A stretch of 64,000 nt of DNA from Escherichia coli phage Shin27: sequence record LC788709.1; one strand, given 5' to 3'. Under the pieces are notes generated by a model. That model saw nothing but the letters and a program-made list of their open reading frames with translations, was not told the DNA's origin and ran no database searches. Shown piece after piece: positions 1 to 64,000 of the stretch. Every line of letters begins with the position of its first letter. The first letter of the stretch is position 1. The position numbers were made by a program, and so were the translations under genes.

Positions 1-189
1 TTTTTTTTTTTTTTTGAGAGGGTGCAAAACGAACCTCTTGCATTTTGCGTTTTCATATTGTACATAAGAACAGCCTAAGAATCAGCGAACTGTTAACATA
101 ACAGAACACGCGTTGCGTTGCTAGGATAATCAATGTTCAGGCTTGTTTCGCAGCAATATTTTTCAGTGACAGATTGCACTCCACTTATA

Positions 190-3100
190 CTACGGTAGTT
201 CTGTAATTGTTGGAGCATTTCCGTTAAGCATTGATTTTACAAGGTTTTTCAGTTCATATAACTCATTGCGTAATACGTTAATTTCCTCCTGTTGATTATC
301 AATCTTTGCTTTTTGCTCTTTGAATGCGTTAACAAGAAGTGCGACAACACCATTATAGTTAATGCCTTTGATTGCCTCGCCTTTTGGGTCTAGCTGACCA
401 TCGTTATTCAAAGAATGAACCGCTTCCGGCAAAACCCTTTCAACATCTTGTGCGATCAATCCAGCCTCAATACTATAAACGCTGTTTTCATCTTCAATTA
501 GATTGTTGCGCTTGTAGTAAGTATAACCAGTTAGATAATCAATTTTGTCGGATGCCGTTTCGATCTCTTTTAGATGTGCTTTTAATCTAATGTCAGACCT
601 GCTAACCCAATTTGATGCGCTACCATTTCCAGCACTATCAAAAATAAATTCAGCGCCCTTAACATAAAGATGTGTTTCAGCGCTGCCAGAAGTCCACGGA
701 ACAACATCCATGCCAGCTATCCAATCTTTCCCCCAATAAACAGATTTAAATATGGCAACCGCAGAATCAAATCCAGTGTGCTCAACAAGCAATCCAGACG
801 CACGACTACGCCAGTCGGCAAATGCACCACCCTCAACTTGACCAGCAATAAGAGCGTTTGGATCACCGCGCCTAACTCCATTTACATACATACCCCTTGC
901 GTAATCATCAGCATAAGATGATATGACCCTGTAAGTGTTTATTCCTGATGGAGTCCATGCAAATATTCTCGCTGAATCAGCAAACGCGCTTATGTGACCA
1001 TCACGATCCCATTTAAGACCTGAATCATGATCCCCAATTGCTATAGAGTAATCACCAAGAGCCGATTGAGCATCAGGACTTAATAACATCAATTGCTTAT
1101 CAGATCTTGCTATCCTGTACCATCCACCCCAAGAGCCATTATTGCAAATGATACCCCATTTATTGCCATTCATTGTGGTTGCAACAATATTTCCATACTC
1201 AACATGGCCGTTTGCATTTTTACGGTGAACATGCAATTCATACATCCACCAACCAGAGGCTTCAGGTGGTTGATATGTAACAAGTTCTCCGCTTGAGTAA
1301 TAACCGCTTTCTGCGTATGTTGACATAAACCCAAGAATGTTTGAAGTATCCGGGATGACAATTGCTTGACCACCAACAGGAGTGTTTAAGTTCTTTCTTG
1401 CTCCAACATCACTTGTTGCACCAGTGCCGCCCTGTTGAATTCCAAGAGGAACAAACTGTTGCGTTGCAGTATTCCAATAACCCCAGCCATCATTACCAAC
1501 CGTTAGGTATTTAATTGTATCTGGCGACTGAATAAATGTTTCACCATCACCCTGATTAAACCTGTTAACCTGAAAATTAATTCTCGCTTGAGCAACGTTT
1601 TCAGCACCAGTACCGCCAGCATCAATAGAAAGCGCAGATGTGCTGTTATTGTCATTACGCGTAACGCGCCATTCCCCATTGTTAGCGATCCGTAATTCAT
1701 AAGTCCATGCAGGATTACGAAAAGAATTATAAGCGCCAGCATATTGATCTTTTACAGAATTAACAGCCTCAACTTTTAGCGCCTCCCTTGCAAGGTCTTT
1801 GTTTGCAAGATCATTAAGGTTCTGATCCTTCTTTAACGACGCTTGCATAACCTGTTCTGCTGATGCAGCCGCTGTCTCCGCTCTATCTGCTGCACTGGTG
1901 GCATTAGTAGCTTTCTCTCCTGCTATTGTAGCGCTACCAGCGGCCTCCAGGGCCTTGTCTGTTGCTGTCGTTGCAGCAGTAGTGGCGGTATTTTTAAATA
2001 CCTCTGCTTCGTCTCTGTAGCCTTTGGTTGTGGTCATCGCTTGCGTAGCTGTATTCGCACTACCTGATGCACTTTGCTGAGCTAGCTTAGCAGCGTCTTC
2101 ACTAGCTTTTGAGTTAATTTCACTAGTCTTTGTATTAGTTTCTGAGTTTTTTGCTGCTAATGCTGATGTGGAGGCTTGTGCAGCGAATGCTTCTGCTTCA
2201 TCCCTGAATCCTTTGGAGTCAGAAGCAGAGGCAGCGGAATCAGCAGCATTAGTCTCACTAGTTTTTGCTGCTGCATATGCTGCTGCATTAGTCTCACTAG
2301 TTTTTGCATTAATCTCACTAGTTTTTGCATTAATCTCACTAGTTTTTGCTGCAGCTGATGATTCTTCACTAGTTTTTGCTGCTGCATATGCTGCTGCATT
2401 AGTCTCACTAGTTTTTGCATTAATCTCACTAGTTTTTGCATTAATCTCACTAGTTTTTGCTGCAGCTGATGATTCTATAGCAGTAGTTTCACTAATTTTT
2501 GCTGCAGCTGATGATTCTGCAGCTTTAGTAGCGGATGCAGCAGATTGAGAAGCAGAAATAGCAGACTGAGAAGCAGAAGCTTCAGAAGCTTCAGCAGAAA
2601 TAGCAGATTCATTCTCAGAATTCTTAGCATTAAGTTCTGAAGTCTTAGCAGCTATCTCGGAGTCTTTTGCAGTAGTAGCGTATTCTCCCGCCTCTGTAGC
2701 AGAACCAGCAGCAGCAATAGCCTGATTGGTAGATTCAGTAGCAGATGTAGCAGCATTTTGCTCAGAAGTAGCAGCAGCAGTCTTAGCAGCCTCAGCGTCC
2801 TTCTTAGCTTGTTCAGCTAATAGACGACTCTGTTCAGCATTTTGTGCAGCAAGTTCAGCAGAATCACGGAATCCTTTGGATTCCTCAGCTGACGTAGCAG
2901 AGGCATCAGCACTATCTTTAGATAAACCAGCTTGTCTCTCCGCTTCAGTAGCAGAAGCAGCAGATTGAGTTGCAGAAGTTTCTGAAGAGTTAGCGTAAAT
3001 TGCAGCTAGGTTCTCCGAGTCCTTAGCATTTGTTTCAGATTCTTTTGCTGCAATTTCAGAATCTTTTGCTGCCGCAGCAGAAGCAGCAGAGGCCTCAATA

Positions 3101-3240
3101 GCCCCTGTTAGTTCACTAGCAGTAATAGAACTAATAGAAGTACCTAAAACTACCGTATACTTAGGATATTTACTAGCAGTAGTTGTAGTGTCATCTATGT
3201 TCAGAATCTGCTGTACAATAATTTTAGTTTTAAGTGCCAT
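190..3240 (-). CDS. ltf: L-shaped side tail fibre protein (T5 pb1/LtfA-like) with C-terminal intramolecular chaperone/autoproteolysis domain
   Basis: 1016-aa ORF. The N-terminus (KYPKYTVVL) and the Ala/Ser/Glu-rich AKTSExN heptad shaft are typical of T5-family side fibres. The C-terminus (SDIRLK...GINYNGVVALLVNAFKEQ plus coiled coil) matches the endosialidase-type chaperone (S74) signature. Confidence 0.9.
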   Translation of the reverse strand: MALKTKIIVQQILNIDDTTTTASKYPKYTVVLGTSISSITASELTGAIEASAASAAAAKDSEIAAKESETNAKDSENLAAIYANSSETSATQSAASATEAERQAGLSKDSADASATSAEESKGFRDSAELAAQNAEQSRLLAEQAKKDAEAAKTAAATSEQNAATSATESTNQAIAAAGSATEAGEYATTAKDSEIAAKTSELNAKNSENESAISAEASEASASQSAISASQSAASATKAAESSAAAKISETTAIESSAAAKTSEINAKTSEINAKTSETNAAAYAAAKTSEESSAAAKTSEINAKTSEINAKTSETNAAAYAAAKTSETNAADSAASASDSKGFRDEAEAFAAQASTSALAAKNSETNTKTSEINSKASEDAAKLAQQSASGSANTATQAMTTTKGYRDEAEVFKNTATTAATTATDKALEAAGSATIAGEKATNATSAADRAETAAASAEQVMQASLKKDQNLNDLANKDLAREALKVEAVNSVKDQYAGAYNSFRNPAWTYELRIANNGEWRVTRNDNNSTSALSIDAGGTGAENVAQARINFQVNRFNQGDGETFIQSPDTIKYLTVGNDGWGYWNTATQQFVPLGIQQGGTGATSDVGARKNLNTPVGGQAIVIPDTSNILGFMSTYAESGYYSSGELVTYQPPEASGWWMYELHVHRKNANGHVEYGNIVATTMNGNKWGIICNNGSWGGWYRIARSDKQLMLLSPDAQSALGDYSIAIGDHDSGLKWDRDGHISAFADSARIFAWTPSGINTYRVISSYADDYARGMYVNGVRRGDPNALIAGQVEGGAFADWRSRASGLLVEHTGFDSAVAIFKSVYWGKDWIAGMDVVPWTSGSAETHLYVKGAEFIFDSAGNGSASNWVSRSDIRLKAHLKEIETASDKIDYLTGYTYYKRNNLIEDENSVYSIEAGLIAQDVERVLPEAVHSLNNDGQLDPKGEAIKGINYNGVVALLVNAFKEQKAKIDNQQEEINVLRNELYELKNLVKSMLNGNAPTITELP
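2256..2477. repeat. perfect 2 x 111-bp in-frame tandem duplication inside the side-fibre gene
   Basis: 2256-2366 and 2367-2477 are identical at 110/111 positions. Each unit contains nested 21-bp CTCACTAGTTTTTGCATTAAT-type units. Confidence 0.9.
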
Positions 3241-3662
3241 TATTGAGTTACTCCATCGCTGATGTATACTTTACCTTCCATAATACGGAAAGAATTGACT
3301 TCAGAGCCAATTACATCACGAGTCATTAGGATATCATAATAACCAGCAAAACGTTGTCTTGGGTTATACTTATCACGTTCTTTAGATGCTTTTTCACCAA
3401 TATTAGTAGTGTCTGCAATGGAAAGACTAATTGCAGCAGCACCTTGGGCAGCATCAATAATATGAGTTTTAAAATCAGCTAGAACCTCGGCGTTCTCATC
3501 TAAACTAGATTTAATAGTTCCTCGGAGTGAATATCCGGTTAAGTTAACAGGAACTTCTGTTGGTGGATATACACTGTCATCAACATCCATAAACTGCATG
3601 ATAAGACCATAAGGTACTTTCTCATCAACAACAATATCAATAACTCGGTTTTCTGTACTCAT
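3240..3662 (-). CDS. tail collar protein (T5 p132-like slot)
   Basis: 140-aa ORF between the side-fibre and central-fibre genes. Its stop abuts the start of the next gene. The name rests on recalled T5 gene order only. Confidence 0.55.
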
Positions 3663-3667
3663 TATAA

Positions 3668-5725
3668 TTACCTTATATGGATATACCCACTATTTAGGTC
3701 TATCTTCATCTTGTAGTATGCTTCAGGGTTCCCTGATAATGCAGCATTTCTATCGTAGATTATATTAACACCTATTTGTGATAAGAAGGCATTTCCTGCC
3801 ACAATCTTATCAGCAGTTACAGTTCCATTAACAATCATGTTGCCATGAAGAACCATTGCAGGGTTAATCCATCCAGCCCCGTTCCATTGACGGGTAAATG
3901 CTGTTTGTGGAGCATTACTGTTAAATTGTGTTAAGACATCGTATTTAACTGGAGGTTTTCCAAAGTTATTTTGGAAGAATGCATTAGCCTGTCCATCATC
4001 CCAACCACCTAATCCAGGAATACCCATGGAGTACATCCCAGGACCACGCTGTCCATCATGTCCTATAGTACCTTCAGTACCACTCCACTGAACCACATCA
4101 GACCAGCTAGTACCTTCGAGAAGTTTGTTAGTAACTGGATCAAGTGTACCCGTAGTAGCATAGATATTTTGTGTCATATCTGTACGATTAGGTGGAGTTT
4201 TTGACCAACCAGGAGGTGGATAATCTTGTTCTAGCGGTTTAGCTGGTAGAGATGTTGCTAACTTATAAACAAATACTGTTTGTTTACCCTGTAATCCAGT
4301 ACCAATATCTACGTCACCATTTGGTGTTCCAATTACTACACCACTAGAAATACGTAGGGTAGTACCATCATAACGTATCCATTGTGTAGCATTACCAATG
4401 TCTAATTTAGCTTTGGCAGAGGTATTATCCATGCCCATCCAAATACCAGAGTTATTATCTCCCCAAGATTTACCTTGAGTGTAAATTGCTGGATTATCTT
4501 TACCAGACAAGTTAGTCATAATAAAGTTTGCAGCATTAATATCTCTAGTGATTACTTTACCATCAACGTTAACAATACGGTTTATAGGGTCGAAAGAAAT
4601 AGGTGCTTTACCTTCTTCATCTAGCAGACCAATGTTAATAGCACCAGTAGCTGCATCAATTAGGAATGTTTGTCTCCAGATTTCCCCATCTTTCATGCTG
4701 CCTTTAATAAAGGCATAGTTAACATCAATACCCGTCTCATTGACAAAGCTGTTGTCTAGAGGAGTATCTTCATTCAGAATAAATGTTACAGGAACTGACT
4801 CTGTTATATCTTGTTTATTTGGTCCCCAGGCAATTGATGATACCTTAAAAGTATGTTCAACTTTCCATGGGAATGATATAATTGTTGCAGCTCTGGCAGC
4901 ACCCACGTTTATCTTTTGAGCTTTAGCCCATCCGGTTTTAGCATATTCCTCGGAGTTTATGTAAGTAACCAAAAACTCACGAACGTTAGCACCAGCACCA
5001 CGTTCCCAATCCCACTCAATTCTAACATCATATCGTTCTTTACCATCTGCAATTCGTGCAGCTTTAAAAACAATATCGATAGGTGCGGTAGGAGGAACAA
5101 AGTTATAAGCTACAGTTAGAATACTAGGGAATTCATAGTATCCAGAAGAATCAACTGTAACACCATCAGGCATAGTTACTTGACCAGATATTCTGATCTT
5201 ATAATCTCCGATAGGAACTCCACCAAATTTAATAGTAGAACCTAAAGCCCCAATGTAATATTTAGTCCATGGACTGTCTTCAGTGGCTGTACTTTTTAAC
5301 TCAATAGTACAGTAGCTTGCTTCACCAGTTGTTTCCACAACAACTATCGGTGAGCCCACCCCAACATCCACGGGTTCTGACTCAGATCTTGCTGCAACAA
5401 TTATTGGCTTCTCTTTTGTTTTAAAGTTAGTTTCATTAGAGAGGTTAATACCAATTTTTGCATTTAAAAGTTCTGAGTCAATAATTGAGTCATAAAAAGC
5501 TCCCTGAACCTGATAGGTAGTTGAGGGAGTTAAGTTATTGATCATAACAAAGAAAGTGTCGATTCCAGTGAAATCTCTTCTATCCACTTCTTCGCCAAGT
5601 TTAAGCCAAAATGATCTACCGATAACATCGTAGTCGGTATAGATAGAATGCTGGATATACGCCATAGTATATCCAGTCATAATACTATTTAAGACCATCT
5701 TGGCTGGTGCATTATTCGAAATCAT
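3668..5725 (-). CDS. central straight fibre protein (pb4-like)
   Basis: 685-aa beta-rich ORF directly downstream of the hub gene. Size and position match T5 pb4. Confidence 0.75.
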
Positions 5726-8575
5726 TTAAATAGATGCCCAATCCACAGATTGCTCGCCATTATCACCTTCTGCTCTTATACGGAAGCGTAACTTCCTATT
5801 AATACCTAGAGCATCCTCGTTATGAAGAGCATAGTCTGCCTTATTGTATATCAGTAGATAATCGTAGACATACTGATCTTCAATTCGTACACTTCTTAAT
5901 AAACGATCTAGGTTATCGTAGATTTCGAGAGTGTAGAAGATTCCATCAATAATATCTTCTTCTGGAATTCTATCCCAGGCCAACTTAACGTCTGGTCCTA
6001 CAAACTCCGATGCATCTCCTGAAGCTGTGTTAGTAACCCTGAAATTACTAACGACGCTTAAGTTTTTAGCAGAGTTAAGTTCTACCGATAGTGTTACAGG
6101 AGAACTTCGTCTACCATTAATATCTACAGCTCTAATCTCAAAGACTGCTAAACCAGCAGGTTCTCCAATAATTTCTTGGATCATTCGTAGATTTGGATTA
6201 GTTTCTAGTTGCTGTACTATATAAGGATCAGCATGCCCAGAGTGAACGATGGAGTAATAAACAACGTTATTAGTTAAGCTAGGAAGCCAAGATAGCTCAC
6301 CATTCTTACCAATAGATCCTACTTGTCCACCAGGTGTTGGTGTATACATAAAGTCTCTAGGAGGCAGTACGTTATTACTAACATCAGGAATATCATTACC
6401 ACTATTATCTACCTGTTCAGAGTTAATAAATACATCTTCTCCATACTCTTGTAGAGTAATATTAATCTTGCCTTCTCTTGAGTTCTCAACCTCATCTACT
6501 AGGAAGTATTTCTTATTCCACCCATAACGGTCATAAGTAAACGCTACTGGATCGTTGGGTTCAATACCAATGAAATGGTAAGGTAGAGAGAAAGATAGAG
6601 TTCGAGAGTAACGAGACTTTTTAAGTTCTCTATCAGCAAAACTACGTGCAGTGTAGTAGTTAGTAATGTTTGCAAAGGATAATTGCAGCTTTTTATCTAA
6701 TCCTTTATCCTGCTCTTTAAATATAGAGTTAAAGAATGTAATGGAGTTAGTTTTCCAGCTTAATGCGGGATCTAGTATAGAGGCTTGTACTGAGTTAAAC
6801 TTATTTCTACCAGTAGTATCTGATAGCTCCAGATCACCATAGGTATCTAAGAAGTCAATCTCTAATGGGGTGTTTGAGAACTTCTCAACAGTTATTCTAT
6901 ACTGTCCAGATAAGTTGTTGATAGCACCGCCATAAGACTCTATTAATCCCTGCACGTTTTTAAATACTGACTCAGAGGTATCGAGAATAGTATTCATTTG
7001 AACTATTTGTCTATTCTCTCCTACAGCATCAGTCCATCCAACGTATCTCCAGTAGGGCTGCCAAGAAACCTGATAGGATTCATCAATGATATCCAGGATA
7101 GCTGCTTCTTGAATAAGTTGCTGGAGAGGGAACTGATCAATAGTGATATTAGCACCGTAGCGGTCAGAGGTTAGGTAGTCCAGAGTTTGCCAGATACCAT
7201 TTAAGCTAGTCTTATCAGCAGTTACTCTACCATCTGAATGATAGATCTTAATCTTCTTACCTTGAACTTCAGCGCTAACTTCTGGAATTTCTGTTCTGTT
7301 TTCATTAATAGTAAAGCGAACAATAGCATAAGCAGTATCTAACAGTTTATAACGAGTGTCCCAGTATTCCGGTCCATTCTCATTCATGTTCTGTAGATAG
7401 AAACCTTTCTCTTTTGCAATGTTAACTAGAACATCAGCAGCAGATTGATCAGCCTTACCATGATAAGTCCAGATACGGATATCGCCATTACCATCATTAT
7501 ACTTATATTCCTGTCCATGAACAGAAGGTTCAGAGCTTGGTTGACCAGAAGCAATACGTTGCATGGTATCGCCAGCTACTTTCTTAGTACCAAAGCAAGT
7601 ACGAGACTTACTATCATTAGGATCAATACAGATCATTGGTACATCACCAAAGTAAAAATCTAGGAACCCATCAATCTCACCCTCACAGAAAGCGTATACT
7701 ACATATACGATATTAGGATTATGCAGTTCAGTATCTGCAAATACTGGGACTCCAGGAATTTTCTGAACTCCATATACTACTGGCAGGAATTTAGCAGCTA
7801 AGTTAAAATCAAGATCTACTTCCTTAGTTACAGTCTCATAGTATTTCTTTAGGCTATAGCTTCTAGAAAGACCAAATAACTTTTTCTTAGATTGTAACTT
7901 ATAACGTTCTTCCTGAACCTGATACTTAGCAAGAATAGAAATACTCTTGTTAGCATGAAAGAATCCGTAGTCCTCTTGATATTCAGGTCGTTTAGCACCA
8001 TTAGATGGAACTAATTGGCCAGCAACAATCTCAAGTCCCCTATGGTCAGCATCATCTGTGAAACGTCCGTTTACTCTATCAAAGTCATAGAATTGGTTTG
8101 AACAGTTCCATGTAATAACAGATGTACTAACTCCAGAAGTACCAATGTTATCCTTAATACCACCACCAGTGATTTTACCACGGAAGTAAAGTAAAGGACC
8201 ATTAGTATCTGGATCTACAGGAAGAATGTTACCTTCTTCATCAATAACCGCTTGATGGATTGAAATAGATCTATCTAGGAAGGATACACCATTTTGGACT
8301 AGTTTTAATACTTCATCCTCAGCAGTACCTGTGATAGTAAAAGAAAGGCTACCAATGGAAAGTTTTCTATTTTGTTTATGTGTTGTTATAGACTTAACTT
8401 TACCGGATGTGTAAAGAATACCATTATAAATTACATCCCTAAAATAGTCTGTAAGATAAATGTACGCAGAACTTGATCCGGTAGAGCTTGGCAATTCAAG
8501 AGTAATAAGGCATGCAGTTTTTATTTTATTATTGGTTCTTAGATACTCTCTTGCACTGTCAAGAATTTTCTTCAT
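5726..8575 (-). CDS. baseplate hub protein (pb3-like)
   Basis: 949-aa ORF between the pb9-like and pb4-like genes, with a 4-nt overlap with the upstream gene. Size and order are as in T5. Confidence 0.8.
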   Translation of the reverse strand: MKKILDSAREYLRTNNKIKTACLITLELPSSTGSSSAYIYLTDYFRDVIYNGILYTSGKVKSITTHKQNRKLSIGSLSFTITGTAEDEVLKLVQNGVSFLDRSISIHQAVIDEEGNILPVDPDTNGPLLYFRGKITGGGIKDNIGTSGVSTSVITWNCSNQFYDFDRVNGRFTDDADHRGLEIVAGQLVPSNGAKRPEYQEDYGFFHANKSISILAKYQVQEERYKLQSKKKLFGLSRSYSLKKYYETVTKEVDLDFNLAAKFLPVVYGVQKIPGVPVFADTELHNPNIVYVVYAFCEGEIDGFLDFYFGDVPMICIDPNDSKSRTCFGTKKVAGDTMQRIASGQPSSEPSVHGQEYKYNDGNGDIRIWTYHGKADQSAADVLVNIAKEKGFYLQNMNENGPEYWDTRYKLLDTAYAIVRFTINENRTEIPEVSAEVQGKKIKIYHSDGRVTADKTSLNGIWQTLDYLTSDRYGANITIDQFPLQQLIQEAAILDIIDESYQVSWQPYWRYVGWTDAVGENRQIVQMNTILDTSESVFKNVQGLIESYGGAINNLSGQYRITVEKFSNTPLEIDFLDTYGDLELSDTTGRNKFNSVQASILDPALSWKTNSITFFNSIFKEQDKGLDKKLQLSFANITNYYTARSFADRELKKSRYSRTLSFSLPYHFIGIEPNDPVAFTYDRYGWNKKYFLVDEVENSREGKINITLQEYGEDVFINSEQVDNSGNDIPDVSNNVLPPRDFMYTPTPGGQVGSIGKNGELSWLPSLTNNVVYYSIVHSGHADPYIVQQLETNPNLRMIQEIIGEPAGLAVFEIRAVDINGRRSSPVTLSVELNSAKNLSVVSNFRVTNTASGDASEFVGPDVKLAWDRIPEEDIIDGIFYTLEIYDNLDRLLRSVRIEDQYVYDYLLIYNKADYALHNEDALGINRKLRFRIRAEGDNGEQSVDWASI

Positions 8576-9186
8576 AGACTTTCCCTCAAGGAAAGTGAAA
8601 TACCAGTATATGTACCATTACTATTTAACGTAGAGCCAAAACTGTCTCCGTTCATTAATTTAGTTCTAAACAGAATACCATTAAATACCGGTTTCTCACT
8701 ACCCGTAGTAGTAATGAATAGATCAGGATAAACACTTATATTCCAAGTATTTCCTGCTGTGTTGATAGAAGTGATTTTGTACACTTTTGGATGGTTGGAC
8801 AATTTAAATAAATCGCCTGGTTTAGGCAGTCCACGAAGTGTACCTTTAGTGTCCATAATAACTATTGAACCTTTTTGTCCGGCAGGAATATTTACAGCAC
8901 TAGTATCACCACGAACTCGGAAAGCCTCATATTGTGGTAATAACACATCAATATAGCTACCTGTTCTTTTATAATCTAGAATGAATGAGTCTAATTTAGC
9001 AAATTCATCTGGGAATAATTCTGGATAAGAGATATTAATACCCCAATATTGAGCAGACACCTTAACCTCCCTAACTTTACCATTAGGTAATTCATCACGA
9101 ATCATAGGGTCATTGTCTACTAAGTTAACGCTTTCAAAACCTAACCCTGATAGCTCTGGGTTCGTGTATGGGTCTGGTAGTCTCAT
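8572..9186 (-). CDS. distal tail protein (pb9-like)
   Basis: 204-aa ORF immediately after the tape-measure gene and a promoter-like site. The position matches T5 pb9. Confidence 0.75.
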   Translation of the reverse strand: MRLPDPYTNPELSGLGFESVNLVDNDPMIRDELPNGKVREVKVSAQYWGINISYPELFPDEFAKLDSFILDYKRTGSYIDVLLPQYEAFRVRGDTSAVNIPAGQKGSIVIMDTKGTLRGLPKPGDLFKLSNHPKVYKITSINTAGNTWNISVYPDLFITTTGSEKPVFNGILFRTKLMNGDSFGSTLNSNGTYTGISLSLRESL

Positions 9187-9212
9187 AGTTAATTTCTCCT
9201 CTTAATAACAAT

Positions 9213-9241
9213 ATTATAATAGGATTGGAAAATTTTATCAA
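9213..9241 (-). promoter_or_regulatory. sigma70-type promoter upstream of the pb9-like gene
   Basis: Coding strand reads TTGATA, 17 nt, TATAAT. It follows the pb2 terminator. Confidence 0.55.
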
Positions 9242-9258
9242 GAAATTTTTATTTTTCC

Positions 9259-9289
9259 ATAAAGAAAAGGAGGACATAAAGTCCTCCTC
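9259..9289 (-). terminator. Rho-independent terminator after the tape-measure gene
   Basis: Coding strand reads GGAGGAC-TTTAT-GTCCTCC followed by TTTTCTTT. Confidence 0.7.
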
Positions 9290-9294
9290 CAGTA

Positions 9295-12200
9295 TTAAGA
9301 ATTACCAAGTGATTTCAGGGTGGTTCCATTCTCATTAAGAGCCTGTTCTACGGCATCCCTGAAAGCAGCACTGTTGCTCGAAGCAAAGTCTCGGAAGCTA
9401 GCCGCATCCATCGTACTGATGTTCAGCACAATAGGTCTACCCGATGTACCCTTTGAAGATCCTTTGAGTTCATCAGTAGGAGTAGCCTTCATCGGAACCA
9501 TAGGAGTGATTACTTCGGTACCATGTTCACCCATCTGGTAACTAACTCCAGGATACATATTACCACCTTCTGCACGGGGTACGAAAGAGTTAGCATTACC
9601 AATCCCTTGATCTCCTCGAATATAAGAAAGCTCACCTGCGTTAGCCGACATAGAAACGTCTACGTTCTTCTGGCGCTCTCCAAGAGTTAAGTAACCAGCT
9701 GTCTCAGCACCAGAGTCCCCAATAGAAGACATACCAGATGCAGAGGATGCTTGAGCAAGAGCCATAGCACCTGCTAAACCAGCCGCAACCATCAGAGGAA
9801 TAGAGAATGGATACGGAACAGCTGTTGCTGCCTGCATCACCGCTACTGCCGTCTGGATAATGATTTGCTTCTTAGCCGCATCTTGCTGGATCTTGAGCTT
9901 TTCAGCCTCTAACTTCTTGATCTTAGCTTTAGATTGCTCAGATTTACCATCACGTTTCTGTTCTGCTGCAATAGCTGCATCAATAGCACTTACCTGTTGA
10001 CCAACACTATACTGAATCATTGAAGATACAGTTTGCATACCAGCCGCTACTAGAGAAGTGGTATCCAGAGATCCTTGTGAAAACTGGATCATAGCATTAG
10101 TTAGGTTACCCATGCTTTGTGCTACAGCAGTTGCTTCGGAGTTCAGTTCAGACAGCTTAGAAATAGCCTGGTCATAGGATGCCATTCTATTCTGCATATC
10201 CATATTTGCTTTATCATCTCCTTCCAGTCCAGTTGTTGGAGTGTAAACACCACCAACAGAAGAAGTGACTTGCTGCTGCATCTGAGCATCACGTTGCATC
10301 TTAAGCTGTGCTAGAGCTGCCGAAGTTTCTTGGATTTTACGCTTATACTCTTCCTGAGCTTGTGCATTTCCTTTTGTAATTTCCAGTAAACTTTGGTACA
10401 GAGCTTGCTGTTCGGTTAGTCTCTGAGATTCCCCCGTAACGTTTCTGCTAGTCTGTGAAATATTAAGAGCTCTTTCACGTCCAGAAGCCATTTCCCTTTG
10501 CTGATCCTGACGGAATTTCCAGATTTCACGTTCAATTTGTGCCTGAGCTCGTCTTGATTGTTCAGCTTCCTTCTGCTTATCAATCTGCTTGGAGTACCAC
10601 ACATACTTCTCTTTCTCGATAGTCAGTTCAAGGTTCAACTGAGCTAAACGATATTGAGTATCTGTCATAGTACGGTTATTCAGGAGAGCAATTTCACGAT
10701 CAACACCAAGAATCTTATCGGTATAGTCCTTAACCTTCTTCTGAGCTTCCATACCCTGGTTAGTGATCTTGATACGTTCTAGCTGAATCTTAGCTATCTC
10801 ACCTTCGATTGCTTTGTTACCCTTGTTAGTTTCTAGGACACGCTTAAGAGCTGCTTCCTGTTCTTCTAACTGTTGGATTTCCAGACGTCTACCAGCTTCC
10901 TGTGCTTTCTCTTTGTCCTTAGTCTGGCTATACACTTCGGCAATCTTCTGCTGAACTTCTAGCTGATTCTTAGTCTCATTACCAGTTAATTTTACATAAC
11001 CAGCAAGAGCTTGTGAAGCAGTCTTCATCTCACTAAGAGTATTATACCCTAAGTTCAGGCTCTTAACATACTCATCAGCATTTTTACCAGTACCCGCGGA
11101 TAGAGACTCAATAGTCTTAATCGTATCTGATAAGGATGCACTAGTTTTAGCCGCAGTATTAGTATTCTGAGCGATGTTCTGGATATCGTTAGCTAAATCA
11201 CTAGCAGTTTTCTTAGCCTGATCATATGCTTTCTGCTGTTCTGTCAGTCCTTTCAGAGTTGCAGAGTTGAAGTCATAAACCGCATCAGGGTCATTTGCAT
11301 CTTTCTGTAGGTTAATTTGCTTCTGGAATTCTGGATTAGCCTTAGCAGCTGCAGCACCAGCAGCTTGGTATGCCGATTTCCATGCATTAAGATTGCCAGT
11401 TGAATCCTCTACTTCCTTATCAAGACGCTCTACCTGGAGAGCTAATGCAGCAGTATCTGCAATAAATTTCTGGTTTTCTTCAGAAGATCCTATGCGAACT
11501 CCTCCTACTTCAAAACCTCCTGCAGCTAACCCTACCGGTGCACCTTGAGCAACTAAACGAATAGCCCCTGCTGTAGATGCATCTGCTTGCTGCATACGCT
11601 TATCTAGATCAGCTTTTAACTTATTACGCTTTTCTAGAGATTCTTTGTACATATCAAGAGCTTTATTATATCCTTCCTCAGAAGCGGAAAGACTTAAAGC
11701 TACAGCACCAACGTTAGTTGGGTCAATCTGACGGTTAGTTTCTTCCTGTGCTCTAGCAGCAGAGGCCGAGATAGATGCTTGAGAAGTATAGAACACTGCG
11801 TTGATAGAATCAATTACTGGCCCTAAATACTTAGCAGCAGCCTGTTGAACCTTTCTCAGTGCAGCATCAGCATTAGCAGCAAACTGTTCCCAGGGGGTTG
11901 CACGAAGTACATCATCAAGATAGCCGAAACGTTTAGTAGATTCAGCGATAACTGCGTTAGCATATGCTTGTTGCTTCTGGAAAGTAGAGAGACTATTAAC
12001 GTTATATGTAATACCTGTGTTAGCAGCATTTAACTGTTTAACGTAGTCTGCGTAAGCATCGTTAAGACGAATAGTAACACCAAGTTCGTCCAGAAGTTCG
12101 ATTTCTTGTTTAGATACACCCTTGATTACACGGTTAAGTGCATCAGTCATATCAACACCAAGAACAGCAGCAGCACGACGAGCTACTAGACCAAATTTAT

Positions 12201-13002
12201 TAAGTTGTTCAGCATCAAATCCATATGCAGAAGCAGAGGATGCCTGTCTCATTGCTTCTTCGAAGGAGATTGCATAACCAGCAGCCTCTTGTAGAGATCT
12301 AGCTAGAGTTTGTACAGGAGTACCTGTTTGAGTACCAACAATAGTACCAAACTTCTCAAGACGGTTTAACTGATCCCCCATCTTAAGTTGTTCGAAGGCA
12401 GATTGTAGAACGAACACGTTAGATGCGATAGCAGCATACATAAGAGGCAAACTACCGCCCACTTTAGCCATAGCTGCGAAATCACGAGTAGCACCACGTG
12501 CTGAACCAGAAGTATTACCAATTGCACGACTAGCACGTCCTGCGGAGGTAGTTGTATCGTTAAAGCCTCTAGCAGTATTGCCTAGTGCTCGGTTAGTATC
12601 ATATAATCTATCTTGAACTTTTTCGGTTGCAGCAGCTACATCGTTACCCATAGCCTTAACAGATTTACCCACATGTGTAAATCCAGACTCTAGCTTCTCA
12701 GATACTTCGATCATAGCAAGGGCAAGATCATCTAGCTTATCACCAATACCTTCAATGGATTTAGTGATACCAGCCATACCTCTACTAGCCTGCATTTTAG
12801 TTAGACTTTTAGCTGCTCTATCCGCCGCCCTCTCAATGGAGTAAAGAGTTTTGGGCATTTTTCCTAACTGCTCATTAGTCAGTTCGGAAGCGGCAGCAGC
12901 ATTTTCTAACGCATCGGAAACGTTCTCAATAGATTTTGCAGTACTGGTTGCCCCTTTCTGCTTTACATCTATAAGTAGTTCTCGTATTAGCTTATCAGTC
13001 AT
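9295..13002 (-). CDS. tape measure protein (pb2-like)
   Basis: 1235-aa ORF, largely Ala/Gln/Glu/Lys-rich helical or coiled-coil. A hydrophobic segment (IIIQTAVAVMQAATAVPYPFSIPLMVAAGLAGAMALA) lies near the C-terminus. Confidence 0.9.
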   Translation of the reverse strand: MTDKLIRELLIDVKQKGATSTAKSIENVSDALENAAAASELTNEQLGKMPKTLYSIERAADRAAKSLTKMQASRGMAGITKSIEGIGDKLDDLALAMIEVSEKLESGFTHVGKSVKAMGNDVAAATEKVQDRLYDTNRALGNTARGFNDTTTSAGRASRAIGNTSGSARGATRDFAAMAKVGGSLPLMYAAIASNVFVLQSAFEQLKMGDQLNRLEKFGTIVGTQTGTPVQTLARSLQEAAGYAISFEEAMRQASSASAYGFDAEQLNKFGLVARRAAAVLGVDMTDALNRVIKGVSKQEIELLDELGVTIRLNDAYADYVKQLNAANTGITYNVNSLSTFQKQQAYANAVIAESTKRFGYLDDVLRATPWEQFAANADAALRKVQQAAAKYLGPVIDSINAVFYTSQASISASAARAQEETNRQIDPTNVGAVALSLSASEEGYNKALDMYKESLEKRNKLKADLDKRMQQADASTAGAIRLVAQGAPVGLAAGGFEVGGVRIGSSEENQKFIADTAALALQVERLDKEVEDSTGNLNAWKSAYQAAGAAAAKANPEFQKQINLQKDANDPDAVYDFNSATLKGLTEQQKAYDQAKKTASDLANDIQNIAQNTNTAAKTSASLSDTIKTIESLSAGTGKNADEYVKSLNLGYNTLSEMKTASQALAGYVKLTGNETKNQLEVQQKIAEVYSQTKDKEKAQEAGRRLEIQQLEEQEAALKRVLETNKGNKAIEGEIAKIQLERIKITNQGMEAQKKVKDYTDKILGVDREIALLNNRTMTDTQYRLAQLNLELTIEKEKYVWYSKQIDKQKEAEQSRRAQAQIEREIWKFRQDQQREMASGRERALNISQTSRNVTGESQRLTEQQALYQSLLEITKGNAQAQEEYKRKIQETSAALAQLKMQRDAQMQQQVTSSVGGVYTPTTGLEGDDKANMDMQNRMASYDQAISKLSELNSEATAVAQSMGNLTNAMIQFSQGSLDTTSLVAAGMQTVSSMIQYSVGQQVSAIDAAIAAEQKRDGKSEQSKAKIKKLEAEKLKIQQDAAKKQIIIQTAVAVMQAATAVPYPFSIPLMVAAGLAGAMALAQASSASGMSSIGDSGAETAGYLTLGERQKNVDVSMSANAGELSYIRGDQGIGNANSFVPRAEGGNMYPGVSYQMGEHGTEVITPMVPMKATPTDELKGSSKGTSGRPIVLNISTMDAASFRDFASSNSAAFRDAVEQALNENGTTLKSLGNS

Positions 13003-13011
13003 TTATTTTTC

Positions 13012-13047
13012 CCAATAAAAAAGGCTCTGGGCAAATCACCCAGAGCC
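13012..13047 (-). terminator. Rho-independent terminator/attenuator just upstream of the tape-measure start
   Basis: GGCTCTGGG-TGATTTG-CCCAGAGCC followed by TTTTTTATT. Confidence 0.7.
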
Positions 13048-13082
13048 AAGCCTCATCGTGGAACGCCCATTGGAGGAAACTT

Positions 13083-13451
13083 TTACTGAGCTCGAGATCT
13101 AGCATGCGGTTTAATGTTCGGAGTACGACCATTAGGTTTACTATGCTTCTCGGCTCTCTTACGAGCTGCATCTACAGCTTTCGAATCAAATATATTGATG
13201 ATGTGTAGAACAAACTCTTTCTCTATAGGATCAGTAATCCCATAGATATCAAATAAAACACCTAGTGCACTTTTGTCTTTTCCTATAAAGATAGGAAAGT
13301 CACCTGGTATGAAACAGTCAATAAGACTGTTATAAATATTCATACTAGTAGATACAATAGGTGGAAAATCTTCGAGTTCAACAGGCATTGCCTTAGGATC
13401 AGGTTCAATACCTAGTGACTCACAAAGCATTAAATATTGTTGTTTTGTCAT
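13083..13451 (-). CDS. tail assembly chaperone, distal ORF (possible frameshift extension)
   Basis: 122-aa ORF just upstream of the tape-measure gene. No SD precedes its ATG, and its frame stays open 34 codons upstream, 8 of them overlapping the end of the preceding ORF. Confidence 0.5.
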   Translation of the reverse strand: MTKQQYLMLCESLGIEPDPKAMPVELEDFPPIVSTSMNIYNSLIDCFIPGDFPIFIGKDKSALGVLFDIYGITDPIEKEFVLHIINIFDSKAVDAARKRAEKHSKPNGRTPNIKPHARSRAQ

Positions 13452-13512
13452 TTTAGATGCTGAGGATTTAATGCATTTATCTGCAAAATCGGCAACAGCA
13501 TCTAGTAACTGC

Positions 13513-13917
13513 TTACGCTTTTGAGCTACGAAAAGTGTCTAAGTGGAACACTGTCTGGTTGATCCAAGAATCAAACGCAGCAGAGTTCTGCATAAGCATG
13601 ATAGCATTATCGCGGCTAAATGGAACTTCAGTAGTAGGATCAGCTTCAGTTTCGATAAGCATCAGCTTCTCAACATCTCCAATCGTCAAGCCAGTCCAGC
13701 CAGCAATTGCAGTATCAACGAAAGCTTCAATAAACTTATCATCATCCTGAACCTGAATCATAGTACCGTTAACCCACTCATCACGCTTAGCGGAAGAGAT
13801 AACACGCTTAGATGCAGCACGAGACATGTAGTTCAGTTGCAGCTTGAAGTTAGGCATACCTGGGTAAGCCAGCTCAATAGTACGAGTTTCAAGGGTAATA
13901 TCTTTTAAATTGATCAT
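13513..13917 (-). CDS. tail assembly chaperone (G-like)
   Basis: 134-aa acidic ORF in the canonical slot between the tube/initiator genes and the tape-measure gene. Confidence 0.55.
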   Translation of the reverse strand: MINLKDITLETRTIELAYPGMPNFKLQLNYMSRAASKRVISSAKRDEWVNGTMIQVQDDDKFIEAFVDTAIAGWTGLTIGDVEKLMLIETEADPTTEVPFSRDNAIMLMQNSAAFDSWINQTVFHLDTFRSSKA

Positions 13918-14813
13918 TTCTTTATTTCTCCAAAGAAGTCGATTCTTACCGGATCAGAGTCTGCAGTAGGGATTACATCCCATTCAACTCTGTATATATC
14001 CGAGAATTGTAGGCGTTTTGTTATACGTGCTGAAGGAAAATCAATCGAAATATGTTCATTTCGGATGGTTAATGGTATGTCAGTTTCGGGTTCAATATTA
14101 TAAAACATATCACCAGCAAATCGCTTGGTGTAGTAAAATGCAATTGTTGCCGAAGCATTCATTTCATTAACATAAGCTCTCTTATTATTATATATTTTGT
14201 TTATGTCAAATACGCTTTTATCTTCTCTCCAAGAACATTGTTGCTGGAATGACATAGAAGCGGATAAAAGAGCTGGTAAAACATTACTGTTGGTAGATAC
14301 TCTAGGAGGACTATATGACATAACTTTACCCTGAACAATAGAACCAGCAGGAGTAAAAGTAGACACCTCAGAGAACTTACCAGATTCAATTCCTACGTTT
14401 AGGATAGGAACGCTTTTATCTAGAGAAAAGTCTACAGTAGATACATAGCAATTCTCAAAGTATACACAGTTATTATCTTTATTAACTATGTATATATTAA
14501 ACATTGTTGGCTCAATATTTGTACTATAAAGTGGTAGTAAGAATGTGTTACCCTCTCGGTCAAAGCCCATCCATTCAAAGAAGTTAGCTTCAGTAAGGGT
14601 ATTACTAAAATTTATAGCCAGTGATATTGAAGATGGAGTTTGTGCATTAATAATAGAGTCAGCATAGTTGGTTCTACGATGGATAGTCCTACGAAGAGTT
14701 TTAAATTCCTCATAGGACGTATTGATATCGTAATTTGACAGGGCATCAAAATGATAAGCCCTGCCATCATACTCAACTATAACTTTTGACTCCCTCATTA
14801 GAGAGTAGTACAT
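13914..14813 (-). CDS. tail tip/tube-initiator protein (T5 p140-like)
   Basis: 299-aa ORF directly downstream of the tail tube gene with a 4-nt overlap. Named from recalled T5 order. Confidence 0.55.
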   Translation of the reverse strand: MYYSLMRESKVIVEYDGRAYHFDALSNYDINTSYEEFKTLRRTIHRRTNYADSIINAQTPSSISLAINFSNTLTEANFFEWMGFDREGNTFLLPLYSTNIEPTMFNIYIVNKDNNCVYFENCYVSTVDFSLDKSVPILNVGIESGKFSEVSTFTPAGSIVQGKVMSYSPPRVSTNSNVLPALLSASMSFQQQCSWREDKSVFDINKIYNNKRAYVNEMNASATIAFYYTKRFAGDMFYNIEPETDIPLTIRNEHISIDFPSARITKRLQFSDIYRVEWDVIPTADSDPVRIDFFGEIKK

Positions 14814-14817
14814 TTAA

Positions 14818-16227
14818 TTAGCCACCAGAAGCAGTAACTGTAATGCTCTTAGTACCTTCTACACCAGAACCATCTTTAGCTACAGCTTTCACAGTAACTG
14901 CACCAGTCTTAGAAGCATCAGCGGTCAGTAAACCAGAAGTTGCATCAATAGTAGCAGCAGTACCAGAGGAAATAGACCAAGTTACTTCCTTATTAGTAGC
15001 TTCAGCAGGTAAAACGTCTACAGTCATCTGAAGAGTTGCGCTATTCTCAACGGAAGTTGTATCGCCCGCAGATTTAACAGTAATACCTGTTACCTTAACC
15101 GGAGCTGCTTTACCACCGTCACCAGTTGCAATCAGATTTGCAATAGTAGTTTTGGTGTACTTATTAGAGAAACCAAGATAACCTTCATCACCAGTATCCA
15201 GATCAGTAGGAATTGCTTTGAACTCTACAGAAGTACCAAGTACATCGTCAGTCTCAATAGTTGGGATGTTAACGTGAGCTTGCTTAGCAACTAGAACAGC
15301 GGCTGGGCGCTCATCATCATATTCACCGCCAAGTACTAGAGCGATTTCGAAACGGTTAACTACCTTCAGGGTCTTAATCAGATCTTTATACAGATCCATA
15401 GAACCTAGAGCTTTATCGCTAAGATAAGCGGTCAGAGAACCAGTTAATTCGAATGCACCAGTAAATGAACCGATTGGGATGTTAACACGGGACATGACGT
15501 TAGGAGTCAGATAGGTGATGTTGTTGTTAATTGTAAAGCTACCACCAGTGATCGGAATGTCATATGCCTTACCAGTATCCATATCCTTAATTTTGAGGAT
15601 AGTCAGTTTGTTCTTGATGTAAGAACCCTGGATAGTCATGTAAGTTTCATCATCAATACCCACAGTATCAGGATCAAAGGGAGCAGCGTCCAGAGGGATC
15701 AGCTGGTTACCATTACCCGACCAAGTTACACGACCGATATCTTCGATATCAACGTTTACTTCAGCCTGGTTGATCTGACAGGAATCGATGTAGCTCCATG
15801 CTTTATCAGTAAGGATGTAAATATGTAGCATTGCCAGCTCGTGGTATGCGTTATCCTTAAAGTTAACCATGAAGTTAGTTTCGTTAGTGTGAGCACCTGT
15901 ATCACCATCTAGGTTGATAGGCTTACCGCTAGAAAGAGCATGCCACAGCATGTAGTCCGGGACGATCTGCTTACTAGTAGTCTTATCTAAGTAAGGCAGG
16001 ATGTAAGTAGAGAAACTCCACTCAGCTGCGTTCAGGGAGTCGTTGAAACGTTTTGAACCACGAGTTGGACGCGGACCAGCTTCGTTAACAGTAATATCGG
16101 TTGAGTTACTGTCCTGACCCCAAGAAATATCATCTTGAACTAGAATCTCTTGCGTGTTGGTCTTATCGTGACCAGTCTTAACCGTAGACACGAAGATTCG
16201 AGTATTACGTAATAGTTGTAAAGACAT
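14818..16227 (-). CDS. major tail tube protein (pb6-like) with C-terminal Ig-like (Big_2) domain
   Basis: 469-aa ORF. The C-terminus (ITVKSAGDTTSVENSATLQMTVDVLPAEATNKEVTWSISSG...VTVKAVAKDGSG) is a bacterial Ig-like repeat. Confidence 0.85.
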   Translation of the reverse strand: MSLQLLRNTRIFVSTVKTGHDKTNTQEILVQDDISWGQDSNSTDITVNEAGPRPTRGSKRFNDSLNAAEWSFSTYILPYLDKTTSKQIVPDYMLWHALSSGKPINLDGDTGAHTNETNFMVNFKDNAYHELAMLHIYILTDKAWSYIDSCQINQAEVNVDIEDIGRVTWSGNGNQLIPLDAAPFDPDTVGIDDETYMTIQGSYIKNKLTILKIKDMDTGKAYDIPITGGSFTINNNITYLTPNVMSRVNIPIGSFTGAFELTGSLTAYLSDKALGSMDLYKDLIKTLKVVNRFEIALVLGGEYDDERPAAVLVAKQAHVNIPTIETDDVLGTSVEFKAIPTDLDTGDEGYLGFSNKYTKTTIANLIATGDGGKAAPVKVTGITVKSAGDTTSVENSATLQMTVDVLPAEATNKEVTWSISSGTAATIDATSGLLTADASKTGAVTVKAVAKDGSGVEGTKSITVTASGG

Positions 16228-16253
16228 TTATTTATATTCTCCTAATCTGTAAC

Positions 16254-16739
16254 TTATCTGCGAAGTGCCCTACGAGGTGGCTGATACCTCACTGTTACAT
16301 TTATTTCCGCTAAACCATATGGGGCCAGTAGACCCTCATCTGTAGCTACTGAGGTGATGCTCATATCAGTTGCCTCACATGGGAAGGTCGATCCATTAGG
16401 TTTACTAACAGTATATTCTAAATTTCCACCTGTGTCAATGACGGTTTTTATGTCAGCTACGAGTTTTTCAAGTTGCTCTTGAATATCTGTTTTCTCTTTA
16501 TCATACACGAGGATTGGAAGTTCTAAAAACACCCACTGTTGGCCTGAAGGAAGATACTGCCCAGTTTCAGTTCCGATATGGACTGCCACATAAGGAAATT
16601 CTCGGATTTCCTCGAATTTATAAGTTTGACGAGAAACGTTTCCATAAAGGTTATTGAAATACTCGTCAGGTTGTGAACCATCCATTTGTGTGGCGATTCG
16701 GTCAACCACTGCTTGTGCAATACTTGTTCTGTGATCCAT
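16254..16739 (-). CDS. tail terminator protein (p142-like)
   Basis: 161-aa ORF upstream of the tube gene. Called from position in T5 order. Confidence 0.55.
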   Translation of the reverse strand: MDHRTSIAQAVVDRIATQMDGSQPDEYFNNLYGNVSRQTYKFEEIREFPYVAVHIGTETGQYLPSGQQWVFLELPILVYDKEKTDIQEQLEKLVADIKTVIDTGGNLEYTVSKPNGSTFPCEATDMSITSVATDEGLLAPYGLAEINVTVRYQPPRRALRR

Positions 16740-16742
16740 TTA

Positions 16743-17510
16743 TTAGGTTCCTTGATTAACCTTGATTTTATATCTAGAGTGAATCAGGTCTCTTGCAGCT
16801 TTTGCGATTGCTTCCCCAATAAGTTTTTGAGGGTTTCGAGCGCCAGGGTAAGGTCGTAGAGAAAGTCTTCGATATGTAGAAACTGCGGGGTTGAACACAG
16901 AGTAAGGACGAACCATATAGTTATACGTCACATTCAGCTCTGGAGCACCTTTACTAGTTTCTGCATCACGTAGCATAACGTCTTTAATCTTTAAGGAGTT
17001 AGCAAAGCGACCAGTTCTGAACTTCAATGGTGCCCCTGCTTTTTTCATATCCTTGATTAAATATTCCTTAGCAACTATCTCAAGAATAGCACGCATGTTA
17101 CTGTTCGATACGAAACGACCGGAAGCACCTGTTACTGCACCAGAATAGCCATCTTCAGTATCTCTAGGATCTCCAAAGTTTACCTGAACTCTACCGGTAG
17201 AACGTTTTTTACCAACAGCAGAACGTTTACCTGCTGTTGCTTGAATTAAATTCTCTAGAGCGCCTAAATCACCAGAAAGATCTAAATTAGAAGAAACAGC
17301 CTTCAGTATAGATGCTGTCCTAACATTTAATAAGTCTTGAGATACTGGTTTTGAGAATTTGAAAGATACCTGTGCAACTGTACCATCTCTTGTAGGATCT
17401 TTCAAACCTGTCTCAACTGTATACACAACAGTATTCTTATTATTCTCAGATCGTCCTGCAGTATCTAGCTGCTCTTTAATAATTTGTCTAGCTAGATCAG
17501 AAAGAGCCAT
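16743..17510 (-). CDS. tail completion protein (p143-like)
   Basis: 255-aa ORF between the head-completion and tail-terminator genes. Confidence 0.5.
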   Translation of the reverse strand: MALSDLARQIIKEQLDTAGRSENNKNTVVYTVETGLKDPTRDGTVAQVSFKFSKPVSQDLLNVRTASILKAVSSNLDLSGDLGALENLIQATAGKRSAVGKKRSTGRVQVNFGDPRDTEDGYSGAVTGASGRFVSNSNMRAILEIVAKEYLIKDMKKAGAPLKFRTGRFANSLKIKDVMLRDAETSKGAPELNVTYNYMVRPYSVFNPAVSTYRRLSLRPYPGARNPQKLIGEAIAKAARDLIHSRYKIKVNQGT

Positions 17511-18022
17511 TATACTCTCCTGTAGACTTCGATGATTGTACGAATATGCTCTGGAATACCAGACTTAGTATTGTTAAACGTAACTGTCTCACCACCAATA
17601 GTCTTGGCTTGACGATAATCTTGCTTATGCCAGTGGTCTACTAACAGACATGCTGCCAGTTTAAGATCTTCAGGCATTGGATTGAAACCACCTTGAGTAT
17701 ACTCTACATCCATATACCCTTCAGGAGGATTAAACTTAAGAAGAATAACACCATCAGGATACAGTTTAAACTGTTCCGGGTCTATTTCATTCTCGTTAAT
17801 AGTCATCTTTGTAATAGATGTGGCTGAAGGAGAACTCAGGAAATATTTCCTACGGCTAGGTTTTGTGGTAATTAATTGATCTACCGCATCTGCATCATCC
17901 ATACCTAGAAGGCTTGTAATCAGCGTATTGGCAGCTTTAATCATCATCTCAACCTGAGTTTCCATATCAGGACGTTTTAAATTCCCATATAGTTTATAAT
18001 CTTCAACAGTGATGATTTGCAT
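17510..18022 (-). CDS. head completion/head-tail adaptor protein (p144-like)
   Basis: 170-aa ORF, the first gene after the terminator that follows the capsid gene. Confidence 0.55.
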   Translation of the reverse strand: MQIITVEDYKLYGNLKRPDMETQVEMMIKAANTLITSLLGMDDADAVDQLITTKPSRRKYFLSSPSATSITKMTINENEIDPEQFKLYPDGVILLKFNPPEGYMDVEYTQGGFNPMPEDLKLAACLLVDHWHKQDYRQAKTIGGETVTFNNTKSGIPEHIRTIIEVYRRV

Positions 18023-18033
18023 TTATTTTTCCC

Positions 18034-18060
18034 AATAAAAAAGGAGAGCCGAAGCTCTCC
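18034..18060 (-). terminator. Rho-independent terminator after the major capsid gene
   Basis: GGAGAGC-TTCG-GCTCTCC (UUCG tetraloop) followed by TTTTTTATT. Confidence 0.8.
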
Positions 18061-18081
18061 TTATCGGCTGAAAAGCCTGTA

Positions 18082-19458
18082 TTAAGATGCAGCGTAAGCA
18101 CCAGATACAACGCCGTTTTCGAAGTAACGTTGCAGGTTAACACGCTGGGTAACGTAGTATGCATCACGCTGTTTGCCAGCTTGGCGCTCACGTTCAACAG
18201 TAACGGCACGCTGACGCGGCATTACGAAGTTATCTTTATAAACAATAACTGCGAATTCAGCGGAAGCAGCTTTAGCTGGGAAGTACTCAGAAACTACAAC
18301 CGGCAGACCGTAAATACGACCAACCTGACCCTGCAGTTTAACAGCATCGTTACCAACCTGGGCAACATCCTGCCATTCTTCATCTTCCAGCAGATCGTAG
18401 TAAGCATCCATAGATACGATCAGTACCAGTTTGCTTAGTTTCAGACCGTGACGGCCCAGTTTACGACGCAGCTTGGAGATAGTCTTAGCAGTTACCAGAA
18501 CAGAACCGTCAGCTTTAGCTTCGGTAACAACCTTAGCACCATCATCAGCAGCCAGTTTCAGCAGACCCTTAGGCTGACCAGTACCATTACCGGACATGAA
18601 AGCTTCTTCGATAGAAACAGCGTGTGCTTCGATCAGACGCTTACGCAGCAGAGGCAGCAGGGAGAAGATTGCATCTTCTTCAGTTTCATCAGTGATGAAG
18701 GATTTAGCAGCCAGCTTGTAAGTTTTGAAGCTGATTTCAGTCAGTTGACCTTTAACTTCGTCACCAACAGTTTCGTCAGTACCGAATTTGGAAGCATCTA
18801 CCCAAGTAGCACGACCAGCTTCTGGTTCAACGAGCATAGTAAGGATTTTGCTGGACATTGGCAGTTCATCGAACAGTGCACCAACTACCAGTTCCTTCTG
18901 CAGGTCACGGATAATACGGGTAGAGAAGATAGTTTCGTATGCTTCGCTAGACATGGAAACGGAAGAAGAACCGTTAACAGCTTTAACGTGAGCCTTACCA
19001 TGTTCAGTTTCGAATACGTCTTTCTCCATCATATAAGACAGAAGAACCAGTTTCTCAACTTCATCTTCGAAAGCATCCTGAGTGCCATAAAGAGCTTTAG
19101 CTACGCTATCACCAACGAAGGAACGACCTTCACGAGCTGCCAACAGAGACTTGATTTCGTCCTGAAGACCAACGATGGTTTCCTGTTGCTTTTCTACAGT
19201 CTGTGCAAACAGTTCTGCGCTCTTCTTAGACTTCTCATCCAGGTTCTTAACCAGATCCAGAGCTTCTTCCAGACGCTTACGGTCTTCACCAACAGCTTTA
19301 GATACTAGGTCGTTCATACGAGCCAGTTCTTTTTCTTCCTGCTCTTCACGCAGACGCTTAGCTTCCGCAGCTTTCTGAGCAGCAGTCAGACCTTCCAGAG
19401 ATTTAGCCAGATCACCCAGACCAAGTTCTTCCTTCAGCTTATTAATATCAATAGTCAT
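18082..19458 (-). CDS. major capsid protein precursor (pb8-like, HK97 fold with N-terminal scaffolding delta domain)
   Basis: 458-aa ORF. The N-terminal ~150 aa are coiled-coil (LKEELGLGDLAKSLEGLTAAQKAAEAKRLREEQEEKE...). It lies directly downstream of the protease gene and is followed by a strong terminator. Confidence 0.92.
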   Translation of the reverse strand: MTIDINKLKEELGLGDLAKSLEGLTAAQKAAEAKRLREEQEEKELARMNDLVSKAVGEDRKRLEEALDLVKNLDEKSKKSAELFAQTVEKQQETIVGLQDEIKSLLAAREGRSFVGDSVAKALYGTQDAFEDEVEKLVLLSYMMEKDVFETEHGKAHVKAVNGSSSVSMSSEAYETIFSTRIIRDLQKELVVGALFDELPMSSKILTMLVEPEAGRATWVDASKFGTDETVGDEVKGQLTEISFKTYKLAAKSFITDETEEDAIFSLLPLLRKRLIEAHAVSIEEAFMSGNGTGQPKGLLKLAADDGAKVVTEAKADGSVLVTAKTISKLRRKLGRHGLKLSKLVLIVSMDAYYDLLEDEEWQDVAQVGNDAVKLQGQVGRIYGLPVVVSEYFPAKAASAEFAVIVYKDNFVMPRQRAVTVERERQAGKQRDAYYVTQRVNLQRYFENGVVSGAYAAS

Positions 19459-19475
19459 TTTTAAATAATTCTCCG

Positions 19476-20108
19476 TTATTCTTTAACGTAGCCTAAAGCT
19501 ATCGCAAGTTTTTCTAGTTCAGAAAGATTACGTTCTTGAGCTGGGACAGCCTTAGAACTTGTTGCAGTAAAAGATTTGCGCCATTCAGTGTAATCGTGGC
19601 CATTCATACTCTTAGCGAGGTTGAACGTTGAGTCCTGATTACAAGGTACAGAAACTACCGAAACTTCGTATAGTTCTAAATCTTTAATAATAAATATGTC
19701 AGTAGCTTCATCCCATTCTGCGTCTAGGCAGCGGAATCCGATACTGAAGGTTTTCAGTACACCGTTTTTAATTAGTGAGAAGATAGCTGGATCAGAACTT
19801 TCATAAATCTCGCATTCAATTTCGAGACCCATTTCAGTAGGGTTAAGATCAATACACTTGCCGATTGGACGACGATGGTCGTGGCCGAAAAGAATAATCG
19901 GGTTTTTCATGTAGTTAGCAAGTGCATTAGACGTTTTCCATGCCGAAGCAGGAATTACGTCACCAGCGCGATCTTTACTAATTGTATTAGCGAATCCACG
20001 GATTTTTACAACACCCTCTTTGGATTCGCTATCAATAGACTTAATGTAAGCGTCTAAATGAACCGGTGCTGATTTTAACTTGTTATAGTCAATAGCAGCA
20101 TTTGTCAT
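19476..20108 (-). CDS. prohead protease (pb11-like)
   Basis: 210-aa ORF immediately upstream of the capsid gene, the conserved HK97-type arrangement. Confidence 0.8.
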   Translation of the reverse strand: MTNAAIDYNKLKSAPVHLDAYIKSIDSESKEGVVKIRGFANTISKDRAGDVIPASAWKTSNALANYMKNPIILFGHDHRRPIGKCIDLNPTEMGLEIECEIYESSDPAIFSLIKNGVLKTFSIGFRCLDAEWDEATDIFIIKDLELYEVSVVSVPCNQDSTFNLAKSMNGHDYTEWRKSFTATSSKAVPAQERNLSELEKLAIALGYVKE

Positions 20109-20111
20109 TTA

Positions 20112-20594
20112 TTAAGCCTCCGGCGCAGGGTTGATAGTTGTTACACACTCATTAGAAGTAATGGAAGTAGATTTACTATCCGTTACAACAACTTTGTAAG
20201 TACCAGCATCTTCTGCAACAGCTGTAGCTTTGTTGAAATTAGGGCCAGTAACACCACTAAGTGGAGAACCGTCTTTAGTCCAAGCATAAGTATATGGTGC
20301 AGTACCACCAGTAACTGTTACGCCCAGATTAATTGCTGCACCAGTATCAACAGCTAGAGTTTTAGCCAAATTCTTCGTGAAAGCTAGAGCCGGAACAACC
20401 GGAGCAGTAACTTCGTATGCTTCTTTGAACTTATTCCAAACCTTGCGGTTGGTATGTGCAGTGGTCATTCCAAACTCTTTACGTAGAGTAGCGTAGTTTG
20501 GAACGAACTTGTGTGCTGCAACCGTAGCAAAGAAGATATGAGATTCTGGCAGCTTTTCACCAAAAATGGCCTTTAGACCATCATAATCAATCAT
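20112..20594 (-). CDS. capsid decoration protein (pb10-like) with Ig-like domain
   Basis: 160-aa ORF. The C-terminus (VTGGTAPYTYAWTKDGSPL...EDAGTYKVVVTD) is an Ig I-set-like signature. Confidence 0.75.
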   Translation of the reverse strand: MIDYDGLKAIFGEKLPESHIFFATVAAHKFVPNYATLRKEFGMTTAHTNRKVWNKFKEAYEVTAPVVPALAFTKNLAKTLAVDTGAAINLGVTVTGGTAPYTYAWTKDGSPLSGVTGPNFNKATAVAEDAGTYKVVVTDSKSTSITSNECVTTINPAPEA

Positions 20595-21808
20595 TCTTTA
20601 TCCCCATCGGCAGTGCCTTGCGGTCTACCACCTTCTTGACCAGATACACCTGTTGCAGAACCAGCAACGTTAGCAGGAATACGAATCTTATTCATCTGCT
20701 CATCATCTAAAGGTTCAAGGTTAAGCTCTTCACGAGCCTCGTTACCAGTCATGATACCGTTATTAACCAAAGAGGTTAAATGTTTAGCCTCAGCTTCTTT
20801 ATCTGGCGTCAGTGCAGCTACTTCCTTAGTATTAGGAGTAACCTTGTAGCCAAAGAAGAAAGTAAGAGAACTAGTCAGCTTGTTCAGCATAGGAATGACA
20901 GTCATGTAATAGAACAATTCGATGTTTGGTCGAATGTTAGCATTATTACCACCATCAAGTAACACTTGCGGAACACCAAAGGCAAGACAGATGGATTTAT
21001 TAAATCCTTCGATATCTTCCTTGAAGTCTAGATCTTTAAAAGAGGATATTTGGGAGTACGGTTTTGCTTTCATACCACCATCTAGAATCAGGACAGTAGA
21101 CTGACCAGTACTAGGATTATAATCGAGTTGTAATTCTTCTTGTTTACGCTCACGCAATTTCTTGTTCAGGATTTCATCCGTCTCAAGAATAAGACCAATC
21201 ACAGTGCCGTTATCGAGGAACTTCTCTTTAAAGTTAAGCATTTTAGAACGCTTCTCAAGAGAGTCAATAACTGTAGCAACACGAGATTGTCCAGAAATTT
21301 GGGAGTTTGTGCCACACACGTAACTGTTATCCTTTATAAAGATAATCTCATCTACGCGATAGTCTATCTGGTTATTAAATATGAATTTTTTGATAAACTT
21401 ATTGGCATCTGCCTCTACTTGCATTAGTGCAGCAGGGACATGGTAAAGTGCTGTGCCATCCCAATAGATGTATGCACAACCCTCAAAAAGTAGGTCAGTG
21501 ACTACAAGTCTACGGAATGTGCTTATATCCATGAATGGATTAGGTCGTACATTTAAGAGAGTGTCTAGAGTCTTTGCCTTGACGCCATTAGCGTACGTGA
21601 CAATATTATATTTATCTCCGACAGTATAAGAACACTCCGCCGCACTATCGATAACCATGTTAGCAGTTCGGTTGAGAATCTCAATCTTACTGTAGGCTTG
21701 TCCAGTGGTAAATGGCTTACGGTTAGTGCGATGACTAACTGGTTCCATGTCTCTTATAATACGTTGACCCGGATTTAGCTTTTCAGTAATCCAGCTTTTT
21801 AAACCCAT
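20591..21808 (-). CDS. portal protein (pb7-like)
   Basis: 405-aa ORF between the terminase side and the protease/decoration genes. Size and position are typical. Confidence 0.85.
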   Translation of the reverse strand: MGLKSWITEKLNPGQRIIRDMEPVSHRTNRKPFTTGQAYSKIEILNRTANMVIDSAAECSYTVGDKYNIVTYANGVKAKTLDTLLNVRPNPFMDISTFRRLVVTDLLFEGCAYIYWDGTALYHVPAALMQVEADANKFIKKFIFNNQIDYRVDEIIFIKDNSYVCGTNSQISGQSRVATVIDSLEKRSKMLNFKEKFLDNGTVIGLILETDEILNKKLRERKQEELQLDYNPSTGQSTVLILDGGMKAKPYSQISSFKDLDFKEDIEGFNKSICLAFGVPQVLLDGGNNANIRPNIELFYYMTVIPMLNKLTSSLTFFFGYKVTPNTKEVAALTPDKEAEAKHLTSLVNNGIMTGNEAREELNLEPLDDEQMNKIRIPANVAGSATGVSGQEGGRPQGTADGDKE

Positions 21809-22332
21809 TATAAGAACCTTGCGAATCCTGATTTAGTTTCAGTCTTGACTTGTGTCTTTTCTTGAGGATTCTGTAGCTTTTCCTTTTGTTTAAGAACCCA
21901 TGCCTTCTGCTTATTAGCGGAAAAAAGAGGAGGTTCTTTAGTGTACACCTTATGTAATAGTTGGTGATGGTGTACACAAAGGGTAACAGTGTCATCTACT
22001 AGCTCATGCCTATATCTTTCATAGAATGCCGTCCTATTTGAGAGGACTGTTTCTTCGTCAGTGAAATCCAATTGGAGTTCTTTAGCAAATTTTTTGACTA
22101 GTAGAGACACTGTATGGTAATGATGAAGCTCTAATTCTTCACCACAACCACAGATTTCGCAGCGATCGGCTTTTTTATATTGACTTTTTATACCATCTCG
22201 CATGAGTGATATAGCATCACGTTTATATTTTACATTTCCTGCCACAGTATTCTCCTCAACTGTATGAATATAGTATACATAATCATGTCGAATTTGTAAA
22301 GGGGATTTTAAAATGCAGGAATGGGATACCAA
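21808..22332 (-). CDS. HNH-like zinc-finger protein between terminase and portal
   Basis: Contains CEICGC...LELHHYH...TLCVHHHQLLH (paired Cys plus His clusters). The likely true start is the GTG at 22245, preceded by a GAGGAG SD. A 9-bp hairpin at 22321-22348 lies inside the longer ORF version. Confidence 0.5.
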   Translation of the reverse strand: MVSHSCILKSPLQIRHDYVYYIHTVEENTVAGNVKYKRDAISLMRDGIKSQYKKADRCEICGCGEELELHHYHTVSLLVKKFAKELQLDFTDEETVLSNRTAFYERYRHELVDDTVTLCVHHHQLLHKVYTKEPPLFSANKQKAWVLKQKEKLQNPQEKTQVKTETKSGFARFL

Positions 22333-22359
22333 CTGAGTAGTATCCCATCCTATACTTAT

Positions 22360-23676
22360 TTATTTCCCACGGGAAATTGAGTAAATTCCATAACGCAGTG
22401 CGTCACAAAGGTGAGAGTTCGCATCATGACGTGGTTTTTCACGTGATAATTTCTCTTCGCCTTCCTGGAAGTCCCACTTGTAGTTCGCTAGGGCGTGGAT
22501 CAATGAGGTACATGAAGCATCTACGATGATCTTACCTTGCTGGAACAGTGCTTGCAGGCATGCCAAACCATCTAGGACAGATTTCTTAGCAGGTGCAGAA
22601 GCGATTTCATGTTCATAGGCTAAGTCCTGACGGAACTGAGCAGCAGCGGAGTCTACAAATATACGATCAACATTATAACGATCTATGCAGTGTTGGATAT
22701 AAGCAGCGTGTTGAGCTGTAGTCTTTTCAGCTTGCTGATACTCTTCCAGTACGTAGTAAATATCTTCATCGTAGTGATACTTAATAGTAAGAACTGCTGT
22801 AGGATCACGATAACCAACGTCGATACCAAGTAATGTTTCGAATGCTTCATCATCTTTAAAGAAGTGACGCATACCCTTGAGGTCTTTAACATGCTCTATA
22901 GCATTGAAAGTATCAAAGATCTGACCTTCGAATACGGAGAAGTCAGCTTCATATTCTTGGCGGAAGTAGTTTTTACTAACAGTACGACGCGCTTCCTCGA
23001 TATCGTTCAGGTCAGCACGTGGGTTATCACGATATGTACCATGAATGGATACCCAGTTAGGTAACGTTTCGTTAAATCCTTTCTCGTAGAACTCTTTGAA
23101 CCAGTTACCACCACGAGGTGTGGAAATAAATAGAGCTTTAGAGTTTGGCTTATCTAGGGTAGGACGTAACTGAATATCGAAAGCTGCACCACCAACGTCG
23201 GAAATCGCTGCTTCGTCAAAAATGATGAAGTCATATGAACGACCAACCGCGGAGTCAGCCTGAGCCGCAGAAGCTAGTTTAAAGAGAGAACCATTCGCCA
23301 GTTCAATCTCTTTATCTTTGGCATTCTCACGTTCAGTCTGTAGTCCATACTTCTTAATAAGACCACGAATCTGAGACCAACCGATATTAGCTAGGGAGTA
23401 GTTAGGTGCAACTACCAGCACCTTCACATTAGGTTCCAGAAGTTTTAGGAACCCAAGTGTATATGCGATGAATGACTTACCTACACGACGTGATACACAT
23501 GCAGTCACGAAGCGGTGTTTTGGGTCTTCCAGCGCATTAATGATTGCAATCTGAGGGGCATTAGGTGTAATCCCCTCTTGAGCTAAAATGCTAGAGACTG
23601 GCAGACGGAAGAATCGTTTGTCAATACCAAAGTCAATAACATCTGTGGTGTTAATATAGTCTCTAGAGACTTTCAT
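22360..23676 (-). CDS. terL: terminase large subunit
   Basis: 438-aa ORF with Walker A-like VSRRVGKS and Walker B-like YDFIIFDEAA, followed by a nuclease-type C-terminal half. Confidence 0.93.
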   Translation of the reverse strand: MKVSRDYINTTDVIDFGIDKRFFRLPVSSILAQEGITPNAPQIAIINALEDPKHRFVTACVSRRVGKSFIAYTLGFLKLLEPNVKVLVVAPNYSLANIGWSQIRGLIKKYGLQTERENAKDKEIELANGSLFKLASAAQADSAVGRSYDFIIFDEAAISDVGGAAFDIQLRPTLDKPNSKALFISTPRGGNWFKEFYEKGFNETLPNWVSIHGTYRDNPRADLNDIEEARRTVSKNYFRQEYEADFSVFEGQIFDTFNAIEHVKDLKGMRHFFKDDEAFETLLGIDVGYRDPTAVLTIKYHYDEDIYYVLEEYQQAEKTTAQHAAYIQHCIDRYNVDRIFVDSAAAQFRQDLAYEHEIASAPAKKSVLDGLACLQALFQQGKIIVDASCTSLIHALANYKWDFQEGEEKLSREKPRHDANSHLCDALRYGIYSISRGK

Positions 23677-24158
23677 TATCTCTTACCTCCTCCTGCTAGA
23701 GCGGTAATAAGATTCATATAGTTTTCGTCACCACTTCCAGCAATAATATTATTCTGAATATTAGTCTGGTTAGCCGGAGTACGGGCTGCTGCCTTCACTT
23801 TCTCCAGTTCTACCATCATTTTCATTTCTTCCATCTTCATCTTGTGCGCCTTCCAGAGAATATCCATGATATCCTGGTCAGAACCCATGCCAGTTTCTTC
23901 AAGTTCTTCCAGCTTACGCTTGATAACTTCGTCAAGAACTCCGAATAAGCGGTCACGATTACGGAAGCCACTTTCCATAAAGATATCGTTGAGATAGTTT
24001 TTAACTTCCCCACGATTCATTATATCACGGAATGCAATCTCGGACATTCCAAGACTACGAGCGGCGGCAGGAACATCACTACCGCACTGTAAATAGGCTT
24101 CAATAACATCCATGCCTTCGGGAGACATGAGATCGGGAACTAATACATCATTTGCCAT
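23676..24158 (-). CDS. terS: terminase small subunit
   Basis: 160-aa ORF whose stop overlaps the terL start. An N-terminal HTH-like segment ([17 protein letters not shown]) is present. Confidence 0.7.
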
Positions 24159-24168
24159 ATATCCTCCT

Positions 24169-25950
24169 TTAGGTTAGGCGTTGAACTGTTACACGTAGTC
24201 TTGGCAAGAAAACAGCTGCCGCTTCTGCAGCGTGAATGATAACACCCAACTCAACGTTGCCATTACCAAGGTTTTTAATAGTATAAATATATCCGTTCCT
24301 ACGGAAAGCAAACTCATCAGGCCTACTAGCCCAAGTCTGTGTATAACTATAGGAAGTTGTACTGTGATAAGGTACTAGATATCCAGGTGGCAGAGTAAGA
24401 ATCTGGTGGAATACACCATCACCAGCTGTATAACTTTGTTGACGTCTACCTTGTACCTGCCAAGCGCTACCGCCGTAAGTACGCACAGGCATTCCAGCAG
24501 TATTAAGATTACCCATAATAACTTCAGTAGTTAATATAACAGTAGAGTGAGCATTTGGTAATCCCAACCAAACTGTGGCCAAAGGTGTGTAGAAGTCACC
24601 AGCACCAGGGTAGGATGGAGTTATATCGTCCCCTACATAAGTACTTGCAACGTTGCCTGGGAATAACCTGAGTGGTACAGTACTAGGACTCCACACAGGT
24701 CCATGTTCATTACCAATGGAGTTGGTATTAGTATCTACATACCATTGTTTACCTACACCAAATTTATATAAGCTAATTTGAGAAGCTGCACCCCCATAGT
24801 TAACAGGAGACCACAACCCGCCATTACTAGAGCCGATAAATTCACATCGTGCAGTATTATCACCAAAAACTCCGGTATACGCAGCGTTATTACCAACATA
24901 CTCCATATCAGGGCGATAGCCTAAGTTTCCGAAAGCATTCTGGTTAATAAATTTATAGCCTGTATTTGGTAGGCTAACACCTTTAATAGTAAAATTAGAC
25001 GGAGATATTAGGATATCTGAACCGGTAAATGGATTACCAGAAACTCCCATACTACCATTAGAATAGCGCAGATTTAGCACATACCAAATAACCTTAGTTG
25101 GCGTAACGTTATACCAGTCCTGTACATATACCTTTCTAGCAGACTGAGCAGCCATATTAGAAGTAGAACCTCTACAAACATATATTTTTTCTGGGTATGC
25201 AGGAGATTGGTAAAGAACGTTTACGTTATCTGGTAGTACGCCTTTTTTACCTGCGAAGCCACGAATATTAGAACTACAAACATAAAACCAATCATGGCCT
25301 CTACCAGCAGAACCAATAGGCGCCTGCCAGTTAGGTTCCCAATAATCTGCGTTACCACCATCTAAAGGAACAGTAGAGACACCAGTTGGAAAACCCATAA
25401 GACTCCAGGCTCTGGCAATGGCTTCACCAGCAGAAACACCACCAGGTCTAAAGATCTGGAAACCAGAGGACTGTAGTAAACTGCCTCCAGAACCTTGCCT
25501 AGCAATAGATTCCTCATGACCAAGACCACCATTATAGATATAAGTACCATGAGCTAAACTATCACCGATCGCAAAAGCAGATGTTACAGATAATTCAGCA
25601 CCAGCACGTGGTGGGTCTTCAAAGAATGATAAGAACTGGCCAACCTGAGATTGAGTACCATTCAGAAATCCACGATGAGTACCGTTTATCTCAATAGCAG
25701 TTAATATAACTCTACCCGGATCATTGGATTTAATATTTATAATATCCCAAGGCATCTGAGTAACAAAGTATCCATTACCTGCATTACCTAGGGCTGCTTC
25801 ATAAGTCCCATCAACTAGGACAAATGGCATATCTGAGTGGAAGATACTATTAGTATTTGGAGAGTAGTGCTGATTTATATCACCACCATTAGCAGCGTTT
25901 AGAGATAATACAGTTTTACCATCACTAAATTTTCCTGCGAAAAAACTCAT
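24169..25950 (-). CDS. oad: receptor-binding tail protein (pb5/Oad-like)
   Basis: 593-aa beta-rich ORF starting MSFFAGK. It is the last late gene and lies divergent from the Llp-like lipoprotein gene, as in T5. Confidence 0.8.
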
Positions 25951-25975
25951 ACAATCTCCTTCTTTAAAAATGTAT

Positions 25976-26004
25976 TTGCTTAGATCCCTCTATTTTGCTA
26001 TAAT
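25976..26004 (+). promoter_or_regulatory. sigma70 promoter of llp
   Basis: TTGCTT, 17 nt, TATAAT, located 30 nt upstream of the llp ATG. Confidence 0.65.
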
Positions 26005-26033
26005 ATATTTATAAATTAAACAGAGGAACGATT

Positions 26034-26300
26034 ATGAAAAAGTTACTAGCCATCGTAGTTGCAGCAGTAGTGTTGACGGGTTGTGTGCCAGCTCCCGAGC
26101 CATTTTGTAAGGCATATGTGAAGTCTTATGGTCATGTTGGTGAAGAACACTACGCTTTAGATATTCGAGAAGCACGTACTGTGGGCTACCGATTCCCTAA
26201 AACTCAGTTACGCACTAAGTTTGGGTGGTGGGATTTGTCACAGTTTGATCTCAAATATGGTGATTGCAAATTTAAACTAGAACAATCTGGTCACTTGTAA
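26034..26300 (+). CDS. llp: Llp-like superinfection-exclusion lipoprotein
   Basis: 88-aa ORF with a signal peptide and lipobox (MKKLLAIVVAAVVLTGC). It has its own consensus sigma70 promoter and is adjacent to the receptor-binding protein gene. Confidence 0.75.
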   Translation: MKKLLAIVVAAVVLTGCVPAPEPFCKAYVKSYGHVGEEHYALDIREARTVGYRFPKTQLRTKFGWWDLSQFDLKYGDCKFKLEQSGHL

Positions 26301-26629
26301 TTAGTATAAAGTAAAAAGATCTCGAAGTAAACAAAAATTTTTATTTCTGGGATGAGGTACAGGTAGCAAACACAATGCAAGATGAAGAAAAGTCCTTTCA
26401 GGAACCTGTTAACTTTGAAATAAATCCCAGGAATAAAAAGCAATACATGATGCAATTGATGAAATCATTCAAGACGTCATAGAAGATACAATAGAAGACG
26501 TGATGGGAACATCCTTCTTACTAGAAGAATCCGGCTTCGACGAAGTAATGGATCTAATCGGGACAGTCGTAATGGTTCGTGCAATTGCTAGGGTATTCCA
26601 AATACCAAGACTATAGGAGAAGCAAAGAG

Positions 26630-26764
26630 ATGTCAGACGACAACAGAAGAAAGAACAGACGCGGGGAAGTGTACGAAAGTTGGATAAATAGTTTCGGATT
26701 CGGGACTGTGTTATTCTTTATCTTTGTACTCTTTTGGTTAGCAGCTATGGCGGGGTGGTTATAA
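26630..26764 (+). CDS. small single-pass membrane protein
   Basis: This internal ATG of the 26579 ORF has an AGGAG SD. The 44-aa product has a basic N-terminus and one TM segment (FGTVLFFIFVLFWLAAMAGW). Confidence 0.45.
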   Translation: MSDDNRRKNRRGEVYESWINSFGFGTVLFFIFVLFWLAAMAGWL

Positions 26765-26868
26765 TGGAAGTAGTAATTATTACTTTACTAGTTGTGGTAA
26801 TTATAGGGCAGTGTATTTTAGATAACCACTTAGCTCGTATTGAACGTAAGCTGCGGGGAGATAAATAA
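26764..26868 (+). CDS. small single-pass membrane peptide (34 aa)
   Basis: MEVVIITLLVVVIIGQCIL... Its start overlaps the upstream stop (TAATG) and its stop overlaps the next start (TAATG). It is below the ORF-track cutoff. Confidence 0.35.
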   Translation: MEVVIITLLVVVIIGQCILDNHLARIERKLRGDK

Positions 26869-27062
26869 TGGATTGGTTAGGACTTATTACACTTGTAGTA
26901 TGGATTGTCTGGATTGTTGGATACATGACGTCACATCGTAATCGTATACAGAAGCTAGAGGATAAAGTCACCCAACTAAACATTAATATGGATAAGTTAC
27001 TGGACTCCCAACGTAATGATCGGGCGCGTATTCACCAACTTGAGAGGGAATTAGATGTTTAG
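26868..27062 (+). CDS. small single-pass membrane protein
   Basis: 64-aa ORF with an N-terminal TM (LGLITLVVWIVWIVGY) and a charged helical tail. It is translationally coupled on both sides. Confidence 0.5.
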   Translation: MDWLGLITLVVWIVWIVGYMTSHRNRIQKLEDKVTQLNINMDKLLDSQRNDRARIHQLERELDV

Positions 27063-27300
27063 CTTTGTAGCTATCTTCATTATCGGAGTGCTTGCGGGGA
27101 TCTTCGGAACACTCGGGGCGATTAACAAGCATCGTGAATACGTTGCGGGAATATCGCGGGAGCTTTCGGAAAGGGAGCGGAGGTTTGCGGAGAAACGTGC
27201 GGAGTTTGAGCGGGAGTGGTCGGATGGATCTCGGGCGTCGCGGAGGAGATTTCGTATGTCAGAATCAGGAGACAAGCCGGTAGACCGGTGTTCCTCCTAA
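27055..27300 (+). CDS. small single-pass membrane protein
   Basis: 81-aa ORF with an N-terminal TM (FVAIFIIGVLAGIFGTLGAI) and an Arg/Glu-rich tail. A strong terminator follows. Confidence 0.5.
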   Translation: MFSFVAIFIIGVLAGIFGTLGAINKHREYVAGISRELSERERRFAEKRAEFEREWSDGSRASRRRFRMSESGDKPVDRCSS

Positions 27301-27413
27301 GTTAGCGCTAATTACCAATTCTCGAAATCTCATAAGATTACACATGAAGGTGTGCCCAGAGGTTACCTAGATGAGAATGAGTCTCATTACCGCCCCGGTA
27401 CTTAGCAAGCTAA

Positions 27414-27457
27414 TAGTCACACTATGTGATGATAACATAGTGTGACTATTTTATTTT
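27414..27457 (+). terminator. Rho-independent terminator ending the small-membrane-protein operon
   Basis: A perfect 13-bp stem, TAGTCACACTATG/CATAGTGTGACTA, is followed by TTTTATTTTT. It lies tail-to-tail with dmp. Confidence 0.8.
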
Positions 27458-27463
27458 TAATTG

Positions 27464-28198
27464 TTAGGCGACTTTTAATTTATCAATGAATTGTTGCGGG
27501 CTGCAACTATATTCTGCGCGTTCTTCCTCGGTCATACCTTCCCAACACATTTTTAAACGGTCGGCTAGGAATTGATAATCATTATCATCATCTAATGATT
27601 CATCAATAAAGGTTTCACCGATCAATGTTACGCCGATTGATAGGATATCATTAACGGCTTGAGCGTCCAGCGTTTTAAATCCAGCACTTGCCGCCGCCGA
27701 TAATACGCCTTTATGATCATCAATCATCGTAAAATCAGCGTTCGGATATAACTGTTTAAACAGTTCAAAGTAATAGCTTTTGTATACAGCGTCTTTACTA
27801 TGATATATTTCGCTAACCTTATCCGCTTCAAAGTATTTGTGTAATGTATCGCGAGAGAATACGCGGATATTGCTATTTCCGCGCCCTCGCAAGCCTTGTT
27901 TACGCAAATAAAAGTAATCGCTTTTAGACATAAGGCGCGCGGTACAAATAATATTTAAAGTATTTGCATCATTCATACATTGGCGCATATATTCAACCAA
28001 TGGCAATAAAGAATCCTGCATAATTAAATCATGTTTACAGGCTTCGCGTGAATACTTATTTAAATTTAAATTCCCGTTATCATCAAAGCAAGGCGCTACA
28101 CGGTGGAAAGAATTAATGATAGTTCCGTCTAAGTCCCAAATCATAACGCGGGAAATATGCGGGAAAGCGCGGGCAATATTCAAGGTTACTTGATTCAT
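27464..28198 (-). CDS. dmp: 5'-deoxyribonucleotidase (T5 Dmp-like, HAD family)
   Basis: 244-aa ORF with the HAD motif I (IWDLDGTIINS). It sits in the pre-early position next to A1. Confidence 0.8.
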   Translation of the reverse strand: MNQVTLNIARAFPHISRVMIWDLDGTIINSFHRVAPCFDDNGNLNLNKYSREACKHDLIMQDSLLPLVEYMRQCMNDANTLNIICTARLMSKSDYFYLRKQGLRGRGNSNIRVFSRDTLHKYFEADKVSEIYHSKDAVYKSYYFELFKQLYPNADFTMIDDHKGVLSAAASAGFKTLDAQAVNDILSIGVTLIGETFIDESLDDDNDYQFLADRLKMCWEGMTEEERAEYSCSPQQFIDKLKVA

Positions 28199-28285
28199 TT
28201 GTTACATTCTCCATTTAAGGGATTTAGGTTAATTCAATCTTGCCAGCTAATTATATTGGATTAGCTGGCAATGTTCAATTAACTA

Positions 28286-28678
28286 TTAATTAGTGAGGCC
28301 ATACGCTAGCGCGTCACCAATAAAGCTAATATCTTCACCATGTACGCTAGAACGAATCCCCGCGCAAGTGTAAACCATCGCGCTAGCTTCTGGATTGCAG
28401 ACCGGACACGGCTTAACAACTGCAAACGCTAGACCGGATTTAAGCGCATCAATAATAATTGTTTGCACTGTCAAAGTATCAGCGTAAACGCCTTTTGCTT
28501 TCGTATGGCTTGCCACTTTGCCGGTATCATAAGCAAAGGTAGTAACCTGCAAAGCGTCGTTATAATTCAGCAAATCAAAATTAACTTGCCCCGCCTCGAC
28601 GTGATAACGTTCACCATTAGAATAAACTAGAACGATGGAAGAAGTAGCACGATCAAAAGGAATGTTTTGGTTTTTCAT
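28286..28678 (-). CDS. hypothetical pre-early protein
   Basis: 130-aa ORF flanked by GC hairpins. No motif was recognised. Confidence 0.55.
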   Translation of the reverse strand: MKNQNIPFDRATSSIVLVYSNGERYHVEAGQVNFDLLNYNDALQVTTFAYDTGKVASHTKAKGVYADTLTVQTIIIDALKSGLAFAVVKPCPVCNPEASAMVYTCAGIRSSVHGEDISFIGDALAYGLTN

Positions 28679-28710
28679 GTTTATGACTCCAGATTATTTA
28701 ATTACGGGAT

Positions 28711-28989
28711 TTATTGAAAAAATACATTTAAAGATAAATCAGTTTTACGAAAATATGTTTCGTCGCCGTCTTTCCTTTCTTGATTAAGGTAATCGCCTGT
28801 CATTACCTGAATATGATCTTTTTCGAAAAAGATCATATTTTCGCCAATATTACTATCCCATACGGCATACATTCCCGCGTACATTCCACGGGTAACTAAA
28901 TAAACGCAACTATCAAAAGACATTTCAGACCATGCAATATCTTCTAAACAATTGCTATCAGGGATAGATATATTAATTTTACTAGCCAT
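28711..28989 (-). CDS. hypothetical pre-early protein
   Basis: 92-aa ORF between A1 and the 130-aa ORF. Confidence 0.5.
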   Translation of the reverse strand: MASKINISIPDSNCLEDIAWSEMSFDSCVYLVTRGMYAGMYAVWDSNIGENMIFFEKDHIQVMTGDYLNQERKDGDETYFRKTDLSLNVFFQ

Positions 28990-29041
28990 TTAATAAACCT
29001 TTTATTAATGGCGGTATATTTCAACCGCCGATTAAATTTAA

Positions 29042-30706
29042 TTATGCAAAGAATTTACCGTTTTTGAAATCAATCAAAGTACGTTGCCCGTTTGCATAGG
29101 TAATTAAATGCGTTTGCGTCCAGCTTGACGCGCCCACGTTGTAGCCCATATCAAGGGAACCAGCAACGCCAGCGGTATAAACGCCGCCGTAAATGCTAGC
29201 CGTGTGAGTGTGACCAGTGTTAAGGCGTCCCAACTTTTTAAACTGCTTAGGATTGCCCCGACTGCCGTTAATGCCATTGTGACCATGTACGCCGCATTCA
29301 ATGCCAGCGATTTTAAAGGACTGGTCAGTAGTCAAAAAAATGGCGTTAAATTCGCATCCTGCAACGTTTCTAAGCGCATAATCTAACACGTTAAAGGTAT
29401 CATCCTTTTCAGCAATAGCGGCGTAAATCGCAGCGTTTAGACGGTGATACAGTTCCGCGTTTGCGGGATCATCTTTAATGTTTGCGTTACGATCATCTAA
29501 CCAGCGGGATAATGCTAAATCATGGTTAGATTCCACAATGATTGTTTGACTAAAATCACGTTCCATAGATTCTAATACGCGTCCAGTATCGATAAGATCA
29601 TCAATAACTTTATCACGTCCGGCGGCGTATTGTTTCGCAAGGAATACACCACTAGCGCGGTTATGATGGTTACGCGATGTAAAATCATGCACGTCATGAA
29701 TAAATTGATATTTCGGTTTAAGAATATCAAGCAAGCTGTTTTCACTAGCCCATGAAGCGACGGCGCAATCATCATCTAATTTTTCGGCGTGAATATCGCC
29801 ATATTGCAAGCCTAGAACATGATCGGACGTTTCAAAACATCCGGTAGGCATAGCGCAAACATTCAAATCATAGAACATTCCGCTTTCATCCATTGTTTCA
29901 ATCTGGCGAGCATAAAATTCGCCGTCGTCGTCGAACTCTACCAGCAAAGCGCCATAATTATGTAAAGCCTCAGCTTTTTGACCTGCTTTCTGCTGAATGT
30001 AGTTTTTAAGCGTAGCCGTTCCGGTTGAATACATACGGCACACTACTTCACCTTTTAACGCTGGCACACTTTCAGCGGTAATTTTAGCGTGACCAATTGC
30101 CAGACCTTCAATATTTAAAGCCGTGGCGGTTTCTGCGAATCCTGAAAGCGGGTAATCTGCCGTTGGTAAAACGTTAATTTCAGCCATGAAAGCAAAGCGG
30201 CGGTTATTTAAAAATACGTTTTTATCACAAACATATTTATCAAATGCGGGATCGTATTTAATACCGTTTGCCCCTTCCCCGTTCTGAAATCCGTTTTTGT
30301 TGTAAATGAATTTGCTAACAAGTAATTCAGCGCCGCAATATTCAGCGAATTTTTCCAGACTTGCTAAAAAGTTTTTATGCGGGAAAGTATTATTTTGAAT
30401 CGACGTTAGAATAAAACGGCGACCGGACTTAACTTCCCATTGCTCAACGGTGCTAGAAACAATTCCCGCCGCCTCTGGGCGATCATCGTTTTTAATCGCC
30501 TTTTCGGCTTTTGCCGCTTTCGGTTTCGCTGGTTTATTTGCTTCCAGCCAGTCACAAATTGCGGTCGAATGTTTCGGCGTACCATAAACAGCTTTTGAAA
30601 TATCGTCGCAAACTTCCAATTTAGTAGCGCGTAAACGCTTACCGTAGAAGTTAAAATCTGCGGCCATTTTCAAAATTTGAGCTTGTTTTTCTGCGGAAAT
30701 ATTCAT
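29042..30706 (-). CDS. A1: pre-early protein A1 (metallophosphoesterase/Mre11-like fold)
   Basis: 554-aa ORF with calcineurin-like motifs in order: GDIHAE, IHDVHD, ESNHD, GVHGHNG, GHTHT. Size and position match T5 A1. Confidence 0.85.
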   Translation of the reverse strand: MNISAEKQAQILKMAADFNFYGKRLRATKLEVCDDISKAVYGTPKHSTAICDWLEANKPAKPKAAKAEKAIKNDDRPEAAGIVSSTVEQWEVKSGRRFILTSIQNNTFPHKNFLASLEKFAEYCGAELLVSKFIYNKNGFQNGEGANGIKYDPAFDKYVCDKNVFLNNRRFAFMAEINVLPTADYPLSGFAETATALNIEGLAIGHAKITAESVPALKGEVVCRMYSTGTATLKNYIQQKAGQKAEALHNYGALLVEFDDDGEFYARQIETMDESGMFYDLNVCAMPTGCFETSDHVLGLQYGDIHAEKLDDDCAVASWASENSLLDILKPKYQFIHDVHDFTSRNHHNRASGVFLAKQYAAGRDKVIDDLIDTGRVLESMERDFSQTIIVESNHDLALSRWLDDRNANIKDDPANAELYHRLNAAIYAAIAEKDDTFNVLDYALRNVAGCEFNAIFLTTDQSFKIAGIECGVHGHNGINGSRGNPKQFKKLGRLNTGHTHTASIYGGVYTAGVAGSLDMGYNVGASSWTQTHLITYANGQRTLIDFKNGKFFA

Positions 30707-30814
30707 AACTAAATCAACTCCTATAAAGGGATAAATATTAATACTGGCAATATTGCCAAATATAACGCCTTGCCTGAAGTGAGGACAATTTAAAAGGCGT
30801 TATAATTTGCAATA

Positions 30815-31060
30815 TTATTCTAGAATTGGCATAAGACTAGAACTAAAACCGCAACTAATAGCCAGCGTTAAAAATATAATCGCTAGATATTTTTGTTTAT
30901 TAGCTTGACGTTTAAACATATCAGCGGCATAAGCTGAATTAATGCCGATAATAGAGATTATATATTTGCCGTAATTAAATATAAATATAGCGGCAACTAT
31001 AAATAAACCTAAAATAAACGCTTCACTAGGGAAGAAAATCATTTTAATAACTCCGGTCAA
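30815..31060 (-). CDS. small membrane protein
   Basis: 81-aa ORF with two or three hydrophobic segments, located between A2 and A1. Confidence 0.45.
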   Translation of the reverse strand: MTGVIKMIFFPSEAFILGLFIVAAIFIFNYGKYIISIIGINSAYAADMFKRQANKQKYLAIIFLTLAISCGFSSSLMPILE

Positions 31061-31100
31061 AGGGAAATTATAGCGGGGAATATTCCCCGCTAATTAGAAT

Positions 31101-31517
31101 TTATTCACCTGCGGCCTGTTTTACTTCCTCCGCTACGCCTAACAATTGCGCTACGGCGTCCAGCGTTTCCAGTTTAGCACTTTCAAGGCTTGCCAGATCG
31201 TCGGCATCTTTTACGATACCTGAATCAATGGCGTGTTTAGCGATGACGCGCACATAGTGAGCTTTACGAATTGAGCTACCGCCGCCAACTTTGCGAGGTT
31301 TATCGCTTTTCTGATAGGCTTTTGCGCTTGTCAGTTTAGAACGTACAGACACCGGACTAGCAGCACCAACGGCGGCGGCAATTTCTTTCAGGCCGTCACT
31401 GTTAGCAAATTCACTTCCGCTTTTAGCGACCATTTCAGAATACATAGAAACAGCTTTTTCGGTGTTTTCTTCGTTCCAAGAGAATTTTGCGGTTTTTTCG
31501 GTTTTAACGTTAGACAT
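31101..31517 (-). CDS. A2: pre-early protein A2-like (probable DNA-binding)
   Basis: 138-aa ORF immediately upstream of A1 in the transcription direction. Assignment rests on recalled T5 order and size only. Confidence 0.6.
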   Translation of the reverse strand: MSNVKTEKTAKFSWNEENTEKAVSMYSEMVAKSGSEFANSDGLKEIAAAVGAASPVSVRSKLTSAKAYQKSDKPRKVGGGSSIRKAHYVRVIAKHAIDSGIVKDADDLASLESAKLETLDAVAQLLGVAEEVKQAAGE

Positions 31518-31805
31518 AATTTAATACTCCATTCAATTATTAATTAAGGGATTATGATTAACTAAATGTTAATCGCTATATATTCTATTAGCTAGAATAT
31601 ATATAACGGAAACATTTTATTTTTATTTCCAGTTTCAAGCGGTTTATTAATTCCCGAATATATTTATATTCTCACCTTACCCGGCTTGCCAGAGAATTAA
31701 TAAGGCAACATTGTATTTATACGCTGTTTATTATTCCGTTCACGCTAGGAATATTTCGAGTTATCTTTATTGCCTAACTAAGCATGATATGTAAGGCGCA
31801 TTAAT

Positions 31806-32057
31806 TTATGCGATAGCTTGCCATTTATCATCTTTCTGAATGATTTTTACAACGTCGCCAGATTTAACACGGACGTTATAAATAGGCTTGCCGTGGTTAC
31901 TGCGTTCCGTTTCCGCATAGACCGCTTCAATCTTATCAAAGGGATCAAGCGCCGCACCTTTAATACGTTCAGCTTTTCCAGTTAATTCATCCGTTTTAGT
32001 AACGAAAGGAATAAAAACGGATTGACCTACTTTCGGTGCGGTGATAACGTTTTGCAT
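31806..32057 (-). CDS. hypothetical pre-early protein
   Basis: 83-aa ORF with GGAG-type SD context (CCGGAGTATTAAAAATG on the coding strand). Confidence 0.5.
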   Translation of the reverse strand: MQNVITAPKVGQSVFIPFVTKTDELTGKAERIKGAALDPFDKIEAVYAETERSNHGKPIYNVRVKSGDVVKIIQKDDKWQAIA

Positions 32058-32191
32058 TTTTAATACTCCGGTTTATTGGGGGATTATTCCACAATAGCGC
32101 CTCGATACTTTGAAACGCTATTAGATTATAATCCGCTAGGAGTTAGCCTAAACATTACCGTTTTTCCAAATTGTTAAAGAGCAGTTACTAC

Positions 32192-32489
32192 GGGGAACAT
32201 CTTAAAACCTATCGGCTAGCGTGTCAATCGTTTTTTAAACTTTTTTCGATTTGATGGGAGTTATATAAATCAATCATTATATTACGCCACACCATTTCCA
32301 GCCCTTGTTGCTTGCCTTTCTTGTATTGCTTGAATCTGTATTTTACAGATCGTTGCGCTACTGTCAACAAATTTTTTGTTCTGCTATCAAGCGACTTGAT
32401 AGGCTTGCCAGTGATCAAAAGCGTTTGTTTCATATCGTCGATTCCTTATAATATCTAAGTTTACCGCCGATAGGCTTTAAGATGTTCCC
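32192..32489. repeat. 24/25-bp inverted repeat pair flanking a 69-aa ORF
   Basis: GGGGAACATCTTAAAACCTATCGGC (32192-32216) versus GCCGATAGGCTTTAAGATGTTCCC (32466-32489), with one mismatch. Confidence 0.8.
32224..32433 (-). CDS. small basic protein flanked by 24-bp inverted repeats
   Basis: 69-aa Lys/Arg-rich ORF (RSVKYRFKQYKKGKQQ). The inverted repeats lie at 32192-32216 and 32466-32489. Confidence 0.4.
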   Translation of the reverse strand: MKQTLLITGKPIKSLDSRTKNLLTVAQRSVKYRFKQYKKGKQQGLEMVWRNIMIDLYNSHQIEKSLKND

Positions 32490-32840
32490 TAATTTTTAAA
32501 GAGCATGGCAGGGTTTTGAAAGGTCAAACAGACTGTCAATCGCTGTTATCCCCGCCGTGTAGTTCGTCATTGCCGCCCTACGTGATAAATAATAGGAGAA
32601 TACCGAGAAGGGCGCAAGCGTATTTTTGTAAAGAAACGTAAAGAAAACCACTACTCGCAAACGTCCAGCGGCGCATTAAATTTAATGAAACGGGCGCGCG
32701 AATAACACCAAAACAACCATTTTAGCAAGTAATTTTTTTCATTTATATTTGCTTTGCCATACTTGACAAAATCTAAAATCCTCGTGGTGAGGTTTTCTCG
32801 GTGTATCCCTTATGATTGCCTATCCTTTCCTTTGAGGCGC

Positions 32841-32867
32841 TTAGAATGCGTTACAGAGCGTTTTAGA
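32841..32867 (+). repeat. 27-bp perfect direct repeat, copy 1
   Basis: TTAGAATGCGTTACAGAGCGTTTTAGA is also present at 37084-37110. Confidence 0.85.
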
Positions 32868-33246
32868 CCCTGTTAATAACTTATACAAAAAGCAAAAATG
32901 AAATTTAATGAGTTATCCACTTGATTTTTCAAAAAAGTATTTTCTGCTGTTATTTTTCATTGACAAATAAGTTTAGACGTGCATTTATTGGTTAGCAGAC
33001 TAATAATCGCTAGGAGGATAATCACGCTGGTGGATTGTAACAGCCGAAACAGTTAGCGGACTATTAATACTTTAAAAACCTATTAGCCAACTAACTATTT
33101 CATAATATATAATATACACATAAATTAATGAGAAATAATAACTATGAGAAACTATCGGGCTAAGTGAGAACCACTATCATTTAGGTTATGCACAAAGCTA
33201 TCCACAGCACAAAATAACTTGACGCAATAGGCGACGTTTTGGCGAC

Positions 33247-33255
33247 TTATCCACA
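33247..33255 (+). promoter_or_regulatory. DnaA box (perfect TTATCCACA)
   Basis: Exact 9-mer. Near-matches are CTATCCACA at 33198-33206 and TTATCCACT at 32913-32921. Confidence 0.6.
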
Positions 33256-33275
33256 GACTTATATACAGGTTATCC

Positions 33276-33295
33276 TACTGTATAAATATACAGGG
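33276..33295. promoter_or_regulatory. LexA (SOS) box-like palindrome
   Basis: TACTGTATAAATATACAGGG has the CTGT-N8-ACAG core and is AT-rich, adjacent to DnaA boxes. Confidence 0.55.
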
Positions 33296-33543
33296 TAGAA
33301 TGGTAGCAGTAACAACCGCAATCAAATTTAAGCGGCCTAGAACGCGCTACACGGCGTTTTCTCACTGCTACCCTTATTATAATAAAGCCTTGTGTACGCT
33401 TACAGAGAGCTAGAAATAGAAAACGCGCGATTATCATAAAAACGGGCAGTAGGCAAGGAATAAAAAACCTTTTCTTTTTTTCTTGCCCCTAGCGAACAAT
33501 TATCTATATCATTCACTCACCGATTAACGAGGGAGACAAAGAA

Positions 33544-34545
33544 ATGTCTACTGTAAGAATTGCAGTACCAGCAAACGCAACTATTATTAAAGGTAGTTTG
33601 CGCAACCTGCTAGATGGTAGTAGTGCGGCAAGTATTCAGCACACCGCCGCAATGGTTGAAAAAATTCACGAGGATATTTTAGATAATAATGATACTCATT
33701 ATTCAGTCGATGATTTCACGCTATTACTAGACCAGACAAGGGCGCTAGTAATTTTCAACCGTGATTATCACATTTTCCGTAATAGTCAGGGAACTGATAT
33801 TGATTTTATCATTGTTGGTTATAGTGAGTCTCATAGTGGTTACATTGCGCGATTATATAACGTGCAAGAAAAAGAGCAGGTAACAGCAACAAAAGTAAAT
33901 AATATCAGATTGGATAGTGTCGGATCGTTATTAAATAGTATCTGGCGTGAATTATCATCCAGTTATAAAGGTGCTGATAGTGACGCAATCGAAACAACTG
34001 GCGTATTGTGCTTTGAACGCGCTAGCGGTAACATGTTGATCCCTAACGATTATTTAGAGTATGGGAATGAATCAAACGTTGCAAACGCTGGATTTACACT
34101 TTTACCGCTTGACAATGTAGCAAAACAGGCTGTAAACTCTCAAACTTCAAGCGCAAATGCGCAAACTACTGAAAATAAAGGAAATATTATGTCTAAAGTA
34201 TCTTCTATCGTTGCCGCTAATAAATCCGCCGTTGTTAACGCTGCTAAACTGGAAGCGGGTAAAATTGCACTGACTCAAATCACAAAAGTAGCGGCGAAAA
34301 AAGCGCCGTTTATGATTAAAGGTTATATCGATACGCCGATCGGTCGCGTAGTGATCGCTAACCTGTTAAGCGTAGCGGTTGACCAGTACGCCCCGACTAA
34401 TGCGAAAGCGAAAGCGGTAGCAGGCGCGGCAATGGAAGCGGCAATGCTGGAAATGGTACAGAGTTTCAATATTGCGGAAATGATCGATGAAATGGTAAAA
34501 GGTATTGACATTTCTACTTTTACCACTAACACCGAAAGTGAGTAG
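33544..34545 (+). CDS. hypothetical pre-early protein (largest gene of plus-strand cassette)
   Basis: 333-aa ORF with a GAGGGAG SD 8 nt upstream. The C-terminal third is an Ala/Lys-rich amphipathic region. A hairpin follows the stop. Confidence 0.65.
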   Translation: MSTVRIAVPANATIIKGSLRNLLDGSSAASIQHTAAMVEKIHEDILDNNDTHYSVDDFTLLLDQTRALVIFNRDYHIFRNSQGTDIDFIIVGYSESHSGYIARLYNVQEKEQVTATKVNNIRLDSVGSLLNSIWRELSSSYKGADSDAIETTGVLCFERASGNMLIPNDYLEYGNESNVANAGFTLLPLDNVAKQAVNSQTSSANAQTTENKGNIMSKVSSIVAANKSAVVNAAKLEAGKIALTQITKVAAKKAPFMIKGYIDTPIGRVVIANLLSVAVDQYAPTNAKAKAVAGAAMEAAMLEMVQSFNIAEMIDEMVKGIDISTFTTNTESE

Positions 34546-34612
34546 TAATAACTAGCGGGGATTATTTCCCCGCGTTACTATTTCCCTGTTAATTGTTAGG
34601 AGACTACTTATT

Positions 34613-34921
34613 ATGCAACTGAATCAAATCATGTTGACGCAATTAGCCGAAAAAATGCCGAATAGCCCCCATGTTAATTATTCGGACGATCAAAGCAATA
34701 TTCCTATATGGGAAAAACAAGGCCGTCCCTTTTTATGGGAACATGTAGAAAGCGCGAATAATTATCATGCTTTCTTTGATCGTGGTTATGGCTGGCTATG
34801 TATTTTTGTAGACGAAACTTTGCTGGATTATGGAATGGATGAAATAGTCCGTGATGACGTAATTTTCTTAAATAAAGGATTTTACAGTGTAGCAAATTCT
34901 CTTTATTTCCCTGCTAATTAA
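34613..34921 (+). CDS. hypothetical protein
   Basis: 102-aa ORF with a TAGGAG SD. Confidence 0.55.
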   Translation: MQLNQIMLTQLAEKMPNSPHVNYSDDQSNIPIWEKQGRPFLWEHVESANNYHAFFDRGYGWLCIFVDETLLDYGMDEIVRDDVIFLNKGFYSVANSLYFPAN

Positions 34922-34934
34922 TAGGAGGCTAGTT

Positions 34935-35429
34935 ATGTCAGAAGAAAAATATGGCTTTTCACTAGAAAGTGTGAATGAAGCTAAACACGATATGATAGTT
35001 TTAGTTGATTGTCATACTGGCTATTGCGGGGAAGGCTGGACGGAGGAACATTTTGTTCCCGCTGGCTGTGATCTGGACGCTTTCGCAAACGAACACGCAT
35101 ATGATAATGCTTCTCGTTTCGGTAGTGATGGGGAAGAAGATGAAGAAACAGGGGAATGGATTGAAAATGATAATGTTTATGCGAGTATTTATCATTATCA
35201 ATTGAGTAAATCCGGTATTTATGTAAATGGCGGCGATCCTATTAATACCGTTATGAAACTAATTATTAAACACGGTGGCGCGGAAATAATTGGTAACAAG
35301 GCGTTATTATATGCAAATCGATTAAAACAGCTTGTTTATATTCCTGATAATTCCCGTTGGGATGAATATGCCGTTTTACAGAAAGAACTAAAACGCTGTT
35401 TCGGTGTGGAAGCATTAGAAATAGTCTAA
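34935..35429 (+). CDS. hypothetical acidic protein
   Basis: 164-aa ORF with a TAGGAGG SD and an acidic tract (GSDGEEDEETGEWIENDN). A terminator follows. Confidence 0.6.
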   Translation: MSEEKYGFSLESVNEAKHDMIVLVDCHTGYCGEGWTEEHFVPAGCDLDAFANEHAYDNASRFGSDGEEDEETGEWIENDNVYASIYHYQLSKSGIYVNGGDPINTVMKLIIKHGGAEIIGNKALLYANRLKQLVYIPDNSRWDEYAVLQKELKRCFGVEALEIV

Positions 35430-35443
35430 TGTAAAGTTTTGTA

Positions 35444-35472
35444 AAGGTCGCCTATTATGGCGACCTTTTTTG
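35444..35472 (+). terminator. Rho-independent terminator
   Basis: AAGGTCGCC-TATTAT-GGCGACCTT followed by TTTTGTT. Confidence 0.75.
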
Positions 35473-35479
35473 TTATAAT
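35471..35479 (+). promoter_or_regulatory. possible extended -10 promoter
   Basis: TGTTATAAT lies immediately after the terminator at 35444-35472. No good -35 is present. Confidence 0.3.
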
Positions 35480-35536
35480 GCCTTTACACCGAAACGGTGG
35501 GTTGAAAATTTTCCCTGATTTCTAGGAGGCGTTAAA

Positions 35537-35764
35537 ATGGTACATTCATCATCTTCTGCAATTTTTAACGGTATGGAATGGGTATCCGTTCCCGCTATTG
35601 TCAGCGTTATGGTTTCTGAGTTCGGCATAGGTAAAACTTATGTTACCATTCAGGGGCTTTACGACAATGACAAGATTGACCAGCAAACCGCCGGATTTTT
35701 GCTGGATGAATTGAAAGCTAACCATTGCACTAAAAAGCAAGCGGCAAAAATTGTTTTAATGTAA
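35537..35764 (+). CDS. hypothetical protein
   Basis: 75-aa ORF with a TAGGAGG SD. Confidence 0.5.
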   Translation: MVHSSSSAIFNGMEWVSVPAIVSVMVSEFGIGKTYVTIQGLYDNDKIDQQTAGFLLDELKANHCTKKQAAKIVLM

Positions 35765-35810
35765 TTAATAAAGGGGGTATATTATCCCCTAATTTCTAGG
35801 AGCTAATAAA

Positions 35811-35960
35811 ATGGTTATTTTTCGATCTATTCTAGCTAGTATCTTGGGCGCTATTTTATCACTGTTTGTAATAGCTTTCGGCGTTAACGTGGTTATTATT
35901 GGAGCAGGTATCGCTGGGTTTTCTTACTTGTTAGGCTGTATGACTGGTAAAGGGGAATAA
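35811..35960 (+). CDS. small double-pass membrane protein (49 aa)
   Basis: MVIFRSILASILGAILSLFVIAFGVNVVIIGAGIAGFSYLLGC... with a TAGGAG SD. It is below the ORF-track cutoff. Confidence 0.4.
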   Translation: MVIFRSILASILGAILSLFVIAFGVNVVIIGAGIAGFSYLLGCMTGKGE

Positions 35961-35962
35961 AA

Positions 35963-36175
35963 ATGTTAAAGAATGTTTCCCTTGCCCGTTCTAAAGGTTT
36001 TAAGCTGGTGGATGTTAACACGTTCGAGCGTCCAGATTGTAAAATCGAATATGTAGCACGCAACAAAAACGCTTTCCGTGTTACTGAAAAGAAATTTGAC
36101 AAGCGCGGAAATTTGGTAGCCGAAACGGTTAAACACTTTGCTACTTTTTACGCTGCGTTTCGTGGGGTATTATGA
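35963..36175 (+). CDS. hypothetical basic protein
   Basis: 70-aa ORF that starts 2 nt after the preceding stop. Confidence 0.5.
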   Translation: MLKNVSLARSKGFKLVDVNTFERPDCKIEYVARNKNAFRVTEKKFDKRGNLVAETVKHFATFYAAFRGVL

Positions 36176-36273
36176 GATCCTTATATATTGCTCTAGCGTT
36201 TGCTACCGTTGGCGTTGTTTGCTCATTCGCTGCATTTGTTCTAAAAATGTACCTGATATTTTCCCAGCTTTAG
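36172..36273 (+). CDS. small membrane peptide (33 aa)
   Basis: MRSLYIALAFATVGVVCSFAAFVL... It has an ATGA start/stop overlap with the upstream ORF. Confidence 0.3.
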   Translation: MRSLYIALAFATVGVVCSFAAFVLKMYLIFSQL

Positions 36274-36284
36274 GAGCTTGACAA

Positions 36285-36632
36285 ATGGTTATTTATGAGG
36301 GTAATCGCTTTGTTACTAATTGCCGTCCGGCATTATTAGCAAACTATTTAAATCAGCTTTCCCCTGTTTATAAAGGCGTGGTTAACATCTATGAAGGCAA
36401 AGCGCACTATAGAATTAATGCCGTTGTCGCTCGCGAGCTTGCCTTTCAGTTTCTTACTTTTAACTCATGCGATATTCAGGTTATGGGTGAGTCTTTGATT
36501 GCAGAAAATGAAGATGAATTTATTAACATTTTCCGCAAAGTATGTACAGAGCGCCTGATTATGAAAGGCGCATATATTCAATCAACCGCTGATAGTATTG
36601 AAACAGCGTTTCGAAAAATTGTAAATGAATAG
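36285..36632 (+). CDS. hypothetical protein
   Basis: 115-aa ORF with a TAGGAG SD. Confidence 0.55.
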   Translation: MVIYEGNRFVTNCRPALLANYLNQLSPVYKGVVNIYEGKAHYRINAVVARELAFQFLTFNSCDIQVMGESLIAENEDEFINIFRKVCTERLIMKGAYIQSTADSIETAFRKIVNE

Positions 36633-36755
36633 CTGGTGGCGTAAAACGCAATCCCATAAATCTAATAATACCGCTGGGAAACATTCCCAGCGTTTACGAT
36701 TTGGGAACGGCTTCACAATGTTAATAATAATCATTCTCATTCTAGGAGCAATGGC

Positions 36756-36995
36756 ATGGCTGTAAGAATTTTACGATATGTAGAACGTAAAGAAACCGAT
36801 ATTATGCAGCATCATTTAACTGATGGGCAATACGCGCAATTTTTAGAAATGCAGAAAAGCGGAGCTAGTACGGCGGCGCTAGGGGCGTGGATCAATTCAG
36901 TTTCAACGTGTACGCATTTTGATTCATACGGGTATACGCCAGCCGAAACCGTCCAGATCTTTGACGACTACGAGAAGGAATACATAGCAGACTAA
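36756..36995 (+). CDS. hypothetical protein (last gene of cassette)
   Basis: 79-aa ORF with a TAGGAG SD. An AATCATTCTCATT operator-like half-site lies at 36729-36741 and a terminator at 37001-37031. Confidence 0.5.
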   Translation: MAVRILRYVERKETDIMQHHLTDGQYAQFLEMQKSGASTAALGAWINSVSTCTHFDSYGYTPAETVQIFDDYEKEYIAD

Positions 36996-37000
36996 TAATA

Positions 37001-37031
37001 GCGGGGCGCAACTATCGGCCCCGCCTTTTCT
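37001..37031 (+). terminator. Rho-independent terminator at the end of the plus-strand cassette
   Basis: GCGGGGC-N10-GCCCCGC followed by CTTTTCT. Confidence 0.65.
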
Positions 37032-37083
37032 GCCTGCAAACAAATTTCCCCTTATTAAAATACCTCCTCCAAAAATAAACGCG

Positions 37084-37110
37084 TTAGAATGCGTTACAGA
37101 GCGTTTTAGA
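37084..37110 (+). repeat. 27-bp perfect direct repeat, copy 2
   Basis: Identical to 32841-32867. It lies 31 nt upstream of the near-consensus LexA box. Confidence 0.85.
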
Positions 37111-37140
37111 GCTATATTAGAGTTATTCACTACGTAGGAA

Positions 37141-37160
37141 TACTGTATATTTATACAGTA
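37141..37160. promoter_or_regulatory. LexA (SOS) box, near-consensus
   Basis: TACTGTATATTTATACAGTA differs at one position from the E. coli consensus TACTGTATATATATACAGTA. Confidence 0.65.
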
Positions 37161-37168
37161 GAATAACC

Positions 37169-37177
37169 TGTGGATAA
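37169..37177 (-). promoter_or_regulatory. DnaA box (perfect, reverse orientation)
   Basis: The plus strand reads TGTGGATAA. An 8/9 box, AGTGGATAA, lies at 37181-37189. Confidence 0.6.
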
Positions 37178-37241
37178 GTCAGTGGATAACGCCTCAAAAT
37201 CGCTAGGATTTTGTCAAGTCAAATCGTGCTGTTAATAAACC

Positions 37242-37250
37242 TGTGGATAA
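37242..37250 (-). promoter_or_regulatory. DnaA box (perfect, reverse orientation)
   Basis: The plus strand reads TGTGGATAA. Confidence 0.6.
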
Positions 37251-37283
37251 CTTAAATAGCAGTGTTTCTCACTTCGCTTTCTA

Positions 37284-37413
37284 AATGCGAATCATTCTCA
37301 TTATGCGACTCATTCGTATTCAATTCTGTAAATGATAATCATTCCCATTCCACTTTCTAAATGCGAGTAGTTCTCATTCGCATTCAACTTCTCAAATGCG
37401 AATCAATCTCATT
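37284..37413. repeat. five copies of a 19-bp imperfect palindrome (AATGCGAAT-N-ATTCTCATT family)
   Basis: Copies lie at 37284-37302, 37303-37320 (degenerate), 37331-37349, 37360-37378 and 37395-37413. A lone half-site lies at 36729-36741. Confidence 0.75.
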
Positions 37414-37432
37414 ATCAGTTGCATTTCGGCAG

Positions 37433-37463
37433 GCAGGGCATTTTCTATTTGCCCTGCGCTTTT
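37433..37463 (+). terminator. terminator-like hairpin inside the repeat region
   Basis: GCAGGGC-N11-GCCCTGC followed by GCTTTT. Confidence 0.4.
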
Positions 37464-38065
37464 GTGCAAATCCGACATCTGCCCCCACGGATTACGTGCC
37501 AGCGTGCATGTGCGAATCCGACAATTTTTGGTAGTGTGCAAATCCGATGGGAAATATTTTTTATATGTGCGAATCCGACAATGAATTTTCCTAAAAACTC
37601 CAGCAATCCGCAACTGCGATGCAATCCAGCTGGATTTACTAGAGTATGCGCAAATCCGACATGAGTTTATTTGTGCAAAACCGACAAGATTTTTGTGACT
37701 TCGATGAGAGGGTGTGTGATTGTGAGGGTTTGGGGAGAAGTGCGAATCCGATGAGATTTTGGGAGGAACTACGGAAGGAGCAGCGGTGATGGTGCTTTAG
37801 CACCGGTTTGCTGCATTTTTGAGGATAATGCGGGATGTTTTGGCTAGAATTGAGATTAGGGGAGATAAAGCGAAATTTTATTAGCAAAATGGGGCAAAAT
37901 CGCTTGACAAGTGAAAATTCCTGTGGCTCTAAAAAACTCAGGCAAATATGGGCCTTCGGCCCGAAATAATGCTGCTATTTTCAGTGTTCCTAAAAACTTT
38001 GGAGACTCCTATCAATGTGCAAATCCGACCATAAATTTCTAGAAACACAGTGTGCAAATCCGATA
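37464..38065 (+). repeat. iteron-like array: nine same-orientation copies of GTGC(A/G)AATCCGA(C/T)N
   Basis: Copies start at 37464, 37510, 37536, 37567, 37648 (variant), 37673 (variant), 37740, 38017 and 38052. Spacing is irregular and no ORF is supported. Confidence 0.85.
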
Positions 38066-38224
38066 GCAATTTCCAGAAATGTGTTTTGGAAAAATGTCTC
38101 CTAGAAATAACCGCCCTCCCTATAACCGCCCTGTATTAAACCGCCTATTGCTGGAGTTTCTAGGAACATGAAAACCGCCTGAGTTGGCGAGAGTTTTCCT
38201 AGAAACTTAGGAGTCTACTAGAAA
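38036..38224. repeat. six TTCTAGAA-type palindromes interleaved with four (T/A)AACCGCC(C)T direct repeats
   Basis: The TAG-centred sites lie at 38036-45, 38071-80 (degenerate), 38098-107, 38157-66, 38195-205 and 38214-24. The AACCGCC repeats lie at 38108, 38123, 38137 and 38171. Confidence 0.75.
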
Positions 38225-38492
38225 GTGTTGTGCTATCCTAGCAGATGAGCGGCAACAGGTGTATCATCTTGAACATTAATTTATCTATTCAACAGTATTA
38301 GTTTTTATATAAGTATAAGATCCCCAGGGGATTGTGAGAGATGCTCCACCCCTGGGATACGAATTGCGTGAGATGGTACAAAACTTCTGAAGATTTCCCT
38401 AGCCCTCCGACAAGCTACGGGGGAAATAGAAGTTTCCCATCCACCATCCGTATCCGGGTGGATCTCTTTATTCTATGTTATTTCATAGAGTT

Positions 38493-38521
38493 ATTATAAC
38501 ATGCAGAAATCATAACGTCAA
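38493..38521 (-). promoter_or_regulatory. sigma70-type promoter reading into ORF-free hairpin-rich DNA
   Basis: Coding strand reads TTGACG, 17 nt, TATAAT, just downstream of the stop of the 296-aa gene. Confidence 0.5.
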
Positions 38522-38528
38522 GTAGAGT

Positions 38529-39419
38529 TTATTCATCGAACATGAGATTTCCTTTCATCCCCATCTCCGCATACTCCATGAGTTCTCCTAGGGATCTCAC
38601 AGGGTAATCTACTTTACTGAAGTTATCATAGATCTTACATGAACTCTCGTACAACTCGTTAGGTATCTGCAATTTGTTATCAGTTAGCTTCTCATAACGT
38701 GTAGAAGATTTTGTACCTTCAAACAGAACTGCAATAACTGCGGCGATTTGTTTGGTAAGATCATCTGCTCCTAGAATTATTCTATTAATAGCAATCGTTA
38801 CTTCATGCTTAGGTTTCACAGGTGGAAGGATAGGCTTGAGATCCTTAGGTAAAGGTTCTGTTCCTAGGAATCCTTCTTTTGTGCGGAACCAATAATTATC
38901 TAGATCAGATATTGTCTTAGACTTATTCCATATAGTGAAGCAAGGTTTATTTCCTTCACGATCTCTGTATTCACGAACTGGAAGATAATGATCAGGGAAT
39001 GAGTTGAGTGCATCATGCATTGGTGAGCCTGTCTTTTTAAATGACAAACCGTACAACTCATTATAATTCATAACTTCATCTTCATAAACATGGAAATCTT
39101 TATATGCTGGAAGATTAAACCATTCCTGAAGTGAATGAACTGCAAAACGTTGTGCCCAAGCATGCATCACAAGAACTCTGTACTCTTTTACTTCATCTTT
39201 TGGAGAAGTACCTCTAACTGTTCTAGCTGACCGAATACAGAACATCTCAACAACACGTCTCTCGTTTAAAGAAAGCTCAGAGTAACAACGTTCATGGCAA
39301 CCTTCTAGCATTTCTAGAAGTTCACGTAGTTTCTCTACATCGACCGGTGGAAAAGGTCTCTCTTCCACCGCGAATTTACCAACTACACCTTTCGGCTTTC
39401 TATTACTATAAAATCCCAT
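38529..39419 (-). CDS. hypothetical early protein
   Basis: 296-aa ORF, the last gene of the leftward early transcription unit. Confidence 0.6.
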   Translation of the reverse strand: MGFYSNRKPKGVVGKFAVEERPFPPVDVEKLRELLEMLEGCHERCYSELSLNERRVVEMFCIRSARTVRGTSPKDEVKEYRVLVMHAWAQRFAVHSLQEWFNLPAYKDFHVYEDEVMNYNELYGLSFKKTGSPMHDALNSFPDHYLPVREYRDREGNKPCFTIWNKSKTISDLDNYWFRTKEGFLGTEPLPKDLKPILPPVKPKHEVTIAINRIILGADDLTKQIAAVIAVLFEGTKSSTRYEKLTDNKLQIPNELYESSCKIYDNFSKVDYPVRSLGELMEYAEMGMKGNLMFDE

Positions 39420-40030
39420 TAACGACCTCTAGCCTTATCTGCATCAATAGCTTCGAATACTTTCGTTAACATTTCTTCAAGCTCACCTTCTTTGCTAGGA
39501 TTGCTCAAACGAATAGTATATGAGTTCCTAGAAACTCCTGAGTCTTCTTGTGCTCCGCGATCTTTTGCAAAGCCCATCATTGCAACGCCAGCTTTATTCC
39601 ACTCGTCTACGCTAGATGCTTCCCCAAATTTATATGATTGCGTATTGCTTACCACGCCACCACAAGGAACATTGTGCATATCCGGCATTAATCTTTTATC
39701 GGAATTATTCAGCATTGCGATTGGTCCCGACTGCCACGGATCTCGAATAGTCACTGGAGTACTCGGGCGGTTCACTTCAGTCTTCACGAGTTTGTATCCA
39801 GCATCGATTAGTGCATTAATCAGATTATCAGCCGGGATACGAGCCGTGCCAAAGATAGCACGAGCATTCATAAGCTTAGCCTGAAATTCCTTGCAACCTT
39901 GAAGATCAGTGTGCAAAAACGACAGTTGCATAGATTTAAACTGTACTGTAGCAGTCAGATCTTTAAAGCTGTAATCCCATGTGTCGAGTTCATGATCTGC
40001 AACTACTTTAATGGTTTGTTGTGTAAACAT
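39419..40030 (-). CDS. hypothetical early protein
   Basis: 203-aa ORF with start and stop overlapping the neighbouring genes. Confidence 0.6.
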   Translation of the reverse strand: MFTQQTIKVVADHELDTWDYSFKDLTATVQFKSMQLSFLHTDLQGCKEFQAKLMNARAIFGTARIPADNLINALIDAGYKLVKTEVNRPSTPVTIRDPWQSGPIAMLNNSDKRLMPDMHNVPCGGVVSNTQSYKFGEASSVDEWNKAGVAMMGFAKDRGAQEDSGVSRNSYTIRLSNPSKEGELEEMLTKVFEAIDADKARGR

Positions 40031-40215
40031 TATTTATTCTCCAGTTTATCTAACAGCTTACGAGCTGCGATATTGTGTTGTTTAATTTCTCTGTTAAGAA
40101 TCTCGTTCTCACAGTTTAACTCTAGATTCTTAGTATTAAGACGACTGCAAATCAGTATCAAGCCTAGAATAGTTAAGAGTGAACCGCCCAGTAATATAAG
40201 AAGTAATGTTTCCAT
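40030..40215 (-). CDS. small membrane protein
   Basis: 61-aa ORF with an N-terminal TM and a coiled-coil tail. Confidence 0.45.
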   Translation of the reverse strand: METLLLILLGGSLLTILGLILICSRLNTKNLELNCENEILNREIKQHNIAARKLLDKLENK

Positions 40216-40448
40216 TATTTGATTCCCATGTAACGTTTAAGATAAACAATGAAGTCTTCCGGTGCATGCTCTAGGCTACCTTGAGCCACGAATAACTTCA
40301 GAGCTTCACGTTGTAGTTTAAGAGTCGCCACCTCGCCACGTAACTTTGTTAGATCCTCTGCTAATTCTCTGGCTCTACGCATAATAACGAAAGATACAAG
40401 TATTACTATGAATAACATAACTACTAAGACGCTTGCTACAATTTCCAT
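40215..40448 (-). CDS. small membrane protein
   Basis: 77-aa ORF with an N-terminal TM (VASVLVVMLFIVILVSFVIM). Confidence 0.45.
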   Translation of the reverse strand: MEIVASVLVVMLFIVILVSFVIMRRARELAEDLTKLRGEVATLKLQREALKLFVAQGSLEHAPEDFIVYLKRYMGIK

Positions 40449-40735
40449 TAGTTACCCCAAATTAACATCCAACTCTTATCAAAGTTAGATACTCTATTAA
40501 TTAATTCGCCCATAGAAATGTTATTGTTGTCTATGGCTTCTTGTACAAACTCTTTACCGAAATCATCTACTAGGTATTCTGTACCATTTATAATAATCTT
40601 GTAGAGAGCTGGGACTAAAGGATGTTGATGATTAAGAGGACTCTCGTTAACAATTATCTCATTCTTTCCCCACGTCGTCTTGAACAGTTTGTGAGAGAGT
40701 AGAGCTAAGGGGTTTGACCAGACTACGTACTCCAT
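40448..40735 (-). CDS. hypothetical protein
   Basis: 95-aa ORF. It overlaps the upstream 180-aa ORF by 77 nt, so the start is uncertain. Confidence 0.4.
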   Translation of the reverse strand: MEYVVWSNPLALLSHKLFKTTWGKNEIIVNESPLNHQHPLVPALYKIIINGTEYLVDDFGKEFVQEAIDNNNISMGELINRVSNFDKSWMLIWGN

Positions 40736-41201
40736 CTTTCTTTAACTCCTGTTTTAACTTTTGATCTTTATTATACCAAATTATGTGCTCACCGTCAACT
40801 ACAAATTTGTGGAAAGGTGCTGGTACGGTGTACACTCCATATTCTGTTAAGCGTGTCACAACTTTATGTGCACATAATCGGCAACCATGTCCTTCTAAGT
40901 GAGACCGTGCAGTTTGCAAGAAGTAACCATCATGATCTGGACAATAGATCTCAACTTGCTGTTGCATAGTTCTATACTTAACTCTCTCGTATCCAAAGAA
41001 CTTACCATGTGCTTCTACAGCTCTCCTGATAAAGATTAGATTAAGTGCATCTTGCTGGAAGTCTGGATGAAGTTGTTTGAGTTTAATTCTATTAATAGAT
41101 CCATCTGATTTAGTGAATCTATTTATGGGAAACTGTAATGCTTCCTCATAAAGTAATTCGTTTATTTTATCTCTCATAGTATACACGAAAGGCCAGAACA
41201 A
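40659..41201 (-). CDS. hypothetical protein with zinc-ribbon-like motif
   Basis: 180-aa ORF. The segment VEIYCPDHDGYFLQTARSHLEGHGCRLC resembles the Cys/His motif of some phage homing-endonuclease-like proteins. This is a weak call. Confidence 0.5.
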   Translation of the reverse strand: MFWPFVYTMRDKINELLYEEALQFPINRFTKSDGSINRIKLKQLHPDFQQDALNLIFIRRAVEAHGKFFGYERVKYRTMQQQVEIYCPDHDGYFLQTARSHLEGHGCRLCAHKVVTRLTEYGVYTVPAPFHKFVVDGEHIIWYNKDQKLKQELKKDGVRSLVKPLSSTLSQTVQDDVGKE

Positions 41202-41222
41202 TTAAGTCCTGGCCTCTAGAAA

Positions 41223-41645
41223 TTAGGTAGCGTCAATGCTCACTAAATCCGTTATAAATTCACCTGATTCCATAGGGATAGAGATCGCAGGGTCACATTC
41301 ACAGGAGGTTATCCATTCGTCCCATTTACTATCAAGTAAAGAGATAAAGCTATCAGGACTTCCTCTTTCTTTATACCTAGCTAAATATTCTTCTTTTAGC
41401 TCTCGTTCTGGATAAAGCAAAATAAAATCTATTCCAGCAGCATGAAGAGCATCTCGTACTTCTTTATGGCTAGAAACTAAGATCAGTTTACCTTCTTCTA
41501 TAGCTTGTGAAATGTGCTCAATATAGTTTGCTGGAAAGTTATCCTTCGGGAACTTAGAAGAATCCGAATCTAGTACACGTGGAAAACACTTAGTGAAGTA
41601 AGTCTTACCGCACCCTGGAAAAGCAGATATAACATTAAATTGCAT
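41223..41645 (-). CDS. P-loop NTPase/kinase-like protein
   Basis: 140-aa ORF with an N-terminal Walker A (SAFPGCGKTYF). Confidence 0.6.
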   Translation of the reverse strand: MQFNVISAFPGCGKTYFTKCFPRVLDSDSSKFPKDNFPANYIEHISQAIEEGKLILVSSHKEVRDALHAAGIDFILLYPERELKEEYLARYKERGSPDSFISLLDSKWDEWITSCECDPAISIPMESGEFITDLVSIDAT

Positions 41646-41655
41646 AATTATTTCC

Positions 41656-42039
41656 TTAATGAAGTTGCTTGCCGTTTAAGGCCATATCAGCGGTTTCCAG
41701 AAGAGATTCAGTAATCTCACGAGAAACTAGATATTCATCAATTGAGTGGCGGCGTTTGCAGGCATAAGCATTAACAATCAGATCTAGAGCACCAAGAACA
41801 TCATGAATAGTTACTTCTTCATCCTTGTCTAACTCTTCTTTGGTAATCTCAATTAACTGGCCAACTGCCATTAAAAGCCCAAGAATATCTGCTGTTTCGC
41901 CTGCCACCAGCGGATTAGCACATCCTACTGTAAGATCGAAAGCATGATTGACAATTGACTGCCCATCAACGCTTCCTTCCTCAATCTGCTTCTCCAACTG
42001 CTTCATCTGCTCTAGCACTGGATTTTTCTTTTGTGTCAT
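41656..42039 (-). CDS. hypothetical protein
   Basis: Start chosen at the internal Met (MTQKKNPVLEQ) with an AGGAAA SD. The track ORF extends to 42105. Confidence 0.45.
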   Translation of the reverse strand: MTQKKNPVLEQMKQLEKQIEEGSVDGQSIVNHAFDLTVGCANPLVAGETADILGLLMAVGQLIEITKEELDKDEEVTIHDVLGALDLIVNAYACKRRHSIDEYLVSREITESLLETADMALNGKQLH

Positions 42040-42448
42040 GGTAAAGATTTCCTGTATCAGTTGGAAGGAATGCCGATTGTGCCTTCGGCGGATGTTGTTT
42101 AGCAATCCAGTTGAGGATCAGTACACGGCTAGGAACGATATCGGTATTATACCAGAAATCATGAACCCAATGTCGTGCATTTTCAAACTTACCGAACTTA
42201 TACGCTTTCTTGAACAGCTCAAAACCAAAACAGTCAGGTGCAAAATCTACATCACGATAAGGAATTACCTTAGATCCGGTGAGATCTTGAATCGCTGCGT
42301 TAATCTCTGTATGCGAGAACTTCGTTTCATGGAAAGTATTAAAGAAGCGGTAATTAAAACGTCCGTTCGTTTCGACAAACAACTGGATGAATAAATCATT
42401 AAATTGGCCATCAAACCAGTAATTCTGTAATCTTTGCAGTGCTGTCAT
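41981..42448 (-). CDS. hypothetical protein
   Basis: 155-aa ORF. Its 3' end overlaps the next ORF by 59-125 nt. Confidence 0.5.
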   Translation of the reverse strand: MTALQRLQNYWFDGQFNDLFIQLFVETNGRFNYRFFNTFHETKFSHTEINAAIQDLTGSKVIPYRDVDFAPDCFGFELFKKAYKFGKFENARHWVHDFWYNTDIVPSRVLILNWIAKQHPPKAQSAFLPTDTGNLYHDTKEKSSARADEAVGEAD

Positions 42449-42645
42449 TTACGAACCCCATTTATTGCTGCGATAACGCCTTCATACATGAAAGGAAGAA
42501 CTTGTGAAATGTGGAAATCTTGGACTGTCCAACCAGCTTCTTGATACATAATGTTAATGATTGCACAACTTAACATAAAAGCTGGTAGAATTATAAAGTA
42601 ATCCCACGTTGCTTTCTGCAAGTTAGGGTTATAAAAATTAATCAT
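42445..42645 (-). CDS. small membrane protein
   Basis: 66-aa ORF with a hydrophobic core (WDYFIILPAFMLSCAIINIM). Confidence 0.45.
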   Translation of the reverse strand: MINFYNPNLQKATWDYFIILPAFMLSCAIINIMYQEAGWTVQDFHISQVLPFMYEGVIAAINGVRK

Positions 42646-42749
42646 CTGTTTTTAAGTCTCCGTATTACTTTGGCCTGCTCAACGATTATGAAAGCGGCAA
42701 CCACTAAACCGAAGATTAGGATTGCCGTAACAGTTGTTAAATCAATCAA
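42642..42749 (-). CDS. possible small membrane peptide (35 aa, TTG start)
   Basis: It fills an otherwise empty gap. The TTG overlaps the upstream TGA and the stop overlaps the next ATG (ATGA). The core is hydrophobic (AILIFGLVVAAFIIV). Confidence 0.3.
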   Translation of the reverse strand: MIDLTTVTAILIFGLVVAAFIIVEQAKVIRRLKNR

Positions 42750-43078
42750 GGCAGACGCCAAATATAATGGGCTGTCCAAAGTGTTTCTGGTTCATCGTCA
42801 TGATGCATCACTAGGGACTCTGGAGAATAACTATTAGCCAGTTCTTTACGAACCATCTCACGTTCTTCGCCAGTTTCAATATTTTTAACAATCACTTTCA
42901 TATTAAGAGGAGTTAGCTCAGAAAGTGGTCGCCATAAGTCTTCCAGATCTGTTTTAGTTTTATTCTGGATGGATTGCAAGACTTCTAGTGTCTGAGGATC
43001 TACATTAATAAACCCACGTTCAGTAACAAAACCTAGAAACTCGTCCAGCAGGGTTAATTCACTAAAATTAAGCTTCAT
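42746..43078 (-). CDS. hypothetical protein
   Basis: 110-aa ORF. Confidence 0.55.
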   Translation of the reverse strand: MKLNFSELTLLDEFLGFVTERGFINVDPQTLEVLQSIQNKTKTDLEDLWRPLSELTPLNMKVIVKNIETGEEREMVRKELANSYSPESLVMHHDDEPETLWTAHYIWRLP

Positions 43079-43313
43079 CTTTCAGAATATCCTCGATCAT
43101 GTCAGAAGATTGCTGTAGTTCGTCTACAATGCGTTTAACGTCAGTTTTTGTCACTTTACAGGCCAACATCGTGAACAGCATTGCAACGATGATGATAGGA
43201 ACTGGCAGAACAAACAGTGCTACTTTAGCAACGTTCTTCGGGGTCCAGGTATGATACTTAGTAACCAGAACACCAACAATAACCAGATAAAAAGCTAAGA
43301 TAATTAACATCAT
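43068..43313 (-). CDS. small membrane protein
   Basis: 81-aa ORF with two TM segments. Confidence 0.5.
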   Translation of the reverse strand: MMLIILAFYLVIVGVLVTKYHTWTPKNVAKVALFVLPVPIIIVAMLFTMLACKVTKTDVKRIVDELQQSSDMIEDILKDEA

Positions 43314-43591
43314 TTCTTAATCTCCGTGATTACCTGAGCGCGCAGGACTTTAATAGGAAGTTTAGTGTTACCAACAAGAGTTTCAATATTCGTTAGCTTT
43401 TCTTTAAGAAGATCTGAGCGTCTTTGTGCTAATTCGATATCTTCTTCCTGTTCAACGAGACGTTTAACTAGCCCATCATTGGTGAGGCGCATCCTATCCA
43501 TATTTTTATTAGCATTAATAATGCCAATGATTCCACCAATTGCTGCTAAAGTCGTGAGAACCAGTAATCCAATTAAAATTTCTGTTATCAT
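43310..43591 (-). CDS. membrane-anchored coiled-coil protein
   Basis: 93-aa ORF with an N-terminal TM and a helical tail. Confidence 0.5.
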   Translation of the reverse strand: MITEILIGLLVLTTLAAIGGIIGIINANKNMDRMRLTNDGLVKRLVEQEEDIELAQRRSDLLKEKLTNIETLVGNTKLPIKVLRAQVITEIKK

Positions 43592-43995
43592 TTAAATACT
43601 CCATTAGCACACCACATGGATGGTGGGACTTCTTCTACATTTCCATAAAATTTGATCTTAAATAAGACACTACCTTTATTTTGGCAGAAAATCTTTCCTT
43701 CCTCTACCATAATTTTTGCTTGATTTGTGTCACCAGATCTTAAAACATCTATTACTGTAACCCCTGTAAATCTGGAGAATTGTTCATCAGCATATTCACC
43801 TTGTTGACGGTGTCTCTGCTCCATTTCCATGGCTGCTTTCTTTGCCTCTTCCCATTTATCCTTATGCTGGGTTGGGGCTTCCTTAACTTCTACTTTATCA
43901 CGCTGGTTAAGCATGAAATCGGTAACACCGAGTGTGATAGCTAGAGAGACTAGGGCATTCAGCCCTAGTACAAGTAAGAATTTTCCATTAGTCAT
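43588..43995 (-). CDS. membrane-anchored protein
   Basis: 135-aa ORF with an N-terminal TM or signal anchor (FLLVLGLNALVSLAITLGV). Confidence 0.5.
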   Translation of the reverse strand: MTNGKFLLVLGLNALVSLAITLGVTDFMLNQRDKVEVKEAPTQHKDKWEEAKKAAMEMEQRHRQQGEYADEQFSRFTGVTVIDVLRSGDTNQAKIMVEEGKIFCQNKGSVLFKIKFYGNVEEVPPSMWCANGVFK

Positions 43996-44264
43996 TATTT
44001 CTTACCTTTCAGTTGCTTAACTTCACGCTCAAAAGATGCTGCACGACGTTCGGCAGTTGCCTGATGCTCTTTCGCAAAACGTGCTTCTTGTTTCGCAAGG
44101 TTGAATGCCATAGCATTCTTGTTCAGAGAATCATACATCTTTTTCATTGCCGGAATAGACATCTTCATGAGCTGACCTTCAAACCCTTGCATGTCCAACA
44201 GGATAGCCAATACGTTTGCCATTTCAGTTTTAGTCATGTTTTCCATTTGAACTTCCTCTCTCAT
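43995..44264 (-). CDS. hypothetical protein
   Basis: 89-aa ORF, the first gene behind the early promoter at 44279-44307. Confidence 0.55.
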   Translation of the reverse strand: MREEVQMENMTKTEMANVLAILLDMQGFEGQLMKMSIPAMKKMYDSLNKNAMAFNLAKQEARFAKEHQATAERRAASFEREVKQLKGKK

Positions 44265-44278
44265 TAATTTATAAATAT

Positions 44279-44307
44279 ATTATATAAGATTTCTGGACAT
44301 TTAGCAA
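44279..44307 (-). promoter_or_regulatory. T5 early-type sigma70 promoter
   Basis: TTGCTA, 17 nt, TATAAT, then an AT-rich leader ...AATTAATGAGAGAGG SD. Confidence 0.7.
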
Positions 44308-44312
44308 GTAAA

Positions 44313-44843
44313 TTATTTATTTAATTCTTCTAATGCTGGAAGCAACCCGCGAAAGACTTCCTTAACTGCTAGCTCTCCGTGAAGCTCTTCCCTTAGTATA
44401 TTAGCTGCTTCAACAGCTAAATTTAGATCTTGGTATCTAAAGTAGCCACCATGTACTGGAGTACTTTCAGAATTTCTGGCTTGGACTCTCCATTGCTGGA
44501 GATCTTTCTTCCAGCTAACCCCTAGATATCCAGAATTAGATTGTGCGACTTTATTACGATTATTTTCCTGAGATGTGGCATCCTTTAGATTACACCATCT
44601 GTTATCTTTTCTTATATTATTTAAGTGATGAACTAAACCTGGGATATAACCCTCCATATACAGGAAAGCTAATCTATGGGCTGCATATCTTTTTCTGTTT
44701 ATCCCGATAAATATATAACCATCTTTATCGGGACTGCCAGCGATAGCTCCAGCTTTAGCTCTACCCTTACTGACTTTCCTTATAAAGTCTCCTGTATCGG
44801 GATTATATTCAAATAGTTCTTTTAGTAGTTCTTGTGTTATCAT
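44313..44843 (-). CDS. HNH homing endonuclease with AP2-type DNA-binding domain
   Basis: 176-aa ORF with an HNH region (HRLAFLYMEGYIPGLVHHLNNIRKDNRWCNL) and an AP2-like region (YLGVSWKKDLQQWRVQARN). Confidence 0.75.
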   Translation of the reverse strand: MITQELLKELFEYNPDTGDFIRKVSKGRAKAGAIAGSPDKDGYIFIGINRKRYAAHRLAFLYMEGYIPGLVHHLNNIRKDNRWCNLKDATSQENNRNKVAQSNSGYLGVSWKKDLQQWRVQARNSESTPVHGGYFRYQDLNLAVEAANILREELHGELAVKEVFRGLLPALEELNK

Positions 44844-45275
44844 TTACCAATCGTTAACGAAACCTGAGAACTCAGAAGCAAAGACTAACTCAAATTTCTC
44901 AGCAATTTCAGGATGATCTTTACAGATCAGTTCAATGCACTTCTCAGGTTCCATACCATCTTCTTCAGGATCACCGTAATACTTGTCCCAAAGATCATCA
45001 GGAATAACTTGCTCAGCTAGATCTTGGAAGTTCACTAACTGATAGCGTGGAGTATCCTCATTAATAAAGATCTCATGCAATTCCTCAGATACTTCTCCCT
45101 TATAATCGGAAATTAGCAGAGCATTGCAAGCAAAACATTCCCACATCATCAAACGCTCAGAAATCGGGTTCGATTTGTCTTGAACATAGGACTGAAAGAC
45201 TGCCTTAAAAGTAGCTTTAACTTGCTCAAACTTATCTGCTGTTGCGATTAAAAGTGCTTTATCAATCTTTTGCAT
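44844..45275 (-). CDS. hypothetical acidic protein
   Basis: 143-aa Asp/Glu-rich ORF, the first gene behind the promoter at 45306-45334. Confidence 0.55.
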   Translation of the reverse strand: MQKIDKALLIATADKFEQVKATFKAVFQSYVQDKSNPISERLMMWECFACNALLISDYKGEVSEELHEIFINEDTPRYQLVNFQDLAEQVIPDDLWDKYYGDPEEDGMEPEKCIELICKDHPEIAEKFELVFASEFSGFVNDW

Positions 45276-45305
45276 TTTGATTCCTTCTCATCAATTTATA
45301 AAGTA

Positions 45306-45334
45306 ATTATACAGAAAACTAAGCATTTTAGCAA
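45306..45334 (-). promoter_or_regulatory. T5 early-type sigma70 promoter
   Basis: TTGCTA, 17 nt, TATAAT, then leader ...AAATTGATGAGAAGGAA. Confidence 0.7.
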
Positions 45335-45436
45335 ATGAAGTTTTAAAATAAAAGGCCTAAGCCTAGGCCCGTAAAGAAAGAGATAAGAACTACTATCCCT
45401 ATTGCTATAAATATCTCACGAGCCATGCCATCAAAA

Positions 45437-46027
45437 TCAAACATTGATATCTCCCCTCAATACCGCTGCCACATCTTCATCGATTTGGAGTATTTCACCA
45501 GTAGTGCAGTTAACCACTTTATCATAGCTTGTGAACTTGCCAGACACAATATCCTCTAGAGGAATAGGAGTCTTGCTCATCTCAAAAGAGACGTTGATAT
45601 AACGTGGGTCACGCACAGAATTGGTGTGCACATGTCCGTGAATGTTTAGCTTACCACGAAGTTCTGCTTCGTGCAATGGACAATGTGACAGCCAAAACTT
45701 CTTGCCACCACCTGTTTGCTTACCTAGAGCCTGAATATCATCATAAACGTCTACAAGATCTTTAATACGCAGACCCTGACGTTCAGCATCGTGGTTGCCC
45801 ATGATTAATTGGTTAGGCACATTGTAGATAACCGACTTCAATTTAGCCAACCCTTCACGCCCCACGGCAATATCTCCTAGCAATACAAGTTTTGTACGCT
45901 TGCCAATGTGCTTGGACAAAGTATCTAGGATATATTCATCGTGCTCTTTCCTGTTCTTAAACCACGGACGGAAGCGAAGAGTTCCAGGATGGTCTAGGTG
46001 CAAATCCGACCAGAATTTAACTTTCAT
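45437..46027 (-). CDS. metallophosphoesterase
   Basis: 196-aa ORF with motifs SDLHLDH, LLGDI, GNHD and HGHVH. Confidence 0.75.
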   Translation of the reverse strand: MKVKFWSDLHLDHPGTLRFRPWFKNRKEHDEYILDTLSKHIGKRTKLVLLGDIAVGREGLAKLKSVIYNVPNQLIMGNHDAERQGLRIKDLVDVYDDIQALGKQTGGGKKFWLSHCPLHEAELRGKLNIHGHVHTNSVRDPRYINVSFEMSKTPIPLEDIVSGKFTSYDKVVNCTTGEILQIDEDVAAVLRGDINV

Positions 46028-46233
46028 TACTTATTCCTTACACAAGTTGAGGTAATAGTATAACTATCGTAGAATATACCTTTTGTGAGTCCAATTTGGA
46101 TGCTGGAATTATCCAGCTTACCTCCAGCTACGTCACACAAGTGTCTAGTATCTTCTGCGGTGAATCTCATACTATTATCATAAGGATCACATCCAGCTAG
46201 TATTAGTACTGATACTAGTAGTAATCTCTTCAT
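46027..46233 (-). CDS. lipoprotein
   Basis: 68-aa ORF with a signal peptide and lipobox (MKRLLLVSVLILAGC). Confidence 0.6.
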   Translation of the reverse strand: MKRLLLVSVLILAGCDPYDNSMRFTAEDTRHLCDVAGGKLDNSSIQIGLTKGIFYDSYTITSTCVRNK

Positions 46234-46601
46234 TACAGAACTTCCTCCGCATATTTATTCCAACCCTGACAATAACTACTAATACCACGAAGTTTGAATA
46301 TTTCATCATAAACCTCATGGTGCTCTTTTGCTTCTTGATATCCTTTGTCAAGTTCTTCTTGTCGTGCTTGCTCAAAATCAACACGATTCTCTAGCATTTT
46401 CCAGACTTTTTCATACTCTGGCCAGTCATGCTCTACCACAACGGTTTTGAGATCCTCTTTTCCACGTTGTGCTCGACTATACCACAGTTTGGATAAGATA
46501 TGTTCCAAAGTGGTAAAGTTGCTTTGAGTGATATGCCCTAATTCTAGGGCTTTCTCAATATCAGACAACTTTATAACTACATAACGTTCTTCACGTTCCA
46601 T
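46233..46601 (-). CDS. hypothetical protein
   Basis: 122-aa ORF, coupled to its neighbours. Confidence 0.55.
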   Translation of the reverse strand: MEREERYVVIKLSDIEKALELGHITQSNFTTLEHILSKLWYSRAQRGKEDLKTVVVEHDWPEYEKVWKMLENRVDFEQARQEELDKGYQEAKEHHEVYDEIFKLRGISSYCQGWNKYAEEVL

Positions 46602-47464
46602 TATAGAATCCTCTGTACACCACAGCTATCATTTTTATCTGTGGTAAATGTCAAGATCTTACCAGCTTCATCATTAACTTGCGCAACCGTCAACTGCCCG
46701 TTGAAAACACCGCCAGTATCGAGATAAACACGGTTCTTGTACAGAATTGGGTAAGGAACACCAGTGTGGCCATGGAATACGAAATCTACACTTTCAACTT
46801 CTGGCACTTCCACAGTCAGTTCATCTTTAAATCCTGCATAACGCTGGAAATAGGGGTGCTCTGCACCTTGCTTAGACAGATGAAAACCAATTTCCTGAAT
46901 TACATCACGATCCCATAGATATGGCTCAATGTAATAACTAGGATGATCATTAGGATCATTTTCACTTGCAGCGATATGATCAATAATATCATCCCAATTA
47001 GGTGTATGTACATCGAATCCCGCATCTTTATACTGGAATGGTATTCCACCATGAACAACACCATATTTCTTGCCACGATGGAGTACAGTCATGAATACTG
47101 GCATTTTAACTGCCATATCTTCTGCGATACCTTTAATTGTATCGGTATCTAGATCATTCATTGCCCACATTCCACCATTATACATCCAGTTGGCGTAGTC
47201 ACCAGCAATCATAAACTGATCATGGTTGCCACGAACGCTGCGGAAGCGTGGGTTATATAAGAATTTGGCTAGAACCTGTAAGTTCTGCGGGCCACGGTCA
47301 ATTAAGTCGCCAACACAGACAACATAGTCACGCTTCTCTTTATATCCTGCTAGTTTAAGAGCATCTTCCAGCATATCATTACAGCCGTGAATATCTCCTA
47401 CGAAGAACAGGTTAACATCGTCTGGTACTACTAACATTTCATGCAGGTTAAATTCTTTTTTCAT
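46601..47464 (-). CDS. Ser/Thr protein phosphatase (lambda PP/ApaH-like)
   Basis: 287-aa ORF with motifs GDIHGC, GDLIDRGP, RGNHD and HGHTG. Confidence 0.85.
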   Translation of the reverse strand: MKKEFNLHEMLVVPDDVNLFFVGDIHGCNDMLEDALKLAGYKEKRDYVVCVGDLIDRGPQNLQVLAKFLYNPRFRSVRGNHDQFMIAGDYANWMYNGGMWAMNDLDTDTIKGIAEDMAVKMPVFMTVLHRGKKYGVVHGGIPFQYKDAGFDVHTPNWDDIIDHIAASENDPNDHPSYYIEPYLWDRDVIQEIGFHLSKQGAEHPYFQRYAGFKDELTVEVPEVESVDFVFHGHTGVPYPILYKNRVYLDTGGVFNGQLTVAQVNDEAGKILTFTTDKNDSCGVQRIL

Positions 47465-47495
47465 TATCTGGTTCCTTTCTCAAGTTTATAGGTAT

Positions 47496-47524
47496 ATTAT
47501 ATCAAAATTTTAAGCGTTTAGCAA
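47496..47524 (-). promoter_or_regulatory. T5 early-type sigma70 promoter
   Basis: TTGCTA, 17 nt, TATAAT, directly after the terminator at 47527-47559. Confidence 0.7.
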
Positions 47525-47526
47525 AT

Positions 47527-47559
47527 AAAGAAAAACCCAGATCAGCTAAGATCTGGGTT
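47527..47559 (-). terminator. Rho-independent terminator
   Basis: AACCCAGATC-TTAGCT-GATCTGGGTT followed by TTTCTTTATTT. Confidence 0.75.
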
Positions 47560-47566
47560 GGATTTA

Positions 47567-47857
47567 TTAATCTTCTGGATTATCTTCCAGGAAGTTTTTG
47601 ATTGCATCGTGCATAGTTTCCTTACGAAGCTGACGACCAATCAGAATGTGGTTGGCTTCCACACGACCATTCGGTAGACGATCTGCTAGAACTACTACAG
47701 GAACTTGTCTAACACCGAACTTCTGCATAAGTTCTGTATTATCAGTCTCTTTATGAACTTCTAGACTGTAGCCCTGTACTACTTTATCGAATACAGGCTC
47801 GAAAAGTTTACATGGGTTGCAAGTGGAACCTTTTAATAGATATATTAATTTACTCAT
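47567..47857 (-). CDS. thioredoxin/glutaredoxin-like protein
   Basis: 96-aa ORF with a CxxC motif (STCNPCKLF) in a thioredoxin-fold-length protein. Confidence 0.6.
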   Translation of the reverse strand: MSKLIYLLKGSTCNPCKLFEPVFDKVVQGYSLEVHKETDNTELMQKFGVRQVPVVVLADRLPNGRVEANHILIGRQLRKETMHDAIKNFLEDNPED

Positions 47858-48260
47858 GTTTATTAATGGCCTCCAAAAAGCCTTTCATTACCTTGACAGT
47901 TGCAGTGCTAAGATCTAAGGTAGCACCTAAGCACTCGGATACAGCAGCTTGATAAGGGGCTTTTAGCCTGCCTTCCGGTACTTGTACTTTCTTATAGGTT
48001 TTCTTCTTGACTTTATCCAGCATCGTTTCAAGAACATTGAGAGGCAACTTCTGACCTTCAATATTCACGCCAAGCTCTTCCATTAGCATGGTATTTAAGT
48101 CAATACGAGTAAGTTTCTTGCCCTTGCTAGACATACGAATTCCCGCCTTTTTCTCAAGTTTTGCACGCTCTGGTGAATCGAGGTCACGTAATGCGATGTT
48201 CAATTCATACGGAGCCATATTGTAATGGTTAGCCATCTGAGTATAGTAACGATCTGACAT
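47850..48260 (-). CDS. hypothetical protein
   Basis: 136-aa ORF, the first gene behind the promoter at 48294-48322. Confidence 0.55.
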   Translation of the reverse strand: MSDRYYTQMANHYNMAPYELNIALRDLDSPERAKLEKKAGIRMSSKGKKLTRIDLNTMLMEELGVNIEGQKLPLNVLETMLDKVKKKTYKKVQVPEGRLKAPYQAAVSECLGATLDLSTATVKVMKGFLEAINKHE

Positions 48261-48293
48261 TTGTGAAACTCCTCTGATTCAATTTATATAAAT

Positions 48294-48322
48294 ATTATAT
48301 AAAAATTTCAGCGGAAAGTCAA
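48294..48322 (-). promoter_or_regulatory. T5 early-type sigma70 promoter
   Basis: TTGACT, 17 nt, TATAAT, then leader ...AAATTGAATCAGAGGAG. Confidence 0.65.
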
Positions 48323-48335
48323 CTACTTTTTTATA

Positions 48336-48752
48336 TTAGTGTGCTTGATGTGGGAATCTCTTCCTAACTAAGTACATAGTTATTGGATATATTGAATACA
48401 TAAGTATAGGGGAGAAAAGGGTGAAATAAGCCGTGACTCCCCCAGCTAACATTAGTGGTATCAATGCTAGAGTAAGGGCCATAAGAATCATACCGAATGA
48501 GACAGCCAGGGCTACTGTGATGCAGTTCTCTAACTCCATCCAAAGCCAACAATATTTCGTATTCCTCTGGCAGTTGCATTTGCAAACGCCGAATGTGCCC
48601 ATAATTATATACTCTAGCCCATGAACGACTTTCTTTAATGTATCATTTTGGGTAACTAGTGCGACAACAGTGAGAATTATCATTAAGATGAAAATTACTA
48701 GGCTTATTTTCCATATTCCTAGTAATATCATGGTGAATAGTTCTGCAAACAT
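48336..48752 (-). CDS. polytopic membrane protein
   Basis: 138-aa ORF with at least four hydrophobic segments. Confidence 0.5.
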   Translation of the reverse strand: MFAELFTMILLGIWKISLVIFILMIILTVVALVTQNDTLKKVVHGLEYIIMGTFGVCKCNCQRNTKYCWLWMELENCITVALAVSFGMILMALTLALIPLMLAGGVTAYFTLFSPILMYSIYPITMYLVRKRFPHQAH

Positions 48753-48827
48753 GGCTTTCTCCTATCATTAAGTTTTTAAAGCCCCCTTTGCTTTAAAAGG
48801 CGGGAATTACCCCGCCTTGATTTATTA

Positions 48828-49241
48828 TCAGACTAATTCTACGTGACCACCGTCGTAAGTACCACGATCGATCTCATCATGATAATCACCAGAACTATTC
48901 CAGTCGGCACCAAAACGAAGTTTGACACCAAGTTCCTTACCGGCTTGTTCAAAAGCCTTCTTAACAGCCCAAAATGCTTCCAGATCTTTCCAATCAATCT
49001 TTCCATTAATATATGGTGCAAAATCGATAGCGTCTCCAGTTACATGCTTACTCTTGCTAGGGTCTTTCAAAAATGAAGTACCATTAGCAATGTTTTGGGC
49101 ACTTTGTGCTACTGTACGAATACCCTGTACGATTGTGAAATCATATGGAGATAATTCTAAAGCCCTACGAGCTACCTTTTGTAGCTCGGGCTTAACAGTT
49201 GCTAATTGTTTTTCGCTATTTTTACCAAATTTAAAACTCAT
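48828..49241 (-). CDS. lys: endolysin, L-alanyl-D-glutamate peptidase (M15/VanY-like)
   Basis: 137-aa ORF with zinc-ligand motifs SKHVTGDAIDF and YDGGHVE. It overlaps the holin gene by 4 nt. Confidence 0.85.
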   Translation of the reverse strand: MSFKFGKNSEKQLATVKPELQKVARRALELSPYDFTIVQGIRTVAQSAQNIANGTSFLKDPSKSKHVTGDAIDFAPYINGKIDWKDLEAFWAVKKAFEQAGKELGVKLRFGADWNSSGDYHDEIDRGTYDGGHVELV

Positions 49242-49894
49242 ATAGATCTACCTAATGATCTCCGTTGTGGGGAACAGAGCTTTGCTAAGTACTCATTAAA
49301 TTGTTCCGAATCAGCTGTATCTACGGGTTTATCCTTCCATGCAATACCTATGTATCCAGCATAGATATTATTTAGGTTGAAATATGGACAAGTGTAGACG
49401 TAATTAAAAGTAATGTTCTTAAATGCTGGTATATTTGACCCAGTATATTTATTTACTTTTACACTTAAATCCGCAGCGTAGTTAAAGCCTTCCAGGTGAC
49501 GTCTATAAAGTTCAGACGTCTTATTTACTGCTTTATCGGCCAAGTCAGCCCTATCCAATTGCGCATTGCTTTCCCATGCAATAATGTTTGAATAATCATT
49601 TATAGCATCTGGTTTATACTTTACTACAAAAACGGCATCCGCACCAGTCTGGGAGAAAAGAACCATACTCTTTTCTCGTGCTACATTAGGAAAGTTATCT
49701 ATCCTTTGGGTTTGAACATCCTGTAAAACCGAAGACGTGGAGAAAGTCTTTAAAAATGACATCACCTCGCTAGTGTTACTTACAAACAAGAAAATAATGA
49801 CAGCAACTAAGATAGTTAGCAGACGTTTTAGTAGTGAAGCTGGATCTTTCGCTTCTTGTAGCAGTATCGTTAATAGTTGTATAAACTTTTCCAC
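49238..49894 (-). CDS. hol: holin (T5-type)
   Basis: 218-aa ORF with an N-terminal TM (LLTILVAVIIFLFV), directly upstream of and overlapping the endolysin gene. Confidence 0.6.
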   Translation of the reverse strand: MEKFIQLLTILLQEAKDPASLLKRLLTILVAVIIFLFVSNTSEVMSFLKTFSTSSVLQDVQTQRIDNFPNVAREKSMVLFSQTGADAVFVVKYKPDAINDYSNIIAWESNAQLDRADLADKAVNKTSELYRRHLEGFNYAADLSVKVNKYTGSNIPAFKNITFNYVYTCPYFNLNNIYAGYIGIAWKDKPVDTADSEQFNEYLAKLCSPQRRSLGRSI

Positions 49895-49918
49895 TTGTAA
49901 CCTCCTCTAACCACTACC

Positions 49919-49947
49919 ATTATACTAATTCTAGAGTAAAATTACAA
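49919..49947 (-). promoter_or_regulatory. possible sigma70 promoter of the holin-endolysin pair
   Basis: TTGTAA, 17 nt, TATAAT. An AGAGGAGG SD follows. Confidence 0.4.
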
Positions 49948-50009
49948 TGTGTTTTTTAAGATCACTTCTGGAGCACAATTTTTTGTCGTTGTCAAGAAGA
50001 ATTTTAGGC

Positions 50010-50041
50010 AAAAGAAAAGCCAGAGTCGTTAAACTCTGGCT
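50010..50041 (-). terminator. Rho-independent terminator after the ClpP-like gene
   Basis: AGCCAGAG-N8-CTCTGGCT followed by TTTCTTTT. Confidence 0.7.
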
Positions 50042-50050
50042 TAAAACTAC

Positions 50051-50650
50051 TTACACTTCTCCATGTTCTTCTGGATGCGGGGCTTGAGCTTTACTACACT
50101 GCTCTTTACGATAATTCGCCAAAATTTCAATACGCTTATTGATTTCTTTGCTGTTGAGATAGATATTCTTATTCTCTTTTACCATATCCTCGATTTCGTC
50201 GACAGAGAAGAACGGAAAGTAAATATCTAGCATCATATCTTCTACAAACTGGTTGTAGGATTCATAGGCTTTCTTGATTTCTTGACCTTTCTCGCAGAAT
50301 CCGCCAGAGAACGTATGTCCCATAAGCGTAGCATGTGGATGTACAACCCAACCGTGGCAAGACAGGAAGATTGTGCAGTAAGCAGAAGCACTAGGACCGA
50401 GCAGGTGTCCAATAACAGTTCCACGACAGTTAGCGATTAGGTTAGATAGTTGTGCAGCAGTATCAACGTAACCACCCGGCCCATTAATCATCAGATTAAT
50501 TTCATCATCTTCACCAGCCTGCATCAGTATCATGGATAGGTCACGATACTCATCCGGTGAGCCTAATTCTTCATCAAAGAAAAAGGTATATTCGTTAGAT
50601 TGGCGAACAGTGTGAAACAGGTTAGTCTTTTCTTCTTTCTTATTAGTCAT
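50051..50650 (-). CDS. ClpP-like serine protease
   Basis: 199-aa ORF with ClpP/S14-like blocks (INGPGGYV, GPSASAYCTIF, MGHTFSGG). Confidence 0.65.
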   Translation of the reverse strand: MTNKKEEKTNLFHTVRQSNEYTFFFDEELGSPDEYRDLSMILMQAGEDDEINLMINGPGGYVDTAAQLSNLIANCRGTVIGHLLGPSASAYCTIFLSCHGWVVHPHATLMGHTFSGGFCEKGQEIKKAYESYNQFVEDMMLDIYFPFFSVDEIEDMVKENKNIYLNSKEINKRIEILANYRKEQCSKAQAPHPEEHGEV

Positions 50651-50662
50651 AGTGATCCTTAA

Positions 50663-51415
50663 TTATCCAACTAGTGGTTCTAGTTCTAAGTCACAGAAGT
50701 GGTACACATCGGTACGAAGTGCATCAAGTCCGTTGAAGGTATTCTCAAATTTATGAGAAATGTATTTTTCAGGAATACCGCTTTCAGACGGATGATCTGT
50801 CTCGATGCGATACTTATTAGTAATACCAGATTCAACCTTAATAAGCATGGAATCCATATCTAGAGTATTGGTTTCCATGATTAGCTCTCCCTCATTGGGG
50901 AAACGCACATCGGTAACGATTGCGACGTCTGGGTCGTCTTTATCGATGGATTGCTCCAGAATTATGAGCCAAATGCGTTCATGCACCAGCTGCCTTCCTA
51001 ACTCAGTACCTACAAGCTGTAGCATTTTTCTTGGGGAGATAAATACGCTATACAGCGCATCATCAGCTTGCCCAATTAACTGCTGAGGATCAAGGTATTT
51101 TCCTTCAAAAATCGGCCAAACGTACGAGAAGTCCTCAAACTTATCGATACCATACTTAAACCATACGTCTCTAGCTCGCTCCAATTGAGATTGTGTGACC
51201 GTAAACCATTGGTCAATCTCTTTTCCCCTGCGCTCTCCCAGAAACTCTGGAGTTACCCCGAGGATTACGGATGCAAGTTCGTAAACGGGTTTAGCAAAAC
51301 TGTAACGACGGGATAAACACGTTGGGAACGTGTCATTACACCAGTCAATCATTAATTCTGCAACGGTATCTTTTCCCGCACCAGCCTCACCATGTAAACC
51401 GACTAATACTGACAT
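50663..51415 (-). CDS. dnk: deoxynucleoside monophosphate kinase
   Basis: 250-aa ORF with an N-terminal P-loop (GLHGEAGAGKDT). Size and context are as in T5. Confidence 0.75.
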   Translation of the reverse strand: MSVLVGLHGEAGAGKDTVAELMIDWCNDTFPTCLSRRYSFAKPVYELASVILGVTPEFLGERRGKEIDQWFTVTQSQLERARDVWFKYGIDKFEDFSYVWPIFEGKYLDPQQLIGQADDALYSVFISPRKMLQLVGTELGRQLVHERIWLIILEQSIDKDDPDVAIVTDVRFPNEGELIMETNTLDMDSMLIKVESGITNKYRIETDHPSESGIPEKYISHKFENTFNGLDALRTDVYHFCDLELEPLVG

Positions 51416-51768
51416 TAATCTTTCCTATTTGTAATGGGTGGATAGTAAACTAAGCAACGTTTTTCTTGTAAATCTTGACGATAGAAGCAAACCATACCAG
51501 TCAGTCGTGAAATGTAAGAGTAAACTGCTTCCTCGCATTTTGCTTTTGCATTCCAATCTTTGTAAGGTACAACAACTACTACGCCATCTTCGCCATTCGT
51601 AGCTAATTTCTTTTCGAATTTGAAATCAAAGCTACACGGCTGAAGTCCTTTAGGCCAGTCAACATGGGCTTGCTTTAACTCATGTGAAGGCTCTGGTTTT
51701 ATTTCTTCTGCACAGCCTGTGATTGTGATTGCGGCTGCGAGCAGTACTCCAAGTTTCCAGTTAAGCAT
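51415..51768 (-). CDS. outer-membrane spanin lipoprotein (Rz1-like)
   Basis: 117-aa ORF with a lipobox (LLAAAITITGC). Its start is embedded in the 3' end of the i-spanin-like ORF. Confidence 0.55.
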   Translation of the reverse strand: MLNWKLGVLLAAAITITGCAEEIKPEPSHELKQAHVDWPKGLQPCSFDFKFEKKLATNGEDGVVVVVPYKDWNAKAKCEEAVYSYISRLTGMVCFYRQDLQEKRCLVYYPPITNRKD

Positions 51769-52148
51769 GCTAATCTTTCCTCGAACTCCTTACTCTGCTT
51801 TTTAGCAATTAATGTAACCAATCCAGGCTTTGCAGCTATAATGTCTTGACGACTAAGTGCTTTATCAAGCTGACTAATTTTCTTGTCTAGATCTGCTTGG
51901 GAAACATTATTCATTGTGAAATACTGATTCATACGAGTTTCACGAAGTTCACTTTCAGCTTTCACATTATTAAGGGAAGTCTCTAGGGACGTAATCTTTT
52001 TAGTAGCTACTGCAAGATCACCTGCTAGAGTCTCAACCTTATTTACTAAGTGATAAGCACCGAATCCGATACCTATCGCAAGACCAGCTCCCAGGATATA
52101 CCACTTACCTTGCCATATTCCTGAAAGAAGTTTTTGTATCAAATCCAT
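51699..52148 (-). CDS. inner-membrane spanin (Rz-like)
   Basis: 149-aa ORF with an N-terminal TM (WYILGAGLAIGIGFGAY) and a coiled-coil periplasmic part. It overlaps the lipoprotein ORF by 70 nt. Confidence 0.55.
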   Translation of the reverse strand: MDLIQKLLSGIWQGKWYILGAGLAIGIGFGAYHLVNKVETLAGDLAVATKKITSLETSLNNVKAESELRETRMNQYFTMNNVSQADLDKKISQLDKALSRQDIIAAKPGLVTLIAKKQSKEFEERLACLTGNLEYCSQPQSQSQAVQKK

Positions 52149-52803
52149 GTGCTGCTAACCTGTCTTTATCTGATACGGTAATCATATCAGGCTCACCAGT
52201 TCCTAGTACACCGAAGATATACTGTTCGAGAACTTGGTGTAAACGGTATAAGTTACTTTCAATTTCCTGCCACGGAATACCTGACTGGTGGAAACGAATG
52301 TTTGTCTGAATTACGAAGTTACGAACATCATCGTTATCGTTCTTCTTAATACCTTTCACATATGCAATTGGTACGCGCAGTTCAGATAAGATACGTTCTG
52401 CTTTAGGTTTTGCTTCAACCAACATATCTCGCATGGTTTCACGAACATCACCACGATTCTTGTCTAGTAAGTAAGAACGGGCATGTAATCCCATTTCTTC
52501 CATTTTATCAAATACAGCATCGATGTTGAACGTTTTGAAACTGAATGCCGGATGCCAGCAGGACAGCTCATGTAACCAGTAAACTTCACCTGCAATAAAC
52601 AGCGGATTTACTGAGTATTCGAAATCACCACGGAAGGATAAGGAACCTTCACGAAACACCTGACGATTATGAACAATATTCTTTTCTACATCGTCGGTTA
52701 CTTTTACTCGCAGCTCTTCAGTTTTACGCTCCCAGACACGATCTGGATCAAATAAACTATTCTGCAAATCGTATACATCATTGAACTTTGAAATGATTCT
52801 CAT
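52105..52803 (-). CDS. hypothetical protein
   Basis: 232-aa ORF, the first gene behind the promoter at 52835-52863. Confidence 0.6.
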   Translation of the reverse strand: MRIISKFNDVYDLQNSLFDPDRVWERKTEELRVKVTDDVEKNIVHNRQVFREGSLSFRGDFEYSVNPLFIAGEVYWLHELSCWHPAFSFKTFNIDAVFDKMEEMGLHARSYLLDKNRGDVRETMRDMLVEAKPKAERILSELRVPIAYVKGIKKNDNDDVRNFVIQTNIRFHQSGIPWQEIESNLYRLHQVLEQYIFGVLGTGEPDMITVSDKDRLAAHGFDTKTSFRNMAR

Positions 52804-52834
52804 AAATTATCCTTTTGCCTCAATCTATAAACAT

Positions 52835-52863
52835 ATTATACAATACTTGTGGCATCTGAGCAA
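52835..52863 (-). promoter_or_regulatory. T5 early-type sigma70 promoter
   Basis: TTGCTC, 17 nt, TATAAT. Confidence 0.6.
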
Positions 52864-52876
52864 CTGAAATTTTATT

Positions 52877-52913
52877 ACAAAAATAGCCCAGTCGCAAAAT
52901 TGCAGGCTGGGCT
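52877..52913 (-). terminator. Rho-independent terminator
   Basis: AGCCCAG-N15-CTGGGCT followed by ATTTTTGT. Confidence 0.6.
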
Positions 52914-52948
52914 TTGTCATTATTATTCTTGCTAGGAGGTGATTATCA

Positions 52949-53296
52949 TCACTCTTGTTTACTTAATTCTCTAGCACGACGTAGCGATCCAGCGGTTCTC
53001 CATAGTTTAATGTCGTCAACAACTTCTTTGTAGGGAGCAATAGTAAGACCTAGCGGCCCCGCTACCAACAGTCCAAAGAAACCAATTACACGCATGTAAA
53101 GCAAGCATTCTTTGGGAGTCATTGACTGGACAGCCTGTCTTTCCTCAGCACTGTCGAACTCGTGTTCTCGATCGTCTAAACGTAGGTACTTAATAAACCA
53201 TTCAGCAGAATATTCATCCAGATGACGAATAACTGCAATAGCATAGCCTAAACCAATAATAAACCATGCTGCTACAATGAATAAAATAAAGCTCAT
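52949..53296 (-). CDS. membrane protein
   Basis: Start chosen at the Met of MSFILFIVAAWFIIGLGYAIAV, which has a GGAG SD. The track ORF extends to 53338. Confidence 0.5.
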   Translation of the reverse strand: MSFILFIVAAWFIIGLGYAIAVIRHLDEYSAEWFIKYLRLDDREHEFDSAEERQAVQSMTPKECLLYMRVIGFFGLLVAGPLGLTIAPYKEVVDDIKLWRTAGSLRRARELSKQE

Positions 53297-53413
53297 GATA
53301 TCTCCAGTTAAAGTTGAGGTCAGCGACCAACTCACCACTTACCGCACTAAAGGGGCACGACTCCCTTATCCGTAACAGTTGCAGGTGACGCAACTCGGTC
53401 CTACGCGAGTTCT

Positions 53414-53698
53414 TTACTTGCTCTGCATTTCAGCGCGAAACTTTTTCATCTTACGAGTTTTACGGAAGAAGAAGTAAGTAGCTACTGGCCCGAACAAGGT
53501 GTCCATGATAAGCATACCTGACATAATGAATTTGAACATCTTTTCATTGTCAAATTCTGCTAATTCTGGTGGACGATATTTGTTTATAACATAAAGAATA
53601 ACATCTTTATTTTTAGAGATATACAGATCATCAATCAGGCTGTAAATCGCGACAACTGCACCAATAACAAACCACAAAGCAAATGGAGAGATAATCAT
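53414..53698 (-). CDS. membrane protein
   Basis: 94-aa ORF with two TM segments. Confidence 0.5.
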   Translation of the reverse strand: MIISPFALWFVIGAVVAIYSLIDDLYISKNKDVILYVINKYRPPELAEFDNEKMFKFIMSGMLIMDTLFGPVATYFFFRKTRKMKKFRAEMQSK

Positions 53699-53988
53699 TT
53701 AAGATCCTTTTCATCAATTAGAATAGTAACAAACAATGGTACACAACCTGGGCACAAATCTTTACCAAACTTTTCCATCACATCCCAAAGTGGTAAAGTA
53801 ATCACACCATTCTTAACTCTAGGATCTGTATACTCAGCTATTCGTTTATTTGCAAAATCAGTAGCTAAATCTGAGTTATGCTCGTAGCTATAATCAGTCC
53901 AGAATTTAACATGATCCTTTCTAAGATATTCTAGTACAGCATCAGTTGCTGGAATCTGTACTAGACTGTTGAGATTTAGCTCTTTCAC
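53695..53988 (-). CDS. hypothetical protein
   Basis: 97-aa ORF. Confidence 0.5.
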   Translation of the reverse strand: MKELNLNSLVQIPATDAVLEYLRKDHVKFWTDYSYEHNSDLATDFANKRIAEYTDPRVKNGVITLPLWDVMEKFGKDLCPGCVPLFVTILIDEKDLK

Positions 53989-54361
53989 GTTCTTCTCTCC
54001 GACGTTTGCGTTCTTTCATCATGTAAGCTGCTACAACTTCATGATAGTAGTCATTAATGTTATCTTCTGGCAAGAAATGTTTAATTGTTTCTAGCTGACA
54101 GATAACACGGTAAAGATGTTTATTTGGTAGACATAGTTTCATGCCCATAACAAATCCAGAGAAGCCTGGAACACTGAACATGGGTTGGGCTTCTACGTTG
54201 CCCTCTGGATTGATACTAAGTTCAATCGAGATGCCCATTTTCATGCTATAAAGCTGACAGCCTTCACCATTGCCAAATCTTGACCAAACAGTGAAGTCCT
54301 CATCTATCTGATCTTGGATTTCTTCGACTGCATGTTTAATTCTAGGGTCTAAATTACTCAT
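53942..54361 (-). CDS. hypothetical protein
   Basis: Start chosen at the Met of MSNLDPRIKHAVEE, whose ATG overlaps the upstream stop (GATGAGTAA). The track ORF extends to 54439. Confidence 0.5.
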   Translation of the reverse strand: MSNLDPRIKHAVEEIQDQIDEDFTVWSRFGNGEGCQLYSMKMGISIELSINPEGNVEAQPMFSVPGFSGFVMGMKLCLPNKHLYRVICQLETIKHFLPEDNINDYYHEVVAAYMMKERKRRREERERAKSQQSSTDSSN

Positions 54362-54653
54362 CTTCACCTTCAAAGTCGCAGTCATAACGGCAAGTAAAAG
54401 AATCAGAACTATTAGTACGTTGAGTAGTGATTTCACCACGTTTACTAACAGTAACAGCCGGAGTAGAGAAGTTTTTATTAGTATATATTTCTACTTTGCC
54501 ATTACGTTCTTTTACATCACGTACTTTACCATATTCGGTGGTAATGCCATTCTGCTGAACTTTAACATTACCATTTTTCATAGAAACTTTGGTAGATGCC
54601 AGAGAACCGAAACTAACTGCTGAAATTACTAGAGCAATAATAAACTTATTCAT
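54354..54653 (-). CDS. secreted/periplasmic protein
   Basis: 99-aa ORF with a signal peptide (MNKFIIALVISAVSFGSLAS). Confidence 0.55.
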   Translation of the reverse strand: MNKFIIALVISAVSFGSLASTKVSMKNGNVKVQQNGITTEYGKVRDVKERNGKVEIYTNKNFSTPAVTVSKRGEITTQRTNSSDSFTCRYDCDFEGEDE

Positions 54654-54925
54654 TATTCTTCTCCTTCACAATCGGAACAGTAGGAACCTTCTTCAGAACG
54701 ATCATGCTCTGGACACCACCAATTACAGTTACCACACTGGAAGACTTCAGCACTACTACAAGTTTCCATTAGAAGATCTTCAATTTCAGTATCTTCCATA
54801 TGTACGCCTTTCTCGGCTAACATTTCCTGAAATACTATAGCAGACTCGAATAAACTATTGCAACTGCCTTGCATATAGGAAACGATGAATATTCTAGCCA
54901 TTTCATTAATTTCTGCTTCTTTCAT
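54653..54925 (-). CDS. Cys-rich zinc-ribbon protein
   Basis: 90-aa ORF with CGNCNWWCPEH and CSDC. It is the first gene behind the promoter at 54956-54984. Confidence 0.55.
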   Translation of the reverse strand: MKEAEINEMARIFIVSYMQGSCNSLFESAIVFQEMLAEKGVHMEDTEIEDLLMETCSSAEVFQCGNCNWWCPEHDRSEEGSYCSDCEGEE

Positions 54926-54955
54926 TTCAAAGCCCTCTCATCAATTTATATAAAT

Positions 54956-54984
54956 ATTATATCAAAAGGAGAGGGTTTTAGCAA
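54956..54984 (-). promoter_or_regulatory. T5 early-type sigma70 promoter
   Basis: TTGCTA, 17 nt, TATAAT, then leader ATTTATATAAATTGATGAGAGGG. Confidence 0.7.
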
Positions 54985-55001
54985 ATGAATTATTTACGAA
55001 A

Positions 55002-55397
55002 TTAGTCGTAGCACCACCATAACCCACGCTTACGCAGATCATGATCGCGATTATAGTCGTAATTTTCTGGATCTTTCATCACACGATGAAGTTCGCGACG
55101 GTTTCCCTGACGAACCATTTTGTTAGAATGCCACTTAACATTCCTACTAACAGAATCCCACCAGTGCCCATCTTTCTTCTCGTTACGGATGATATTTTCC
55201 TGAATCTCCTTCTCAATTTCATCCCAAGTTTTAGCCCATGCTTCATTGGATCGAACTTGATAATACTTCCACTGCTTACCCTCCCTATCCGTGTAGGTAT
55301 ACGGAATACGGATATTAGTGCTATGAAAATTATAAGTAGAACGATGTGCATCACGCCAGTGACGATCACCAGATTGTTTACGATATGTACGGCTCAT
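55002..55397 (-). CDS. hypothetical basic protein
   Basis: 131-aa Arg/Lys/Trp-rich ORF. Confidence 0.5.
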   Translation of the reverse strand: MSRTYRKQSGDRHWRDAHRSTYNFHSTNIRIPYTYTDREGKQWKYYQVRSNEAWAKTWDEIEKEIQENIIRNEKKDGHWWDSVSRNVKWHSNKMVRQGNRRELHRVMKDPENYDYNRDHDLRKRGLWWCYD

Positions 55398-55455
55398 ATT
55401 ACCTCCATTAAGTCTTTTAAATTAACTTAATGTGGGCGAACTTCAAAATATAACA

Positions 55456-55641
55456 TCAGTAATCTCCGTTGTTGTTGTATACTACCCCACTGCTCGGGAG
55501 TTCTTCTACTATCACATCCTCGAATTCTATAGAACTTCTATGGTTTCTAGTCAGTTCGATTGCTTCTTCTGCAGTTTCTGCAACGACAATAGCTGTACCA
55601 CCTAACCACAGGCCGCTATAGTTCACTTTAAAAATTTTCAT
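55456..55641 (-). CDS. hypothetical protein
   Basis: 61-aa ORF. Confidence 0.4.
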   Translation of the reverse strand: MKIFKVNYSGLWLGGTAIVVAETAEEAIELTRNHRSSIEFEDVIVEELPSSGVVYNNNGDY

Positions 55642-55654
55642 TTCGAAAATCCTA

Positions 55655-55697
55655 CATACAAGAAAACCCCAGACTACCTATTCAATAGCTGGGGTTT
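55655..55697 (-). terminator. Rho-independent terminator
   Basis: AACCCCAG-N16-CTGGGGTT followed by TTCTTGT. Confidence 0.6.
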
Positions 55698-55705
55698 ATT
55701 ATTAA

Positions 55706-56005
55706 TTAGATAATTTCGACAATATCCTGAGTTACAAAACCGTCGAATTCATCAGAGATACCACCTGTAAAGGTGATGCCCATAATCATTGCATCCATCT
55801 TTTTAATCTCCGAGATTTTCATGCCTGCTTTACTATTCTTATAGTATTTGCGAGGATTCCCACACATCCAACAAGAACAGATGCAAGGAGTGGTAGTGAT
55901 AATGCCTAACCGCTTAGGACTTTCTTCATGTGGGAAGACTGTCCAATACTTTTTGCGATTGTTTTTCACACGTTGCCGGTGATGGCGTCTTAATGCTCGA
56001 TCCAC
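55706..56005 (-). CDS. hypothetical basic Cys-rich protein
   Basis: 99-aa ORF with RRHHRQRVKNNRKKY and CICSCWMCGNPRKY. A terminator follows. Confidence 0.5.
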   Translation of the reverse strand: MDRALRRHHRQRVKNNRKKYWTVFPHEESPKRLGIITTTPCICSCWMCGNPRKYYKNSKAGMKISEIKKMDAMIMGITFTGGISDEFDGFVTQDIVEII

Positions 56006-56086
56006 ACATTTCTCCTAAAACTTGGGAGATAAATGGAGTTTGCTCGACTACCTTGCGTAGCTGGGAGAAATCGTATCCAAACCCCA

Positions 56087-56455
56087 TTATATCGCCTGAG
56101 TAAATGTACGACTAATAACGTCGTTCTGTTGTTCACGCGTCAATGCGTTAAATCGAACAGCATAGCCAGAGACACGGATGGTCAACTGAGGATATTTTTC
56201 AGGATGTTTCTGTGCATCCAAAAGCTGATCACGGCTTAACACATTGACATTTAGGTGCTGACCACCCTCGACTTGAGGAACCACTTCCACATCTACAATG
56301 CGAAAGGCCTCAGGGTCAAAGTGAGGTGTGATACCTTCTAGATCTTCGACTAGAACTTTCTGTTTAAGTTCACCATCTTTAGAATATAGTTGAATGATCT
56401 GATTGTTATGAACAATGTTAATTACGCCAGACTTAAGACTTTGATATGCTTTCAT
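56087..56455 (-). CDS. grcA: autonomous glycyl-radical cofactor (GrcA/YfiD-like)
   Basis: 122-aa ORF. The C-terminal ~70 aa are near-identical in pattern to E. coli GrcA as recalled: [12 protein letters not shown]...[32 protein letters not shown]. Confidence 0.85.
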
Positions 56456-56820
56456 TAGATCTCCCTGATGTTAGAATTTGGCTCAGCTTTTTGTTAACCC
56501 AGAAGCAAGATAAAAACTGGAAGGCAGGCTTGCTTATTAAGTGAATACCCGATAATCGCTCGTAGTCCGGCTTGTGGATTGATAGTCCCATTCAGTTTAA
56601 TAAGCACAGGAGCTTTGATTTTAACGTTGCGATCTTCCAGGTCTGTTGCAACTACGTGATTGCTCACGCTAAGACAATGGCTATCTAAAGTCTTAGCTTC
56701 TACATTTATACTCCTGGATAGCATGGAGTTGCAGTCTACTTCCTGCTGTCACGCCCGGCCATTTATAGAATGTGGACTCTCTTCTCAGCAGGATCTGGTA
56801 CAATGACCTGATCCTCTGTT

Positions 56821-56896
56821 TGGTAGTTAGTAGTGGATTTGAACCACTGTAGTCGCTCCGTATGAAGGAGGTGCATAACCACTCTGCCAACTAACT
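56821..56896 (-). tRNA. tRNA, anticodon CAU (Met or Ile2 type)
   Basis: Acceptor AGTTAGT/ACTAACT, T-arm AGTGG-TTCAAAT-CCACT, anticodon loop TTCATAC, A73, CCA encoded. Confidence 0.7.
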
Positions 56897-56902
56897 ATAA
56901 TT

Positions 56903-56978
56903 TGGTACTCCGACTTGGGATCGAACCAAGATTTGACGATTATCGGTCGCCTGTTCTAACCGTTTGAACTATCGGAGC
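56903..56978 (-). tRNA. tRNA-Ile (GAU) with C at position 33
   Basis: Acceptor GCTCCGA/TCGGAGT, anticodon arm GGCGA-CCGATAA-TCGTC, T-arm CTTGG-TTCGATC-CCAAG, CCA encoded. Confidence 0.7.
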
Positions 56979-56979
56979 A

Positions 56980-57273
56980 TTACATCATTTCGTCTAAGTA
57001 AGAAGTATACTGGTATTTAGCTTCTCCAGTTTTATCTACTTCGACTTCTGTTCTAGGTACTTTTCGTACCAGACCGTGAATCATCTTGTACTGAATAGAC
57101 TTAGATGGTTCGTGATCTTTTGGAAATACTTGTTTAACCGTTACTACTTTGAAGCCTTCACGAGGTGTTAGCACAACAACTTGATCACCTTCTTTTATTT
57201 TCCAAGACTCAGGAAATTCGTAAGTGTAGCGTTGACCACCCGTTTGGAACACGACAGAAAGATAACGTTTCAT
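56980..57273 (-). CDS. hypothetical protein
   Basis: 97-aa ORF, the first gene behind the promoter at 57304-57332. tRNAs lie downstream. Confidence 0.55.
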   Translation of the reverse strand: MKRYLSVVFQTGGQRYTYEFPESWKIKEGDQVVVLTPREGFKVVTVKQVFPKDHEPSKSIQYKMIHGLVRKVPRTEVEVDKTGEAKYQYTSYLDEMM

Positions 57274-57303
57274 TTGGTTTCCCTCTCATTAATTTATGTA
57301 AAT

Positions 57304-57332
57304 ATTATAACAAGAAATAAGAGAGAAGGCAA
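57304..57332 (-). promoter_or_regulatory. T5 early-type sigma70 promoter
   Basis: TTGCCT, 17 nt, TATAAT, then leader ...AAATTAATGAGAGGGAA. Confidence 0.6.
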
Positions 57333-57347
57333 ATGAATTTTTAAATT

Positions 57348-57422
57348 TGGTGCTCCCACCAGGAATCGAACCCGGTTCAGATGCTTACAAGGCAACTGCA
57401 TCGCCAGCAATGCTTTAGGAGC
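57348..57422 (-). tRNA. tRNA-Thr (UGU)
   Basis: Acceptor GCTCCTA/TGGGAGC, loop CTTGTAA, T-arm CCGGG-TTCGATT-CCTGG, CCA encoded. Confidence 0.8.
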
Positions 57423-57589
57423 AATAAACCCGTTATTTCAACGGAATTTCTTTTTCAAATACAGGAGACTTATCAGACATTACTGTCATAGCCAACTGCT
57501 GTAGAAATTCGAATGAGAGTTTTAAACGTTCTTCACCCAACTCAACCTCAACACACTTCATTTGCTTATCAACCTTTAGCTTTAGATTA

Positions 57590-57811
57590 TCAGCCCTCTT
57601 CGGGTTCTCTTTGCTCAGCTATTGCTAGCCAGTCTGGTAAAAGAAACTTAGTACGAAATTCTTCATATGTTTCTTCTGGATGAAAGCTATAGCCTTGCTT
57701 TTCATCATTTAATAAAACCGAACCGTCTTCCTGTTCATAAGCTCGGTATGTTTCACCAATAATTAAAACTCGTCTATTGGGGTTTTTATTACGAAACTCA
57801 AAAACGTCCAT
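57590..57811 (-). CDS. hypothetical protein
   Basis: 73-aa ORF between tRNA genes. Confidence 0.5.
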   Translation of the reverse strand: MDVFEFRNKNPNRRVLIIGETYRAYEQEDGSVLLNDEKQGYSFHPEETYEEFRTKFLLPDWLAIAEQREPEEG

Positions 57812-57826
57812 AACGTTTCCTTAAGT

Positions 57827-57901
57827 TGGTGCGGGATACGAGAGTCGAACTCGTGTCTACTGGTTGGAAGCCAGTTATTCTAGCCACTGAACTAATCACG
57901 C
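57827..57901 (-). tRNA. tRNA-Gly (UCC)
   Basis: Acceptor GCGTGAT/ATCCCGC (one mismatch), arm ACTGG-CTTCCAA-CCAGT, T-arm ACGAG-TTCGACT-CTCGT, CCA encoded. Confidence 0.8.
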
Positions 57902-57907
57902 ATAAAT

Positions 57908-57983
57908 TGGCTGGAGAAGGAGGAATCGAACCTACCATTAACGGAGTCAAAGGCCGTTGTGCTAACCGTTACACTACTCTCCA
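57908..57983 (-). tRNA. tRNA-Gln (UUG)
   Basis: Acceptor TGGAGAG/TTCTCCA with U1-A72, G73, loop CTTTGAC, T-loop TTCGATT, CCA encoded. Confidence 0.8.
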
Positions 57984-57989
57984 AGTATT

Positions 57990-58065
57990 TGGCTGGGATG
58001 CCACGGATCGAACGTGGAACCTTCGGAGTCAGAGGCCGACGATCTGCCAATTGATCTACATCCCA
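57990..58065 (-). tRNA. tRNA-Gln (CUG)
   Basis: Acceptor TGGGATG/CATCCCA with U1-A72, G73, loop CTCTGAC, T-arm CCACG-TTCGATC-CGTGG, CCA encoded. Confidence 0.8.
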
Positions 58066-58072
58066 ATAATTT

Positions 58073-58273
58073 TTATTCTACAGGAACCGTGGCAATTGGA
58101 TCTGGTTCTTCTAGACGTTTACCATTATGGTCAACACGAATAATACCACAACCTTCACAGATTACAACAGCACCATAGCCTTCTTTAACTTCGGCTTCTG
58201 TAATCAGACCAGAAAGATCACCAGTATCTTTGCCCCACATATCGATAGAGCATTCTTTGCAGAAATCAGCCAT
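58073..58273 (-). CDS. zinc-ribbon protein
   Basis: 66-aa ORF with CKEC...CEGC, located between tRNA genes. Confidence 0.5.
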   Translation of the reverse strand: MADFCKECSIDMWGKDTGDLSGLITEAEVKEGYGAVVICEGCGIIRVDHNGKRLEEPDPIATVPVE

Positions 58274-58297
58274 ATTTTAGTTCCTGTATAAGTTAAT

Positions 58298-58372
58298 TGG
58301 TGCATCCTCAGGGAATCGAACCCCGATCGTAAAGTTCGTAGCTTTACATTCTTTCCGTTGAAATAAGGACGC
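58298..58372 (-). tRNA. tRNA-Arg (ACG)
   Basis: Acceptor GCGTCCT/AGGATGC, arm TAAAG-CTACGAA-CTTTA, T-arm CGGGG-TTCGATT-CCCTG, CCA encoded. Confidence 0.8.
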
Positions 58373-58377
58373 ATATT

Positions 58378-58454
58378 TGGGGTGGCTAGTGGAATTCGAA
58401 TCCACATAGGCCTGATTCACAATCAGGATCATTAACCAATTATGATATAGCCAC
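58378..58454 (-). tRNA. tRNA-His (GUG)
   Basis: Acceptor GTGGCTA/TAGCCAC, C73, arm CCTGA-TTGTGAA-TCAGG, T-arm GTGGA-TTCGAAT-TCCAC, CCA encoded. Confidence 0.8.
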
Positions 58455-58699
58455 AATTGAATACTATTAGGGGATGATCAGTCCTCCATTTGGCCGTCTA
58501 AGGTACCAAAGTTAGTCATTCTGCGCACAGGTTTTTCTCCTGATTCTTTATTGCGAATGCTCTCTAATAATACTCAATTGTGGCGGCTCTCCGAAACTCT
58601 TCTACTCTAGCCTTAGCAGCTTACTCCCGAACGCATGTCGGGAAAGTCTTACTAAGAACATCAAATAGCACCGTTACACTTTGAGCCATTAATGTATCA

Positions 58700-58830
58700 A
58701 GAAGCAGAAGGACTTGAACCTTCACGAGATAGACCATTTATCTCAGCCTCGTTTTCGGGTATCTTATGAGGAGTGGATGTTCCCCTTACGCCCTTTAGGA
58801 AGCCCCGTCTACCGATTCCGGCATACTTCA
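58700..58830 (-). ncRNA. oversized (~131 nt) tRNA-like element
   Basis: Canonical T-arm GAAGG-TTCAAGT-CCTTC is followed by TGCTTCT, which pairs 6/7 with TGAAGTA at the far end. A D-like CCG-GAATCGGTAGA-CGG is present. No CCA and no ORF. It lies 5 nt from tRNA-Ser. Confidence 0.3.
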
Positions 58831-58835
58831 AGATT

Positions 58836-58925
58836 TGGCAGAAGATAATGGAGTCGAACCATCACCGTATCACTACAGCGGGCCGGTTTTCAAGACCGGT
58901 TACGTACCACTACGTCCTATCTTCT
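58836..58925 (-). tRNA. tRNA-Ser (UGA), long variable arm
   Basis: 90 nt. Acceptor AGAAGAT/ATCTTCT, G73, arm CCGGT-CTTGAAA-ACCGG, T-arm GATGG-TTCGACT-CCATT, CCA encoded. Confidence 0.8.
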
Positions 58926-59152
58926 AGTATTTGTTCTACTTCTTTTCGAAGATCTTCTGGATTATCATGATAGGTTGTTTGCCATACATAAATAACTCCA
59001 GTATCACATGCTTTATCAAATATTTCTCGCTCAGGAAGTTTCATGCCCATTGCGTACTTGATATGAAACTCTAAAGCTTGCTTACTAGGGAATGTATGAC
59101 GCAAGAAAAACTTATCATTAACTAAATCCAACATCATAATCTTGACTTTCAT
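58910..59152 (-). CDS. hypothetical protein
   Basis: 80-aa ORF. Its last 16 nt overlap the 5' end of tRNA-Ser(UGA). Confidence 0.5.
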   Translation of the reverse strand: MKVKIMMLDLVNDKFFLRHTFPSKQALEFHIKYAMGMKLPEREIFDKACDTGVIYVWQTTYHDNPEDLRKEVEQILEDRT

Positions 59153-59173
59153 TTATATTCCCTATTAGTTGTT

Positions 59174-59266
59174 TGGCGGAAGAAGAGAGATTCGAACTCT
59201 CAAGCCTGCTTTAACAAGTCAGCCACTTTCCAAGCGGTTTTCGTCACCTAATCGATTTGCTCTTCC
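59174..59266 (-). tRNA. tRNA-Ser (GGA), long variable arm
   Basis: 93 nt. Acceptor GGAAGAG/TTCTTCC, G73, loop TTGGAAA, T-arm GAGAG-TTCGAAT-CTCTC, CCA encoded. The D-region register is uncertain. Confidence 0.6.
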
Positions 59267-59424
59267 GTAGATCTCAGGATTAAATCATAAACTTCATTAG
59301 CAGATACTGGAAGTATGAGATTATACATCTTTTGGTCATACCTCTGACCATACTCTATAAACACATACTCTTTAGTTAATGTATTAACAGCTAACCAGAT
59401 ATCAGTTATAGGAGTTTTCATCAT
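59248..59424 (-). CDS. possible small protein (58 aa)
   Basis: MMKTPITDIWLAVNTLTKEY... It is below the track cutoff. Its last 19 nt overlap the 5' end of tRNA-Ser(GGA). Confidence 0.3.
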   Translation of the reverse strand: MMKTPITDIWLAVNTLTKEYVFIEYGQRYDQKMYNLILPVSANEVYDLILRSTEEQID

Positions 59425-59440
59425 GAGTTAATCCAATGTT

Positions 59441-59521
59441 TGGTAGGGATGGAGGGACTCGAACCCACACCCGAAGACTAGAACCTAAATCTAGCGCGTC
59501 TGCCAATTTCGCCACATCCCC
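59441..59521 (-). tRNA. tRNA-Leu (UAG)
   Basis: 81 nt. Acceptor GGGGATG/CATCCCT, D region GCG-AAATTGGCAGA-CGC, arm CTAGA-TTTAGGT-TCTAG, T-loop TTCGAGT, CCA encoded. Confidence 0.75.
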
Positions 59522-59528
59522 ATTTTAT

Positions 59529-59747
59529 TTAGTTAGAAATAAATAGTAACCCTGCAACAATGGAACCTATGCCACTGAATACCATTATCAGCATAGCTTC
59601 TAAGCTGATAAAGCGGACGTTATATGGAGCGCCCCAAGAATAATCAGTAAAGAAAGTTTTCTTTTCTTTAGCTAAATCTTTAATAGTTCTAAAATAGATA
59701 GCTAGTGCTAAAGCTACAAGAACTACAGAGGCTGCTAAGAATACCAT
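59529..59747 (-). CDS. small membrane protein
   Basis: 72-aa ORF with two TM segments. Confidence 0.5.
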   Translation of the reverse strand: MVFLAASVVLVALALAIYFRTIKDLAKEKKTFFTDYSWGAPYNVRFISLEAMLIMVFSGIGSIVAGLLFISN

Positions 59748-59766
59748 ATTATTTCCTTAATTTGTT

Positions 59767-59842
59767 TGGTGGAGTCACTCAGAATTGAACTGAGTTCCAC
59801 TGCTTGCAAGGCAGTAAGTTTAACCAAATAACCTATGACCCC
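59767..59842 (-). tRNA. tRNA-Ala (UGC)
   Basis: Acceptor GGGGTCA/TGACTCC with G3-U70, A73, arm ACTGC-CTTGCAA-GCAGT, T-arm CTCAG-TTCAATT-CTGAG, CCA encoded. Confidence 0.8.
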
Positions 59843-59847
59843 GAATT

Positions 59848-59926
59848 TGGTGGAGAATAAGAGATTCGAACTCTTCTGATATCCTCGGTGCAAGCGAGGT
59901 GTCCACTCCAAGCAGACCCATTCCCC
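59848..59926 (-). tRNA. atypical tRNA, anticodon read as UGC (Ala-like)
   Basis: 79 nt. Acceptor GGGGAAT/ATTCTCC with G3-U70, arm CCTCG-CTTGCAC-CGAGG, T-arm AAGAG-TTCGAAT-CTCTT, CCA encoded. It has G at position 8, an enlarged D loop and a longer variable region. Confidence 0.5.
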
Positions 59927-59936
59927 AAAATCTTTA

Positions 59937-60152
59937 AGTTTACTAAGGCTATTAGCTCGGTGTGCGTATTACCCTCAGACATTAGCCAGTAGAGGATAAC
60001 CGCTCTTCACAAACCCGATACACTATTCAGTTGCCGCTGAATCTAGTGGACTAATCTAGAACTTATTGCAAAGTATCCCCCGCCATTAAGGGTCTACTTG
60101 CAATTGTGCTTTTTGGCAGCCAGTCCTAGGTCGAGCTAATACCTTAGTGAAC
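59937..60152 (-). ncRNA. structured leader/stable-RNA candidate downstream of an early promoter
   Basis: A 22-bp closing helix with one bulge forms between 59937-59959 and 60130-60152 and encloses ~170 nt containing at least three hairpins. No ORF. It lies between the promoter at 60189-60217 and two tRNAs. Confidence 0.3.
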
Positions 60153-60188
60153 TTTGATGAGGATTTCTCCTCATCAATTTATATAAAT

Positions 60189-60217
60189 ATTATAACAAGA
60201 AATTAAGCATCAAGCAA
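60189..60217 (-). promoter_or_regulatory. T5 early-type sigma70 promoter driving a non-coding leader plus tRNAs
   Basis: TTGCTT, 17 nt, TATAAT. The downstream leader starts with a perfect 9-bp hairpin, TGATGAGGA-GAAA-TCCTCATCA. Confidence 0.6.
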
Positions 60218-60569
60218 GTACATTTTTAGCGATTTCTTGTATTTCCTTAACGTCACTAACGAAAAGGTAATCAGAGCTTCCAGAGTGCATACTCTGCATA
60301 ACCACACCATCCTCTGGTGCATCTTCTTTCAAAGTAATACCTAACCAGAACTCGGCAAAACTAGGTGTTACCTCACCTTGACTTGCCTTGAATACATCGG
60401 CTTCTGTGATCTCCTGACCAGTAGAGAGTCCCATGTACGGTACGTTCAGATCAATATCTTTGTAAAACTCAGCTAGATCTTGTTCGAAGTCCCAACCTTT
60501 AGAGATAGCGAACTCCATTGTTACATGACCGAAATAGCCTTGAACCTTGCTTGATAATTGCATTTGCAA
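60210..60569 (-). CDS. hypothetical acidic protein
   Basis: 119-aa ORF between tRNA-Val and the promoter at 60189-60217. Confidence 0.55.
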   Translation of the reverse strand: MQMQLSSKVQGYFGHVTMEFAISKGWDFEQDLAEFYKDIDLNVPYMGLSTGQEITEADVFKASQGEVTPSFAEFWLGITLKEDAPEDGVVMQSMHSGSSDYLFVSDVKEIQEIAKNVLA

Positions 60570-60588
60570 TTCCTTATTTTGAGTTAAT

Positions 60589-60662
60589 TGGTACTCGGTG
60601 ATAGAATCGAACTATCGCAACCGCCGTGTAAAGACGGGGTTCTCCCATTAAACTAACCGAGC
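60589..60662 (-). tRNA. tRNA-Val (UAC)
   Basis: Acceptor GCTCGGT/ACCGAGT, arm CCGTC-TTTACAC-GGCGG, T-arm GATAG-TTCGATT-CTATC, CCA encoded. Confidence 0.8.
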
Positions 60663-60666
60663 AATT

Positions 60667-60744
60667 TGGTGGATTGCCTGGGATTCGAACCCAGAACTGA
60701 CGGATTAAAGGTCCGCTACTCTTATCCGGTTGAGCTAGCAATCC
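60667..60744 (-). tRNA. tRNA-Lys (UUU) with C at position 33
   Basis: Perfect acceptor GGATTGC/GCAATCC, arm GCGGA-CCTTTAA-TCCGT, T-arm CTGGG-TTCGAAT-CCCAG, CCA encoded. Confidence 0.75.
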
Positions 60745-61208
60745 AATTTTTCTACTAATAATTTAAAAGCATCTAGTACAGGTACTTCAAACCATTCCCC
60801 GGATACTCTGTAGTCTTTGAGAAGATTATGTAACTCTTTCTCCGTACGTCTTTTATCTGACGAAAATCTGAAATGGTGTAGCTTGTAGTCTCTATTAGGT
60901 GAATAGGTTTGATAACTTGCTAACCTCTCATTTACATCTATAGTCATACCTATTTTATACATGCCTGGCCATGCGGGATTACCGATTACATATACAAAAC
61001 CTTCCGTTATAGGTATTTTATGTTCTCTTTTGTATTTTAAGAGATTTAAAGCTGCCATTCGATAACAGAATTTAAATTCTGAAGTTTTTAACTTACCCTC
61101 TTTACCAGAAATTTCATTATATTTGCTCATATAAGCTCTTATAAGCTTATCATCTATAATAAAATTATCAGGAAGGTTTAAGGCAGCTAAAACTTTATTA
61201 ATTAGCAT
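60735..61208 (-). CDS. T5orf172/GIY-YIG-superfamily domain protein (homing-endonuclease-like)
   Basis: 157-aa ORF. GFVYVIGNP...YKIGMT..VNERLASYQT...EKELHNLL...GEWFEV matches the T5orf172 (MUG113-like) pattern. Confidence 0.7.
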   Translation of the reverse strand: MLINKVLAALNLPDNFIIDDKLIRAYMSKYNEISGKEGKLKTSEFKFCYRMAALNLLKYKREHKIPITEGFVYVIGNPAWPGMYKIGMTIDVNERLASYQTYSPNRDYKLHHFRFSSDKRRTEKELHNLLKDYRVSGEWFEVPVLDAFKLLVEKLDC

Positions 61209-61362
61209 AAACTTCCTTAATAGAGTAGACTTTCAAGTAAGGATGATTAATACCAAATTCCGCCATTACTTCATTTTCATCTTTACCATAATGGGCTAGT
61301 GGATACTTCTTACGATCTTTACTAGAACGTAAATCACTTACTTTTAAACGAAATAATTTCAT
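61198..61362 (-). CDS. possible small protein (54 aa)
   Basis: MKLFRLKVSDLRSSKDRKKY... Its 3' end overlaps the ATG of the T5orf172 gene. It is below the track cutoff. Confidence 0.3.
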   Translation of the reverse strand: MKLFRLKVSDLRSSKDRKKYPLAHYGKDENEVMAEFGINHPYLKVYSIKEVYAN

Positions 61363-61383
61363 TTCGAAATCCTTCTATTAAAT

Positions 61384-61461
61384 TGGAAGCGGGTGCAGGA
61401 ATCGAACCTACCTCTTTCTAGCTTATGAGACTAGCGATCTCTACCAGAGATCTAACCCGCA
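61384..61461 (-). tRNA. tRNA-Met type (CAU) with 1-72 mismatch
   Basis: Acceptor TGCGGGT/ACCCGCT, arm CTAGT-CTCATAA-GCTAG, T-arm GTAGG-TTCGATT-CCTGC. The 3' end reads TCCA. Confidence 0.65.
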
Positions 61462-61467
61462 ATTGTT

Positions 61468-61545
61468 TGGTCTCCGTGGGAGGATTTGAACCCCCGACCC
61501 TATCGCCCCAAACGAAACGCTCTGGCCAAACTGAGCTACACGGAG
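61468..61545 (-). tRNA. tRNA-Pro (UGG)
   Basis: Acceptor CTCCGTG/CACGGAG with C1-G72, loop TTTGGGG (G37), T-arm GGGGG-TTCAAAT-CCTCC, CCA encoded. Confidence 0.8.
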
Positions 61546-61577
61546 AATATTCTTTGTTAACTCACTTTATAAAATAT

Positions 61578-61606
61578 ATTATACAGAGAATTAAGCTAAA
61601 TAGCAA
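61578..61606 (-). promoter_or_regulatory. T5 early-type sigma70 promoter directly upstream of tRNA-Pro/tRNA-Met
   Basis: TTGCTA, 17 nt, TATAAT. The tRNA-Pro 5' end lies ~26 nt downstream of the predicted start. Confidence 0.65.
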
Positions 61607-61623
61607 CTACATTTTTTAATAAA

Positions 61624-61745
61624 TTTACTTATTGCGTAGGCCACCTGGAGGGTTCAAGCCCCACGGCTGACAAAGAAGTTTGCGAGACTTCTCTTAAACG
61701 CCAGAATAGACCCGCCGATCTATCGGAACCTACTCAATAAGTAAA
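61624..61745. ncRNA. structured ORF-free element closed by a 17-bp helix
   Basis: TTTACTTATTGCGTAGG (61624-61640) pairs 16/17 with CCTACTCAATAAGTAAA (61729-61745). Inside are a 6-bp stem with a 7-nt loop (AGAAGT-TTGCGAG-ACTTCT) and a GGTTCAAGCC T-loop-like motif. Confidence 0.3.
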
Positions 61746-61860
61746 CTTTCGTTTACCTACACCTACCTGGTCGGGAGGATTTTCAGCGACTAGAACCGGC
61801 CGGAAACTCATCGCCTTGTTTATCTAGGAGTCCGTTCTCTAGGAAGCAGAAACCTAAATT

Positions 61861-61934
61861 TGGTGCGGTCGGAGGGAATCGAACCCTCAACTTCTGGTTG
61901 GCAACCAAAAATTATACCTTTTAACTACGAACGC
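61861..61934 (-). tRNA. tRNA-Gly (GCC)
   Basis: Acceptor GCGTTCG/CGACCGC (one mismatch), arm TTTGG-TTGCCAA-CCAGA, T-arm GAGGG-TTCGATT-CCCTC, CCA encoded. Confidence 0.75.
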
Positions 61935-61943
61935 ATAATAAGT

Positions 61944-62065
61944 CAATCTAGGCAGGACTTGAACCTGCTATCACTTGTGCGGATTTACGAGAACCATTCT
62001 TTCACTCGAATCGAACGAGCTTCTACCCTCGGCAAGCTGGTGTCCCCTCTCCACCACGCTAGAAT
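61944..62065 (-). ncRNA. oversized (~122 nt) tRNA-like element
   Basis: Canonical T-arm GCAGG-TTCAAGT-CCTGC is followed by CTAGATT, which pairs 6/7 with ATTCTAG at the far end. Internal hairpins are TGGTG-N9-CACCA and CTCG-TTCGATT-CGAG. No CCA and no credible ORF. Confidence 0.3.
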
Positions 62066-62147
62066 GATAATTAGTGCCTGCTCCTTTGAATCAAGAAGTC
62101 CACCCCGGACTTTGGGTCTTTGCAGTACATCACGCTGCTCTGATGTT

Positions 62148-62224
62148 TGGTACACCCACTAGGACTTGAACCTAGAACCTACCGCTTAAGAGGCGGTAGC
62201 TCTAACCAATTGAGCTATGGATGT
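62148..62224 (-). tRNA. tRNA-Lys (CUU)
   Basis: Acceptor ACATCCA/TGGGTGT, arm ACCGC-CTCTTAA-GCGGT, T-arm CTAGG-TTCAAGT-CCTAG, CCA encoded. Confidence 0.8.
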
Positions 62225-62230
62225 ATAATT

Positions 62231-62305
62231 TGGCGGTACTAAGGGTAATCGAAACCCTACCTCTCCCGTGACAGGGGAGTATCCTAACCGTTAGACTATA
62301 GTACC
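62231..62305 (-). tRNA. tRNA-Asp (GUC)
   Basis: Perfect acceptor GGTACTA/TAGTACC, G73, arm CTCCC-CTGTCAC-GGGAG, T-arm AGGGT-TTCGATT-ACCCT, CCA encoded. Confidence 0.85.
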
Positions 62306-62877
62306 TTTAACTTTTTAAGTTCTTTAGGATTGCCTCCTAAAGAAGTGTATCTTTTACGCAACCCATTATCTGAATAACTTAACTTTCTCCCTGCACCTGA
62401 CCAGCCTAGCTCTCTTACTGTAACCTCGATTATTTCTTTAGTTATAGAGATATCTTTTGGTTTATGTGAAGAGCACTCCTGACATTTTTCAGCTTTTAAA
62501 GAAATAGCTTTACCACAATCCTTACAACAATTATCATGGTTTAGTTTACTAAATCCTTTATCTTTTAAAGTCTTTTCTAGATGCTGCTCTTTTGTGAGCA
62601 CTTGTAAGTTATTAAGACCCCAATAAGTAATGTCTGTGTTAATATGGTCAACTTCTAGTTCAGAGTCTAGACTTGGTAATTTCTTAAATGCACATGCTAA
62701 AATCCTATGTACACCGGTATTTCTCTGTTGACCATTTTTATGGAGACGTATAGATAAGTATCCGTAATTACTGGTTATTTGGGTTAGTATTTTGTTTGAT
62801 TTGATACTAAATACTAACCCATCCAAACTTACTAAGTACTCCTCAAACCCTGGAATGGGTAAGGATATTCCGTGCAT
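62296..62877 (-). CDS. HNH homing endonuclease
   Basis: 193-aa ORF with an HNH region (HRILACAF...EVDHINTDITYWGLNNLQVLTKEQHLEKT) and a Cys4 region (CCKDCGK...CQEC). Confidence 0.75.
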   Translation of the reverse strand: MHGISLPIPGFEEYLVSLDGLVFSIKSNKILTQITSNYGYLSIRLHKNGQQRNTGVHRILACAFKKLPSLDSELEVDHINTDITYWGLNNLQVLTKEQHLEKTLKDKGFSKLNHDNCCKDCGKAISLKAEKCQECSSHKPKDISITKEIIEVTVRELGWSGAGRKLSYSDNGLRKRYTSLGGNPKELKKLKVL

Positions 62878-62880
62878 AAT

Positions 62881-63066
62881 TTACTCAGTTTTGAGTTTTT
62901 CGATAGCTTCCTCAACCTCTTTTAGAGCTTCACGACGCTCTACTTGACCTTGAAGTTCTTCAAGAAGTTCAGCTTTCAGAGCCTTAATAATATTACCACG
63001 AACCTTAATATTATTAATCAGATTATCACGATCAGCTTCTAGTCGAGCAATTGCACGAGTTGTCAT
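62881..63066 (-). CDS. small coiled-coil protein
   Basis: 61-aa ORF, all helical with heptad character. Confidence 0.45.
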   Translation of the reverse strand: MTTRAIARLEADRDNLINNIKVRGNIIKALKAELLEELQGQVERREALKEVEEAIEKLKTE

Positions 63067-63169
63067 ATCTATTTCCTCAGTTGTTAATGAAAAATGGTAT
63101 CTGTGACTGAATTCGATATCAGCAATGATAGCTGGTTGGCTACCGGTTTACTTAACTCTACACAGAATA

Positions 63170-63252
63170 TGGCGGGCCGTGTAGGATTCGAACCTACGTT
63201 GTCTTTCGACATGGATTAACAGTCCACCGCCAAACCGCTTGGCTAACGACCC
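63170..63252 (-). tRNA. tRNA with Asn anticodon (GUU) and a 13-nt hairpin variable arm
   Basis: 83 nt. Acceptor GGGTCGT/ACGGCCC, D-stem GCCA/TGGC, arm GTGGA-CTGTTAA-TCCAT, variable GTC-GAAA-GAC-AAC, T-arm GTAGG-TTCGAAT-CCTAC, CCA encoded. Confidence 0.7.
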
Positions 63253-63259
63253 TAAAATT

Positions 63260-63335
63260 TGGACGACCGCATGAGATTCGAACTCACATAAGGAGGTTTT
63301 GCAGGCCTCCGCCTAAGCCATTCAGCCAACGGTCG
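63260..63335 (-). tRNA. tRNA-Cys (GCA)
   Basis: Acceptor CGACCGT/GCGGTCG, U73, loop CTGCAAA, T-arm GTGAG-TTCGAAT-CTCAT, CCA encoded. Confidence 0.8.
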
Positions 63336-63513
63336 ATTTATCTTGCTTTTCGAGATTAGTAAACTCTAGATCTTTAGAATGTCCTATAGATCTAGCATAA
63401 TAGCCATCTCCAGCATCGTAGCCTGATTTACCGCACTCACACATCTTAAACTCTCTATAATGAGTGAAAATATGTTCAGAACCACAACACTTAAATTTAA
63501 CTAACATTTTCAT
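63322..63513 (-). CDS. zinc-ribbon protein
   Basis: 63-aa ORF with CCGSEH...CECG. Its last 14 nt overlap the 5' end of tRNA-Cys. Confidence 0.5.
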   Translation of the reverse strand: MKMLVKFKCCGSEHIFTHYREFKMCECGKSGYDAGDGYYARSIGHSKDLEFTNLEKQDKSTVG

Positions 63514-63752
63514 TTAACACGCTCCGGTAAATCTTCGAGTTTATATTGAGTAGCCACATTAGCAGCATCTAGTAACAAACCCATATGTTTAAGAATCCTA
63601 GTGATAGCCTCGCCTTCTGCTTCTTCTACAAAAGTGCGTAGTTGAATGAAGTCAATACCCCCATCCATACCAGAGAAAATGTTTAGTAAGCGAAGCATTA
63701 CCAGCTTACGTTCTTTCAATTCTTGTTCTGTCATGTTGCTTCTCCAGTTCAA
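63510..63752 (-). CDS. hypothetical protein
   Basis: 80-aa ORF, the first gene behind the promoter at 63764-63792. Confidence 0.5.
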   Translation of the reverse strand: MNWRSNMTEQELKERKLVMLRLLNIFSGMDGGIDFIQLRTFVEEAEGEAITRILKHMGLLLDAANVATQYKLEDLPERVK

Positions 63753-63763
63753 TTTATGTAATA

Positions 63764-63792
63764 ATTATACAGAACTTTAAGCGGTTAAGCAA
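63764..63792 (-). promoter_or_regulatory. T5 early-type sigma70 promoter
   Basis: TTGCTT, 17 nt, TATAAT. It overlaps the stop of the truncated upstream CDS. Confidence 0.6.
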
Positions 63793-64000
63793 CTACATTT
63801 TTTAAGAATTTGATGCCTTTCTTTTTCTTCTTATATTTCCACGTTAACGGGTTCTGTCGATTATGAACGCTTGAGATCTTTGTCTCGTCAAAGTTCTTCA
63901 AAACCATGTAATCACAGGCCAACTGTTCTAGTGGGATGTGATCTCCATCAAAAGCATAAACATAAGGCTGTTGACTAGCACGATAATGATAGACTTTGTT
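63785..64000 (-). CDS. 3' end of a CDS truncated by the window edge
   Basis: An open frame runs from the window end to the TAA at 63785-63787 (...SSVHNRQNPLTWKYKKKKKGIKFLKNVVA*). It is not in the track because no start lies in the window. Confidence 0.45.
   Translation of the reverse strand, partial: NKVYHYRASQQPYVYAFDGDHIPLEQLACDYMVLKNFDETKISSVHNRQNPLTWKYKKKKKGIKFLKNVVA

What the first reader, a model, noticed from the sequence alone, without database searches (positions are those of the whole stretch)
33544..36995. Ten-gene plus-strand pre-early cassette of unknown function, a candidate anti-defence locus
Seen: ten ORFs (333, 102, 164, 75, 49, 70, 33, 115 and 79 aa among them) almost all have TAGGAG-type SDs. 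The cassette has internal terminators and runs opposite to dmp/A1/A2. One product is strongly acidic (GSDGEEDEETGEWIENDN), three are tiny membrane peptides, and the 333-aa protein has a long amphipathic Ala/Lys tail. Established: T5 pre-early products shut off host functions and neutralise restriction-type defences, and most are uncharacterised. Inference: this cassette is the likeliest home for inhibitors of host nucleases or immune systems. The acidic protein could be a DNA mimic.
Basis: inference. Interest (0 to 1): 0.6.

Follow-up and report, generated by a model that had tools for sequence, protein, structure and literature searches.

The report
T5-like phage pre-early host-takeover operon
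This is the rightward first-injected ("pre-early") operon of a T5-like Salmonella/E. coli phage: half its genes match phage T5 genes 011-015, three of which are known to poison the host, and the other half are unstudied add-on genes, so it is a known kind of locus and not a demonstrated anti-defence island.

Summary
Ten plus-strand ORFs at 33544-36995 are real genes (dN well below dS). They have strong Shine-Dalgarno sites or overlapping, coupled starts, two internal hairpin terminators and one terminal hairpin. The phage is an Epseptimavirus; ORF1 is 100% identical to E. coli phage Shin27. The cassette is the right arm of its first-step-transfer DNA.

"Unknown function" is only half true. ORF1, 4, 5, 6 and 8 are orthologues of T5 genes 011-015. 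In T5, 011 (nucleoid disorganisation), 013 (membrane damage) and 015 (Ung-dependent AP-site nickase) are toxic to the host. A viable T5 multi-deletion mutant lacks the whole right arm.

ORF2, 3, 7, 9 and 10 are patchily distributed accessory genes. ORF2+ORF3 is a ~0.9-kb insertion between the gene-011 stop codon and its ancestral terminator.

The acidic ORF3 is a confidently folded alpha/beta protein with no PDB relative. Its acidic loop is replaced by a zinc ribbon in relatives, but strong negative charge is conserved across the family. An anti-defence role is possible for the accessory genes but has no direct support, and Epseptimaviruses are restriction-sensitive.

By-products: databases label the 70-aa ORF6 as the Ung-dependent nickase, but the evidence points to the 115-aa ORF8. 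ORF1 also carries a conserved internal promoter-like site.

The parts
33483..33512 (+). Sigma-70 promoter of the rightward pre-early operon (-35 TTGCCC, 18-nt spacer, -10 TATCAT)
   Evidence: Found by the promoter scan. It aligns with the annotated promoter upstream of T5 gene 011 (NC_005859 6411-6489), with near-identity from the -10 to the start codon in T5, EPS7 and Seafire. Annor et al. 2026 state that the T5 promoter upstream of 011 was characterised experimentally.
33544..34545 (+). ORF1, 333 aa: orthologue of T5 gene 011 (DUF7566). It has a fast-evolving globular N-domain (1-188), a disordered S/T/N/Q linker (190-215) and a very conserved Ala-rich helical C-domain (216-333).
   Evidence: Pfam DUF7566 E 1.9e-140 and phrog_4263. 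57% identical to T5.011. AF2 pLDDT is about 90 for the N-domain and under 50 for the linker. Against T5, the N-domain has dN 0.59; the C-domain has dN 0.038, dS 0.88 and dN/dS 0.04. No fold match in the PDB. T5 011 is toxic and disorganises the nucleoid.
34109..34191 (+). Candidate internal promoter (TTGACA-N18-TAAACT, 34109-34138), then an SD-like AAAGGA and the in-frame ATG of Met216 (34189). Together these could express the conserved 118-aa C-domain separately.
   Evidence: TTGACA-N18-TAnnnT is kept in 10 of 11 homologues even though the encoded residues change. Only 6 exact sites of this form occur in the 64-kb window. Expression is inferred and untested.
34555..34573 (+). Hairpin after ORF1 (GCGGGGA-TTATT-TCCCCGC). 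It marks the left edge of the ORF2-ORF3 insertion and is a weak terminator.
   Evidence: -15.3 kcal/mol, z -4.45. It is absent at this position in T5 and Seafire.
34613..34921 (+). ORF2, 102 aa, acidic (pI 4.49). Accessory gene of unknown function (phrog_16959).
   Evidence: Present in only 81 phage records, with a 45%-identical copy in the Tequintavirus DaisyDussoix and faint hits in jumbo phages. Absent from T5, Seafire, phiR2-01 and EscoHU1. Only 2 protein clusters in the 5.8-billion-sequence database.
34935..35429 (+). ORF3, 164 aa, acidic (net -17). Accessory gene of unknown function (phrog_6741) with a compact alpha/beta fold.
35443..35478 (+). Rho-independent terminator (10-bp stem plus TTTTTT), immediately followed by an extended -10-like TGTTATAAT.
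   Evidence: -17.6 kcal/mol, z -5.7. The same element directly follows gene 011 in T5 (annotated terminator 7534-7559) and in Seafire. ORF2-ORF3 were therefore inserted upstream of it. Promoter function of TGTTATAAT is inferred.
35537..35764 (+). ORF4, 75 aa: orthologue of T5 gene 012. Function unknown; not toxic in T5 studies.
   Evidence: 72% identical to T5.012. Present in 9 of 9 compared loci. dN/dS 0.10. Not toxic.
35811..35960 (+). ORF5, 49 aa: two-TM membrane peptide, orthologue of T5 gene 013.
   Evidence: 62% identical to T5.013, with a 10-residue loop deletion. Hydropathy. In Annor et al. 2026, expression of T5 013 caused lysis-like loss of cell integrity.
35963..36175 (+). ORF6, 70 aa, basic (pI 10.1): orthologue of T5 gene 014. 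It is the most conserved protein of the arm. Function unknown. PHROGs and RefSeq label it 'endonuclease nicking abasic sites', apparently in error.
   Evidence: 93% identical to T5.014 and 91-100% across all 9 loci; dN/dS 0.06. For the labelling problem.
36172..36273 (+). ORF7, 33 aa: hydrophobic peptide whose start overlaps the ORF6 stop (ATGA). Accessory.
   Evidence: Conserved in S126, S114 and EscoHU1 with dN 0.014 and dS 0.24. Seafire and IrisVonRoten have a different 41-aa membrane peptide in the same slot. T5 has nothing there.
36285..36632 (+). ORF8, 115 aa: orthologue of T5 gene 015, the Ung-dependent AP-site nickase.
   Evidence: 88% identical to T5.015. Lys85, Lys94 and Lys111 are conserved; these are the residues mutated in the published non-toxic 015 K85A/K94A/K111A mutant. 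Pfam PF26847 'Phage_T5_AP_Endonuclease' hits the 115-aa orthologue in locus L010. dN/dS 0.06.
36625..36765 (+). ORF9, 46 aa: basic N-terminus plus a C-terminal TM anchor. It overlaps ORF8 and ORF10. Accessory.
   Evidence: Similar sequence is found in 7 of 9 loci and is annotated as a CDS in IrisVonRoten. dN 0.054 and dS 0.43.
36756..36995 (+). ORF10, 79 aa, acidic (pI 4.8). Accessory gene of unknown function (phrog_12351).
   Evidence: Present in 90 phage records and 5 of 9 loci. dN/dS about 0.1-0.16. T5 has no counterpart and carries 016/017 at this position.
37001..37031 (+). Terminal hairpin (GCGGGGC...GCCCCGC followed by CTTTTCT). It closes the operon just before the DnaA-box and GTGCRAATCCGA repeats of the injection-stop region.
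   Evidence: -16 kcal/mol, z -2.0. T5 has an annotated terminator in the equivalent position after 017.

Best explanation
The region is the rightward transcription unit of the first-step-transfer (pre-early) DNA of an Epseptimavirus, a T5-like phage. ORF1 is 100% identical to E. coli phage Shin27, and the region is about 94% identical at DNA level to Salmonella phage S126.

Host RNA polymerase reads it from a conserved sigma-70 promoter in front of ORF1 as soon as the first ~8-9% of the genome enters the cell. A terminator/promoter junction after ORF3 divides it into two blocks, and a hairpin ends it just before the injection-stop repeats.

Its backbone is orthologous to T5 genes 011-015 and acts on the host:
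- ORF8 (015) binds host uracil-DNA glycosylase and nicks the abasic sites it creates. This damages dUMP-containing host DNA and stops replication and division.
- ORF1 (011) is a toxic two-domain protein that disorganises the nucleoid.
- ORF5 (013) is a two-TM peptide that compromises the membrane.
- ORF4 (012) and ORF6 (014) are conserved, non-toxic and of unknown role.

Five small accessory genes (ORF2, 3, 7, 9, 10) sit in insertion hot spots of this backbone and differ from phage to phage. By analogy with other first-expressed accessory genes they probably tune host interaction, possibly including counter-defence, but nothing yet shows which.

Shown here: the anatomy, the orthology and the purifying selection. 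Taken from T5 papers: the functions of 011, 013 and 015. Inferred: early timing in this particular phage and any role for the accessory genes.
For: Identity and synteny: megablast finds 518 T5-like records, and annotated relatives place the cassette between A2/hdi and the injection stop signal, inside the terminal repeat. dmp, A1, A2, 007 and hdi are on the minus strand at 27.5-32.4 kb.

Orthology to T5 011-015 at 57-93% identity. The promoter is conserved with T5. The terminator is shared with T5 and Seafire, which shows that ORF2-3 is an insertion.

Purifying selection acts on all ten ORFs. ORF8 keeps K85, K94 and K111, and its orthologue hits PF26847.

Published phenotypes: 011 and 015 are toxic (PMC8201957). 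011, 013 and 015 are toxic, and a viable T5 mutant lacks hegG-017 (bioRxiv 10.64898/2026.04.02.716235). [quoted passage not shown]

Accessory genes are mosaic in distribution: 81, 338 and 90 phage records for ORF2, ORF3 and ORF10, plus the presence/absence matrix.
Against: No experiment has been done on this phage or on any Epseptimavirus cassette; all functions are transferred from T5.

ORF1 shares only about 35-40% identity with T5 011 in its N-domain (dN 0.59), so its target could differ.

Toxicity on over-expression does not prove a physiological takeover role.

Half the genes (ORF2, 3, 7, 9, 10) and the conserved ORF4 and ORF6 have no assigned function, so 'host takeover' describes only part of the cassette.

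The T5 right arm was deleted only in a phage that also lacked most left-arm genes. That mutant made smaller plaques, so the arm is not neutral.
Confidence: 0.7

Rival explanations
1. One reading: the cassette is chiefly an anti-defence island. One or more of its small acidic products (ORF2, ORF3, ORF10) inhibit host nucleases or immune systems, and ORF3 acts as a DNA mimic that titrates a DNA-binding restriction or defence protein before the rest of the genome enters.
For: The genes are on the first DNA to enter and have strong SD sites. ORF2, ORF3 and ORF10 are acidic (pI 4.5-4.8). They are patchily distributed and sit in insertion hot spots, as known counter-defence genes do.

Strong negative charge is conserved in the ORF3 family (net -10 to -33 in 35 of 37 sequences; the two outliers are short fragments) despite low sequence identity. 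The ORF3 fold has no solved relative, so a new inhibitor class is not excluded.

The first-step-transfer DNA is depleted of R-M sites: EcoRI 0 of 11, EcoRV 1 of 25, Esp1396I 0 of 17, CAGCAG 2 of 78. That is the pattern expected if the protection for the remaining DNA is encoded there.

The literature attributes restriction, CRISPR and RecBCD protection in T5 to unidentified pre-early genes. Epseptimaviruses resist Eco29kI and Esp1396I despite having sites.

Against: The quoted acidic stretch is a variable loop that other members replace with a zinc ribbon.

Epseptimaviruses, which carry these genes, are more R-M-sensitive than Tequintaviruses, most of which lack ORF2 and ORF10.

Acidity is common among small early phage proteins. 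The characterised orthologues in the cassette are host-damaging and do not block defences.
Confidence: 0.25
2. The small membrane peptides (ORF5, ORF7, ORF9), and perhaps the conserved C-domain of ORF1, act at the inner membrane. They would control the two-step DNA transfer or exclude superinfecting phage, and would not be there to kill the host or block immunity.
For: The cassette holds three hydrophobic peptides. A membrane-peptide slot between 014 and 015 is filled by different peptides in different phages. The cassette abuts the injection-stop region with its DnaA boxes. T5 013 affects membrane integrity.
Against: In T5 only A1 and A2 are needed for second-step transfer, and a phage lacking hegG-017 is viable. 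The ORF1 C-domain has no TM-grade hydrophobic segment (maximum hydropathy 1.33) and no raised amphipathic moment. There are no data on superinfection exclusion.
Confidence: 0.12
3. ORF7 (33 aa) and ORF9 (46 aa) are not genes. They would be chance reading frames in spacer or overlap sequence, so the cassette would have eight genes.
For: They are very short. Neither has a PHROG family. ORF9 has no SD and ORF7 has only a weak one. Both are missing from T5.
Against: Both frames stay open in relatives with dN well below dS: ORF7 0.014 against 0.24, ORF9 0.054 against 0.43. The starts overlap upstream stop codons in the way coupled genes do. Other annotators call equivalents as CDS. Both have a clear TM-like segment.
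Confidence: 0.12

Closest known systems
Phage T5 right-arm pre-early genes 011-017 (NC_005859 6495-9157)
   Same: Same position between the divergent pre-early promoters and the injection stop signal. Same promoter and same terminator after the first block. Orthologues of 011, 012, 013, 014 and 015 in the same order.
   Different: The window lacks hegG, 016 and 017. It has ORF2+ORF3 inserted after 011, a 33-aa peptide between 014 and 015, and ORF9 and ORF10 after 015. The N-domain of ORF1 is highly diverged.
T5.015, the Ung-dependent AP-site nickase (Mahata et al. 2021, PMC8201957; Pfam PF26847)
   Same: ORF8 is 88% identical, the same length, and keeps K85, K94 and K111. Its orthologue in L010 hits PF26847.
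   Different: Nothing significant at sequence level. Activity and Ung binding are untested for this protein. Databases attach the name to the neighbouring 70-aa protein.
T7 Ocr (gp0.3) and ArdA-type DNA-mimic anti-restriction proteins, and anti-defence genes in plasmid leading regions
   Same: These are small acidic proteins encoded on the first DNA to enter and expressed before the rest of the genome is exposed. ORF3 (and ORF2 and ORF10) share the acidity and the 'first in' position.
   Different: No sequence or fold similarity. ORF3 is a two-part alpha/beta protein with a basic-to-neutral C-terminal half (pI 8.75), not an all-acidic helical DNA-shaped dimer. Its acidic loop is interchangeable with a zinc ribbon. 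No anti-restriction phenotype is known, and the genus is R-M-sensitive.
Accessory-gene or 'moron' slots of lytic phages (hot spots between conserved early genes)
   Same: The ORF2-3 block is bounded by its own hairpin and the ancestral terminator. The slot between 014 and 015 and the slot after 015 hold different small genes in different phages.
   Different: These slots lie within terminally repeated first-step-transfer DNA, so they are duplicated in the virion genome and are expressed before the bulk of the genome arrives.

Membership tests
T5-like pre-early (first-step-transfer) right-arm operon | Lies between the A2/007/hdi divergent promoter region and the injection-stop repeat region, on the strand opposite dmp/A1/A2 | tested here: met
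   dmp, A1, A2, 007 and hdi are on the minus strand at 27467-32433. DnaA-box and GTGCRAATCCGA repeats lie at 37.1-38.1 kb. S114 carries an annotated 'DNA injection stop signal' just downstream.
T5-like pre-early (first-step-transfer) right-arm operon | Orthologues of T5 genes 011-015 in conserved order | tested here: met
   BLASTP identities of 57, 72, 62, 93 and 88% with collinear order.
T5-like pre-early (first-step-transfer) right-arm operon | Conserved pre-early promoter upstream of gene 011 | tested here: met
   Alignment with the annotated T5 promoter; the -10 to ATG stretch is nearly invariant.
T5-like pre-early (first-step-transfer) right-arm operon | Located inside the long terminal direct repeat | tested here: inconclusive
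   Relatives (T5, Seafire, phiR2-01, EscoHU1) have the cassette inside annotated terminal repeats. The window holds a single copy, so the repeat boundaries of this genome cannot be seen.
T5-like pre-early (first-step-transfer) right-arm operon | Expressed in the first minutes, before second-step transfer | not testable with these tools
   Transcript and protein data exist only for the Tequintavirus Bas33 (PMC13250531).
T5.015 AP-endonuclease family (PF26847) | Full-length sequence similarity to T5.015 (114 aa) | tested here: met
   ORF8 is 88% identical over 112 residues, E 4e-75. PF26847 hits the 115-aa orthologue in L010. The local Pfam copy lacks this model (no hit).
T5.015 AP-endonuclease family (PF26847) | Lysines 85, 94 and 111, which are needed for toxicity | tested here: met
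   K85, K94 and K111 are present in both T5.015 and ORF8. The mutant is described in PMC8201957.
T5.015 AP-endonuclease family (PF26847) | Binds Ung and nicks AP sites | not testable with these tools
   Needs a biochemical assay.
DUF7566 / T5 gene 011 family | Full-length match to the Pfam DUF7566 model | tested here: met
   E 1.9e-140 over residues 1-333 against model positions 1-336. 336 homologues carry the same domain.
DNA N6-adenine methyltransferase (a UniRef name given to ORF1 homologues) | Methyltransferase domain or Rossmann-type fold | tested here: not met
DNA-mimic anti-restriction proteins (Ocr, ArdA, Arn and similar) - considered for ORF3 | Strongly acidic protein | tested here: met
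   pI 4.55 and net charge -17, with the N-terminal half at pI 4.05. Acidity is conserved across the family.
DNA-mimic anti-restriction proteins (Ocr, ArdA, Arn and similar) - considered for ORF3 | Sequence or fold membership in a known mimic family | tested here: not met
DNA-mimic anti-restriction proteins (Ocr, ArdA, Arn and similar) - considered for ORF3 | Conserved acidic surface arranged like the DNA backbone | tested here: inconclusive
   The most acidic stretch is a variable loop, replaced by a zinc ribbon in many members, although total charge is conserved.
DNA-mimic anti-restriction proteins (Ocr, ArdA, Arn and similar) - considered for ORF3 | Inhibits a DNA-binding defence enzyme | not testable with these tools
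   Needs genetics or biochemistry.
Known anti-phage defence proteins (PADLOC) | HMM match | tested here: not met
   No family hit for any of the ten proteins.

The most novel reading that the evidence does not exclude
The ORF3 family may be a new class of early-expressed inhibitor. It is a rare, phage-restricted, uniformly very acidic alpha/beta protein family with an interchangeable acidic-loop or zinc-ribbon insert and no solved structural relative. It would work by binding, possibly by nucleic-acid mimicry, a basic DNA-binding host nuclease or defence protein during the window before second-step transfer. It may work together with ORF2, which was inserted with it. A second unconventional element: gene 011/ORF1 may hold a nested gene. 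A conserved internal promoter and start codon could express its ultra-conserved C-terminal 118 residues separately.
Probability: 0.15. Interest if true: 0.6.

Novelty: already known. Interest (0 to 1): 0.3.

Why it matters
T5-like phages are used for Salmonella and E. coli biocontrol, and their first-injected genes decide whether an infection takes hold. This analysis shows that the cassette is the known T5 011-015 takeover arm plus exchangeable accessory slots. That narrows any search for counter-defence genes to five small genes: ORF2, 3, 7, 9 and 10. It also flags an annotation error that now labels the wrong protein as the Ung-dependent nickase in PHROGs and many RefSeq phage genomes. [quoted passage not shown]

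Tried and rejected
Homology searches:
- Pfam, PHROGs, NCBIfam and PADLOC scans of all ten proteins returned only DUF7566 and unnamed PHROGs. The one named PHROG is the mislabelled phrog_4227.
- PDB sequence searches for ORF2, 6, 8 and 10 and for the ORF3 profile found nothing.
- Rfam found no RNA family in 32.0-38.6 kb.

Structure:
- The AFDB50 fold library was not available.

Deeper homology:
- The exhaustive profile search for ORF3 found only 32 representatives. None has an informative domain apart from a zinc ribbon.
- The ORF2 homology search found only 2 clusters.

Literature:
- JSS1_004 looked like a possible pre-early anti-Dnd gene but belongs to a T7-like phage.
- The accessory-gene screens of Silas et al. 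and a machine-learning anti-defence preprint contain nothing on T5-like pre-early genes.
- Davison's 2015 review is not held.

Rejected readings:
- The 'DNA N6-adenine methyltransferase' name for ORF1 homologues is unsupported.
- The 'amphipathic' description of the ORF1 tail is not borne out by the hydrophobic moment.

Full report
WHAT THE WINDOW IS.
Megablast of 33000-37500 finds 518 phage records, nearly all T5-like (Demerecviridae, Markadamsvirinae). The best is Salmonella phage S126 (Epseptimavirus) at 94% identity over 100% of the query. ORF1 is 100% identical to a protein of E. coli phage Shin27. Annotated relatives place this stretch between the A2 DNA-binding-protein gene and the 'DNA injection stop signal', and inside the long terminal repeat. 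In the window, dmp (27467-28198), A1 (29045-30706), A2 (31104-31496), 007 and hdi/008 (to 32433) lie on the minus strand. DnaA-box-like and GTGCRAATCCGA repeats typical of the injection-stop region follow at 37.1-38.1 kb. The finding is therefore the right arm of the first-step-transfer (pre-early) DNA of an Epseptimavirus.

CHECK OF THE OBSERVATION.
All ten ORFs are present at the stated coordinates.
- Six have an exact TAGGAG upstream. ORF1 and ORF6 have other purine-rich SD sites. ORF7 and ORF9 start inside the stop region of the preceding gene.
- Two internal hairpins, at 34555-34573 and 35443-35468, fold far better than shuffled sequence (z -4.5 and -5.7). A third hairpin at 37001-37024 closes the operon.
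- ORF3 has pI 4.55 and net charge -17, and it contains the quoted acidic motif. ORF5, ORF7 and ORF9 are hydrophobic peptides.
- The ORF1 tail is Ala-rich (19%) and predicted helical, but its hydrophobic moment is not raised. 'Amphipathic' is therefore unproven.
- Every ORF, including the 33- and 46-aa ones, has dN well below dS against relatives. They are real genes and not chance frames.

WHAT THE GENES ARE.
BLASTP against the T5 reference gives ORF1 = 011 (57%), ORF4 = 012 (72%), ORF5 = 013 (62%), ORF6 = 014 (93%) and ORF8 = 015 (88%). ORF2, 3, 7, 9 and 10 have no T5 counterpart, and T5's hegG, 016 and 017 are absent from the window.

The promoter in front of ORF1 (TTGCCC-18-TATCAT, 33483-33512) aligns with the annotated T5 promoter upstream of 011. 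Annor et al. list that promoter as experimentally characterised.

The strong terminator at 35443-35468, with the TGTTATAAT that follows it, is the same element that directly follows gene 011 in T5 and Seafire. ORF2+ORF3, preceded by their own hairpin, are therefore a ~0.9-kb insertion between the 011 stop codon and its ancestral terminator.

A matrix over nine related loci shows 012, 014 and 015 in 9 of 9, and 011 and 013 in 8 of 9. The accessory genes are less regular: ORF2 in 4, ORF3 in 5, ORF7 in 3, ORF9 in 7 and ORF10 in 5. Across 50,697 phage records, ORF2 occurs in 81, ORF3 in 338 (including Klebsiella T5-like phages) and ORF10 in 90. In Seafire and IrisVonRoten, the slot between 014 and 015 holds a different 41-aa membrane peptide.

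WHAT IS KNOWN EXPERIMENTALLY (from papers).
- Mahata et al. 2021 (PMC8201957) cloned 13 T5 pre-early genes. They found 008, 011 and 015 toxic. They showed that 015 binds Ung and nicks the abasic sites it makes, which arrests replication and division.
- Annor et al. 2026 (bioRxiv 10.64898/2026.04.02.716235) found dmp, A1, hdi, hegG, 011, 013 and 015 toxic. 011 disturbs nucleoid organisation and 013 causes lysis-like damage. [quoted passage not shown] A phage lacking hegG-017, together with most left-arm genes, is viable with small plaques. They note that the dispensable genes might matter in hosts with defence systems.
- Transcription and proteomics of the Tequintavirus Bas33 arrested after first-step transfer show expression restricted to the pre-early genes (PMC13250531).
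[quoted passage not shown] Epseptimaviruses were generally sensitive, with the exception of Eco29kI and Esp1396I (PMC10644984).

ORF3, THE 'DNA MIMIC' CANDIDATE.
Only 18 clusters in 5.8 billion proteins, and 32 representatives in an exhaustive 1.84-billion-protein profile search, belong to this family. All are 45-261 aa and without known domains, apart from a zinc ribbon in some.

The quoted acidic stretch lies in a variable loop, and many relatives replace it with a CxxC...CxxC zinc ribbon. Overall acidity is nevertheless conserved: net charge -10 to -33 in 35 of 37 members, the two outliers being 45- and 50-aa fragments.

So ORF3 is a folded, strongly acidic protein of a rare phage-only family. 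It is compatible with an inhibitor that binds a basic partner, but it is not a member of any known mimic family, and its function is unknown.

ORF1.

Against T5, the N-domain is highly diverged (dN 0.59). The C-domain is almost invariant at the protein level although its synonymous sites have diverged (dS 0.88, dN/dS 0.04). This is a variable head on a strongly constrained tail.

Within the linker, a TTGACA-N18-TAnnnT promoter-like site (34109-34138) is kept in 10 of 11 homologues even though the encoded amino acids change. It is followed by AAAGGA and the in-frame Met216 codon. This suggests separate expression of the conserved 118-aa C-domain. It would also fit the report that wild-type 011 could not be cloned while a synonymously recoded copy could. 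This is an inference and has not been shown.

AN ANNOTATION ERROR FOUND ON THE WAY.
PHROGs (phrog_4227) and RefSeq give the name 'endonuclease nicking abasic sites generated by host uracil glycosylase Ung' to the 70-aa protein, which is T5.014 and ORF6 here. The published non-toxic mutant is 015 K85A/K94A/K111A, which cannot exist in a 70-residue protein. T5.015 (114 aa) and ORF8 both have Lys at positions 85, 94 and 111. Pfam PF26847 'Phage_T5_AP_Endonuclease' hits the 115-aa orthologue in locus L010. ORF8 is therefore the nickase orthologue, and ORF6 is a very conserved basic protein of unknown function.

MECHANISM AND RIVALS.
Best-supported reading (confidence 0.7): this is a host-takeover operon read by host RNA polymerase from the first DNA to enter. 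Its conserved backbone damages host DNA (ORF8 with Ung), the nucleoid (ORF1) and the membrane (ORF5). Five exchangeable accessory genes of unknown role sit in it.

[quoted passage not shown] Against it are the lack of any homology or fold link to known inhibitors and the R-M sensitivity of this genus.

Two lesser alternatives each carry about 0.12. One is a membrane or DNA-entry or exclusion role for the small peptides. The other is that ORF7 and ORF9 are not genes.

NOVELTY AND SCORE.
The locus is present, annotated mostly as hypothetical proteins, in hundreds of deposited genomes. Its T5 counterpart has been dissected by expression and deletion. It is therefore already known as a kind of locus, and it is not a demonstrated anti-defence island. 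What remains open is the function of ORF2, 3, 4, 6, 7, 9 and 10 and the possible nested gene in ORF1. Interest is 0.3.

Noticed in passing
window 35963-36175 (ORF6) and 36285-36632 (ORF8); T5 NC_005859 8086-8298 and 8300-8644: PHROGs phrog_4227 and RefSeq name the 70-aa protein (T5.014/ORF6) as the Ung-dependent AP-site endonuclease. The published K85A/K94A/K111A mutant, the lysines at those positions, and Pfam PF26847 all point to the neighbouring 114/115-aa protein (T5.015/ORF8). This looks like an off-by-one annotation error that has spread to many phage genomes.
   Followed up: yes
window 34109-34191, inside ORF1: Exact TTGACA-N18-TAAACT promoter-like site, followed by AAAGGA and the in-frame Met216 codon at the start of the ultra-conserved C-domain. 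The -35/-10 geometry is kept in 10 of 11 homologues although the encoded residues vary. [quoted passage not shown]
   Followed up: partly
window 27301-38300 (first-step-transfer DNA) compared with the rest of the window: The first-injected DNA is depleted of common enterobacterial restriction and defence motifs. It is 17% of the window but holds EcoRI 0 of 11, EcoRV 1 of 25, Esp1396I 0 of 17, EcoKI 0 of 4, CAGCAG (EcoP15I) 2 of 78 and GGTAAG (BREX) 2 of 34 sites. Palindromic hexamers have O/E 0.80 there against 0.94 elsewhere.
   Followed up: partly
window 32434-33543: About 1.1 kb between the divergent pre-early arms has no credible ORF. T5 carries the homing endonuclease gene hegG at this position. 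The stretch contains three TTATCCAC DnaA-box-like sequences (near 32915, 33200, 33250) and several promoter-like sites.
   Followed up: no
window 37130-38330: Non-coding injection-stop region. It has three inverted DnaA-box-like CTGTGGATAA copies (37169-37255), a palindrome TACTGTATATTTATACAGTA (37142-37161) and about nine copies of GTGCRAATCCGA (37464-38062). Most short ORFs listed here are probably not genes.
   Followed up: no
ORF1 homologues in UniRef (for example P0026, P0028, P0110): Many are named 'DNA N-6-adenine methyltransferase'. No methyltransferase domain or fold was found, so the name seems to be a propagated error, apparently from one phage record (STG2).
   Followed up: yes
locus L007 (Escherichia phage IrisVonRoten, Bas32), 1415-2611: This Tequintavirus has no detectable gene 011 homologue, although it keeps 012-015. 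Gene 011 can therefore be lost naturally.
   Followed up: no
window 35472-35478: TGTTATAAT, an extended -10 consensus, sits directly after the terminator stem-loop and is conserved in T5 and Seafire. It is a possible restart promoter for the 012-015 block.
   Followed up: partly

What the first reader, a model, noticed from the sequence alone, without database searches (positions are those of the whole stretch)
37141..37160. Near-consensus SOS (LexA) box in a strictly lytic phage
Seen: TACTGTATATTTATACAGTA differs from the E. coli consensus TACTGTATATATATACAGTA at one position. A second, weaker box lies at 33276-33295. Neither overlaps an obvious strong promoter that I could call. Established: CTGT-N8-ACAG boxes of this quality are high-affinity LexA operators. 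Inference: this could give SOS-responsive control of a pre-early transcript, a LexA sink, or a structural protein-DNA block near the injection stop. I do not recall LexA boxes being described for T5-like phages.
Basis: partly seen in the sequence, partly recalled or inferred. Interest (0 to 1): 0.6.

Follow-up and report, generated by a model that had tools for sequence, protein, structure and literature searches.

The report
Conserved LexA box at T5 injection-stop
A 20-bp palindrome annotated in phage T5 only as "palindrome D" is a near-perfect binding site for the host SOS repressor LexA, kept beside DnaA boxes at the injection-stop region across the T5 phage family, which suggests that host DNA-binding proteins take part in this virus's unexplained two-step DNA entry.

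Summary
TACTGTATATTTATACAGTA (37141-37160) and TACTGTATAAATATACAGGG (33276-33295) score 25.9 and 22.4 bits on an E. coli LexA matrix. That is at or above the best genuine E. coli boxes, with about 8e-4 such sites expected in 64 kb.

The window is an Epseptimavirus (T5-like). The two boxes are the inner ends of the known 131-135 nt inverted repeat pair IRC-spacer-IRD / IRD'-spacer-IRC'. Box 2 is T5's annotated "palindrome D", at the start of the injection-stop repeat region.

Both boxes recur in every T5-like locus that covered the region. They also recur in Klebsiella, Pantoea, Proteus, Aeromonas and Vibrio Demerecviridae, whose A1 proteins are only 31-74% identical. Each sits 6-9 bp from a tandem pair of DnaA boxes. 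CTGTAT/ATACAG is fixed and the centre is free.

Neither box overlaps a promoter. The left copy is probably dispensable in T5. No paper I could search mentions LexA here.

Best reading: a real LexA operator used architecturally, together with DnaA, rather than as a promoter switch. LexA binding and any role in infection are untested. The main rival is that the palindrome belongs to the phage's dimeric A2 protein. The element is known; the LexA reading seems new and is testable.

The parts
37141..37160 (.). Box 2: TACTGTATATTTATACAGTA, the LexA-type palindrome. It is homologous to T5 'palindrome D' (AY587007 9330-9349) and forms the inner end of IRD'.
   Evidence: 25.9 bits. Conserved in all T5-like loci examined.
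33276..33295 (.). Box 1: TACTGTATAAATATACAGGG, the weaker copy. It is the inner end of IRD and homologous to T5 6135-6154.
   Evidence: 22.4 bits. Degraded in some relatives (CCTTGTAT..., 16.7 bits).
33159..33293 (.). Left arm of the inverted repeat (IRC-spacer-IRD, T5 Repeat Region 2).
   Evidence: I1, 135 nt, 75% complementary. Davison 2020 bioRxiv 10.1101/866236.
37143..37277 (.). Right arm of the inverted repeat (IRD'-spacer-IRC', the start of T5 Repeat Region 3, the candidate injection stop signal).
37169..37189 (-). Tandem DnaA boxes 8 bp from box 2: TTATCCACA (37169-37177) and TTATCCACT (37181-37189), 3 bp apart.
   Evidence: The same arrangement is seen in all lineages.
37230..37250 (-). 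Second DnaA pair of the right arm: TTATTAACA (37230-37238) and TTATCCACA (37242-37250).
33247..33267 (+). Tandem DnaA boxes 8 bp from box 1: TTATCCACA (33247-33255) and TTATATACA (33259-33267).
33186..33206 (+). Outer DnaA pair of the left arm: TTATGCACA (33186-33194) and CTATCCACA (33198-33206).
33544..36995 (+). Variable pre-early gene cassette bracketed by the two boxes. Its first gene is DUF7566 (333 aa). It ends at a terminator hairpin at 37003-37027.
   Evidence: The cassette is inverted in the Sugarlandvirus lineage.
37253..37413 (.). Fur-box-like direct repeats (aaatgcgaatcattctcatt type) immediately outside the right arm. They sit where T5 has its DRC repeats and palindromes E-I (AY587007 9468-9637).
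   Evidence: (D2, D3).
37452..37459 (+). CCCTGCGC, matching the motif at the T5 major 7.9% nick (T5 9661-9668), near the calculated first-step-transfer shear point (T5 9618). It lies about 290 bp beyond box 2.
37462..38032 (+). Seven copies of the 18-nt repeat ATGTGCGAATCCGACAAT (T5 DRD family).
   Evidence: D1, D4. Related cores occur in Klebsiella, Vibrio and Proteus relatives.

Best explanation
The palindrome is a genuine, high-affinity operator for the host LexA repressor. The Demerecviridae family has kept it as one part of a fixed composite module: LexA box, 6-9 bp, DnaA box, about 3 bp, DnaA box. One copy of the module sits at each inner end of the inverted repeats that bracket the pre-early accessory cassette. 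The better copy directly abuts the injection-stop repeats, about 290 bp inside the 7.9% nick motif.

Proposed mechanism (inferred, not shown): LexA dimers already present in the cell, together with DnaA, occupy the module as soon as the first-step-transfer (FST) DNA enters, and no phage protein synthesis is needed for this. The resulting nucleoprotein complex acts architecturally rather than as a promoter switch. It would mark or hold the inner end of the FST DNA and insulate the stop region from transcription leaving the cassette. It could later be remodelled when the phage proteins A1 and A2 restart transfer.

Shown here: the sequence identity to LexA operators, the deep conservation, the fixed geometry with DnaA boxes, and the non-promoter context. 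Not shown: LexA occupancy, and any effect on infection.
For: 1) Box 2 scores 25.9 bits and box 1 scores 22.4 bits, at or above the best E. coli boxes in the matrix; chance expectation is <=8e-4 per window.
2) T5 carries the same pair: TACTGTATAAATATACAGTA, annotated only as 'palindrome D', and CACTGTATAAATATACAGGG in IR-D.
3) Of 40 IMG/VR loci retrieved through the A2 protein, and so not selected on the box, all but the one that stops short of the region carry both boxes at the same two places.
4) Klebsiella Spivey, Pantoea AAS21, Proteus Stubb, Aeromonas AhSzw-1 and two Vibrio phages have A1 only 31-74% identical to the window's. They still carry boxes of 16.5-25.9 bits, at least one >=18.9 bits in each phage, and nearly all lie 6-9 bp from DnaA-type boxes.
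5) Across lineages CTGTAT/ATACAG is invariant while the central positions vary (ATTT, AAAT, GGAT, ATCC). This is the LexA half-site pattern.
6) Most variants seen (CTGG, ATCCAG, GTACAG...CAGTG) also occur in real E. coli boxes from the recalled list.
7) The other conserved motif in the module is the consensus site of a second host protein, DnaA (perfect TTATCCACA three times in the arms; Davison 2020).
8) The phage encodes nothing LexA-like that could explain the shared specificity. tblastn with E. coli LexA gives a best E of 0.5 over 26 aa, nine pre-early ORFs have no such Pfam domain, and the A2 model has no significant PDB match.
9) The FST stop is reported to need no phage protein synthesis (my own knowledge, not checked here). 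Pre-existing host proteins would therefore be plausible components.
Against: 1) No LexA binding data exist for this site.
2) No sigma-70-like promoter overlaps either box: searches find none, the best inward-facing candidate is 8 of 12, and T5's annotated promoters P3 and P4 lie about 200 nt away. The classical LexA mode of action is therefore not evident.
3) Proteins bound on DNA already inside the cell do not obviously stop further entry.
4) The left copy is probably dispensable. The viable T5 mutant lacking hegG to 017 should have lost it, assuming a contiguous deletion; that mutant makes small plaques. Davison's 'Type 4' phages lack IRC/IRD entirely.
5) To my knowledge T5 plates on recA strains, so LexA cleavage cannot be essential for second-step transfer.
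6) Positions 6-9 and 12-15 carry 1.6-2.0 bits in the phage boxes against 0.7-0.9 in the E. coli regulon. This could mean selection for maximal LexA affinity, or a different ligand that reads CTGTATA.
7) The DRD repeats, which have no known host ligand, are also partly conserved in distant relatives. Conservation alone therefore does not identify a host ligand.
Confidence: 0.5

Rival explanations
1. The palindrome is the cognate site of a phage protein, and its likeness to the LexA box is incidental or a case of mimicry or competition. The natural candidate is A2: the essential, family-wide, dimeric pre-early DNA-binding protein needed for second-step transfer. Binding of A2 at palindrome D, with A1, would restart DNA transfer.
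For: A2 and the palindrome are both present in every Demerecviridae lineage examined. A2 is described as a DNA-binding protein essential for second-step transfer with an unknown mechanism (10.64898/2026.04.02.716235). From memory, it is a dimer, which suits a palindromic site. The phage boxes are constrained at TATA positions where LexA is tolerant. CTGT also recurs in the adjacent CTGTGGATAA repeats, so one protein could read both.
Against: A site evolved for an unrelated protein has no reason to match the LexA consensus at 19 of 20 positions, including the flanking TA (P about 1e-8 to 1e-10 per position). The neighbouring repeats match the DnaA consensus at the same time. A2 is only about 41% identical in the Vibrio and Proteus phages, yet the half-sites are unchanged. 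The A2 model (pLDDT 83.6) has no significant structural match; the LexA-DNA complex 3jso appears only at rank 28 with E=5.5. A2's sequence specificity is unknown.
Confidence: 0.25
2. The boxes are classical SOS operators of weak or unconventional promoters that read inward from each repeat arm. They would make part of the pre-early cassette, or an antisense RNA, responsive to DNA damage and to DnaA.
For: Box 1 lies upstream of the cassette, in the divergent control region. The module's geometry resembles the Pantoea sulA promoter found in the genome scan: a DnaA 9-mer in the spacer and the LexA box over a TACTGT -10. The symmetric placement would keep one box upstream of the cassette in either orientation.
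Against: No promoter-like site overlaps either box. The best inward candidates are 7-8 of 12 matches. The three experimentally characterised FST promoters of T5 lie elsewhere: two overlap hdi and one is upstream of gene 011, where AY587007 annotates a putative promoter (T5P4, 6331-6420) about 180-200 nt from the box. Box 2, the better conserved copy, lies downstream of the cassette terminator.
Confidence: 0.12
3. The palindrome matters as DNA, not as a protein site. It would be a recombination or inversion junction of the inverted repeats, or a hairpin or cruciform that affects packaging, nicking or passage through the tail.
For: The boxes are exactly the inner ends of the inverted repeat. The segment between them is inverted in the Sugarlandvirus lineage. 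The central AA/TT pair flips orientation among close relatives, as expected from palindrome-templated switching or arm-to-arm conversion.
Against: The hairpin is weak: -4.9 kcal/mol as ssDNA with 8 AT-rich pairs for box 2, and for box 1 it is not distinguishable from shuffles. Structure alone would not preserve the particular bases CTGTAT/ATACAG across genera; compensatory changes would be expected and none are seen. Homologous inversion needs only the 130-nt arms, not this sequence.
Confidence: 0.1
4. The match is a chance AT-rich palindrome with no function.
For: The core CTGT-N8-ACAG alone is not enriched.
Against: The full-length scores have an expectation of <=8e-4 per window. The element is conserved in position and sequence across at least seven genus-level lineages.
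Confidence: 0.01

Closest known systems
T5 'palindrome D' / inverted repeat D' in Repeat Region 3, the injection-stop region (GenBank AY587007 features; Heusterspreute 1987; Wang 2005; Davison 2015 and 2020)
   Same: It is the same element by homology and position: T5 9330-9349 TACTGTATAAATATACAGTA, with its partner in IR-D at 6135-6154. The DnaA box pairs, the Fur-like repeats and the DRD repeats follow in the same order, with a spacer of about 52 bp between IRD' and IRC'.
   Different: The literature I could read treats it only as a palindrome or inverted-repeat end. Davison 2020 discusses DnaA, IHF and FIS, and suggests palindromes as possible A1 restriction sites, but contains no mention of LexA or SOS. 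Davison 2015, Wang 2005 and Heusterspreute 1987 were not available to check.
Chromosomal SOS boxes of Gammaproteobacteria (for example recA, sulA, umuDC, dinD)
   Same: Same 20-bp motif, TACTGTATAT-ATATACAGTA. The score is at the top of the genuine range. The tolerated variants are the same ones.
   Different: Chromosomal boxes overlap or closely follow a promoter and repress it; these do not. The phage boxes are closer to consensus and more uniformly constrained than the regulon average.
LexA operators on mobile elements (colicin operons, CTXphi, coliphage 186 tum, integron intI, Bacillus phage GIL01)
   Same: A mobile element carrying a host LexA site. Perfect boxes of this class are common on 30-50 kb viral contigs.
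   Different: Those known cases are temperate or plasmid elements that use LexA to switch a promoter (my own knowledge). Here the carrier is an obligately virulent phage that destroys the host chromosome, and the site is non-promoter and paired with DnaA boxes.
DnaA-box clusters acting as protein landing pads (oriC, datA) and Davison's membrane-DnaA model of the T5 injection stop
   Same: Clustered consensus sites for a pre-existing host DNA-binding protein at a fixed helical register. They are proposed to build a nucleoprotein complex on the entering DNA.
   Different: No replication role is expected here. A LexA site as an integral, equally conserved member of the cluster has not been part of that model.

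Membership tests
Gammaproteobacterial LexA operator (SOS box) | CTGT-N8-ACAG palindrome with an AT-rich spacer and a consensus-like 20-mer | tested here: met
   19 of 20 and 17 of 20 matches to the consensus. Scores are 25.9 and 22.4 bits against 12.8-23.8 for 26 E. coli boxes. The matrix was built from sites recalled from memory.
Gammaproteobacterial LexA operator (SOS box) | Occurrence beyond chance, and evolutionary retention | tested here: met
   Expectation is <=8e-4 per 64 kb. [quoted passage not shown]
Gammaproteobacterial LexA operator (SOS box) | Overlaps or directly follows a promoter that it represses | tested here: not met
   Consensus scans find no promoter at either box. The best inward candidate is 8 of 12. 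T5's annotated promoters lie about 200 nt away. This is a sequence-based test only; no transcript data were available.
Gammaproteobacterial LexA operator (SOS box) | LexA binds the site in vitro or in vivo | not testable with these tools
   Needs EMSA, footprinting or ChIP.
Gammaproteobacterial LexA operator (SOS box) | RecA/LexA-dependent change in expression or function | not testable with these tools
   Needs infection of lexA(Def), lexA(Ind-) and recA hosts.
T5 injection-stop Repeat Region 3 (IRD'-spacer-IRC' module) | Homologous sequence at the syntenic position: after the pre-early cassette and before the DRC/DRE and DRD repeats and the 7.9% nick motif | tested here: met
   The window at 37141-38032 parallels T5 9330-10409 element by element. 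GenBank record S114 labels the region 'similar to DNA injection stop signal'.
T5 injection-stop Repeat Region 3 (IRD'-spacer-IRC' module) | A partner inverted repeat (IRC-spacer-IRD) a few kb to the left, and eight DnaA or DnaA* boxes in pairs 3 bp apart | tested here: met
   Inverted repeat I1. Boxes at 33186, 33198, 33247, 33259, 37169, 37181, 37230 and 37242.
T5 injection-stop Repeat Region 3 (IRD'-spacer-IRC' module) | Acts in cis to halt DNA transfer at about 8% of the genome | not testable with these tools
   This has never been mapped to single elements, even in T5.
Binding site of phage protein A2 | A2 has a fold or specificity compatible with this palindrome | tested here: inconclusive
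   The AF2 model (pLDDT 83.6, all-helical) has no PDB match with E<0.9. Binding specificity was not testable.

The most novel reading that the evidence does not exclude
T5-like phages use the host's own pre-existing LexA, together with DnaA, bound to a conserved composite operator at the end of the first-step-transfer DNA. This would be the long-sought host component of the injection stop or hold, or a checkpoint that couples second-step transfer to the state of host DNA. A2 would then act by displacing or remodelling this complex. If so, a virulent phage has co-opted the SOS repressor as an architectural DNA-entry factor rather than as a transcriptional switch.
Probability: 0.15. Interest if true: 0.85.

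Novelty: new variant of a known kind. Interest (0 to 1): 0.6.

Why it matters
How T5 stops DNA entry at 8% of its genome and later restarts has been open since the 1960s. The cis-acting signal has never been resolved to individual elements, and no host factor has been identified.

Palindrome D turns out to be a consensus SOS box, conserved from coliphages to Vibrio and Aeromonas phages in a fixed register with DnaA boxes. This names a second concrete host candidate and gives simple tests: LexA EMSA or ChIP, palD point mutants made with the T5 engineering tools now available, and FST/SST kinetics in lexA(Def), lexA(Ind-) and recA hosts.

It would also be a rare case of a strictly virulent phage keeping a LexA site, and of a LexA site used away from a promoter. 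If LexA does not bind or does not matter, the result still sharpens the search, because it defines the exact bases under selection (ACTGTAT-N6-ATACAGT).

Tried and rejected
1) Literature lead: phage protein JSS1_004 is reported by ChIP-seq at the recA and lexA promoters (PMC12345140). On reading, it is a kinase plus shutoff-domain early protein (an architecture I recognise as T7 gp0.7-like), and its peaks lie mainly at tRNA, rRNA and ribosomal-protein genes. It is irrelevant to T5-like phages.

2) A2 as a LexA-like binder: the AF2 model has pLDDT 83.6, but Foldseek against PDB gives nothing with E<0.9. Inconclusive.

3) A phage-encoded LexA homologue: tblastn of E. coli LexA against the window gives only noise. 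Pfam on nine pre-early ORFs finds only DUFs. Only this 64-kb window was searched, not the whole genome.

4) A promoter overlapping the boxes, including sulA-style geometry with TACTGT as the -10: none is convincing. A search of the T5 left end for the P_N25 sequence as I recalled it found nothing.

5) Hairpin or cruciform: weak.

6) A host counterpart of the LexA-plus-DnaA composite: 5 hits in 596 Gb against about 1.4 expected. One is a T5-like contig, two are the sulA promoter of Pantoea and a related symbiont, and two look random. No general host analogue exists.

7) The argument that only host-type motifs survive deep divergence: weakened, because DRD-type repeat cores are also partly conserved.

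8) Prior-art check in Davison 2015 (PMC4743489): not held. Wang 2005 and Heusterspreute 1987 were also unavailable, so an earlier mention of LexA cannot be fully excluded.

9) Testing hosts with a different LexA motif: not possible, because all the Demerecviridae hosts seen here are Gammaproteobacteria, which as far as I know share the E. coli-type LexA box.

Full report
**What is there.** The two sequences are exactly as reported: TACTGTATATTTATACAGTA at 37141-37160 and TACTGTATAAATATACAGGG at 33276-33295. The core CTGT-N8-ACAG alone is not remarkable (2 found, 0.82 expected). The full 20-mers are. I built a symmetrised position weight matrix from 26 E. coli LexA boxes recalled from memory (Lewis 1994 / Fernandez de Henestrosa 2000 lists). 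On it the sites score 25.9 and 22.4 bits. The training sites span 12.8-23.8 bits, and the third-best site in the window scores 15.8. About 8e-4 sites at >=22.4 bits are expected in 64 kb, and none of 200 simulated windows exceeded 20.4 bits.

**Genome and context.** The window is a T5-like phage of the Epseptimavirus group. It is about 94% identical to Salmonella phage S126 and the EPS7 relatives, and its A1 protein is 100% identical to that of E. coli phage Wa28. A1 is at 29042-30706 (-) and A2 at 31101-31517 (-).

The two boxes are not independent. They are the inner ends of a 135-nt inverted repeat, 33159-33293 and 37143-37277. That repeat brackets a rightward cassette of poorly conserved pre-early genes (33544-36995).

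This is the repeat pair IRC-spacer-IRD / IRD'-spacer-IRC' described for T5. The right-hand copy opens "Repeat Region 3", the candidate injection stop signal (Davison 2020, bioRxiv 10.1101/866236). In the T5 record AY587007 the homologue of box 2 is annotated as "palindrome D", 9330-9349, sequence TACTGTATAAATATACAGTA. The homologue of box 1 lies in inverted repeat D, 6135-6154, sequence CACTGTATAAATATACAGGG.

To the right of box 2 the window follows T5 element by element:
- two pairs of DnaA boxes
- Fur-box-like direct repeats (37253-37413)
- the CCCTGCGC motif of the 7.9% nick (37452)
- seven copies of the DRD repeat (37462-38032)

**Conservation.** I retrieved 40 IMG/VR loci through the A2 protein, so they were not selected on the box. 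Every locus with sequence over the region has both boxes at the same two places. The stop-proximal copy is almost always a perfect TACTGTATAWWTATACAGTA. The other copy is CCCTGTAT...-type and is sometimes degraded.

Distant Demerecviridae, found through A1 at 31-74% identity, also carry the boxes:

| Phage | Box scores (bits) |
|---|---|
| Klebsiella Spivey | 25.9, 25.9 |
| Pantoea AAS21 | 23.7, 25.2 |
| Proteus Stubb | 24.4, 18.8 |
| Aeromonas AhSzw-1 | 18.9, 18.9 (an inverted pair) |
| Vibrio 70E37.1 | 21.7, 18.9, 22.4 |
| Vibrio Cody | 24.4, 16.5 |

Nearly all of these boxes lie 6-9 bp from DnaA-type boxes. In an anchored profile of 71 unique copies the box is the most conserved segment, followed by the DnaA side. 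The cassette-side flank is variable. Across lineages CTGTAT and ATACAG are invariant and the central positions vary. That is the pattern expected for a dimer that reads two half-sites, as LexA does.

**Is it a transcriptional operator?** Probably not in the classical sense. Consensus scans find no sigma-70-like promoter over either box. The best inward-facing candidates reach only 7-8 of 12 matches. T5's annotated pre-early promoters P3 and P4 lie about 200 nt to either side of the left box. Box 2 lies 114 nt downstream of the cassette's terminator hairpin (37003-37027).

**Who binds it?**

For LexA:
- The match covers 19 of 20 positions, including the flanking TA.
- The neighbouring repeats match the consensus of a second host protein, DnaA, at the same time.
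- The half-sites are unchanged in phages whose A2 is only about 41% identical.
- The phage encodes nothing LexA-like in this window.
- To my knowledge the first-step stop needs no phage protein synthesis, which favours pre-existing host proteins.

For a phage ligand, most naturally A2:
- A2 is the essential DNA-binding protein required for second-step transfer (10.64898/2026.04.02.716235), and from memory it is a dimer.
- The phage boxes are constrained at positions 6-9 and 12-15 (1.6-2.0 bits) where the E. coli regulon is relaxed (0.7-0.9 bits).
- CTGT recurs in the adjacent CTGTGGATAA repeats.
- DRD-type repeats with no known host ligand are also partly conserved in distant relatives, so conservation alone does not decide the question.

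The A2 structure model (pLDDT 83.6) has no significant PDB match, which neither supports nor excludes A2.

A structure-only explanation is weak. The hairpin is worth only -4.9 kcal/mol, and no compensatory changes are seen.

**Constraints on function.**
- The left copy is probably dispensable. A viable, small-plaque T5 mutant lacks hegG through 017, a span that should include Repeat Region 2 if the deletion is contiguous as the text implies.
- Davison's "Type 4" phages lack IRC and IRD.
- The stop-proximal copy has never been removed, as far as I could find.
- To my knowledge T5 grows on recA strains, so LexA cleavage cannot be an essential trigger for second-step transfer.
- T5 degrades host DNA early, so titrating LexA to change host gene expression makes little sense.

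What remains is an architectural role for a LexA-DnaA complex at the inner end of the first-step DNA. It could hold the DNA, insulate the stop region from cassette transcription, or give A1 and A2 a substrate to remodel. I put about 0.9 on LexA binding this DNA in vitro and about 0.5 on that binding mattering to the phage. I put about 0.15 on a direct role in the injection stop or restart.

**Known or new?** The palindrome, the inverted repeats and the DnaA boxes are published. Full-text searches for LexA together with T5, T5-like phages or the injection stop signal returned nothing relevant. Davison 2020, the most detailed analysis of this region, never mentions LexA or SOS. Davison 2015, Wang 2005 and Heusterspreute 1987 could not be read, so prior mention is not fully excluded.

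Perfect boxes of this class are common on 30-50 kb viral contigs, as expected for temperate phages. The composite of a LexA box with a DnaA box at this spacing is essentially confined to T5-like phages: a scan of 596 Gb of bacterial genomes gave five hits. One was a T5-like contig, and two were the sulA promoter of Pantoea and a related symbiont.

**Verdict.** The feature is real and strongly conserved, and it is already annotated under another name. Its identity with the LexA operator appears to be a new and useful reading. That reading turns part of an old question into simple experiments. The mechanism remains inferred.

Noticed in passing
window 33296-37140; L044 (Klebsiella phage Spivey) 6023-9492; L040: The whole gene cassette between the two palindrome-bearing repeat arms is inverted in the Sugarlandvirus lineage. 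The DUF7566 gene is on the same strand as A1/A2 in Spivey and L040, but on the opposite strand in the window, T5, Pantoea AAS21 and Proteus Stubb. The inner flank 'atattagagt(t)att' moves with the cassette, and the DnaA boxes stay on the outside. The inverted repeat has therefore mediated at least one inversion.
   Followed up: partly
window 37253-37413, 36720, 35163, 33685, 27373, 27568; T5 L043 9574-9640: Fur-box-like sequences (consensus GATAATGATAATCATTATC) are enriched. There are 7 sites with >=15 of 19 matches against 0.44 expected, all within the first-step-transfer DNA (27.3-37.4 kb). The direct repeats just outside box 2 are of this type. Similar repeats sit on the stop side of the box in Klebsiella, Pantoea, Proteus and Aeromonas relatives but not in the two Vibrio phages. 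Some hits lie in coding sequence, and the repeat hexamer is GAGAAT rather than GATAAT, so Fur binding is uncertain.
   Followed up: partly
window 38493-38521 (- strand): A strong sigma-70-like promoter (TTGACG, 17 nt, TATAAT with an upstream TG; 11 of 12 matches). It points leftward into the non-coding DRD repeats and the injection-stop region, with no obvious gene downstream.
   Followed up: no
boxes in L003-L043: The two central bases of the palindrome are almost always AA or TT, and almost never the AT of the LexA consensus. Their orientation flips between close relatives, mainly in the perfectly symmetric stop-proximal copy. This suggests palindrome-templated switching or gene conversion between the two arms.
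   Followed up: partly
window 32841-32867, 37084-37110 (identical), 33337-33363 (70%): A 27-nt direct repeat, TTAGAATGCGTTACAGAGCGTTTTAGA, lies on the cassette side of each box and once more upstream. Related 'ctagaacg / ttagaatc' motifs precede the box in the Proteus, Vibrio and Klebsiella relatives. Its function is unknown.
   Followed up: no
window 21688-21707: The third-best LexA-like site, TACTGTAGGCTTGTCCAGTG (15.8 bits), lies inside a 405-aa ORF (20591-21808, -). It is conserved in relatives, probably because it is coding. It is within the score range of weak genuine boxes, with about 0.14 such sites expected per window.
   Followed up: partly
window 37452 and 51226: The motif CCCTGCGC, which matches the T5 major 7.9% nick site, occurs twice in the window. 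The second copy may mark another of the T5-type single-strand nicks.
   Followed up: no
L054 94-127 (Pantoea sp. B65); L051 5637-5670 (Ca. Malihini olakiniferum): In these two Enterobacterales a perfect DnaA 9-mer (TTATCCACA) lies 7 nt from the LexA box, in what appears to be the sulA promoter. In L051 the flanking genes are ompA, a sulA remnant and sxy; L054 was assigned by sequence similarity. This hints at joint DnaA and LexA control of sulA in some species. From memory, E. coli's own sulA promoter does not have the DnaA consensus there.
   Followed up: partly
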